Assembly: GCA_002269645.1 (NCBI GenBank)
Contig: NIVC01003643.1
Location: 21,963 to 85,962 of the forward strand
Origin: Macrostomum lignano
Taxonomy: Eukaryota
DNA: 64,000 nt
Direction of reading: 5' to 3'
Part shown: piece after piece, positions 1 through 64,000 of the stretch
How positions within the stretch are numbered: position 1 is the stretch's first letter
How the letters are laid out: each line of letters begins with the position of its first letter
Position numbers and translations under genes: made by a program
Notes under the pieces: generated by a model
The model's input: the letters and a program-made list of their open reading frames with translations, nothing else
Told to the model about the DNA's origin: nothing
Database searches by the model: none

Positions 1-297
1 GACCCAGACGGCTCGCATTGTCAGAACTAAGTTTATGGGACTCTGGTGGCTCATAGCGATTCGAATCACGACTTAGCTTGAGCAGACGAAGGATAAATAG
101 TGAGCAGTCAGCTGAGTGCTCCTCAGCCTACCTCCAAAGATAACAAACAGGATTGGCAACTGTGTCTTTGAATAGGGCTTCAAGTTTATGCACTCCCTGT
201 GAAAACATTAATTTCTACCTAACTTTGTAGCTTCCGATACATGCAGAGATTCAGATTGATTCAGAGCATTGTGATATTTATGGAACTGAAAGCTAAG

Positions 298-3200
298 TTG
301 GATAGAATAGGATAGAATCGACTAAATAGGACAGAATCGATATTATAGGATGGAATAGTATAGAATCGATTAAATAGGATATAATCGATATTATAGGATA
401 GAATAGTATAGAATCGATTAAATAGGATAGAATTAGTATGATATGATAGAGTAGTATAGAATCGATTAAATAGGATGGAATCGATATTATAGGATAGAAT
501 AGTATAGAATCGATTCAATAGGATAGAATTGATATTATATGATGGAATAGTATACAATCGATTAAATAGGATAGAACCGATATTATAGGATAGAATAGTA
601 TAGAATCAATTAAATAGGATGAATCGATATTATAGGATAGAATCGACTAAATAGGATAGAATTGATATGATAGGATAGAATAGTATAGAACCGATTAAAT
701 AGGATAGAATCGATATTATAGGGTAGAATAGTATAGAATCGATTAAATAGGATATAATTGATATTATAGGATGGAATAGTATAGAATCGATTAAATAGGA
801 TAGAATCGATATTATAAGGTAGAATAGTATAGAACCGATTAAATAGGATAGAATCGATATTATATGATGGAATAGTATAGAATCGATTAAATAGGACAGA
901 ATCGATATTATATGATTGAATAGTATAGAACCGATTAAATAGGATAGAATCGATATTATAGGGTAGAATAGTATAGCATCGATTAAATAGGATATAATTG
1001 ATATTATAGGATGGAATAGTATAGAATCGATTAAATAGGATAGAATCGATATTATAGGGTAGAATAGTATAGAACCGATTAAATAGGATAGAATCGATAT
1101 TATATGATGGAATAGTATAGAATCGATTAAATAGGACAGAATCGATATTATAGGATGGAATAGAATAGTATCGATTAAATAGGATAGAATCGATATTATA
1201 GGGTAGAATAGTATAGAACCGATTAAATAGGATAGAATCGATATTATATGATGGAATAGTATAGAATCGATTAAATAGGACAGAATCGATATTATAGGAT
1301 GGAATAGTATAGAATCGATTAAATAGGATAGAATCGATATTATAGGATAGAATAGTATAGAATCGATTAAATAGGATAGAATTGATATTATATGATTGAA
1401 TAGTATAGAACCGATTAAATAGGATAGAATCGATATTATAGGGTAGAATAGTATAGAATCAATTAAATAGGATATAATTGATATTATAGGATAGAATAGT
1501 ATAGAATCGATTAAATAGGACAGAATCGATATTATAGGATGGAATAGTATAGAATCCATTAAATAGGATAGAATCGATACTATAGGATAGAATAGTATAT
1601 AATCGATTAAATAGGATAGAATTGATATTGTAGGATAGAATAGTATAGAATCGATTAAATAGGATGGAATCGATATTATAGGATAGAATAGTATAGAATC
1701 GATTCAATAGGATAGAATTGATATTATATGATTGAATAGTATAGAACCGATTAAATAGGATAGAATCGATATTATATGATGGAATAGTATAGAATCGATT
1801 AAATAGGACAGAATCGATATTATAGGATGGAATAGAATAGAATCGATTAAATAGGATAGAATCGATATTATAGGATAGAATAGTATAGCATCGATTCAAT
1901 AGGATAGAATTGATATTATAGGATGGAATAGTATAGAATCGATTAAATAGGATAGAATCGATATTATAGGGTAGAATAGTATAGAACCGATTAAATAGGA
2001 TAGAATCGATATTATATGATGGAATAGTATAGAATCGATTAAATAGGACAGAATCGATATTATAGGATGGAATAGTATAGAATCGATTAAATAGGATAGA
2101 ATCGATATTATAGGATAGAATAGTATAGAATCGATTCAATAGGATAGAATTGATATTATATGATTGAATAGTATAGAACCGATTAAATAGGATAGAATCG
2201 ATATTATAGGGTAGAATAGTATAGAATCAATTAAATAGGACAGAATCGATATTATAGGATGGAATAGTATAGAATCCATTAAATAGGATAGAATCGATAT
2301 TATAGGATAGAATAGTATAGAATCGATTCAATAGGATAGAATTGATATTATATGATTGAATAGTATAGAACCGATTAAATAGGATAGAATCGATATTATA
2401 GGGTAGAATAGTATAGAATCAATTAAATAGGATATAATTGATATTATAGGATAGAATAGTATAGAATCGATTAAATAGGACAGAATCGATATTATAGGAT
2501 GGAATAGTATAGAATCCATTAAATAGGATAGAATCGATACTATAGGATAGAATAGTATATAATCGATTAAATAGGACAGAATCGATATTATAGGATAGAA
2601 TAGTATAGAATCGATTAAATAGGATAGAATCGATATTATAGGGTAGATTAGTATAGAATCGATTAAATAGGATAGAATCGATATTATAGGATAGAATAGT
2701 ATAGAATCGATTCAATAGGATAGAATTGATATTATATGATTGAATAGTATAGAATCCATTAAATAGGATAGAATCGATACTATAGGATGGAATAGTATAG
2801 AATCGATTAAATAGGATAGAATCGATATTATAGGGTAGAATAGTATAGAATCGATTAAATAGGATATAATTGATATTATAGGATGGAATAGTATAGAATC
2901 TATTAAATAGGATAGAATTGATATTATATGATTGAATAGTATAGAACCGATTAAATAGGATAGAATCGATATTATAGGGTAGAATAGTATAGAACCGATT
3001 AAATAGGATAGAATCGATATTATATGATGGAATAGTATAGAATCGATTAAATAGGACAGAATCGATATTATAGGATGGAATAGTATAGAATCGATTAAAT
3101 AGGATAGAATCGATATTATAGGATAGAATAGTATAGAATCGATTCAATAGGATAGAATTGATATTATATGATTGAATAGTATAGAACCGATTAAATAGGA

Positions 3201-5625
3201 TAGAATCGATATTATAGGGTAGAATAGTATAGAATCAATTAAATAGGATATAATTGATATTATAGGATAGAATAGTATAGAATCAATTAAATAGGACAGA
3301 ATCGATATTATAGGATGGAATAGTATAGAATCCATTAAATAGGATAGAATCGATATTATAGGATAGAATAGTATAGAATCGATTCAATAGGATATAATTG
3401 ATATTATATGATTGAATAGTATAGAACCGATTAAATAGGATAGAATCGATATTATAGGGTAGAATAGTATAGAATCAATTAAATAGGATATAATTGATAT
3501 TATAGGATAGAATAGTATAGAATCGATTAAATAGGACAGAATCGATATTATAGGATGGAATAGTATAGAATCCATTAAATAGGATAGAATCGATACTATA
3601 GGATGGAATAGTATATAATCGATTAAATAGGACAGAATCGATATTATAGGATGGAATAGTATAGAATCGATTAAATAGGATAGAACCGATATTATAAGAT
3701 AGAATAGTACAGCATCGACTCAATAGGATAGAATTGATATTATATGATTGAATAGTATAGAATCGATTAAATAGGACAGAATCGATATTATAGGATGGAA
3801 TAGTATAGAATCCATTAAATAGGATAGAATCGATACTATAGGATGGAATAGTATAGAATCGATTAAATAGGATAGAATCGATATTATAGGGTAGAATAGT
3901 ATAGAATCGATTAAATAGGATATAATTGATATTATAGGATGGAATAGTATAGAATCGATTAAATAGGATGGAATTGATATTATATGATTGAATAGTATAG
4001 AACCGATTAAATAGGATAGAATCGATATTATAGGGTAGAATAGTATAGAACCGATTAAATAGGATAGAATCGATATTATATGATGGAATAGTATAGAATC
4101 GATTAAATAGGACAGAATCGATATTATAGGATGGAATAGTATAGATTCGATTAAATAGGATAGAATCGATATTATAAGATAGAATAGTATAGCATCGATT
4201 CAATAGTATAGAATTGATATTATATGATTGAATAGTATAGAACCGGTTAAATAGGATAGAATCGATATTATAGGGTAGAATAGTATAGAATCGAATAAAT
4301 AGGATATAATTGATATTATAGGATGGAATAGTATAGAATCGATTAAATAGGATAGAATCGATATTATAGGGTAGAATAGTATAGAACCGATTAAATCGGA
4401 TAGAATCGATATTATATGATGGAATAGTATAGAATCGATTAAATAGGACAGAATCGATATTATAGGATGGAATAGTATAGAATCGATTAAATAGGATAGA
4501 ATCGATATTATAGGGTAGAATAGTATAGCATCGATTCAATAGGATATAATTGATATTATAGGATAGAATAGTATAGAATCGATTAAATAGGATAGAATCG
4601 ATATTATAGGGTAGAATAGTATAGAATGGATTAAATAGGATAGAATCGATATTATAGGATAGAATAGTATAGAATCGATTCAATAGGATAGAATTGATAT
4701 TATATGATTGAATAGTATAGAACCGATTAAATAGGATAGAATCGATATTATAGGGTAGAATAGTATAGAATCAATTAAATAGGATATAATTGATATTATA
4801 GGATAGAATAGTATAGAATCGATTAAATAGGACAGAATCGATATTATAGGATGGAATAGTATAGAATCCATTAAATAGGATAGAATCGATATTATAGGAT
4901 AGAATAGTATAGAATCGATTAAATAGGATAGAATTGATATTGTAGGATAGAATAGTATAGAATCGATTAAATAGGATAGAATTAGTTTGATATGATAGAG
5001 TAGTATAGAATCGATTAAATAGGATGGAATCGATATTATAGGATAGAATAGTATAGAATCGATTAAATAGGATAGAATTGATACTATAGGGTAGAATAGT
5101 ATAGAATCGATTAAATAGGATAGAATCGATATTATAGGGTAGAATAGTATAGAATCGATTAAATAGGATATAATTGATATTATAGGATAGAATAGTATAG
5201 AATCGATTAAATAGGATAGAATTGATATTGTAGGATAGAATAGTATAGAATCGATTCAATAGGATAGAATTGATATTATATGATTGAATAGTATAGAACC
5301 GATTAAATAGGATAGAATTGATATTGTAGGATAGAATAGTATAGAATCGATTCAATAGGATAGAATTGATATTATATGATTGAATAGTATAGAACCGATT
5401 AAATAGGATAGAATTGATATTGTAGGATAGAATAGTATAGAATCGATTAAATAGGATATAATTGATATTGTAGGATAGAATAGGATAGAATAGGTTAAAT
5501 AGGATAGAATCGATTAAATAGAATATAATCGATATTATAGGATAGAATAGGATAGAATCGACAGAATAGGATAGAATCGATATTATAGTGTATAATAGGA
5601 TAGAATCGATTAATAGGATGAAGTA
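298..5625. repeat. AT-rich 48-bp satellite array (~110 units)
   Basis: Unit TAGAATCGATTAAATAGGA-TAGAATCGATATTATAGGA-TAGAATAGTA; the 16-aa periodicity of the ORF-track peptides (NRFYTILSYNIDSILF) confirms a 48-bp period. Confidence 0.95.
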
Positions 5626-6361
5626 TAATTGATGGAATAAGAAGGAACAGTTGTAAGATATATTTAAAAAATGAATTGAATAGGATACACGTCAGTCCCC
5701 AGTCAGCGGTTCAGTGATTTTCATATACTATTGCAATGATGGACAGAGAGAAGCCATTATGCATGCATGCAGGGCGGAGTCCTGGAGAGCCGTTAATAAC
5801 GCTACTCTAACTCTACAGAAGTACCGCATTACGCTCGTAATAATTTCCAGACTTGGTTGCGGAAATCCGATCTTCACAGCTACTGCAAAACTAAGAAATG
5901 AGAACACTCAGAGAAAAATCTCTTTAGTTACTTTTCAACAGGCAGGTGGCTCTCGCCAGATTCTTACAGTAACTCAAGATTTTCGAAGGCTCGAGCCATC
6001 TCTCCATGAGCCTTGGAATTGTGTATATATTCCGCTAAAAACGGCCACTATTGTCTTTGTACGCCCGCAGTCTGTTGTTGAAGTCAGGCTGTTTGAAAAA
6101 TTACATCTCTTCTGGCATCTGCCGCCCCTGCACTCCTCATTAGGGCAGGGCGAGGAGGCCTGAGAGATACCGACAGCCAATGACGATGAGAGAAGAAGGG
6201 AAAGAGGGGGCAGAGAGGGTGAAAGACAAGACAAGAGGGTGAAAACTTGCTACATAAGCTGCAGTCGTGATGCTTCAATGCAAGACTATACCCATGTGCA
6301 GCGGTGTTTTATACTGCACAGCTCAATTTGACTGCACTACTCGAACTATTTTGTTCATAAG

Positions 6362-9135
6362 GCCCCGAAGACCATCAAGTTTGTTAGAGGAACCTATGCA
6401 GTTTGGCATGCCGCTCCGGCAACCTGAGTCGGTCGGCATGCCCTCAGTCAGCAGTCGCTCGTCCAATCGACAGGCGCACCAGGGGTCCCGAAACAGATGG
6501 ACTTCGCGGCTCTGCGGCTGCTTCTCCGCCAACTCGGAAGCAACTGTCGATGCGCGGACGAATGGTAAGTACATTTATGTCCCTAAAAGCTCACCTTATC
6601 GCGGTGTTTAGATAACATTTACAAATGTTTTTGATTACATGTAGTACGTAGCGGTAGCTAGATATCAAAGCGTACAAGTGCCGAAGGCCATTATAATCAT
6701 CCCTCAGCGATCCTCCTCAACTGCCGTGCTTGTGTATCAGCACACGTAGGCTGGTTATAGTTCCTCTCCTTTTTATGCCTAACAGCGTGTTTTTAAGCAA
6801 ACTATAGAGTTTCTCTAGTTTCCCCGTAATCCTCCGTCTCGTTGATTTCCGCCATTATTTTGGAGCCCTTCAGATCGTGAAGAGGAATCTATAGCGAGTA
6901 ATAAACATTCGCCAATGCCGTATTTAACCCTTATTATGCTTTCGATGCCCACGCAGCGAAGCGAAGCGGGCATGCCTTAGACTGGCTGCCCCCGCAGTGA
7001 GCTTGATAGTGTTTCTCCCGCGGCCACCCAGCCTGCAGATGCTGCCGTGCTTTTCCAGCTGCGTCGAGACAAAAGTACATATCCCGTATGAGGAGATTTG
7101 GCTAGAAGATCGGCCTAGCTATGTAGGAATTCCTAGGAGACATCAAATGCAATGAAGCCCTCCTCGCCTAGCGCCTAATCAACATTCTACTTTTTGCCAA
7201 TACTTGCTACCAACTGTTCTCTACTTGTCACAGTGTTGCCTCTGACAATGCAAATTTTTAGGCAGGCCCCTGCTGAACAGGCCTGATCGTCCATTGCAAC
7301 AGAATTCCGAGCACTTAGAAGAGAATTCAATGCAGAATTCAGAGAAAAATCGTCCAGAGCAGCGTCCAGACCAGTGCTCGGAGCAGCATCCAGACCTGTG
7401 CTCGGAGCAGCGTCCAGACCAGTGCTCGGAGCAGCATCCAGACCTGTGCTCGGAGCAGCGTCCAGACCAGTGCTCGGAGCAGCATCCAGACCTGTGCTCG
7501 GAGCAGCGTCCAGACCAGTGCTCGGAGCAGCGTCCAGACCAGTGCTTGGAGCAGCGTCCAGAGCAGTGCTCGGAGCAGCGTCCAGAGCAGTGCTCGGAGC
7601 AGCGTCCAGACCAGTGCTCGGAGCAGCGTCCAGACCAGTGCTCGGAGCAGCGTCCAGAGCAGTGCTCGGAGCAGCGTCCAGACCAGTGCTCGGAGCAGCG
7701 TCCAGACCAGTGCTCGGAGCAGCGTCCAGACCAGTGCTCGGAGCAGCGTCCAGACCAGTGCTCGGAGCAGCGTCCAGACCAGTGCTCGGAGCAGCGTCCA
7801 GAGCAGTGCTCGGAGCAGCGTCCAGACCAGTGCTCGGAGCAGCGTCCAGAGCAGTGCTCGGAGCAGCGTCCAGACCAGTGCTCGGAGCAGCGTCCAGACC
7901 AGTGCTCGGAGCAGCGTCCAGACCAGTGCTCGGAGCAGCGTCCAGAGCAGTGCTCGGAGCAGCGTTCAGACCAGTGCTCGGAGCAGCGTCCAGACCAGTG
8001 CTCGGAGCAGCGTCCAGACCAGTGCTCGGAGCAGCGTCCAGAGCAGTGCTCGGAGCAGCGTCCAGAGCAGTGCTCGGAGCAGCGTCCAGAGCAGTGCTCG
8101 GAGCAGCGTCCAGAGCAGTGCTCGGAGCAGCGTCCAGACCAGTGCTCGGAGCAGCGTCCAGAGCAGTGCTCGGAGCAGCGTCCAGACCAGTGCTCGGAGC
8201 AGCGTCCAGAGCAGTGCTCGGAGCAGCGTCCAGAGCAGTGCTCGGAGCAGCGTCCAGAGCAGTGCTCGGAGCAGCGTCCAGAGCAGTGCTCGGAGCAGCG
8301 TCCAGAGCAGTGCTCGGAGCAGCGTCCAGAGCAGTGCTCGGAGCAGCGTCCAGACCAGTGCTCGGAGCAGCGTCCAGAGCAGTGCTCGGAGCAGCGTCCA
8401 GACCAGTGCTCGGAGCAGCGTCCAGAGCAGTGCTCGGAGCAGCGTCTAGAGCGGAATCCAGAAAAGCGTCCAGCTCATTCAATGCAAATTTCGATGCAAC
8501 ATTACCAACCAAAATCACAGCTACATGTTGGCAACTACGCCAACTTGTCAGTCAGTCAGAGGGCAAAAAAACCAGGTCACGAATACGTCAACCTGCCGCA
8601 GATAGGTCAGCGTGCTCAAGTGGCTGGCCACGTGGAACCGTGCTCAGCCTACATGGACATCGATTACTCAACCGGCGTTGGCAGGCCGGCTGCGACCGAC
8701 TGGCAGAAGCAGCACGCAGCCGTTTTGAGGTGATTTTTCATAAAATTTCTCGTAGTTTAAAATCATTAGAAATACTCCGAGCTATATATACACCAGAAGC
8801 TTAAGCTTAAATTTGTAAAGTCAGACCCGATTATCAAATTTAGGTCGATTTCGGCATATCCGTCATGCGATTCGATACCTCATTTGATGGCGGTCTAATC
8901 AAGCCTTTACCGCTAAGCTACTCTGCACCCCAACCCCTAATTAGCAGGTGCTCTGCCAGTTCTTGCCAGCATCAGCAGCAGGGACACCAGCAGCTGGACT
9001 ATGCTCAGCTTGACAACATTCAAGCTGCATCTTCTAATGACACCAAGCCGAAACCAGAAGCCGCGGCAGCAGGGGCTGTTGTCTACTGCGAGATCGACCT
9101 GCGAGCTACCGCCGCCCTTGCGGACACGCTTCGAG

Positions 9136-9186
<51 letters not shown>

Positions 9187-9317
9187 CATCAGACAGTCGA
9201 GACGCTCCTCAGCGGGCCTCCTCATTCACGCGCATCCGGTCCACCGTGAGCCGGTCCCTCAGCCGCCTCTCGGCCCGGCGTCAGCTGAGCTCGCCATCTT
9301 CGGGAGCGGAAAATTGA
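6362..9317 (+). CDS. FRS2/Gab-like tyrosine-motif signalling adaptor, 5'-partial model (exons 6362-6564, 7262-8729, 8948-9317)
   Basis: Junctions are phase-consistent: aatG|gtaagt...tttag|GCagg (phase 1) and ttgAG|gtgatt...tagcag|Gtgc (phase 2). AATAAA at 9323-9328. The C-terminus has YxN Grb2-type motifs (NYANL, EYVNL) and the tandem pair LDYAQLD / VVYCEIDLRATAALA, resembling the FRS2 C-terminal LNYIQVD / LYAVIDIERTAAM SHP2 sites. No PTB or PH exon was found in the window. Confidence 0.55.
7351..8450 (+). repeat. 24-bp tandem repeat (GAGCAGCGTCCAGACCAGTGCTCG, ~45 copies) inside the predicted coding exon
   Basis: Exact 24-bp period translating as EQRP(D/E)QCS, with degenerate copies in both flanks. 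Confidence 0.95.
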
Positions 9318-9616
9318 ATTTTAATAAATTATTTCCAATGCTTTTCTGCTGTTTCTCTTCACCGAACTTAACCTGCCGTCGAGGCGCGTCCTTTCTCTCT
9401 GTATTAACAAAGTCTGTCTGTTGTGTCGCAATGTTTTGCATTCTCACCTTTTCGTCTCGTTGAGTCATCAGGTCGACCTGACTACCAAGTCCTACTGTAC
9501 ATGTAAGTACATGGATAGACTGAATGTTGTCTGCATTCGAATAAGAAAATATAGAATCTGTCTTTTGATTATCGCTCAACTTTTCCTGCTTATACATCAG
9601 TGCATCAGAGCCTCAC

Positions 9617-10820
9617 ATTCATGACAGCACCCCTCACATTCATGACAGCACCCCTCAAATCCATGACAGCACCCCTCAAATCCATGACAGCACCCCTCAC
9701 ATCCATGACAGCACCCCTCAAATCCATGACAGCACCCCTCAAATCCATGACAGCACCCCTCAAATCCATGTTAGCACCCCTCACATCCATGACAGCACCC
9801 CTCAAATCCATGACAGCACCCCTCAAATCCATGACAGCACCCCTCACATCCATGACAGCACCCCTCAAATCCATGACAGCACCCCTCGCATCCATGACAG
9901 CACCCCTCAAATCCATGACAGCACCCCTCGCATCCATGACAGCACCTCAGACATCCATGACAGCACCCCTCGCATCCATGACAGCACCTCAGACATCCAT
10001 GACAGCACCTCAGACATCCATGACAGCACCTCAGACATCCATGACAGCACCTCAGACATCCATGACAGCACCTCAGACATCCATGACAGCACCTCAGACA
10101 TCCATGACAGCACCTCAGACATCCATGACAGCACCTCAGACATCCATGACAGCACCTCAGACATCCATGACAGCACCCCTCGCATCCATGACAGCACCTC
10201 AGACATCCATGACAGCACCCCTCGCATCCATGACAGCACCTCAGACATCCATGACAGCACCCCTCACATCCATGACAGCACCTCAGACATCCATGACAGC
10301 ACCTCAGACATCCATGACAGCACCCCTCACATCCATGACAGCACCTCAGACATCCATGACAGCACCCCTCGCATCCATGACAGCACCTCAGACATCCATG
10401 ACAGCACTCCTCACATCCATGACAGCACCTCAGACATCCATGACAGCACCCCTCACATCCATGACAGCACCCCTCGCATCCATGACAGCACCTCAGACAT
10501 CCATGACAGCACCCCTCGCATCCATGACAGCACCCCTCGCATCCATGACAGCACCTCAGACATCCATGACAGCACCTCAGACATCCATGACAGCACCCCT
10601 CGCATCCATGACAGCACCTCAGACATCCATGACAGCACTCCTCACATCCATGACAGCACCTCAGACATCCATGACAGCACCCCTCACATCCATGACAGCA
10701 CCTCAGACATCCATGACAGCACCCCTCGCATCCATGACAGCACCTCAGACATCCATGACAGCACTCCTCACATCCATGACAGCACCTCAGACATCCATGA
10801 CAGCACCTCTGACATCTTTA
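9617..10820. repeat. 21-bp minisatellite (CATCCATGACAGCACCTCAGA, ~57 copies)
   Basis: Direct inspection; 7-aa periodicity (MTAPQTS) in the ORF track. Confidence 0.95.
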
Positions 10821-11809
10821 ACAGCACTCCCATCGCCCCATATAGTGACCAGCCTGACAAAACCACAATATCTCCATGGCACCCATAAAAACTTACCCTG
10901 ACAACGAATTCTGCCTCATATTTCACTACACCGAGCCAACAACGTCCTGTACAATCGCGCAGGGTTACGTGTACTCATTTATATATCTCAAAGCCGCAGA
11001 GGCACCTGATTGAATTCTGCAGATCGCAATCTGACTAATGCAAAACTTCCTCAGTCACTAAGCAATCAATCACAGCGGTTAGCAACTAAAACTGGAATTT
11101 CTATCTATCAGTCCCCGAGCGGCAAGCCGCATTCTTCAGATAGAATTTCGCCGATCAATTTGAGTACAGAAACAAGTCCCCAGACTCCCCTGTCCCCTGG
11201 CAAAAGTGCAGCGGCTTCCCAGCCAAGAAGTAAACAATAAATGAGTTAACAAAATAGCGGAAAATTAAGAAAACTTTTTTATTAAATGTGAGAAGCATCT
11301 AAAAATCATAAATGTTTGTTCGGTGCGGTGCATTCCAGCTGTTTCCTGCATGAAAACGGGGGGCATTCAATGGTGACGAGGCGCTTTACAAACGATCGCA
11401 TACATAGGAGCAACTAAAGGAAATATTTTTGAAACTCTATGCTCAAAAGTCGCTACTAACGATTCTCTCATGCGAGTAGTGCAATCAGCGTTTAGCTTAA
11501 AATTGAATAACTTGAAAAAAACGATTTTTTGTAAAAAAAACAAGCAGCACCGTACAAATATGTGAACGCATTAATACGGCTACCACCCACCCCCCACGGA
11601 GTTGTTAAAACTTAAATTCATAAAACAAATTCTATAGAAACAAACTAAAATCAACATCTTTTCTTTAAAAAGACAATTTGACGACGACAAAAACTGTAAA
11701 AAACGGTACAAAAATACAGCGACGGCAGCGCACCAACACTCTGATGAATTCTGGAACATCTTGCTCTGCTAGCAGAACTTTAGCCTCTTTTTTTCAGCCA
11801 GGGGTCCGA

Positions 11810-12390
11810 GGTAACTAATTAGGGTATCGATTTTACCCAAAGGTAACTAATTAGGGTATCGGTTTTACCCAAAGGTAACTAATTAGGGTATCGATTTTAC
11901 CCCAAGGTAACTAATTAGACTAATTAGGGTATCGGTTTTACCCAAAGGTAACTAATTAGGGTATCGATTTTACCCAAAGGTAACTAATTAGGGTATCGAT
12001 TTTACCCCAAGGTAACTAATTAGGGTATCGATTTTACCCCAAGGTAACTAATTTGGGTATCGATTTTACCCCAAGGTAACTAATTAGACTAATTAACGTA
12101 GCGATTTTACCCAAAGGTAACTAATTAGGGTATCGGTTTTACCCAAAGGTAACTAATTAGGGTATCGATTTTACCCAAAGGTAACTAATTAGACTAATTA
12201 GGGTATCGGTTTTACCCAAAGGTAACTAATTAGGGTATCGATTTTACCCAAAGGTAACTAATTAGACTAATTAGGGTATCGGTTTTACCCAAAGGTAACT
12301 AATTAGGGTATCGATTTTACCCAAAGGTAACTAATTAGGGTATAGATATTACCCAAAGGTGACTAATTAGGGTATCTATTTTACCCCAAG
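11810..12390. repeat. 32-bp tandem repeat with internal palindromes (GGTAACTAATTAGGGTATCGATTTTACCCAAA)
   Basis: Units start at 11811, 11843 and onward; each contains the palindrome CTAATTAG and the inverted pair GGGTA...TACCC. Confidence 0.9.
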
Positions 12391-12653
12391 TTACGAGTAA
12401 CTATGGTAACCATCTTATCCCAAAGAACCTACGCTTCTACAAGTCAGATCAAAAGTAAATAAAAAACTATGGAACAGTTAATTCCCGCTGACTATATGAA
12501 CTCACTAAAATTCGAAAAGGAAGATGTCACTTTAAACACGGAGCTTTCATTGAAATTCAACAAATTCTGCCTTCTGCGGTGAAGCAAGTTAAAAGTAGAA
12601 GAAAATTATGGGAAAAAATAGAATTTTTGGTGCAATTTTTTTTGTGCTTTTAT

Positions 12654-15600
12654 TCACTGCTGCTGCTGCTGATGGTGCCTCCCGTCCGGTGCCTGCTGGG
12701 CCTGCAAAGCAAGGCCGCGATGAGGTCGGGGTCTCCCGGAGCTGGGTAAATACACTGACGCCTTGGCTATGGGCTGCTGGCCGCCTGAACCTCCCTGCAG
12801 TTTGTAGGGTAGATTGTGCAGTAGTTTGTGGTGTAGATTGTGCAGTAGTTTGTGGTTTAGATTATGCAGTAGTTTGTGGTGTTGATTGTGCAGTAGTTTG
12901 TGGTGTAGATTGTGCGGTAGTTTGTGGTGTTGATTGTGCAGTAGTTTGTGGTGTAGATTATGCAGTAGTTTGTGGTGTAGATTATGCAGTAGTTTGTGGT
13001 GTAGATTGTGCAGTAGTTTGTGCTGTATATTGTGCTGTAGTTTGTAGGGTAGACTGCAGTAGTTTGTGCGACAGATTGTGCAGTAGTTTGTAGGGTAGAT
13101 TGTGCAGTAGTTTTTGCGACCGATTGTGCAGTAGCTTGTTGTGCAGTAGTTTGTGGGGTAGATTTGAAATATTTTTTGAGATAGATTGTGAAGTAGTTTG
13201 CTTGGTAGCTCATAGATTTGTGTTTTTCTACGGTAGATTGTGCAGTATTTTTATTGTAGATTTAGCGGTTATATATTTTATTGTTTTGCAGTTTTTATGA
13301 TTGTTTCTGTGATTATAGTTTTGGTGCAGTAGATTTTTTAGCATTTTACTAAAGCTAAGGTAGATGCATGGCAGATTTTAAGTAGTTTGTTGATTATGCG
13401 AGGCTTGCATTCTTCAGGCTAAATTTTATTGTGAGCGAAGGCGCTCTGCACTCACGAGCTGCTGTGGCGAGGCAGTCCTAGGCGAGTTTTCAGCCGATGC
13501 GTTTCCGAAACCGACCGGCGGCGGGATGAAGCCTCCAGCTGCCACCAGGGACGCCGCGTCCGCAGCTGTTGATGCCGACATTCGACCGGACACCGCCGAG
13601 CGCGGAGTGACGGGCGGCGGAAGGTCGGAGGGCCGCTGGTAGCCCTGCCAGCCACCGATCACGGCCGGGCTCAGGTGCTGCGGACTGCGGGTCGGCGGGG
13701 GCTTTGGTAGGGGATTCTTGGCCGGGGATTCTCCTGGAAGGAGATTCTGGAGGGGATTCTCCTGGATGGAGGGGATTCTCCTGGAGGGGATTCTCATGGA
13801 GGAGATTCTCCTGAAGGGGATTCTCCTGGAGGAGATTCTAGAGGGGATTCTCCTGGAGGAGATTCTGGAGGAGATTCTCCTGAAGGGGATTCTCCTGGAG
13901 GAGATTCTAGAGGGGATTCTCCTGGAGGAGATTCTGGAGGAGATTCTCCTGAAAGAGATTCTCCTGGAGGAGATTCTAGAGGGGATTCTCCTGGAGGAGA
14001 TTCTGGAGGAGATTCTCCTGAAGGGGATTCTCCTGGAGGAGATTCTAGAGGGGATTCTCCTGGAGGAGATTCTGGAGGGGATTCTCTTGGAGGGGATTCT
14101 CCTCGAGGAGGTTCTTCTGGAGGAGATTCTCCTGGAGGTGGTTCTCCTGAAAAGAATTCTCTTGAGAGGTAATTTTCGGTTGGGGAATTTCCCAGAAGAA
14201 AATCCGTTATAGGGGATTGTCAGTTTGAGATTCTCCTAGAGAGGATACTCGGATGGAGATTCTTTTAGAGGGGATGCTCAGGTAGGACTGAGATAAGGAA
14301 TTTTTTGGAGTTCTTGGGAATTAATTCTTTGATAAAGTTTTCTCGCTTGATTTCCTGCTTTATTAAAAATATTACAGATAATAGTAAAATATAGCTTACG
14401 GTTGCAGAGGTTGCAGAGGCGCCGTTGAGCTGGAAAAGCCGTTCTGACCCGGACTGCTGGACAAAGCCGTGGGCAGAGAGGGAGAAGGCGATTGCTGGCG
14501 ACCTCCGCTGCCTCCACTGCCGCCTCGCTTGCCTTTTGCTTTTTTCTTCTTCCGAGTTGGCGCCAATGCAGACGGTGGCAGCTGCTGCGCCTGAAGCTGC
14601 TGGGGCGGCGGCAGATGCGGCGGCGTCGGCTCCGTGTGCAGCTGGTGACGCAAAACTGCGGCGCCTCCGCCACCTGAATAATTCAGCGGCATCAGCTGCG
14701 GCGGCGGGCCGATGAGACGCTGCTTGTCCGGGGGAGTTCGCGGAGCTGCATGGAGAGCCGGTTTTTATTAAAGGTGTGAGGGGTTGGCTGGGTGAGGGGT
14801 TGGCTGGGTGAGGGGTTGTCTGTGTGAGGGGTTGGCTGGGTGAGGGGTTGGCTGGGTGAGGGGTTGGCTGGGTGAGGGGCTGGCTGGGTGAGGGGTTGGC
14901 TGGGTGAGGGGTTGGCTGGGTGAGGGGTTGGCTGTGTGAGGGGTTGGCTGGGTGAGGGGCTGGCTGGGTGAGGGGTTGGCTGGGTGAGGGGCTGGCTGTG
15001 TGAGGGGTTGGCTGGGTGAGGGGTTGGCTGGGTGAGGGGTTGGCTGGGTGAGGGGTTGGCTGTGTGAGGGGTTGGCTGGGTGAGGGGCTGGCTGGGTGAG
15101 GGGTTGGCTGGGTGAGGGGCTGGCTGTGTGAGGGGTTGGCTGGGTGAGGGGTTGGCTGGGTGAGGGGTTGGCTGGGTGAGGGGTTGGCTGGGTGAGGGGT
15201 TGGCTGGGTGAGGGGCTGGCTGGGTGAGGGGTTGGCTGGGTGAGGGCTGGCTGTGTGAGGGGTTGGCTGGGTGAGGGGTTGGCTGGGTGAGGGGTTGGCT
15301 GGGTGAGGGGTTGGCTGGGTGAGGGGTTGGCTGGGTGAGGGGTTGGCTGGGTGAGGGGTTGGCTGGGTGAGGGGTTGGCTGGGTGAGGGGTTGGCTGGGT
15401 GAGGGGTTGGCTGGGTGAGGGGTTGGCTGGGTGAGGGGTTGGCTGGGTGAGGGGCTGGCTGGGTGAGGGGTTGGCTGGGTGAGGGGCTGGCTGTGTGAGG
15501 GGTTGGCTGGGTGAGGGGTTGGCTGGGTGAGGGGTTGGCTGGGTGAGGGGTTGGCTGGGTGAGGGGTTGGCTGGGTGAGGGGTTGGCTGGGTGAGGGGTT

Positions 15601-18600
15601 GGCTGGGTGAGGGGTTGGCTGGGTGAGGGGTTGGCTGGGTGAGGGGTTGGTTGGGTGAGGGGTTGGCTGGATGAGGGGCTGGCTGAGTGAAGGGTTGGCT
15701 GGGTGAGGGGCTGGCTGGGTGAGGGGCTGGCTGGGTGAGGGGCTGGCTTGGTGAGGGGTTGGCTGGGTGAGGGGTTGGCTGGGTGAGGGGTTGGCTGGGT
15801 GAGGGGTTGGCTGGGTGAGGGGTTGGCTGGGTGAGGGGTTGGCTGGGTGATAGATTTGACAGGTTTATCAGTTTTTTACTGAATTAGCCATTAATAGTGA
15901 TAAAGAAGCAAAAAATGGCGTGGAACTAACGATGACCTCCAGCAATGGAATCTCCGTCGCTGCCAAACTGCGCAGGAGGCGGTGGTGCCGGCGCTGGCAG
16001 CTGCGATGACAACGTCACCGGTGGCTGTTGCTGCGAGGCTTCTGAAGCTGCGTAGCCGCCTCCAGCCGCCGCGACGGCATCCACCGAGCCGTTGTTTTCA
16101 GCCATCTGGCGCTGCAGTTTGTAGGGCGGCTGCGACCGCGTCAGCCGACGATCGGGATGGGGTGGCTGCTGCGGAGACTGCGGAGTTTGCGGCGTCTGCG
16201 GCGTTCGGCTCCTCGGCGAAGCCGTCGGCCGCAGGCCGCCCCTGGCCGCAGTTGGCCGCCTGGACTCTTGAGCCACCGATGATGCCGCGTTGAAATCTTC
16301 GCTGTCCATCGTGCGATAGGACTCGAGCAGCTGCAGCTGCTGCTGCTGGGGCTGGCGATGCTGCTGGGACGGGTCCGGCTCGCGGCGCTCGAATCCGTTT
16401 TCTGCGTCACAGGCGTCTGCCGAGTCTTGATGGCCCTCCCGCTGCTCCTCCTGCTGCTGTTGAACTGGTGCCACGACGCCTCTGAGACGGCGCCGGGTAG
16501 ACGAAGACGGCGACTTTGACCGGCTGGAGGGGGGTGTCGCTGGTGGCCTGGGCTGAATGTCCTGCGGGAGTGACAGAGTGACACATTGGCTGAGTGACAC
16601 ATTGGCTGAGTGACACATTGGCTGAGTGACACATTGGCTGAGTGACACATTGGCTGAGTGACACATTGGCTGAGTGACACATTGGCTGAGTGACACATTG
16701 GCTGAGTGACACATTGATAAAGTGGGACCTGAACTAAATGAAATTCAGATTAATTCATTCACTCGTAACTGAATGCTCTCATGCTTATAAAAACACTTAA
16801 ATTTGTTGTTAGGGTGGTTATAAACGTTATAAAAGTAAAAGGCTAGCTATAAATTAACAAAAAAACAAATCTTTATGAGCATTATGAGCAGTTTGTCTCA
16901 CTGCCGGGTCGTTCGTGTCAGCTGAGAGTCTTCGGTCTCCCAGTTGTGCCGGCTGCTCACCGCCAGATTCGTAGCAGGAGGCGTCCAGCGAGACGGTCCT
17001 GGTGGAGCAGTGCAGCATCGGCGGCCTTCTGCTGGCGCCACCTTCAGCCAGCTGTGCGGCCTGAGTCCCCTGATCCGCTTGTTCTTCATCAGAACCGTCA
17101 TCCTCTTCATCATTGCTTGAGCAGCTGCTTTCGTTCCGTTGTTGCTGCTGTGGCTGTTGCTGGGGTTGAGTTTGAAGCGTGTTAGAGCTGTGTGTTAGAG
17201 CTGTTAGCTGCGCTTGTCAACTACTGTTAGGGTTGGGGTTGGGGTTAGGGTTGTTTATGGTTAGGGTTAGGGTTAGGGTTAGGGTTAGTGTTAGTGTTAA
17301 TGCTACAGTGGCATTTGGGTTGCGCTACTAATGAAAAGTGCATGTACTACTGTACTCGTAAGTACCAAATTGACAGACGCTCGCATCTGATCCTGCAGCG
17401 AGTTCTGGCTGGCCAGTTCGAGGTCCTTGCACCGCTGCCTGTAGTGGCTGGCCAGGATCAGCTTGCAGTAGTTCAGCTGCCGCTGCTTGGCGTAGTCCCA
17501 CGGGGTGGCGTGGTCCCGGTCCCGCGCCTCCATGTCGGCTGCGGAGCGGTTCGGGAGACTGATGGAGTGACAGACTGATGGAGTGACAGGCTGATGGAGT
17601 GACAGGCTGATGGAGTGACAGACTGATGGAGTGACAGACTGATGGAGTGACAGACTGATGGAGTGACAGACTGATGGAGTGACAGGCTGATGGAGTGACA
17701 GGCTGATGGAGTGACAGACTGATGGAGTGACAGACTGGTGGAGTGACAGACTGGTGGAGTGACAGGCTGATGGAGTGACAGGCTAATTGGGTGACAGGCT
17801 GATAGAGTGACAGGCTGATGGAGTGACAGGCTGATGTAGTGACAGGCTGATGGAGTGACAGGCTGATGGAGTGACAGACTGGTGGAGTGACAGACTGATG
17901 GAGTGACAGACTGATGGAGTGACAGGCTGATGGAGTGGCAGGATGATGGAGTGACAGGCTGATGGAGTGACAGACTGATGAAGTGACAGACTGATGGAGT
18001 GACAGACTGGTGGAGTGACAGGCTGATGAAGTGACAGGCTGATAGAGTGACAGGCTGATGGAGTGACAGGCTAATTGGGTGACAGGCTGATAGAGTGACA
18101 GGCTGATGGAGTGACAGACTGATTGAGTGACAGGCTGATGGAGTGACAGGCTGATAGAGTGACAGGCTGATGGAGTGACAGGCTTATAGAGTGACAGGCT
18201 GATGGAGTGACAGGCTGATGGAGTGACAGGCTGATTGGGTGACAGACTGATGAAGTGACAGGCTCCGAACTCACCACCCTGGTCCAGCAGGAAGTTGAGC
18301 ACTTCGCCGTGGCCACCGATAGTGGCGAGGTGAACAGCGGACCGGCTGTCCTGGTCGCGGTAGTCAATGATGGACTTGCCGCCCACCTCCATGATGATCT
18401 TGCAGGCCGGGAGCGACCCTGCAAGCGGTTGGTTTGGTTCCGTGAAAATACGAGCCAATTCGCTTGCTTGCTCGTATTGCTTGCATTCGGTGTCTTCTAA
18501 AAGAAAGTGTTTCTTCGAAACAGAAACAGATTCCTCACCCTGCTCAGCGGCCACCATCAAGACGTTTTTTCCGCTCATGTCTGTCACGACCGCGTTTTCC

Positions 18601-21600
18601 TCCGTGATGAGGGTCTGCAATTGAGATGAGCTGCGTTAGCAAGAATTCTCCCAGAATCTCCACTGAGATTTCCCCTGGGACCCCATGGAATTCCCCTCAG
18701 AATTCCCCACTGACAATGTTGCTCTAAAAGATTTCTGAAGAAAATCGATATTGATATTGAGCTGACCCTCAGGCACTCCAGCGGTTCCTGGCGCCTGACG
18801 GCCCAGTGCAGGAAGGTCCAGCCGGAGGCGTCCCGCTCCATGCCGTCGGCGAATTCGTTGACTTGGACCAGCCGGCTGAGGATGGCGAAGTGGTCGATGT
18901 TGTCGAGACGGCAGGCCCACATGGACGGCGTGGTCAGGTCTCTGTCCCGGACGCTGGGGTTGGCCCGGCTCTTCAACAGGATCTGCGGGGTGCGGCGATT
19001 CTCAGGATGAGACGATTCTCAGGGTGAGACGATTCTCAGGGTGAGACGATTCTCAGGGTGAGACGATTCTCCGGGTGAGACGGTTCTCGAGAGGAGATGA
19101 TTCTCAGGGTGAGACGATTCTCGAGAGGAGATGATTCTCAGGGTGAGACGATTCTCAGGGTGAGACGATTCTCAGGATGAGACGATTCTCAGGGTGAGAC
19201 GATTCTCAGGGTGAGACGATTCTCAGGATGAGACGATTCTCAGGGTGAGACGGTTCTCAGGGTGAGACGATTCTCAGGATGAGACGATTCTCCGGGTGAG
19301 ACGGTTCTCGAGAGGAGATGATTCTCAGGGTGAGACGATTCTCGAGAGGAGATGATTCTCAGGGTGAGACGATTCTCAGGGTGAGACGATTCTCAGGATG
19401 AGACGATTCTCAGGGTGAGACGATTCTCTGGGTGAGACGATTCTCAGGGTGAGACGATTCTCAGGATGAGACGATTCTCAGGATGAGACGATTCTCCGGG
19501 TGAGACGGTTCTCGAGAGGAGATGATTCTCAGGGTGAGACGATTCTCAGGGTGAGACGATTCTCCGGGTGAGACGGTTCTCGAGAGGAGACGATTCTCAG
19601 GGTGGGACGATTCTCAGGGTGAGACGATTCTCAGGGTGAGACGATTCTCAGGGTGAGACGATTCTCAGGGTGAGTTGATTCTTAGGATAAGACGATTCTC
19701 AGGATGAGACGATTCTCAGGATGAGACGATTCTCAGGATGAGACGATTCTCAGGATGAGACGATTCTCAGGATGAGACGATTCTCAAGATGAGACGATTC
19801 TCAGGGTGAGACGATTCTCAGGGTGAGACGATTCTCAGGGTGAGACGATTCTCCGGGTGAGACGGTTCTCGAGAGGAGATGATTCTCAGGGTGAGACGAT
19901 TCTCGAGAGGAGATGATTCTCAGGGTGAGACGATTCTCAGGGTGAGACGATTCTCAGGATGAGACGATTCTCAGGGTGAGACGATTCTCAGGGTGAGACG
20001 ATTCTCAGGATGAGACGATTCTCAGGGTGAGACGGTTCTCAGGGTGAGACGATTCTCAGGATGAGACGATTCTCCGGGTGAGACGGTTCTCGAGAGGAGA
20101 TGATTCTCAGGGTGAGACGATTCTCGAGAGGAGATGATTCTCAGGGTGAGACGATTCTCAGGGTGAGACGATTCTCAGGATGAGACGATTCTCAGGGTGA
20201 GACGATTCTCTGGGTGAGACGATTCTCAGGGTGAGACGATTCTCAGGATGAGACGATTCTCAGGATGAGACGATTCTCCGGGTGAGACGGTTCTCGAGAG
20301 GAGATGATTCTCAGGGTGAGACGATTCTCAGGGTGAGACGATTCTCCGGGTGAGACGGTTCTCGAGAGGAGACGATTCTCAGGGTGGGACGATTCTCAGG
20401 GTGAGACGATTCTCAGGGTGAGACGATTCTCAGGGTGAGACGATTCTCAGGGTGAGTTGATTCTTAGGATAAGACGATTCTTAGGATGAGACGATTCTCA
20501 GGATGAGACGATTCTCAGGATGAGACGATTCTCAGGATGAGACGATTCTCAGGATGAGACGATTCTCAAGATTAGATGATTCTCAGGGTGAGACGATTCT
20601 CAGGGTGAGACGATTCTCAGGGTGAGACGATTCTCAGGGTGAGACGATTCTCAGGGTGAGACGATTCTCAGGGTGAGACGATTCTCAGGATGAGACGATT
20701 CTTAGGATAAGACGATTCTCAGGATGAGACGATTCTCAAGATTAGATGATTCTTCGGGTGAGACGATTCTCAGGATGAAACGATTCTCAGGATGAGACGA
20801 TTCTCAGGATGAGACGATTCTCAGGATGAGACGATTCTTAGGGTGAGACGATTCTCTGGGTGAGACGATTCTCTGGGTGAGACGGTTCTCGAGAGGAGAC
20901 GATTCTCAGGGTGGGACGATTCTCAGGATGAGACGATTCTCAGGATGAGACGATTCTCAGGATAAGACGATTCTCAGGATGAGACAATTCTCAGGATGAG
21001 ACGATTCGAACCTTACCTTCAGACACTCTGTGGTGTGCGTGGTGACGGCCCAATGCAGCGGTGCGCGCCCCATGCTGTCCTGACAGTCAACACTTGCCCT
21101 ATGATTGACAAGCAGCTCGGTGAAATTCCACAGGCCTTTGTGAACGGCCAGGTGCAACGCTGTTGACTGATCTGGAAATATTGGATTCGAAGTTTACAGC
21201 TGCAAATCAGAGTGTCAAAGTCTGAGTCGAAGTCAAATAGGGCTCAACTATTCGACAGATGGTGTAAACTTTTGGGACACCCGAAAGAAGGAAGCTGAGG
21301 ACATCACTAGTCTATACGTAGTCTTAGGTATAGTCTCGCCTCAAACTGCACAGGCGCGCTTATGCAGCACACCCTACTGAACAAGCTGAGCTTTCAGTAG
21401 AGAAGCAAGAAAATTCAAAGAATTTTTAGCGGTGCAATGCAAAAAACTGGAGTAAAATAAAATGCGAAACAGACCGTGCGCGACAGAGTTGACATCGGCA
21501 CCGTGGCGGAGCAGCCAATCCGCGGTGTCGAACTGCTCGAACTGCACGGCGTACATCAGCAGGCCGCGGCCCATGCCGTCGCACTCGTCCAGGCAGGCCG

Positions 21601-24600
21601 GGTCTGCCACGGAAAGGAGAGAGAAGGGAGAGAGAGAGAGTGAGAGAGAGAGCTCGAGAACAATGGCAGCTCGGTGGCAGCAAATGGACTTGGCAATTTA
21701 GAGAAAAGAAGAGAAGTGACAGAAGGGTGACGAGAGGTGCGCGCACCCGATATTTGTATCAAACAATTGAATCAAGAGCAGTGTGAGAGAGAGAGGCAGT
21801 GAGTGTGGCAGAGCAGAGCCAGACCCGACCGTTTTTTTAAGACTTTTATGCAGTCATTTTTCTCTCATTTCTGATTCCGCTCCGTCACCCCACCCTCGCA
21901 TATATGCGGCTGCCTGCTGCCTATTATTGGCGAGTCAAAGGCGCTCTCAGTGTGGCGGCCCCATGCTGAGCTTTTCATTGCTTTCCCGCATGCTGTAGGC
22001 CCCGTGTCTGGTTAATAGGCAGCTGCTTATTAGATATGAATCTGGGCTGCACTCAGGTGTGAATTGCATTAATGCGTTATTCCTAGAAATTGATGAAATA
22101 TTGCAGTTTACACCTGCACCAGTCCAACCAGTCCAACCGGTATCTAACCAGCACCTATGGGTGTCCAACCAGTATCTAAACAGCACCTATGGGTGTCCAA
22201 CCGGTATCTAACCAGCACCTATGGGTGTCCAACCGATATCTAAACAGCACCTATGGGTGTCCAACCAGTATCTAAACAGCACCTATGGGTGTCCAACCGG
22301 TATCTAACCAGCACCTATGGGTGTCCAACCGATATCTAAACAGCACCTATGGGTGTCCAACCGGTAGCTAAACAGCACCTATGGGTGTCCAACCGGTAGC
22401 TAAACAGCACCTATGGGTGTCCAACCGGTATCTAAACAACACCTATGGGTGTCCAACCGGTATCTAAACAGCACCTATGGGTGTCCAACCGGTATCTAAA
22501 CAGCACACCTAACAGAGCTTTGCAGCAACCCACGGCACCGCATAATCCAACAAACTCTAGAAATATTCGCTCTGGCCTTAGCTGTCGCCATTGAGTACTT
22601 CTAACAATGCATTTATCTGTACTCAACAGCATATTATGCCCCAAAAATTACAACTCCGCCAATCAACTTTGAGTGGCGGACTCAAGACTTCTAGGGCGCA
22701 TTTGTTTTTACTAAAATCGAAAAATGGTAAAGATCTCTGCCAAAACACCCAGTGTTTTGTCTCCCGCCCCTGACCCGCCTTTGGTATCCCACCCCTGGTA
22801 GCCCCTGGTCTCCCGACCCTGGTCTCCCGACCCTGGTCTCCCGACCCTGGTCTCCCGACCCTGGTCTCCCGACCCTGGTCTCCCGACCCTGGTCTCCCGA
22901 CCCTGGTCTCCCGACCCTGGTCTCCCGACCCTGGTCTCCCGACCCTGGTCTCCCGACCCTGGTCTCCCGACCCTGGTCTCCCGACCCTGGTCTCCCGACC
23001 CTGGTCTCCCGACCCTGGTCTCCCGACCCTGGTCTCCCGACCCTGGTCTCCCGACCCTGGTCTCCCGACCCTGGTCTCCCGACCCTGGTCTCCCGACCCT
23101 GGTCTCCCGACCCTGGTCTCCCGACCCTGGTCTCCCGACCCTGGTCTCCCGACCCTGGTCTCCCGACCCTGGTCTCCCGACCCTGGTCTCCCGACCCTGG
23201 TCTCCCGACCCTGGTCTCCCGACCCTGGTCTCCCGACCCTGGTCTCCCGACCCTGGTCTCCCGACCCTGGTCTCCCGACCCTGGTCTCCCGACCCTGGTC
23301 TCCCGACCCTGGTCTCCCGACCCTGGTCTCCCGACCCTGGTCTCCCGACCCTGGTCTCCCGACCCTGGTCTCCCGACCCTGGTCTCCCGACCCTGGTCTC
23401 CCGACCCTGGTCTCCCGACCCTGGTCTCCCGACCCTGGTCTCCCGACCCTGGTCTCCCGACCCTGGTCTCCCGACCCTGGTCTCCCGACCCTGGTCTCCC
23501 GACCCTGGTCTCCCGACCCTGGTCTCCCGACCCTGGTCTCCCGACCCTGGTCTCCCGACCCTGGTCTCCCGACCCTGGTCTCCCGACCCTGGTCTCCCGA
23601 CCCTGGTCTCCCGACCCTGGTCTCCCGACCCTGGTCTCCCGACCCTGGTCTCCCGACCCTGGTCTCCCGACCCTGGTCTCCCGACCCTGGTCTCCCGACC
23701 CTGGTCTCCCGACCCTGGTCTCCCGACCCTGGTCTCCCGACCCTGGTCTCCCGACCCTGGTCTCCCGACCCTGGTCTCCCGACCCTGGTCTCCCGACCCT
23801 GGTCTCCCGACCCTGGTCTCCCGACCCTGGTCTCCCGACCCTGGTCTCCCGACCCTGGTCTCCCGACCCTGGTCTCCCGACCCTGGTCTCCCGACCCTGG
23901 TCTCCCGACCCTGGTCTCCCGACCCTGGTCTCCCGACCCTGGTCTCCCGACCCTGGTCTCCCGACCCTGGTCTCCCGACCCTGGTCTCCCGACCCTGGTC
24001 TCCCGACCCTGGTCTCCCGACCCTGGTCTCCCGACCCTGGTCTCCCGACCCTGGTCTCCCGACCCTGGTCTCCCGACCCTGGTCTCCCGACCCTGGTCTC
24101 CCGACCCTGGTCTCCCGACCCTGGTCTCCCGACCCTGGTCTCCCGACCCTGGTCTCCCGACCCTGGTCTCCCGACCCTGGTCTCCCTCCCTGGTCTCCCG
24201 ACCCTGGTCTCCCTCCCTGGTCTCCCGACCCTGGTCTCCCGCCCTGGTCTCCCGACCCTGGTCTCCGCCCCTGGTCTCCCGACCCTGGTATCCCGCCCCT
24301 GGTCTCCGCCCCTGGTCTCCCGCCCCTGGTCTCCCGCCCCTGGTCTCTGCCCCTGGTCTCCGCCCCTGGTCTCCGCCCCTGGTCTCCGTACTGTTGCTGT
24401 GCAGAGCTTTCAGAGTCTCCAAGTCGCCAGTTTTGCTGGCGCTGAGTGCCAGAGACATGCCCAGAGGCAAGCCAGGCTCCTGAGACCGCAGCAGGCTCAT
24501 CCTCCGGCCTTCGAGGTCCTGCCAGCGCCACTCGAATCGTTCCGGCCGTTCCACGGGCGGCGTCATTGGCGACAGTCCCCGCAGAGACGAGTTGCTTAGC

Positions 24601-25246
24601 GACGCGTTGTCTTTGTCCCGGTTTTCTAAGCGGCGACGCAGGTACCGATAGTACTTCTGCATGTGCAGCAAAGCCAAGTTCAGGGCGTCGCGGACTTCGG
24701 CGCATTCCGGTGTAGAGTCGAGTTTCAACAGAAACTGATGGATGTAAGCAGATGTTTTCTGAAAGTCTGAAAAGGTAACCGTGTATTTTAGGGTGAATTA
24801 TTTGAATTATTAGATACGCTTTAGCCAATTTTGAGAGTTATGGCTCAAAAGCTCAGTAGCCATTTTGAGAGTTGGTATGAAAATAAAACACGACAAAACA
24901 AACGATTCGTTGCTAAAACTATTTTATATTCATAGCATTATCAAAAACTTTGTGTAATTTTTATTCTTTTATAATTTACACTCTAATCATTTTAAAGTTT
25001 TTCCCTATTCTCTGGTAATTACTGACAAAGGCCTTGAGGCGCCTTATAAGCCGACTAATCTACCAACCAATTAAATTTGAGTATAATGGTCACAAACATA
25101 AAGGCCATATATTTGTCCGCAAGTCCTTTAATTTGTAGGGCTATGCAGAAAAATACACCAAAATGTTGCTCACATAGGGGAAAAAGTTGACGCAGGGAAT
25201 TATTATCCACGACCACTTTACACTTACCTTTTCTTTTCACTGCCAT
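12654..25246 (-). CDS. Ankyrin-repeat protein (inversin/ANKRD55-like N-terminal array, long low-complexity tail), 13 exons, ~968 aa
   Basis: Exons (minus strand): 25246-25228, 24766-24392, 21603-21475, 21171-21017, 18982-18767, 18614-18539, 18418-18275, 17538-17379, 17187-16902, 16561-15931, 14745-14400, 13684-13456, 12794-12654. All introns are GT-AG and phase-consistent; total 2907 nt. Ankyrin motifs include GRGLLMYAV, STALHLAVHKG, GRAPLHWAV, GWTFLHWAV, GKNVLMVAAEQG and RSAVHLATIGGHGEVLNFLLDQGAD. The stop overlaps AATAAA. The start exon and the low-complexity 3' exons are less certain. Confidence 0.8.
12797..13215. repeat. 24-bp minisatellite (GATTGTGCAGTAGTTTGTGGTGTA) in ankyrin-gene intron 12
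   Basis: Units start at 12812, 12836 and onward, degenerating toward 13200. Confidence 0.9.
13710..14270. repeat. GGAGATTCT(C/G)-based 12-15-bp degenerate repeat in ankyrin-gene intron 11
   Basis: Repeated GGAGGAGATTCTCCT and GGGGATTCT motifs. Confidence 0.85.
14775..15850 (+). repeat. 16-bp G-rich minisatellite (GGGTGAGGGGTTGGCT, ~67 copies) in ankyrin-gene intron 10
   Basis: Direct inspection; two G-runs of 3 or more per unit. Confidence 0.95.
16568..16715. repeat. 16-bp repeat (GTGACACATTGGCTGA, ~9 copies) in ankyrin-gene intron 9
   Basis: Units start at 16578, 16594 and onward; the array abuts the acceptor at 16562. Confidence 0.9.
17227..17299 (+). repeat. Interstitial telomere-like (TTAGGG)n tract in ankyrin-gene intron 8
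   Basis: GGTTAGGGTTAGGGTTAGGGTTAGGGTTAGTGTTAGTG at ~17259-17297 plus degenerate TTGGGG units upstream. Confidence 0.85.
17555..18265. repeat. 16-bp minisatellite (GTGACAGGCTGATGGA, ~44 copies) filling ankyrin-gene intron 7
   Basis: Direct inspection. Confidence 0.95.
19000..21008. repeat. 17-bp minisatellite (GTGAGACGATTCTCAGG, ~115 copies) filling ankyrin-gene intron 4
   Basis: Direct inspection; contains a 782-bp (46-unit) higher-order duplication. Confidence 0.95.
22120..22505. repeat. 32-bp repeat (CCAACCGGTATCTAAACAGCACCTATGGGTGT, ~12 copies) in ankyrin-gene intron 2
   Basis: TATCTA at 22141, 22173 and onward. Confidence 0.9.
22790..24388. repeat. 14-bp minisatellite (CCCTGGTCTCCCGA, >100 copies, nearly perfect) in ankyrin-gene intron 2
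   Basis: Homogeneous from ~22800 to ~24180, then degenerate up to the donor site at 24391. Confidence 0.97.
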
Positions 25247-26609
25247 AGTAAGCCGTGAGCGTTTTACTGTGTGAAATAACCTGACTCGAATGATGACTTT
25301 TTAGCCATCGATAAGGGATGGTGACAAAGTCACCTGAATTGCAGTGTTTGTTTTTATCAGTGACAATATTGTGATAGCGGTGGTAAGATTTTTTTTAAAT
25401 AATTTTTCAACAGAACTGAAGTTAAAAATTAGGTTTCGTAAACAACCTAAAGAAACTTCGTTTTTTAACAAATTTTTATTTAAAACTTTTGCAAACTTGT
25501 GTTTATTTATTAAGTTCTAAAGATAGTTTAAAATAATTATTTTCATGGCTAACTACGCCACTGTTTTAGTAAAACTAATTTAAAATTCACGTAATAATTC
25601 AAAGTGTACATTCAGATCTAGATGTGTCCGGCGTGTAAAATTCTACTTAATTAGAATTAATTTAATTCGTATATTCGTAGATTGGAGATTTAGTAAATTT
25701 GATTGGGCAATGGCCTAAATAATTGTTTGCTTGAGCAAGAGTACGAAATGCTACTACTAACACCACTAGGCCGTCTAGGGCCAACCCTCCTAGACTTGCT
25801 TCTGACTCCGAAAAAATAAAAATAGTAAGAAGAAAAGTGTTATTCTGGTCGTTGGGGCCAGAGCTACGTGTCTGAAATATTAGTTTTGTGTTTTTAGCAA
25901 TAAATAATAAAACTAAATAATATTTAATTAGGTGGTATGCAAGACAATGACTTAATAAGTCAAGAGAGGTGAAGCACATGTTAACACAATGCCAATGGCT
26001 ACCAATATCACTGAATGCACATGTGACATAGCACATTATATGCCCTGGTTATCAAAAAATCGCATATTTCTCAGAATGTCTGTTGGCTAGTTTTATACTA
26101 GAGGATTCTAACCTTAAATAGACCAATAGGTCAGAATTAGTAAGAACTATTATTATTATAGGCCTAGTCATATAAAACTTTGGCCTAGGCCCTAGTCATT
26201 GTAAATTACATAGGCCTAGGCCCTAATCAACTTCAACTTGCTATATATAAATATATAGAGTCTAGGTTACCTGTATTTCAATTTATTTTTTAGCATTAGA
26301 ATCTTTATCAAGCAGTGGTATTAAAATAAAAAAACCAAAATTTCAAAAAAATATAAAATAACTAGGCTTATATTAAAAAGAAAATTTCAAAAAAGTATTT
26401 TAATTTGTTTTTTATGTTTATATTGGTAAATATTACAGTTTAAAATAAATTGTTTTTTAATCCCCATTTATAAAAAAAAAACATTTTTAGCTATGAACCA
26501 TATAAAATTGTTTATCTATATTTATAGTTTTTTATTTCAACTTTATTTACATTGTAGGATTTTTTAACTATAGTAGGCCCTAGTATAGATACAACTACAA
26601 AAGGTTACA

Positions 26610-26902
26610 CATGCATGCGCAACAGTCGGGTGAGTCGGCCGAGTCGGCCAATCCAGCCGACCAATTTGGCGGCCAACCAAGGAAGTCACAAAAATGCCCA
26701 CCCGAAAAAAGAATATAGTAGTACTAAGTAGCTACTAAGTAGCTGATGAGGCATTTTGGCTTAATAAGACAGTCATAGTTACTCCTGCCGTTTACCCAAA
26801 GTTGAGTTAATTTAGCTTTAGGGTTTTTTTACATCTAAGTTGCATTTTTGGCCAAAAACTAAGTCGCATGGCCGACCGAATTTTGGAGGTTGCGCATGTA
26901 TG
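26610..26902. mobile_element. MITE family A, copy 1 (293 bp; 14-bp TIR; 8-bp TSD; hAT- or P-type)
   Basis: Ends CATGCATGCGCAAC ... GTTGCGCATGTATG; TSD AGGTTACA at 26602-26609 and 26903-26910; homologous to 44001-44279. Confidence 0.9.
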
Positions 26903-27549
26903 AGGTTACAGATATGGAAATTTTTAGACAAAGCATATAGATATGATTATAATTATATAAACACATTTTCTATCTAGTTCCTATATCTAATAGTACAATT
27001 CAACTGAGACTTGAAAGACCATTGGAGCTGTTGATTTGATAGGGTTAGAGATGAATGAAAGTTGCCCCTAGCTTTTAATGATGTTAATCTCAATGGCAAA
27101 GTGCCTCTATCATTCCCAATTATATAGTAAGAAAGTAAAGAATGGCAGCAATAATTTAACCTATCACTCATTGACAGTGTCTCATTTATGAATTGTATAG
27201 GAAAATAGCTGAGATTGTCTTCATCTTAACTTTAGCCTCCACCACCATTGAAAATCTCTGTTGCTTGAGTCCCCAACTACAATGAAAGTGAGAACAGTGG
27301 ATGCATGGGCAATGCTACTGGATATGGCAGACTCTACTAACTAACATCTATTATAGACTCCAAGCTGACTTCCCAAGATCCAGTGATCCTTGATCCTTAT
27401 TTCCATGCTGAATCCCAATTATCCCCTTGTCCCAAAGAATCGCAAAGTGCAAAATCCTTACTGGATCGCATGCATGCTTTAGGCACAGTGCAGCTGCGGT
27501 GTGAAGGAGAACCCACCTGAGTATCGATAATTATCCAGTCCGCCAGTCC

Positions 27550-29077
27550 ATGGCCTCCCGCGCCGGGCCCAGGGCCGCCGGTTCTGATGGCTCAGATTTT
27601 GTTCACCGCGAAGTCATCGAGCTGCGCCATCGGATCAGCTCGGTGCTCAAGCCCCGAGTTCGCGTGCTCAGCTTCATCCACTCGCTGCTGCTGCTGGCCG
27701 CCGGGGCCAGGGTCTTCGCCCGTCCGGCCAGCCTGCCCTCAGTGACCCCGGCTGACCTCGCCTGGCTGGCCTCCGGCCTGGCGCCAATGGCCGCCCTGCT
27801 TGCGCTGCCGAGGAACCGCACCTGGCCTCTCCGGTGCGCAATCGCCTGCCACCTGGCCTGCGGTCTGGCGCCAATCGTTTGGACTGTCTGGCGCCACGCC
27901 GCCGATCTGCACGATTTTGTGTCCACCAGGCGGGATGAGTACCGCCTGCCCTTGGGAGACCTGCCGTACACGCCTGTGCTCTACCTGTTCCTGTCGGTCT
28001 GTCTGCAGGTGAGATTAGGTTTTGGCTGGGGCGATGAGCAAATAGGTTAAGTAATTACTTCTGATTCCTATCTCCCGCCCACCAGATTCCTAGAATCGCC
28101 CTCTCCTGACCAGATCGCTAGAATCGCCCTCTCCTGACCAGAACGCAAGAATCGCCCTCTCCTGACCAGATCGCTAGAATCGCTCTCTCCTGACCAGATT
28201 GCTAGAATCGCCCTCTCCTGACCAGATTGCTAGAATCGCCCTCTCCTGACCAGATCGCTAGAATCGCCCTCTCCTGACCAGAACGCTAGAATCGCCCTCT
28301 CCTGACCAGATCGCTAGAATCGCCCTCTCCTGACCAGATCGCTAGAATCGCCCTCTCCTGACCAGATCGCTAGAATCGCCCTCTCCCGACCAGATCGCTA
28401 GAATCGCCCTCTCCTGACCAGATCGCTAGAATCGCCCTCTCCTGACCAGATCGCTAGAATCGCCCTCTCCTGACCAGATCGCTAGAATCGCCCTCTCCTG
28501 ACCAGATCGCTAGAATCGCCCTCTCCTGACCAGATCGCTAGAATCGCCCTCTCCTGACCAGATCGCTAGAATCGCCCTCTCCTGACCAGATCGCTAGAAT
28601 CGCCCTCTCCTGACCAGATCGCTAGAATCGCCCTCTCCTGACCAGATCGCTAGAATCGCCCTCTCCTGACCAGATCGCTAGAATCGCCCTCTCCCGACCA
28701 GATCGCTAGAATCGCCCTCTCCTGACCAGATTGCTAGAATCGCCCTCTCCTGACCAGATCGCTAGAATCGCCCTCTCCTGACCAGATCGCTAGAATCGCC
28801 CTCTCCTGACCAGATCGCTAGAATCGCCCTCTCCTGACCAGATCGCTAGAATCGCCCTCTCCTGACCAGATCGCTAGAATCGCCCTCTCCTGACCAGATC
28901 GCTAGAATCGCCCTCTCCTGACCAGATCGCTAGAATCGTGAATCAAGCCAGCACCCCAATAACTGCCAGGTGCACGGGTTCAGCCTATACTACTGCTGGC
29001 GTCTGTTGCGCGCCTGGTCGCCCCGTGCCGCAACAAGTTCAGCCGCCGCGAATTCTGCCGGAAAGAAGCGATCTTAA
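27550..29077 (+). CDS. JAGN1: Protein jagunal homolog (ER membrane protein); exons 27550-28008 and 28970-29077; 188 aa
   Basis: N-terminus MASRAGPRAAGSDGSDFVHRE is almost identical to the conserved jagunal N-terminus. Also has LPRN and LAP-I motifs, four hydrophobic segments and a spliced ...SVCLQ|VHGFSLYYCWRLLRAW tail. C-terminal KKRS fits a dilysine ER-retrieval signal. AATAAA at 29162. Confidence 0.95.
28081..28938. repeat. 28-bp minisatellite (ACCAGATCGCTAGAATCGCCCTCTCCTG, ~30 copies) filling the JAGN1 intron
   Basis: Units start at 28081, 28109 and onward. Confidence 0.95.
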
Positions 29078-29586
29078 AAACGCTTTGTCAAATTGTCAGC
29101 CAATCTGGTCTGGATGAAATCGGACTGAAGTTTTGCTAACAGCGCTGCTTGCTGCTTTAATAATAAAATTTAGTCTGTTTTATTTTACTTTACTTTCAGC
29201 AAACCGAATAGCGATAAAGGAATTGTATTAATTAAGATTTGACTGTATTCAAATTTTTAGTCTGACCCTTGCTTCTCTTGCTTGTTGGCTATTTATAAAT
29301 ATACCTGTGCATGTTGCTGCGGCAACCAATCCCGGGCGGTGGGTGCGCTTGCTCTGCTATCAATAGTTGGGGCAGCTTTCGGTTTCTGACTTAAAACCAA
29401 AGTTTCCTTTGCATCCGTTGGTTTTTGTTGTTAACCAGTTGCTTATAGTTGATATAAATTTGAATGCCTAGTGTCGATTATTGAAGTGCAGCTTCTACCG
29501 ACTATTGCCATATTATTTATCGGCTCGGGTTGTGTAAATCACATATTGTTGAAGTATGTTGATTTATTGACGTTATCAAAATAAGT

Positions 29587-30207
29587 AGACTCGCTCCTCT
29601 GAGCAGTTCTCCCCGAAGACTCGCCCCTATGAGCAGTTCTCCCCAAAGACTCGCCCCTCTGAGCAGTTCTCCCCAAAGACTCGCTCCTCTGAGCAGTTCT
29701 CCCCGAAGACTCGCTCCTCTGAGCAGTTCTCCCCAAAGACTCGCCCCTCTGAGCAGTTCTCCCCAAAGACTCGCCCCTCTGAGCAGTTCTCCCCAAAGAC
29801 TCGCCCCTATGAGCAGTTCTCCCCGAAGACTCGCTCCTCTGAGCAGTTCTCCCCGAAGACGCCCCTATGAGCAGTTCTCCCCAAAGACTCGCCCCTCTGA
29901 GCAGTTCTCCCCAAAGACTCGCCCCTCTGAGCAGTTCTCCACAAAGACTCGCCCCTCTGATCAGTTCTCCACAAAGACTCGCCCCTCTGAGCAGTTCTCC
30001 CCAAAACTCGCCCCTCTGAGCAGTTCTCCACAAAGACTCGCCCCTCTGAGCAGTTCTCCCCAAAACTCGCCCCTCTGAGCAGTTCTCCCCAAAACTCGCC
30101 CCTCTGAGCAGTTCTCCCCAAAACTCGCCCCTCTGAGCAGTTCTCCACAAAGACTCGCCCCTCTGAGCAGTTCTCCCCAAAGACTCGCCCCTCTGAGCAG
30201 TTCTCCC
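29587..30207. repeat. 30-bp minisatellite (GACTCGCCCCTCTGAGCAGTTCTCCCCAAA, ~21 copies)
   Basis: Units start at 29588, 29618 and onward; no spacers. Confidence 0.92.
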
Positions 30208-30744
30208 AAAAAATCACCCCAAAAATCACGAGACGAATCAATGAAGTTATGCAGGTAGAGGTTTTTATATTTATAGTTTATTATATATTTACACGTACGC
30301 AGCTTTCTAGCTCAGGACTACATGTAATGGTATCGTGTACATCGCTTAACATGACAGTGAACATTAATTCTTATGAAGTTGAAAACTAACAGATGCGATT
30401 GAATATACATGTACACACTGCCACAAACACGGACTACACGTCTGTATATGATGGGGAATTATTGATAACAAGATTGTTGCGAGGCGCAGAACGGATGTAA
30501 TTATCATGGCGGCTGTACCGCACATTTATCTACTATGCGAGTACATGTTTGCATGGTCCTGTGTACTCGTAGTTTTACTAGATGAGAAATGAGTACTCTT
30601 AAAAAACTGAAAACCTCCCATTTCATTAAAAAAGGGGCTACGAGTTTTTTTAAAACTGAAAATTTTTAAGTACTATAAATATGTAATGCTATACCAGTAT
30701 ACGAGTACACATGTATGTGATTCTTAGGGGCGTAGCCAGGAGAG

Positions 30745-31150
30745 ACTCCGTCATCACTAAGGGGCGTCAGCATCACAAGGGCGTCATCATCATCACCACT
30801 AGGGACACCATAATCATCACCAGGGACACCATCCATCACTAAGGGCGCCATCATCATCATCACAAGGGGCACCATCATCATCATCACTATTGGCGCTATC
30901 ATCATTATCATCACTAAGGGCGCCATCATCATCATCACTAAGGGCGCCATCATCATCATCACTATTAGCGCTATCATCATCATCATCAATAAGGGCGCCA
31001 TCATCATAATCACTAGGGGCGCCATCATCATCATCACTAAGTGGCATCATCATCATCACTAGTGGCATCATCTTCATCACTAAGTGGCATCATCATCATC
31101 ACTAGTGGCATCATCTTCATCACTAAGTGGCATCATCATCATCACTAGAG
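30745..31150. repeat. (CAT)n-rich degenerate ~24-bp repeat downstream of IRF2BP
   Basis: CATCATCATCACTAAGGGCGC-type units. Confidence 0.8.
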
Positions 31151-31301
31151 GCGCCAGCGCCAGGGTCGCCAAAGCTAATGGTCAGCGGGCGCCACATACA
31201 TGTACTTTTCCCACCCAACCGGTGGGGGGCCGCGGCCCTCCTTGCCCCCTCCCTGGCTGCGCCCGTGTCAGTCCGGGGCCCATTCGGACCCGCAGTCCAG
31301 C

Positions 31302-33493
31302 TCAGTTCGCGCACTCGCCCTCGGCATCCAGCTCCGCGCTCTCCCGCTTGCACCCGTCCGCAGTCGCGGCCGTCGCCGAATCTTCGCTTGTGCAACTCTT
31401 CGCCGTCGCCGCCTTCTCCTGCCGCTGCCGATGGTCGGTTTCGTCCTGATCGACGATTGCGGAAGTCGCCGCTGCCGAGCTGGTGGGCGCCGGCGTAGCG
31501 GTGGAGGTCGCGGAGGAGCCGCCGCCGCTGCCGTCGACGAGAATAGCCTCGATCTCGTGCTGGATGAAGGCCCAGGGCACTGAGCTGCCAGGCAGGAGGC
31601 AGCGCTCGCCGCTCGGACAGTAGATGGATTCGGACTGGCGGTCGGGACCGGCCGAGGACTCGCGCAGGTCGCCGAGCTGCCGGTGGATGCTGTCTCTGGC
31701 GCAGGGGAAGCAGAACTTGTGCGCCGCCTCGGCCGGGCACTGGACGAAGTGCGTCTCCTCCATGCGGCTCTTGCAGAAACTGCAGCGCAGAGTCTGCCGG
31801 ATGCAGAGCCTCTTGGATGGGGCATGCTGCTGCTGCTGCTGCTGCAGTTGAAGGATTCCTGCAACTGGAGATTATTTGGATTGCTTTTAATTATTTCTGC
31901 AGTTGGCGCAAGCCACCCTACAGTACTCATTATCAGGCATCATCCCCAATCAGTCACCCCAATAGCACCAACCCCTCCCCCAATGGCGCCACCCCCTCAC
32001 CAATGGCGCCACCCCCTCACCAATGGCGCCAACCCCTCCCCAATAGCGCCAATCCCTCCCCAATAGCGCCAACCCCTCCCGCAAAGGCGCCAACCCCTCC
32101 CTAAATGGCACCACTCTCTCTTCAACAAAAGGCGCCACCCATTTCCCCAATGGCTCACCTCCGCTGGCGCCCTTCACGGGCAGCAGTGATTTCGGCATCA
32201 GCCGAGTCTTCGGCGTCAGCTGGGGCGGCCGCAGCTCCCTGTTGGGCGCCGGCAGCCGGTCAGCCAGAGGCCGCTCTCGCAGCCGCGTCACCCGCTCGCC
32301 GACCAGCTCAGTGAGGAGGCGCCAGTCGCCGGGGCAGCGCTCGTACTCCAGCAGCAGGGCAGCGGCTGACGCGGCCGACGCGGAGGTGGCCGCCGACGTC
32401 GCAATCGAGGCGGCGTCGCGGCTCATCTGGCTGGCCACGCCGGCGCACGAGTTGAAGACGGTCCTGGAGCCCACGGGGTACTCGAAGAACAGCTTCAGCT
32501 CCAGCTGGTCCAGCCGGGTCATCCCGGTGCCAACGTCGGCGGCGAACACGCAGCCCAGGCTGCCGCCGCTCGGCTGGCCTTTGAGGCGAACCTGGCGGAA
32601 CAGGAGTTCATGAGTGAGTTCATGAGTGAGTTCATGAGTGAGCTCATGAGTGAGTTCATGAGTGAGTTCATGAGTGAGTTCAGGAGTGAGGTCATGAGTG
32701 AGTTCATGAGTGAGTTCATGAGTGAGCTCATGAGTGAGTTCACGACTGAGTTCATGAGTGAGTTCATGAGTGAGTTCATGAGTGACTTCATGAGTGAGTT
32801 CACGACTGAGTTCATGAGTGAGCTCATGAGTGAGTTCATGAGTGAGCTCATGAGTGAGTTCATGAGTGACTTCATGAGTGAGTTCACGACTGAGTTCATG
32901 AGTGAGCTCATGAGTGAGTTCATGAGTGAGTTCATGAGTTCATGAGTGAGTTCATAAGCGCTTACATGAAACGGGCAGCATTTGCTCAGCGCATCAACAA
33001 TGTCCCTGGCAACGTAGTCAGAACCGCCGCCTCCACCGCTTCCATTGCTGCTGTTGCTCCCGTTGCTGGCCTGCTGTTGCTGGACAGCGGAGGTGGACGA
33101 GCTCGCTAGCAGGTCGGGCCGCACGCCGCCACCGCTTCCTGCTGGCGGCGAGTCCGACCGAATCCCCAGCGACAGCGGCAGCGGCGGAGGCGGCGGCAGG
33201 CAGAGCAGCTGGTGCTGCAGCCCGATGGCTGAGAATTTGCTAAGCTGCGGAGGCGGTGGAGGCGGCGGTGGCGGCTGCTGTTGCTGCTGCTGTTGCTGTT
33301 GCTGTTGAGCGGCCGCGGACGAGCCGCCGGCCATCTTCAGCAGACGGGCCCGCTCGATCACCAGCTCCACTCGGTCGGCGCCCTCGTAGTTGACGCAGCC
33401 GCGGCAGACCAGCTCGGAGAAGTCGGTGAGCAGAGCCCAGGGCGGCCGGGGCAGATCGCACAGGTAGCACTGGCGGCGGAGCAGGAAAGACAT
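31302..33493 (-). CDS. IRF2BP: Interferon regulatory factor 2-binding protein family (IRF2BP/IRF2BPL/Pits-like); exons 33493-32966, 32591-32159, 31858-31302; 505 aa
   Basis: N-terminal C4 zinc finger [45 protein letters not shown]. The central block PFH|VRLK...[12 protein letters not shown] is restored by splicing. C-terminal [23 protein letters not shown]...HKFCFPC...[20 protein letters not shown]. All phases are consistent. Confidence 0.95.
31945..32150. repeat. ~21-bp repeat (CAATGGCGCCACCCCCTCACC-like) in IRF2BP intron 2
   Basis: Direct inspection. Confidence 0.8.
32605..32955. repeat. 12-bp repeat (GAGTTCATGAGT) filling IRF2BP intron 1
   Basis: Occupies most of the 374-nt intron 32592-32965. 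Confidence 0.95.
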
Positions 33494-33546
33494 CCCGGAT
33501 GCTGCCTGCGGGCTGGGGTGGGCGAGGGGACTGAGGCATCGGGCCT

Positions 33547-33555
33547 GACACAGAC

Positions 33556-33628
<73 letters not shown>

Positions 33629-33630
33629 GG
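33547..33630. repeat. (AGAC)n microsatellite in a probable 5'UTR intron of IRF2BP (33545-33671)
   Basis: Minus-strand donor cccag|gtgagt at 33671 and acceptor tgtcag| at 33545. Confidence 0.8.
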
Positions 33631-34589
33631 CAGAGTTCCGAAAGCTGCAGCAAAACAGTAGACAAACTCACCTGGGCAAAATTGTGGGGAAAATGATAGA
33701 AAAAGCAGCAAAGCCGGTCAGCCAGACGCGGTCCAAAGATCTCAGGTGCGCTCGTAAATACCGATTAACGGATAGGATTCGAACTCATGACCTGAAATCG
33801 AGTATATTGCCAATCGAAGCCTGGGACAAGGACTGCTGGCTGCTTCACAGGGCGCAGGCATATATAGGGATACCGGCACGCATATCGGTGAAGGCCCGCC
33901 CGTGACGTGCGACGCACGCGCTACAAACACACAGAGAGCAGCCGAGGAAGCGACCTCGATGGCTGTTGGAACTGCGCGGGGCAGCAGCGGCAGCGGGGAG
34001 GGGAGGGGAGATTTCCGAGGAAGGCACGCACGAAGAGGAGGAAGCAGAGCAGAAGAGACGGGGGTGGTGACTGGCCAGGACCAAAGGGAGAATAAGAGGG
34101 AGAAGGGGAGACAGACAGAGCCCAGCCTGCAAGTGGGGCGATTCGGACACGCAACCGCGGGGCCCCCCGGTCCCCTGGGCTTGGTCACGCAATCGCGCGT
34201 GACTCCGCGCCGGGACGCCGCCGCCGCGGCAGCCCCCCCCCCCCCCCCCCGACTATCAATTATTGGCCCGCCCCGCTGAAGGTCTGTGGCGCGCGCACGC
34301 ACACAGCTGAGGCCTGAGAGAAGGGGCGCAAGTGCGTGACTGCGTATTGAACTGAGAGGCCCCGCCGGAGGTCTAAGTTTAAACCTGGGCAGCTGCTTGC
34401 TTTTTCACTCTGAGATCTCCTCGTTTCTTTTCTCCTCAGGCCGGCCTTCTAATTTTAATTCTCGCTAGGGGGAAGCGAATGCTGTAATTGAGATTGCATC
34501 CCAATTAGCCATTGTTGGGAGCAAGCAGATTAATCCTATCGTACTGCATGCGACTCTTTGGCGTCTCGGAACAGAATCACGATCCACAG

Positions 34590-35160
34590 ATGTCAGAGGG
34601 GAGAGGGGATGAGAGGAGAGGAGAGGAGATAGGGAAGAGAAGCTGGGGGAGATAGAGGGGGAGAATAGAGATGGGAGAGAGGAGGAGGGAAGAGACAGGA
34701 GAGAAGAGAGGAGAGAAGAGAGGAGAAATACCCTCGTGGAGGTGAAGAAAAAAGTTAAAGAGCAGAGAGAAGTAGGGGAGGGAAGAGTAAATAAAAGTAG
34801 GGGGGAGGGAGAGCAGAGAGAAGTAGGGGGAGCAGAGAGAGTAGGGGGAGGGGAAGCAGACAGAAGTAGGGGGGAGGGGGAGCAGAGAGAAGTAGGGTGA
34901 GCAGAGAGAAGTAGGGGGAGGGGGAGCAGACAGAAGTAGGGGGGAGGGGGAGCAGAGAGAAGTAGGGTGAGCAGAGAGAAGTAGGGCGAGCAGAGAGAAG
35001 TAGGGGGAGGGGGAGCAGACAGAAGTAGGGGGGAGGGGGAGCAGAGAGAAGTAGGGGAGCAGAGAGAAGTAGGGTGGAGGGGGAGCAGAGAGAAGAAGGG
35101 GGAGGCTGAGCAGAGAGAAGTAGGGTGAGCAGAGAGAAGTAGGGTGAGCAGAGAGAAGTA
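34590..35160. repeat. Purine-rich repeat (GCAGAGAGAAGTAGGGGGAGGGGGA-type)
   Basis: Direct inspection. Confidence 0.9.
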
Positions 35161-35599
35161 GACCAAGGCACAGAAAGGCCCCAATCCCAGTCGCAGATGA
35201 GCGCAACCCGTGAAAATGATATTCGTCCACACGGAGACGGGGCTGGAAGGCTCACTATTGATGTAGGCAGTCGGTCTAAAACCGGCCCTGCAGCATGCAT
35301 AACAGGTGTGAATAATAACGAGGGCGCACGCACCAGCCTGTTTTATAACCCCCCCCCCAAATAGGCTGACGCTGAACTAAATTTCATAATCTGAGCCGGG
35401 GAGTCAATTTCATATTCCGCGACACGCGCCTCGCCTTGGGCCAGCCGGGTTCGAGGCGCGTGAGCGGCAATCCCCGGGATCCCCCACGGCAAATATCCAC
35501 TGCAGACCTGCTGTGCCGCACTTCTGCCGGCAGGGGACTGCCCGGCTTTAATGCCTTTGTTGTCACTGATGACTTGGCGACTCCAGTCTGACTGACTGA

Positions 35600-37390
35600 C
35601 CGCCCGACTGCCGGTGTCTGACCTCCCATCTGACTGTCTGTCTGACCTCCTATCTGACTGCCTGTCTGACCTCCTATCTAACTGCCTGCCTGCCTGTCTG
35701 ACCTCCTATCTGACTGTCTGTCTGACCTCCTATCTGACTGCCTGTCTGACCTCTTATCTGACTGCCTGTCTGACCTCCTATCTGACTGCCTGTCTATCTG
35801 TCTGTCTGACCTTCTATCTGACTGCCTGACCTCCTATCTGACTGTCTGTCTGACCTCCTATCTGAATGTCTGTCTGACCTCCTATCTGACTGCCTGTCTA
35901 TCTGTCTGACCTCCTATCTGACTGCCTGTCTATCTGTCTGACCTCCTATCTGACTGTCTGACTGACCTCCTATCTGACTGCCTGTCTGACCTCCTATCTG
36001 ACTGCCTGTCTGCCTGTCTGACCTCCTATCTGACTGCCTGCCTGTCTGTCTGACCTCCTATCTGACTGCCTGCCTGCCTGTCTGACCTCCTATCTGACTG
36101 TCTGTTTGACCTCCTATCTGACTGCCTGTCTATCTGGCTGACCTCCTATCTGACTGTCTGTCTGACCTCTTATCTGACTGTCTGTCTGACCTCCTATCTG
36201 ACTGTCTGTCTGACCTCCTATCTGACTGTCTATCTGACCTCCTATCTGACTGCCTGTCTGACCTCCTATCTGACTGCCTATCTGTCTGACCTCGTATCTG
36301 ACTGTCTGTCTGACCTCCTATCTGACTGTCTGTCTGACCTCCTATCTGACTGTCTGTCTGACCTCTTATCTGACTGCCTGCCTGTCTGTCTGACCTCCTA
36401 TCTGACTGCCTGTCTATCTGTCTGACCTCCTATCTGACTGTCTGCCTGACCTCCTATCTGACTGTCTGTCTGACCTCCTATCTGACTGCCTGACCTCCTA
36501 TCTGACTGTCTGTCTGACCTCCTATCTGACTGTCTGTCTGACCTCTTATCTGACTGCCTGTCTATCTGTCTGACCTCCTATCTGACTGTCTGTCTGACCT
36601 CCTATCTGACTGTCTGTCTGACCTCCTATCTGACTGCCTGTCTGACCTCCTATCTGACTGCCTATCTGTCTGACCTCGTATCTGACTGTCTGTCTGACCT
36701 CTTATCTGAATGCCTGCCTGTCTGTCTGTCTGACCTCCTATCTGACTGCCTGTCTATCTGTCTGACCTCCTATCTGACTGCCTGTCTATCTGTCTGACCT
36801 CCTATCTGACTGCCTGCCTGTCTGTCTGTCTGACCTCCTATCTGACTGTCTGTCTGACCTCCTATCTGACTGCCTGTCTATCTGTCTGACCTCCCATCTG
36901 ACTGTCTGTCTGACCTCCCATCTGACTGTCTGTCTGACCTCCTATCTGACTGCCTGTCTATCTGTTTGACCTCCTATCTGACTGCCTGTCTATCTGTTTG
37001 ACCTCCTATCTGTCTGTCTGTCTATGTCTGACCTCCTATCTGTCTGTCTGTCTGACCTCCTATCTGACTGCCTGTCTATCTGTTTGACCTTCTATCTGAC
37101 TGTCTGTCTATCTGTTTGACCTCCTATCTGTCTGTCTGTCTATGTCTGACCTCCTATCTGACTGTCTGTCTGACCTCCTATCTGACTGTCTGTCTGACCT
37201 CCTATCTGACTGCCTGTCTATCTGTCTGACCTCCTATATGACTGCCTGTCTGATCTCCTATCTGACTGTCTGTCTGACCTCCTATCTGACTGTCTGTCTG
37301 ACCTCCTATCTGACTGCCTGTCTATCTGTCTGACCTCCTATATGACTGCCTGTCTATCTGTCTGACCTCCCATCTGACTGCCTGTCTGAT
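35600..37390. repeat. ~20-28-bp repeat (CTGACCTCCTATCTGACTG(T/C)CTGT) derived from a TCTG microsatellite
   Basis: Direct inspection. Confidence 0.92.
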
Positions 37391-37857
37391 TGACTGCCAG
37401 AGCACAGGGAAGGGAGTGACGCAGGTGGCTGCAACAGCCAATATAATTGAGCTGAAGCGAGAAGCACAGGCGGTATGCATCAAGGATCTCAGGGAAGAAG
37501 TGGCGCAACTGATGAATGAATGCTATTTGAAGTGTTGCCAAATGTTTATCGAATGGAATTCAAATGCTCATTTGCAAAGAAGCATGAGAACAGGCATTTA
37601 AATATGCTTTAATTTTATATTTGAATTTGTTTGACAAAATACACTACTTGTCCCACAGTAGAGCATGCGGCTTTTTGATTACATATAAAAATCATGTTTA
37701 CAATGCTTATCGTAGACGCAACTCCAATGCCTTTCCGGTTAGCATTAATATATTTGAATTGAATATTTGATTTTGTTTGGTGTTTTACAGCGGCTACTTT
37801 AGCATCAGGCGCGAAAATACCCTTATGACCCAAGGATACGACCAGGCATGACTGTCA

Positions 37858-39095
37858 AGGAAATCATGACCCATATGATCAACCAGGAAATCATGACCCA
37901 TATGACCAACCAGGAAATCATGACTCATATGACCAACCAGGAAATTATGACCCATATGACCAACCAGGAAATCATGACCCATATGATCAACCAGGAAATC
38001 ATGACCCATATGACCAACCAGGAAATCATGACCCATATGACCAACCAGGAAATCATGACCCATATGACCAACCCGGAAATCATGACCCATATGATCAACC
38101 AGGAAATCATGATCCATATGACCAACCAGGAAATCATGACTCATATGACCAACCAGGAAATCATGACCCATATGATCAACCAGGAAATCATGACCCATAT
38201 GACCAACCCGGAAATCATGACCCATATGACCAACCAGGAAATCATGACCCATATGACCAACCAGGAAATCATGACTCATATGACCAACCAGGAAATCATG
38301 ACCCATATGATCAACCAGGAAATCATGACCCATATGACCAACCAGGAAATCATGACCCATATGACCAACCAGGAAATCATGACCCATATGACCAACCAGG
38401 AAATCATGACTCATATGACCAACCAGGAAATCATGACCCATATGATCAACCAGGAAATCATGACCCATATGACCAACCAGGAAATCATGACCCATATGAC
38501 CAACCAGGAAATCATGACCCATATGACCAACCAGGAAATCATGACTCATATGACCAACCAGGAAATCATGACCCATATGATCAACCAGGAAATCATGACC
38601 CATATGACCAACCCGGAAATCATGACCCATATGACCAACCAGGAAATCATGACCCATATGACCAACCAGGAAATCATGACTCATATGACCAACCAGGAAA
38701 TCATGACCCATATGATCAACCAGGAAATCATGACCCATATGACCAACCAGGAAATCATGACCCATATGACCAACCAGGAAATCATGACCCATATGACCAA
38801 CCAGGAAATCATGACTCATATGACCAACCAGGAAATCATGACCCATATGATCAACCAGGAAATCATGACCCATATGACCAACCAGGAAATCATGACCCAT
38901 ATGACCAACCCGGAAATCATGACTCATATAATGAACCAGGAAATCATGACCCATATGACCAACCCGGAAATCATGACTCATATAATGAACCAGGAAATCA
39001 TGACCCATATGATGAACCAGGAAATCATAACCCATATGACCAGCCAGGAAATCATAACCCATATGACCAGCCAGGAAATCATGGCCCATATCAAT
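37858..39095. repeat. 27-bp minisatellite (ATGACCCATATGACCAACCAGGAAATC, ~46 copies)
   Basis: 9-aa periodicity (MTHMTNQEI) in the ORF track. Confidence 0.95.
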
Positions 39096-39243
39096 CCCTC
39101 AGGAAATGATAATTGATCATGAAGTGAGCAATGACCAATAGGGAACTATTATAGAAAAGCTGAATGTAAGAAAGCGAGAAATGTCACAATAATCGCATTT
39201 GAAAAATCAATGCAGATGCCGGGGTTGAAGGCGCGCCCGCGCT

Positions 39244-50076
<10,833 letters not shown>

Positions 50077-51227
50077 TTTTGACTTACGGTTTAGGCTTAA
50101 CTGAAAGCTGTGTTTAATTTTTGAGGCTCAATTCTTAGGAACAAGGTCAAGGACTGTGACTATATGGTTTCTCTTGTCACTTCAATGTTTTTTTCGACAA
50201 TTTGATGTCTGCCTCCCTCGTTCAACGACAATTTTGAGGACGGGGGTTTTGAATTTAAGTTAGACTGTGGTTTTTATAGTCTAACTTGATAAATAAATGT
50301 ATCCTTCCGAGCACAACATTTAGTTCTCCAAATTTAAACACAGACCGGTGTTTGCTGGTGGGGTTTTGGTTAACTAAGTTTGGCGATAAAGTTTTAAAGT
50401 TTAAACTTTGCGCAGAATAACTTATGGATTAAAACAAAGGCTGTGTTGATAATGGCTCTGTCTGCTGAGTTTTTCACGTTTAGATGAAGAGAGTAGCAGT
50501 GGCTGTAGCTGAGCGGTCCTAGTCGATTTCAAAACAGTAAATACTTCTCGAATTACATTTGCCTTGCTGAAAAATTGTATTCTAGCACAGAATTTTAGGA
50601 TTTCCATTAGTAAATCCTAGAGGTGTTACTATGAGTAGCCGCTACGACTACCACGGATTCACGGAGAAGAAAACTAAATATTCCTAGCTCGGGTAGTCGG
50701 TATTAGTGTATCTTCTTCGGTTGAAATTAGAGTCTTTATTCTTTCTTTCGGTGTACGAGTGAGTGAGATGCTCATTCGTGCTAAAACAAAATGTGAGCGG
50801 AAAGAGCGCGAAAACTCTAAAAAGTCTCTTGCCCAAAAGACGTGGCAGAGACGTGTCGTTGTTTGAAAAGGTCAATACCACAATTTAGCCACCTATCGAC
50901 TATACATATACGTGTATTTTGCATGTACATGTAATTATTGACGATTTTTTTTCCGTGAGACTGACTAATTAGAAAAGGCTGATTACAGGTTAGCCTCCCT
51001 CCCTCAAAATATTGAGCCTGCAACCGTAGTGACTGAGTGGTTGAATGCTTGCCTGGAACACTCAAAGCACTAACGAATTGCTGTTTCCTTCAGTCTGTTC
51101 TAATTTGTTGTTGACGTGCATGCAGATCTTGAGCCAAATTTACCAGTTTTAGGTCTTAACTCTTTCCCGGTCTTCTTGATATTACTATAAGTAGTCATCG
51201 TCTCGCGAAAAAGATGCATATATCTAT

Positions 51228-52117
51228 TGTAGTGACTGGCTGCTAACTGGTTATTCAGCAGCATTCACTAGCTTTCCCTGAGAGTGCTGTGATCCGCTGC
51301 ACAGTAGCTCAGTCCACCTGATCTAGTGAGAGAGTTACCCAGTGCTGGGCCTAAGTGTTTACTGCCCGATGACTCATCGCCTGAGCAGGCGCGGGCAGCC
51401 ACACTCAATGTCTTCCCACACGCGCTGAGGAGGCGTAGCAGGATGACTCATCACCTGCGCGGAGTGTAAGGGCTGCCTAGAGGGAGTAAACAGGATGACT
51501 CATCCGCCCAAGTTCTATTTTTAGCACAGAATAAGCACGTGACTGTGCACGCACGCGGTGCGTGGCCACTGACCTTGAGTACGCCACTGCTGCGTGACAG
51601 GCTTGCCTTATTTGGAAGTTGGCTCGCATGATTTTAGTGACCAAATAAGGAAGTTTCACGCGCTCACCGCATGAAACTCACGTGACTTTTGGGGGTCCGC
51701 TCGGCTATAAATACGGAGCATCTGCGAGCCATTTTTCTCCAGATCGCGTCGTCCTGTCTTGGGCTCGACCGGAGCTGCCTCTCTGCCTCCGAGCTCTCCT
51801 CTCTCATTTCAGGTTTTACAGGTTTTCAGGTTCGAGCAGCATTCTACTAAGACGATCGACTGTCGAGACATTTTTCAGATTTGCCTTTGCTCCGAGCGAC
51901 TTTGTTATTTTATTTCAGGTGACGGATAGACAACTCTGCCGACGCGTCGAGTCCGCACACCAAGGTGGCAGCAACCCTACCAAGTCACGACTAACGTTTT
52001 AGGTTCATTTTCAGGCAAATCGATAGGTAGTACTGCGGTGCTATCTAGCTTCTTCAGGAGCAGCGGGTTCTATTTTCTAGGAACACCTTCAAGAACCCGA
52101 GGAGTAGAAGTCTAACA
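51228..52117 (+). mobile_element. Probable solo LTR (890 bp; Ty3/gypsy-like 4-bp TSD)
   Basis: Starts TGTAGTGAC and ends CTAACA; flanked by CTAT (51224-51227 and 52118-52121); internal TATAAATA at 51706-51713 and clustered AP-1 and E-box motifs. No polyA signal was seen inside, and the 4-bp TSD could be chance. Confidence 0.6.
51370..51713 (+). promoter_or_regulatory. Three GATGACTCATC AP-1 (TRE) sites, two CACGTG E-boxes and a TATA box within the LTR
   Basis: TGACTCA at 51370, 51444 and 51496; CACGTG at ~51537 and 51679; TATAAATA at 51706. Confidence 0.65.
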
Positions 52118-52396
52118 CTATAATATTTTAGAGTAGTGCGTATGACGTTGTAGGCATAGCTTCTCCTATGCGACTGAGCCTTTGTTACGCTCGTATTTCT
52201 GAGCAAGACACAAGACAGATAGGTAAGAAAGTTAACAGATCGTAAGCAGAATAAAACCCCTTTTTGTATAGCACTTTAATCCAATCGAATTCCCGACAAG
52301 GATTACTAGGCCTTGATTCCCTATTGGCAATTTAAAACAAGCTTGAAGGCAATAAGGACCACTAGGAACACTTGGTTATCCCACACGGAGAAGATA

Positions 52397-52705
52397 GTGT
52401 CATTCTGCTTGACCGTGAGTGTTACTCATTAGTGCCATTCTGCTTGACCGTGAGTGTCACTCATTAGTGTCATTCTGCTTGACCGTGAGTGTTATTCATT
52501 AGTGTCATTCTGCTTGACCGTGAATGCTACTCATAAGTGTCATTCTGCTTGACCGTGAGTGTCACTCATTAGTGTCATTCTGCCTGACCGTGAGTGTTAT
52601 TCATTAGTTTCATTCTGCTTGACGGTGAATGCTACTCATTAGTGTCATTCTGCTTGACCGTGAGTGCCACTCATTAGTGTCATTCTGCTTGACCGTGAGT
52701 GTAAC
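52397..52705. repeat. 35-bp tandem repeat (~9 copies) with a TGAGTG-T-CACTCA hairpin
   Basis: Units start at 52397, 52432 and onward; no spacers. Confidence 0.9.
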
Positions 52706-53108
52706 TCAATCCATCCTCTTAATTCCACCAGTGACACCAAGGAACTGCTCCAGAAAAGACCAGAGGACCACTTGTCTTCGGGAAGTCAGAAAACCGCCAA
52801 ACAGCCAAGTCAGTTTTTTCTTTTTATATTTATTATTCAACAAATTAAGCCCAGTAAATTCTTGAAGATTAGAATTTGAACATAAAGAATATTAGCAAGT
52901 TTAAAGCAACAAAATGCTTATCAAACGATGAACTTCCTCCATACAATATCCTGTAAGTAGCGATTCTAAAAGCATAACGAGTACTTACAGTATGTTGCGA
53001 GTCGCTACAATCACTCCAACTTGCTTTTGTCATTCAAGTTGGTACACTGCTACTGTATGGTACTGGTATACTGAAAGTACATCAAGTGAGATAGTTCATC
53101 GGGTTGAA

Positions 53109-56715
<3,607 letters not shown>

Positions 56716-57799
56716 TTCTATTGTATTCACAAGCTTTCAGATTATCAAAGTAAGAAATGAACTGGAAAAAAACTTTCAGTTAGGACTTTGCAAAGTAAAA
56801 CCGCTTTTAATGTATAAAATAAAAGTCAAGTATCAACACGAGCAGCATGGGCTGTAGAGGAAGGTCTTGACCATAGACAAAACTTATTTGGGCGTTCACA
56901 GCGCGGGAGGGCATGAATCCTAGACTAGCCTGGGACTATTAATATTATTGTAGTTGTTTTTGGCTTTGGGTGAAAAATTGCCCAGTAGCTAAGTTTATTC
57001 AAGCCTATACAGTAAGTGAAGATAATAGACCTTATGCCTCAGAGTCATACTCCCTTGCTGTATAGAGTTAACTCACCACTCTCTGAAAATCCCTCTGTGA
57101 CTGCGATACGACGATATGACCTACCAATCATGACGATAGACCGTACATTATCAGACAAAATAACATGTCTCAGCGGTACCGCGTCTTTTTCACGCAAAAG
57201 CTGCTTGCCTCCTCGCCGACAGCAGATAGACTACCGCCTTGATCTTCAAGAAAGGAAAAGGCAATCTGCGATCTAACTAAAATACCTGTGATGGCATTAG
57301 AAACCTTTCTCGTTTACTCCAACCATCTACAGCTTTATCAACGCGCCAGGATTAACGATGAAGTTTTGTTTTGTTCCAGTTTCTGTTGTTTCTGAAGCTA
57401 AATTTCGCTATTGATGCTTGAAAAACGCTTTCACAGTCGATTAAAATTCACATGTGACTTGGGACTTTTTTAGCTTTGAAAACTGCCACGGGTAGTGCAA
57501 AGAAATTGTCATAATCATTCATCCGGACGGTTGTTTTGTTAACAATCGTTTGGTCATGCAAGAACTTGTATGACAAATGATTTTAGAAAGACAATAGAGC
57601 GTTTCACAGGTGAATGAATTGTCAAAAACGTAAGAAATTTGCTTGCACAATACAAATACTTTCTCTTCTTGTCTTCATGCTCTGTCGAATCAGTCGAGCG
57701 AGTCTTTTTAATCGACCACGATGACAATAAATACCGAAGCGGATCGAAAGTTTGCAGCGAAAATCTAACGAGTGTAGCAAGTCACCGCAGCCTCACGGA

Positions 57800-60700
57800 A
57801 TGGGTAAACGCAATGCTGTTGGCAGCATGAGTAAGTGCTGTTAAACTAGTCAATAGCCTTTCAATTGTGCTCCCATATCTTTATTGCATGTACCTGTGTA
57901 ACGCTACCTAATGCACGTCATGTAACATTTAGTACGTACTGACACAGAATAGAAACTTTATTATAAATTCACCACCAGGTGGCCCGAGCGACATTGTCCA
58001 GGTAGAAAATCAGCGACGCCAAAGCTTAGCCCTGAGCGAAATGGTGTCGGAGGCAAGCGAGGCCGCCAGCGACGCTAGCAGTGCCACCGGAGCCAAGGCG
58101 TCTCGCTCCTCCAGGCTCATTGAAGATTTTCTCGCTCGCGAAGAGCGCAGAGGAAGCTGGTACTACCGGCTGAGAATGATTGTCATTCTAGCTCTGCCGC
58201 TCACCCTGGCCATCGGATTTGCCGGCTCGGAGATCTACTTTGCTGCTCAATCTCTGATTCGCGGCATTAGCATTGACGAATACTTGAGCTCGAAGAATCA
58301 GCTCGATGGCCTCAGCTATGCCCTCATGCAGGAGGGGATTTTGACGACAGTTACTTCTGTCAGTCCAAACAACGTTAAATCCCGCTTTGAGCTGTCGGCT
58401 AGCCGTGAACTGGTTGATGTGGGGGCAGAGACTCATCTGCCAAACTGGGCTCAGCAACTGTTGGCGAATGCGTCCGGCACGTGGCGTCGCAATGGTTTCG
58501 TTCCTGAGCTGCCGGTTGCAAACGAGACCATCATTAGGACTAACGCTGATGCCTGGGCCAGAGATATCCATCGAATATTCAGCATCGGCTCAGATTTCTC
58601 ATACCGACTGGCCAGCCCATCAAATCTGTACGTGTCCGAGCGGGAAATGTGGGCCGGCATGCACGCTGACAGAGTTCTGGTGTTGTACGCTGACTACATC
58701 GCCATCACCGCGGGCTTGGGATACGCCTACTTCACGGAATGCGCGAGTCGCTGGCCTCACTGGGCCTGGTTCGTCCGCCTAACCGGAGGCATCGCCGACC
58801 TTCGAGTGAACAGCGGCCGAGCCCTTCCCAAGGCCAGCAAGTTTTTTGCCAAGGAGCTGAACACCAGCGCAGCCAACGGCAAGGCCGCACTGTGGCTAAG
58901 CATGTCAGATGAAATCGCGCGTCAGTCGCTTGACCGATGCGTCAACGCCACCGTGTTGGAGAGGCGCAACCTGGCTGAACTGTGGCTGTACCTCAGCCAA
59001 GACCACTGGGCGAATGTGCGAGAATATCATAATCAGCTAGACAACCTGCTGAACGGCAGAATTAAAGCGGCTAATCGCGACTCAACCTCCTACACAATTG
59101 GATTCGGATTCCTGGTGCTGGCCCTGATGCTCCTCTGCCTCGGAATCGGGTATTGGTACAGCCACAAGATTGCGGAGACCGTTGAGAGCATCATAGATCT
59201 AGCCAGGCTGATTGTGACCAAGAAAGCGGAAACAGCTGAGGAAAAGGTGATTTTCATAAATATAAATATAGCATTCAGGCAAGCAAGAGAAGTACTGTTG
59301 CAAGTAAAGCAGAGTTTAATCATCTTGCTCTTGAACTGTAGTAATGTACACATTTTGCTGTGATAGGGTAGCGAAACTCCAGTCTCAGCACTGTACAAGT
59401 TGTACTCAGCGCTCGAATGCGCCACGCAGTGGCTGTCCCTGATATATATATTATATATCTTTTGCAATTCCTTCGATTTACTTTTCTAGAGACGAGCTGA
59501 CGCAATCATCTACAACATTCTACCTGCCGAAGTGGTCTGGGATCTCAAGCGAGGCATTGTCCCAGAGGCCAGTCGCTTCGAGATGAGCACCGTCTTCTTT
59601 AGCGGGGTAGAAAATTTCGAAGATCTGGTGAAGAAAAGTCGACCTATTGAAGTATTTCAGATGTTGAACACCATTTACAGGTAGGTCTAAAAGAAGCTCA
59701 TTCCGACTGCAAGTTTGACAAGTTGTCCCGCAATCTGCAGTGCGTGAGCATGAATTTTAAACCTCACGAAAAAGACAGGCGCGTTGTACGGGCTGTCTCA
59801 AGCCTCAATTCCATCTCATCTCTCCTCGTTCCCCTGCCCATGCAGTGCCTTCGACAGCCGCATTGACAACTACGATGCGTACAAAGTCGAGACGATCTCC
59901 GACACCTACATGTTGGTCAGCGGTGCTCCCCGGCTGAACGGCAATCAGCACGCGCTGGAGGTGGCTCGGCTCAGTCTCGACCTGATGGCCACGTCGAAAA
60001 ATTTGGTATTGAGCCACCTGCCGGAGGAGCAAATCCATCTGCAGATTGGATTTCACTCGGGTAACGGGCTTCTCTGAGACACAACAGACTCTAGTGTGCA
60101 CAAAATGGCTTGGAAAATCCTACAGGCCATTAAATTGTGAATTTCAGGGCCATTAGTGACTGGCATGATTGGCAGCAAGAGTCCGCGATATTGTCTGTTC
60201 GGTGACACGGTGAACACGGCCTCGCGGATGAAGTCTCACGGTGAAGGTGAGTTGTTGCTAGACAATACTGGCGCAGAAGCAGCAGAGAAAGGTTAGCTAG
60301 GAAGCCCACAAAATTGAAATGGTTATTTTGATCTATTTACTCTTAGTGGATATCGGTTTGAATTGATAGTTCGCTGCCACCATATTCTTAACATTCAACT
60401 TTCCCTAGTAGTTCTCTGCAGGCTTGAATTCCGAGGCCTGACTCCTCCTTGCAACCTATAATATACCTCATTTCTAAGCTTATTCTTACCTTCAATTTTC
60501 TAGGCTAGCTTTGGAAAGGAAGCTTAACCTGTGTAAGAAAATGAGTAAACTATGAATAAACCTGCTCTTGACTTAGAAAATTCCGCAGAGCCCTAACTAG
60601 ACTAACTACAGACGTTTCCGGATCGGAAACTACTAACAGTAGTGTAAAAGCAAATTGCATTATGCGCTAAACTATGCCCTACAATAAAAAAACAAATTTC

Positions 60701-60938
60701 AGCTTTCCGCATCCACATGAGCGAGCCGTCGGCCCTGCTACTTGAGGAATGCGGGGGCTTTAAAATCAAAGCTCGAGGCGAGATCGAAGTGAAGGTAACG
60801 GTGAAAATCCTTTGCTTCTTGCCTCCCTGTTCTTGCGAAAGAAACTCAACTGAAAACTTTCAGGGCAAAGGGCCAATGCGGACCTACTGGCTGATTGGCG
60901 AGGCGTCCCACAGCAAAACTGCCCGGTTTGAAGACTGA
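57800..60938 (+). CDS. NIT-domain receptor-type guanylyl cyclase (NIT-GC-like: TM, NIT-like domain, TM, coiled coil, class III cyclase); exons 57800-57830, 57979-59246, 59490-59680, 59846-60060, 60148-60246, 60703-60794, 60864-60938; ~656 aa
   Basis: Two TM segments ([16 protein letters not shown]; [21 protein letters not shown]) flank a ~290-aa helical region resembling NIT (LSYALMQE...SRELVD...LPNW). Cyclase motifs: [32 protein letters not shown]|[20 protein letters not shown]|[10 protein letters not shown]. All junction phases are consistent. The NIT call comes from pattern recognition only; the cyclase call is firm. Confidence 0.85.
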
Positions 60939-61635
60939 CGGCTTGAGAAGCGATATTTACTAGCACTGCTCTGATAGCGTAGAGTTAGTAAAAGTTATAA
61001 TAGCGCTTGTGCACTTTAACTGCAGGACAATCACCTACTTAGCACAGAAAAGTAGAACTGCACAAACTCAATGGATCTGCTAAAATCGACGCACCGCTTT
61101 TGTGCAATGGCACACAGCTTGATTAATTGGATTAAACTATAACGCAGGTACGGACTTACAAACTTGGCAAAATATAGTGCATGCAAGATGAAACTGGAAC
61201 AAATGTAGAAGCTAACGTGTAGAAGAGGAACTGTGTACTTTACTCATTAGAAATCAGGTGCGCCTGAGCTGCTCAGCTTTCATTTATTGCACCGTAACGA
61301 ATGAGGGTAGCATTTGAAGCTTTGTTAGCCGCGTGCAAAACATTTCGGTTGCAGTAATTAACGAATAGAAGACAGCAGCTTAGTGCATGACGACGAACCG
61401 TTTCTGAACTTTCTTTGACGCAAACTGGTCACTGCGCGATGCAGTGAATACGAAAACATATTTGTCTAGCACTCCGTCCGGATGTTTAAGCAGTCCTTGG
61501 CATGAATGCAACTGATTTATCTTTGATAAAAGTAGTATATTAAGGACATTAGCCAGTGTTGCAAAATAGCTTAATTTAGAATAACTCGCAAATGCTGTAT
61601 CCAACGCAAAATTATCGGCCCTGTTGAAATTTGAG

Positions 61636-61679
61636 ACGGACAGACAGACACTAAGACAGACAGATAGACAGACAGACAC

Positions 61680-61742
<63 letters not shown>

Positions 61743-61935
61743 TACAGACAGACAGACATACAGACAGACAGACAGACAGACAGACATACAGACAGACATA
61801 CAGACAGACATACAGACAGACATACAGACAGACATACAGACATACAGACAGACAGACACTAAGACAGACAGACACTAAGACACTAAGACAGACAGACAGA
61901 CAGACACTAAGACAGACAGACAGACAGACAGACAT

Positions 61936-61998
<63 letters not shown>

Positions 61999-62134
61999 TA
62001 CAGACAGACAGACAGACAGACAGACAGAAACTAGACAGACAGACAGACACTAAGACACTAAGACAGACAGACACTAAGACACTAAGACAGACAGACAGAC
62101 AGACACTAAGACAGACAGACAAACAGACAGACAT

Positions 62135-62165
<31 letters not shown>

Positions 62166-62168
62166 GGC

Positions 62169-62209
<41 letters not shown>

Positions 62210-62218
62210 CTAAGACGG
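61636..62218. repeat. (AGAC)n microsatellite with ACTAAG and ACAT variants
   Basis: Direct inspection. Confidence 0.95.
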
Positions 62219-62697
62219 ACCAGAAGGTCAGGATGCTTCATTAAATTAAATCCAGTTTTACTCCCTATTGTGCCTAGGGAAAAATATCCCCAAAGCAGGC
62301 AGCTGAGAATTTATTAATCCCAAACTCCAAAGTGCCCTGATATTGCCCAGCTTGCTGTCCGAGCAGATTTACTTTGATACGCCTTAAAGCTCAGCGTCTC
62401 TACTCAACTTGATTTGCTGGCTCACCGAATAGAGCTCTCACAGCGCCTACACAGCAACGGAAACTCTTCAAGGCGCCCAAAAAGTTTGCGGATTACTCTT
62501 TCAGTGGATTGATTGATCGGCGTGGGATGAATTTCTGATTGGATGTTGGATTCCTTGATAAAAATTTTGAGCGGAGGAAAATGTTTTGATAAAGAATAAA
62601 TTTGATTGGTCGCAAGATTCCTTTAAAAGATTTCAAACAAATATTGGCTGAAATTTGTTCCCGAAGTCATTCGGTGAGTCCTTGGCTTGCCGTGGCC

Positions 62698-63793
62698 ATG
62701 TCTTCCTTCTACGAGCGGGTCAAGGCCGTGTACGGCGGCATCCTGGTCTTCGGCCTGTTCGGCAACGCGGCGCGTCGTGCTGACCGCCGCCAAGCAGAAT
62801 ACGGCGCACAAAGCCGTGAACATCTACCTGGGCCACCTGGCCGTGGCTGACATTCTTCATCTGTTGTCAATTCTGCCGCTGATGCACCTGGCCTCTGTGC
62901 AGAGCTGGGTCTGGGGCGAGGCAGCCTGCAAGGCTTACTACATGATCAATTACCTGAACTGGACCGCCAGCATCTTCATCATCACCGCCATGGGATTTGA
63001 CCGATTCGTAGCCGTGGTGCTGCCGGCCAGTCGCAGCGCCTGCGCAGCCGCCGCTTCGCTTGGGGGCTCCTGCTGTGCCTGTGGTCGCTGAGCGGCCTGC
63101 TGGTCAGCCCCATCGGCGTCTCCAGCAGCGTCACCACCTGGGGCGAGGGCGAAAATGCCACCTACAGCTGCGGCCACATCCTGTTTGATAGCTTCGACGC
63201 TTCGAACGGATCCTCGATTGGCGAAGACCCGAATCCCGACGCCTGGTTCACGCGGCAGATAAAGGGCATTGTGCAGAACGAGTTCAGCTTTGCTATGTAC
63301 AATCTTGTAGTTGGCTGCGCAGTGCACTCACTCTGCTCACGGCTTTCTATGGATTAATAATTCACAAGGTGCGGCGTCAGGCCACGGCAACCATCGCCGG
63401 AATCCACCAGGCTCAGCAGCGGCTCAGCCGGGTGAGCAAAATGGTGATTGCCGTCATCGTGTCCTACATTGTCTGCTCCGTGCCGCACTGGATTCACGTC
63501 AACCTCGGCGTCAGGGGCTTCATCCGATGGAATGTCTGGTGGCGTCCTCGCACATCACTACGATTCTCGCTTACCTGAACAGCGCCTTCAATCCCGTTCT
63601 GTACGCCTGCTTCAACAGGCCGTTCTGCAGAAGTCTCAAACGTCTGCTGCCGGCTGGTTTTGTCCGACGCTCGCTTGAACGGCTCGGCTGTCTGCAGCGG
63701 CGGCCAATCCGAGTGCTGCCAGAGAGCGAAATCCCATGCCTCAGCCAGGTGACGTCACTGGGTCGCGCGACGCACTCCCACTATGGAGCTTGA
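62698..63793 (+). pseudogene. Rhodopsin-class peptide GPCR (somatostatin/allatostatin-C/opioid receptor-like) with five frameshifts: pseudogene or sequencing-error artefact
   Basis: Motifs in changing frames: GLFGN (TM1), IYLGHLAVAD (TM2), WVWGEAACK, ASIFIITAMGFDRFVAVVLP (TM3), LWSLSGLLVSP (TM4), P-LTLLTAFYGLI (TM5), RVSKMVIAVIVSYIVCSVPHW (TM6), LAYLNSAFNPVLY (TM7). Shifts at ~62770, 63040, 63141, 63325 and 63515; no in-frame stops once corrected. The start may extend upstream. Confidence 0.8.
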
Positions 63794-64000
63794 GAGTCGC
63801 GTTTAGGGTGTATTGACACTGACAATACTGAACAGAGTGAAATTGCTGACTTTATGTTTTATTGTCCACGTCGTGTACTAATATGGTAATACGACATCGA
63901 CTACAAGTTAAGCAAGTAAATAATAGTAATGACTTTAATAAACGCATTACTATAGAGATGTGTAACTATTGCAGGTGACAGATTCTGCCTCTTTTGATAG

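What the first reader, a model, noticed from the sequence alone, without database searches (positions are those of the whole stretch)
59490..60938. The cyclase domain lacks the first metal-binding Asp but keeps the beta-type catalytic residues: possible obligate-heterodimer or pseudo-cyclase receptor
Seen: [11 protein letters not shown], with codon GGG at 59604-59606 where class III cyclases have (T-I-Y-F-S)-D-(I-V-G-F). VETIGD is changed to VETISD, and SRMES to SRMKS. The GTP-specifying E and C (YKVET, PRYC) and the transition-state N and R (NTASR) are retained. Knowledge: each active site needs two Asp from one monomer and N/R/E/C from the other, as in soluble GC alpha/beta. Inference: homodimers would be inactive or weak, but this protein could complete one site with an Asp-donating partner, suggesting an undescribed heterodimeric or dominant-negative NIT-GC sensing system. 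The ORF is otherwise intact across seven exons.
Basis: partly seen in the sequence, partly recalled or inferred. Interest (0 to 1): 0.7.

Follow-up and report, generated by a model that had tools for sequence, protein, structure and literature searches.

The report
Guanylate cyclase receptor lacking its metal site
An intact animal gene for a membrane guanylate cyclase of the NIT-sensor type has lost the residues that hold the catalytic metal and the GTP phosphates but kept those that hold the rest of GTP, so it most likely makes cGMP only when paired with a second, complete cyclase subunit, as the beta subunit of the nitric-oxide receptor does.

Summary
Codon GGG at 59604-59606 puts Gly441 where class III cyclases carry their first metal-binding Asp. 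This gene model is intact, with six GT-AG coding exons and 625 aa. The loss is not isolated. The phosphate loop is changed from DIVGFT to GVENFE. The gamma-phosphate Arg is Gln532; that column is Arg in 123 of 123 nearest relatives. All five residues that the opposite protomer must supply are kept (E481, C553, N560, R564, K601). Human soluble guanylate cyclase beta-1 shows the same pattern: position 1 lost, position 3 kept, position 4 lost. The cyclase domain itself is of the receptor (ANP-receptor) type, so the resemblance to beta-1 is convergent. The N-terminal half is a very divergent NIT-GC module. It has two transmembrane helices and matches a NIT-GC profile with hhalign probability 96.9%. 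It lacks the conserved NIT arginines. I found no orthologue and no partner. Environmental eukaryote contigs carry other NIT-GC genes without Asp1 and without this Arg. Those genes are under purifying selection (dN/dS about 0.12). An acceptor-only subunit of a heterodimer is the best reading (about 0.5). It is a new variant of a known kind, of moderate interest.

The parts
58041..59246 (+). Coding exon 1 (aa 1-402). It holds the cytosolic tail, TM1, the NIT-like ectodomain, TM2 and the start of the signalling helix.
   Evidence: ORF and GT donor. ATG context GCGAAATGG. End-to-end homology to NIT-GC N-terminal modules.
58170..58238 (+). Predicted transmembrane helix 1 (aa ~44-66).
   Evidence: Kyte-Doolittle 19-residue peak above 1.6. 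Aligns with TM1 (K-M..L..P) of NIT-GCs.
58239..59090 (+). Divergent NIT-like ectodomain (aa ~67-350). The conserved NIT residues are replaced: the Arg of LQxER is G99, the Arg of HR is N161, the Tyr of FY is G183, and the Arg of ERALG is A224. The scaffold residues W204, G227 and W315 are kept.
   Evidence: hhalign probability 96.9%, E 1.6e-10 against 8 NIT-GC N-termini. Exhaustive phmmer E 7.4e-7 to NIT-GC fragment P0045. No Pfam NIT hit. Alignment. All 4 N-x-S/T sequons of the protein lie here. The AF2 model is all-helical but of low confidence.
59091..59159 (+). Predicted transmembrane helix 2 (aa ~351-373).
   Evidence: Hydropathy peak of 2.39. Aligns with TM2 of NIT-GCs.
59490..59680 (+). 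Coding exon 2 (aa 403-466). It holds the end of the signalling helix ([12 protein letters not shown]) and the first cyclase strand with the degenerate metal/phosphate loop.
   Evidence: AG/GT boundaries. Gapless alignment to GC-A. No alternative copy of this exon in the window.
59604..59606 (+). Codon GGG = G441, at the place of metal-binding Asp1 (sGC alpha-1 D486; sGC beta-1 has G426 here).
   Evidence: The column is D in 114, E in 9 and G in 0 of 123 relatives.
59607..59621 (+). Degenerate phosphate-binding loop V442-E443-N444-F445-E446 (canonical I-V-G-F-T).
   Evidence: Compare AC5 C2 (SIANFSE) and AC2 C2 (SIPDFKE).
59846..60060 (+). Coding exon 3 (aa 467-538). It holds E481 (guanine-specifying, 59889-59891), S484, D485 (metal Asp2, kept, 59901-59903) and Q532 (60042-60044) in place of the gamma-phosphate Arg (sGC alpha-1 R574, AC5 C1 'MRVGIH').
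   Evidence: The Arg column is 123 of 123 R.
60148..60246 (+). Coding exon 4 (aa 539-571). It holds R551, C553 (guanine-specifying, 60192-60194), N560 (ribose, 60213-60215), R564 (triphosphate/transition state, 60225-60227) and K566 in SRMKS (60231-60233).
60703..60794 (+). Coding exon 5 (aa 572-601). It ends with K601, the equivalent of sGC beta-1 K593 and AC2 K1065.
60864..60938 (+). Coding exon 6 (aa 602-625 plus the TGA stop at 60936-60938).
   Evidence: The intron position EVK|GKG is shared with the metagenome relative L005.

Best explanation
The gene encodes a two-pass membrane receptor-type guanylate cyclase of the NIT-GC family. Its layout is tail, TM1, divergent NIT-like ectodomain, TM2, signalling helix and class III cyclase domain, with no kinase-homology domain.

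The cyclase domain is an 'acceptor-only' (sGC-beta / adenylate-cyclase-C2 type) subunit. It can offer the guanine, ribose and triphosphate/transition-state residues (E481, C553, N560, R564, K601) to a site at the dimer interface. It cannot offer the other half, because Asp1 is Gly, the phosphate loop is GVENFE and the gamma-phosphate Arg is Gln.

Two copies of this protein would therefore form two incomplete sites, giving little or no cGMP synthesis.

Paired with a GC subunit that has an intact donor half (a canonical NIT-GC or another receptor GC), it would form one complete catalytic site. It would also form one degenerate pseudo-site of the kind that binds forskolin in adenylate cyclase.

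Shown here: the sequence pattern, the architecture, the family relationship, and the existence and constraint of similar Asp1-less NIT-GC genes elsewhere.

Inferred: loss of homodimer activity (from sGC beta-1 and general class III mechanism), heterodimerisation, and that this particular gene is expressed.
For: 1. The gene is intact. It has six GT-AG exons and a gapless 216-residue alignment to GC-A. CDS GC3 is 66% against 41% GC in introns and flanks.
2. Of the eight canonical active-site positions defined for sGC and AC (PMC3591389), positions 1 (D to G441) and 4 (R to Q532) are lost. Both belong to the metal/phosphate-donating protomer. Positions 2, 5, 6, 7 and 8, from the other protomer, and Asp2 are kept. 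In 123 nearest relatives these positions are D114/E9, E123, D123, R123, C122, N123, R122 and K123.
3. Departures from conserved columns are enriched in the donor half: 6 of 8 columns against 18 of 88 elsewhere (Fisher p = 0.003, post hoc).
4. Human sGC beta-1 has the same lost/kept/lost pattern: FSGIVGFN, VETVGD, ITIGIH. Alpha-1 has the complement. AC C2 has S at Asp1 and D or N in place of the loop Gly. Homodimers of alpha or of beta have no activity because the full site cannot be rebuilt.
5. There is a precedent for obligate heterodimers among receptor GCs: ODR-1/DAF-11. An inverse, alpha-like nematode receptor GC turned up among the hits: P0003, with PRYIVFG and AAKME.
6. Other NIT-GC genes without Asp1 and without the Arg exist. 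L005 has YFNSVVDFP, ITITAGIH and SRMKS. L008 has FFSSVHEFS and IEIKAGVH. The N-terminus of L005 matches the NIT-GC profile at 96.8%. L005 against L008 gives dN/dS 0.12. Contigs 96% identical in DNA encode identical cyclase exons: 4-6 differences in about 700 nt, all synonymous, against 29-34 differences in about 315 intron nt.
Against: - No partner gene lies in the 64-kb window, and the rest of the genome was not available.
- No orthologue of this gene was found in any collection, so constraint on this gene itself could not be measured.
- Its cyclase domain departs from the consensus at 25% of highly conserved columns, against a median of 2%. Its NIT-like domain has lost the conserved arginines. 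Both would also fit relaxed constraint.
- The link between this gene and the S-type metagenome genes is weak: NJ support 32%, 40-43% identity, and N-termini not alignable pairwise. Their constraint is an analogy, not direct evidence.
- There are no expression or protein data.
Confidence: 0.5

Rival explanations
1. It is a catalytically dead pseudo-cyclase. It acts on its own as a homodimer, for example as a GTP-binding or scaffolding receptor. Alternatively it acts as a dominant-negative damper that titrates active GC subunits into less active dimers, rather than as a required half of an enzyme.
For: The donor-half losses are the same. The ectodomain has also lost the conserved NIT ligand residues, as expected for a non-sensing modulator. 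Beta-beta sGC catalytic dimers form readily and are inactive.
Against: All five acceptor-half catalytic residues are kept exactly. That would be unnecessary for a pure scaffold. A heterodimer with a complete partner still has one full site, so simple poisoning is not predicted by the mechanism.
Confidence: 0.2
2. It is still an active homodimeric guanylate cyclase. Another carboxylate stands in for Asp1: E443, two residues after G441, together with D485. Or the enzyme works with one metal at low rate.
For: An acidic residue lies at +2 or +3 after the lost Asp in this gene (E443), in L005 (D) and in L008 (E). Nine NIT-GC-type sequences carry Glu instead of Asp at position 1.
Against: Non-catalytic half-sites also carry Asp or Asn at +3 (AC2 C2 SIPDF, AC5 C2 SIANF), and catalytic AC5 C1 has Glu at +2 next to an intact Asp1. 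An acidic residue there is therefore not a sign of rescue. The gamma-phosphate Arg and the loop Gly/Thr are lost as well. I know of no class III cyclase that is active without Asp1 (own knowledge).
Confidence: 0.12
3. It is a gene in early decay, or one that is never expressed: a recently inactivated NIT-GC paralogue whose frame has not yet been broken.
For: It departs at 25% of highly conserved cyclase columns, against a median of 2%. The sensor domain is so divergent that Pfam NIT fails. NIT-GC families are large and lineage-specific, so redundant copies are expected.
Against: The 1,878-nt frame is open across five introns with canonical splice sites. Codon-position bias is strong, with GC3 66% against 41% in introns. 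72 of 96 highly conserved columns, including every acceptor-half residue and the Gly/Pro core, are kept. The substitutions are concentrated in one functional half rather than spread.
Confidence: 0.13
4. It is a sequencing or assembly error at codon 441.
For: No reads were available to check.
Against: GGG is two changes away from GAY. The flanking residues, and R532Q in another exon, tell the same story.
Confidence: 0.02

Closest known systems
Soluble guanylate cyclase beta-1 subunit (human GUCY1B1; PDB 2WZ1, 3UVJ, 4NI2, 6JT0)
   Same: It has the same half-site pattern. Gly stands at metal Asp1 (FSG...), Asp2 is kept, and the gamma-phosphate Arg of the donor half is lost (ITIGIH). The guanine-specifying E and C, the ribose N, and the triphosphate R and K are all kept. 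The homodimer is inactive, and activity needs an alpha subunit that supplies the Asp pair.
   Different: The window protein's cyclase domain is of the receptor-GC type (E 3e-72 to GC-A against 2.5e-33 to beta-1; 100% NJ support for the receptor-GC group). The resemblance is therefore convergent. It has no H-NOX/PAS domains. It is a two-pass membrane protein with a NIT-like ectodomain. The loop Gly is also lost here (GVENFE against GIVGFN).
NIT-domain guanylate cyclases (NIT-GC; Moroz et al. 2020, PMC7400543; Platynereis NIT-GC1/2, Jokura et al., bioRxiv 10.1101/2023.08.02.551600)
   Same: The architecture is the same: TM, NIT-like domain, TM, signalling helix and ANPR-type cyclase, with no kinase-homology domain. 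There is end-to-end homology of the N-terminal module. The cyclase traits VETISD and ..NF are shared with the Lineus NIT-GC.
   Different: Described NIT-GCs are treated as self-sufficient enzymes. NIT-GC1 alone gives NO-donor-dependent cGMP in COS-7 cells. The fragments and relatives I could read carry Asp1: P0002, P0045, P0047 and L007. Here Asp1 and the Arg are lost, Pfam NIT is not matched and the conserved NIT arginines are absent. Heterodimers are not mentioned in the NIT-GC papers held in the library.
C. elegans receptor GCs ODR-1/DAF-11 (obligate heterodimer)
   Same: They are membrane receptor GCs in which each monomer is thought to supply essential catalytic residues to a single site. 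Several nematode receptor GCs lack Mg- or GTP-binding residues.
   Different: Those proteins have a ligand-binding ectodomain of the ANPR type and a kinase-homology domain. I did not compare their residues with this gene.
C2 domain of membrane adenylate cyclases (PDB 1AZS_B, 8SL3)
   Same: Asp1 is replaced (by Ser). The loop Gly is replaced by Asp or Asn (SIPDFKE, SIANFSE against GVENFE here). The acceptor N and R are kept. The degenerate site becomes a regulatory (forskolin) pocket.
   Different: C2 also lacks Asp2 and keeps the Arg (LRVGIN). It is fused to C1 in one polypeptide and is ATP-specific.
Asp1-less NIT-GC genes on environmental eukaryote contigs
   Same: They have the NIT-GC architecture. 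Asp1 is lost (Ser), the donor Arg is lost (Thr or Lys), VETISD is present, SRMKS is present in L005, and the acceptor residues are all kept. They show clear purifying selection.
   Different: They are only 40-43% identical to the window protein in the cyclase domain, and the N-termini are not alignable pairwise. The replacement residues differ and the intron positions partly differ. Grouping with the window gene is weakly supported (32%). The source organisms are unknown.
Chytrid rhodopsin-guanylyl-cyclase heterodimers (RGC1/2 + NeoR)
   Same: They are sensor-fused class III GCs that work only as heterodimers with pseudo-symmetric sites.
   Different: They have rhodopsin sensors and a fungal lineage. 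Residue-level asymmetry was not compared here.

Membership tests
Class III nucleotidyl cyclase catalytic domain (Pfam PF00211) | Profile match above the curated threshold | tested here: met
   188.8 bits against a cut-off of 21.9; aa 429-612 cover model positions 3-182 of 183.
Class III nucleotidyl cyclase catalytic domain (Pfam PF00211) | Self-sufficient homodimer: all eight canonical active-site positions present in one chain | tested here: not met
   Position 1 (Asp1) is G441 and position 4 (gamma-phosphate Arg) is Q532. The other six are present.
Guanylate (not adenylate) cyclase specificity | Glu and Cys at the base-specifying positions (sGC beta-1 E473 and C541) | tested here: met
   E481 in YKVET and C553 in PRYCLFG.
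NIT-GC (NIT-domain guanylate cyclase) | Sensor domain flanked by two transmembrane helices, followed by a signalling helix and a cyclase, with no kinase-homology domain | tested here: met
   Exactly two hydropathy peaks, at aa 44-66 and 351-373. Only Guanylate_cyc is found by Pfam. There are 55 residues between TM2 and the cyclase domain.
NIT-GC (NIT-domain guanylate cyclase) | N-terminal module homologous to that of recognised NIT-GCs | tested here: met
   hhalign probability 96.9%, E 1.6e-10 over 372 columns against 8 NIT-GC N-termini. phmmer against 1.8 billion representatives gives NIT-GC fragments P0045 (E 7.4e-7) and P0047 (E 2e-4).
NIT-GC (NIT-domain guanylate cyclase) | Pfam NIT (PF08376) match | tested here: not met
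   No NIT hit even at E up to 10. Relatives P0002, P0045 and P0047 hit it at 7e-16 to 2e-23.
NIT-GC (NIT-domain guanylate cyclase) | Conserved arginines at the interface of the two helical bundles, thought to bind nitrate or nitrite | tested here: not met
   The Arg of LQxER is G99 and the Arg of ERALG is A224 (MAFFT). hhalign also places non-Arg residues there. The role of the arginines is taken from PMC7400543.
NIT-GC (NIT-domain guanylate cyclase) | Two four-helix-bundle fold of the sensor | tested here: inconclusive
   The AF2 model is all-helical, but mean pLDDT is 54 and pTM 0.37. That is too poor for a fold search, so none was run.
Acceptor-only (sGC-beta / AC-C2 type) subunit of a heterodimeric cyclase | Donor-half residues degenerate while acceptor-half residues are intact | tested here: met
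Acceptor-only (sGC-beta / AC-C2 type) subunit of a heterodimeric cyclase | A partner subunit with an intact donor half, encoded in the same genome and co-expressed | not testable with these tools
   Only this 64-kb window is available, and it holds no other cyclase.
Acceptor-only (sGC-beta / AC-C2 type) subunit of a heterodimeric cyclase | Inactive alone, active with partner | not testable with these tools
   This needs an enzyme or cell-based cGMP assay.
Receptor GC of the ANPR/ODR-1 type | ANF-receptor ectodomain and kinase-homology domain | tested here: not met
   No PF01094 or PF07714 hit. Only the cyclase domain is of this type.

The most novel reading that the evidence does not exclude
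NIT-GCs, like soluble guanylate cyclases, are built at least in part as heterodimers. Dedicated acceptor-only subunits have arisen more than once in the family: the Gly-type in this genome and the Ser-type in environmental eukaryotes. These subunits pair with complete subunits (Asp or Glu at position 1). The degenerate catalytic pseudo-site, and here also the arginine-less NIT pocket, would then act as regulatory sites rather than catalytic or nitrate-binding ones. This would change how the large NIT-GC gene families and their co-expression in single neurons are read.
Probability: 0.3. Interest if true: 0.6.

Novelty: new variant of a known kind. Interest (0 to 1): 0.45.

Why it matters
NIT-GCs are a recently recognised, little-studied family of animal cGMP-producing receptors. 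One member has been shown to mediate nitric-oxide feedback in a photoreceptor circuit. Genomes carry 12-15 paralogues whose division of labour is unknown.

If some paralogues are acceptor-only subunits, three things follow:
- Activity assays of single NIT-GCs will give false negatives.
- Co-expression patterns become informative about subunit pairing.
- The family would be a second, independent case, after soluble GC, of a gas- or anion-related cyclase evolving an asymmetric dimer with a spare pocket.

For genome annotation, the practical point is that this gene should not be labelled an active guanylate cyclase on domain content alone.

Tried and rejected
- Pfam NIT on the N-terminal 402 aa gave no hit, even at E up to 10.
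- AlphaFold2 of the N-terminal module from a 4-sequence alignment gave pLDDT 54 and pTM 0.37. I judged this too poor for a fold search, so none was run.
- The orthologue and paralogue hunt failed everywhere:
  - The word-indexed protein search with the full protein gave the Lineus NIT-GC at 34% as best hit.
  - The search with the cyclase domain gave best hits of 45-55%, all canonical.
  - The search with a NIT-GC N-terminal alignment returned only P0045 and a bacterial MCP.
  - An exhaustive phmmer with the N-terminus gave 3 hits, one of them spurious low-complexity.
  - An exact-sequence look-up showed the protein is not in the collection.
  - The metagenome locus search with the protein found no relatives.
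- tblastn of the protein, and of exon-2 peptides from GC-A and Lineus, against the window found no second cyclase and no alternative exon 2 carrying Asp.
- The Moroz et al. sequence table is held with sequences cut at about 430 residues. It therefore shows the NIT motifs but not the cyclase motifs, and could not be used to survey Asp1.
- The flanks of the Lineus and P0045 loci held no further NIT-GC.
- The NJ tree did not resolve whether the window gene and the Ser-type genes share one loss event (32% support).
- dN/dS between the window gene and the metagenome genes (0.32-0.37) is unreliable because dS is saturated.
- Rfam and tRNA scans of the window were empty.
- The source organism could not be named. 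The neighbouring genes (IRF2BP, rhodopsin-type GPCR, CDC5L-like) indicate an animal.
- I considered whether E443 could replace Asp1 and rated it low (see rivals). The tools give no coordinates to test it.
Full report
**What is in the sequence.**

The region 58041-60938 on the + strand holds an intact gene of six coding exons: 58041-59246, 59490-59680, 59846-60060, 60148-60246, 60703-60794 and 60864-60938. Every intron is GT-AG, and the introns are 243, 165, 87, 456 and 69 bp long. The product is 625 aa.

The start codon sits in a good context (GCGAAATGG). The coding sequence is 55% GC with GC3 of 66%, while introns and flanks are 41% GC. I count six coding exons rather than seven, and a 5' non-coding exon cannot be excluded.

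Codon GGG at 59604-59606 is in frame and encodes G441 in [11 protein letters not shown].

**Check of the observation.**

Pfam finds one domain, Guanylate_cyc, at aa 429-612 with E 8.7e-56. Against all PDB sequences the best match is human GC-A/NPR1, with E 3e-72 and a gapless alignment of 216 residues across all four downstream splice junctions. This validates the gene model.

In that alignment:
- FSDIVGF of GC-A lies over FSGVENF
- VETIGDAYM lies over VETISDTYM
- SRMES lies over SRMKS
- [13 protein letters not shown] and NTASR are unchanged

To ask whether this is unusual, I aligned the 123 most similar cyclase domains returned by the protein search. The Asp1 column is D in 114 and E in 9, and never G.

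GGG is two substitutions away from either Asp codon, and the change is accompanied by others nearby. A single-base sequencing error is therefore an unlikely explanation, although no reads could be examined.

The eight canonical active-site positions of sGC and adenylate cyclase are laid out in Allerston et al. 2013 (PMC3591389).
- One protomer supplies positions 1 and 3 (metal Asp, alpha-1 D486 and D530) and position 4 (gamma-phosphate Arg, alpha-1 R574).
- The other protomer supplies positions 2 and 5 (guanine-specifying, beta-1 E473 and C541), 6 (ribose, N548), and 7 and 8 (R552 and K593).

In the 123 relatives these columns are almost invariant: D114/E9, E123, D123, R123, C122, N123, R122 and K123. 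The window protein has G441, E481, D485, Q532, C553, N560, R564 and K601. It departs at exactly positions 1 and 4, both from the donor half, and at none of the five acceptor positions.

The loop after Asp1, whose backbone binds the phosphates (own knowledge, Tesmer et al. 1999), is also altered. I-V-G-F-T has become V-E-N-F-E.

Among 96 columns that are at least 85% conserved, the protein departs at 24. Six of the eight donor-half columns depart, against 18 of the remaining 88 (Fisher one-sided p = 0.003). This test is post hoc and the columns are adjacent, so it is indicative only.

**Comparison with known asymmetric cyclases, checked on PDB sequences.**

| Subunit | Asp1 region | Asp2 region | Donor Arg region | Acceptor N/R region |
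|---|---|---|---|---|
| Human sGC beta-1 | FSGIVGFN | VETVGD | ITIGIH | NTVNLTSRTE |
| Human sGC alpha-1 | FSDIVGFT | VETIGD | MRIGLH | NNVTLANKFE |
| AC2 C2 | FASIPDFKE | TIGSTYM | LRVGIN | — |
| AC5 C2 | FASIANFSE | — | — | — |
| AC5 C1 | FADIEGFT | ILGDCYY | MRVGIH | — |

sGC beta-1 has position 1 as Gly, position 3 kept, position 4 as Thr, and the acceptor half intact. That is the same lost/kept/lost pattern as here. Alpha-1 is the complement.

The window protein therefore carries the signature of the beta/C2 kind of subunit, down to an Asn at the loop Gly as in AC5 C2. Its cyclase domain is nevertheless of the receptor-GC lineage. It scores E 3e-72 to GC-A against 2.5e-33 to beta-1, and the receptor-GC group is separated from sGC with 100% NJ bootstrap support. 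The resemblance to beta-1 is thus convergent.

Allerston et al. report no activity for alpha-alpha or beta-beta catalytic dimers. They explain that the full site cannot be reconstituted in either homodimer.

**The N-terminal half.**

Hydropathy shows exactly two transmembrane segments, at aa ~44-66 and ~351-373. All four N-x-S/T sequons of the protein lie between them. Only about 55 residues of helix (…KKAETAEEK|[12 protein letters not shown]…) separate TM2 from the cyclase domain, and there is no kinase-homology domain. This is the NIT-GC architecture described by Moroz et al. 2020 and Jokura et al..

Pfam NIT is not matched, even at E up to 10. Homology is nonetheless secure:
- An exhaustive phmmer of aa 1-402 against 1.8 billion representatives returns two NIT-GC fragments, P0045 (E 7.4e-7, aligned 35-397) and P0047 (E 2e-4). 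Both hit Pfam NIT at 4e-18 and 2e-23.

The scaffold residues are kept (W204, L213, G227, W315). The residues conserved in the eight comparators are not:
- The Arg of LQxER is G99.
- The Arg of the 'HR' motif is N161, which is now part of a glycosylation sequon.
- The Tyr of 'FY' is G183.
- The Arg of ERALG is A224.

Moroz et al. describe two conserved arginines at the bundle interface as the presumed ligand contacts. So this is a NIT-GC by descent and architecture, but it probably does not bind nitrate or nitrite in the canonical way. An AlphaFold2 model from the shallow alignment is all-helical but of low confidence (pLDDT 54), and I did not use it further.

**Which departures are family traits.**

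The Lineus NIT-GC (P0002) keeps Asp1 and the Arg. It also has FFSDIVNFKE, VETISD and a non-Glu residue in SRMxS, and it departs at 19% of the conserved columns. A canonical metagenome sequence (L007) and an Octopus sequence (P0139) also have VETISD.

VETISD and the loop Asn are therefore not evidence of degeneration by themselves. D441G, V443E, R532Q and E566K are the changes peculiar to this gene.

**Relatives with the same defect.**

A degenerate DNA pattern for [11 protein letters not shown] found six eukaryote-like contigs in the metagenome collection. Five of them encode cyclase domains without Asp1 and without the donor Arg.
- L003-L006 are one gene with short introns: [49 protein letters not shown]. 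The Glu-to-Lys change in SRMKS is the same as in the window gene.
- L008 is intronless over the sequenced 280-aa ORF (TM2 to stop): TIFFSSVHEFSS, IEIKAGVHTG, …SRMQS.

All acceptor positions are kept in both. The upstream exons of L005 match the NIT-GC N-terminal profile (hhalign 96.8%, E 3e-10), so these too are NIT-GCs.

They are constrained:
- L005 against L008 is 72% identical, with dN 0.24, dS about 2.0 and dN/dS about 0.12.
- Contigs about 96% identical in DNA encode identical cyclase exons. Within the coding exons there are 4-6 differences in about 700 nt, all synonymous. In about 315 intron nt there are 29-34 differences. The 'non-synonymous' calls in the script output lie after the stop codon.

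A third variant has Glu at position 1 with all other positions intact (F[TS]EIDGFK). It occurs in nine marine-metagenome sequences. One of them sits directly behind a Pfam-NIT ORF, and its N-terminus resembles that of L005.

The NIT-GC family thus contains Asp-, Glu-, Ser- and Gly-type members at position 1. An NJ tree groups the window gene with the Glu- and Ser-types, but with only 32% support. Its identity to the Ser-type is 40-43% and the N-termini do not align pairwise. I cannot say whether the losses are shared or independent.

**How it most likely works.**

A homodimer of this protein would present two interface sites. Each would have guanine, ribose and transition-state residues but lack one metal ligand, the phosphate loop and the gamma-phosphate Arg. 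By the established two-metal mechanism, and by the behaviour of beta-beta sGC, it should make little or no cGMP.

With a subunit that has a complete donor half, one full site and one degenerate pocket would form, as in sGC and membrane adenylate cyclases. The partner need not be defective in its own acceptor half.

Obligate heterodimers are already accepted for receptor GCs in C. elegans (ODR-1/DAF-11). One nematode receptor GC among my hits (P0003) shows the inverse, alpha-like defect.

I put about 0.5 on the acceptor-only heterodimer subunit. The rival estimates are 0.2 for a non-catalytic modulator or pseudo-cyclase, 0.12 for residual homodimer activity (for example with E443 helping), 0.13 for a gene in early decay or not expressed, and 0.02 for sequence error.

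**Limits.**

No partner, no transcript evidence and no orthologue of this gene were available. Every search for close relatives failed, and the window holds no second cyclase or alternative exon. The source organism is unknown. The neighbouring genes (IRF2BP-like, rhodopsin-type GPCR, CDC5L-like Myb, ankyrin, DXD glycosyltransferase) indicate an animal.

The high overall divergence of both domains is compatible with a specialised subunit, but also with relaxed constraint.

**Novelty and verdict.**

NIT-GCs are known, and so are beta/C2-type half-sites and heterodimeric receptor GCs. The few papers in the library that mention NIT-GCs do not discuss catalytic-residue loss or heterodimers.

The finding is therefore a new variant of a known kind: a NIT-GC with an sGC-beta-like half-site and an arginine-less sensor. 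It has company among environmental NIT-GC genes that are clearly under selection. It is a useful lead for how this family is assembled, and it rests on sequence inference only.

Noticed in passing
window 58239-59090: The NIT-like ectodomain of the same gene lacks the residues conserved in eight comparator NIT-GC modules: G99, N161, G183 and A224 stand in place of R, R, Y and R. It fails Pfam NIT, although the scaffold Trp and Gly residues are kept. The sensor may bind something other than nitrate or nitrite, or nothing.
   Followed up: yes
L003-L006 and L008 (metagenome contigs JAAUXV/JAAUYB/JAAUXU/JAAUYJ/JAAUYM): These are NIT-GC-type genes with Ser at metal Asp1 and Thr or Lys at the donor Arg, with all acceptor residues kept. 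They are under purifying selection (dN/dS about 0.12; contigs about 96% identical in DNA differ only synonymously in the cyclase exons). The source organisms are unknown.
   Followed up: partly
L010 1-2130 and proteins P0113, P0131, P0134, P0148, P0149, P0151, P0162, P0164, P0167: This is a group of intronless marine-metagenome NIT-GCs with Glu instead of Asp at metal position 1 (F[TS]EIDGFK), VETINDSYM and SRMQS. Their N-terminal module resembles that of the Ser-type gene L005, so they could be its complete-site counterparts.
   Followed up: partly
protein P0003 (Aphelenchoides bicaudatus receptor GC): This protein shows the inverse, alpha-like defect. Asp1, Asp2 and the donor Arg are kept, but the guanine Cys is Ile (PRYIVFG) and the transition-state Arg is Lys (AAKME).
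   Followed up: no
window 300-41400 (many arrays), also 53515-54631 and 61634-62209: The density of minisatellites is extraordinary, with 52 TRF rows. Examples are a 48-bp unit x111 at 300-5619, a 17-bp unit x119 at 18988-21007, a 14-bp unit x114 at 22803-24387, and (GTCT)n/(AGAC)n arrays flanking the cyclase gene region. Many read as long spurious ORFs in several frames.
   Followed up: no
window 45077-45510 and 45912-46500: Two arrays of one 151-bp unit appear to be reverse complements of each other, about 400 bp apart, in an AT-rich stretch. This may be a foldback-type element.
   Followed up: no
window 31302-33493 (- strand): This is an IRF2BP-like gene, with an N-terminal IRF-2BP1_2 zinc finger (E 2.6e-28) and a C3HC4 finger (E 3.9e-26). 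A 12-bp tandem repeat (32604-32955) reads through as SLMN-type repeats inside the long ORF. Whether it is coding or intronic is unclear.
   Followed up: no
window 62687-63793 (+ strand): A rhodopsin-family GPCR (7tm_1, E 2.9e-20; FDRF and NPVLY motifs) lies 1.7 kb downstream of the cyclase gene on the same strand.
   Followed up: no
window 42365-43872 (- strand), 17328-18976 (- strand), 54746-55177 (- strand): Other neighbouring genes are a CDC5L-like Myb protein (Myb_DNA-binding, E 3e-24), an ankyrin-repeat protein whose ORF runs into a 16-bp repeat array, and a DXD-motif glycosyltransferase fragment (Gly_transf_sug, E 8e-9).
   Followed up: no
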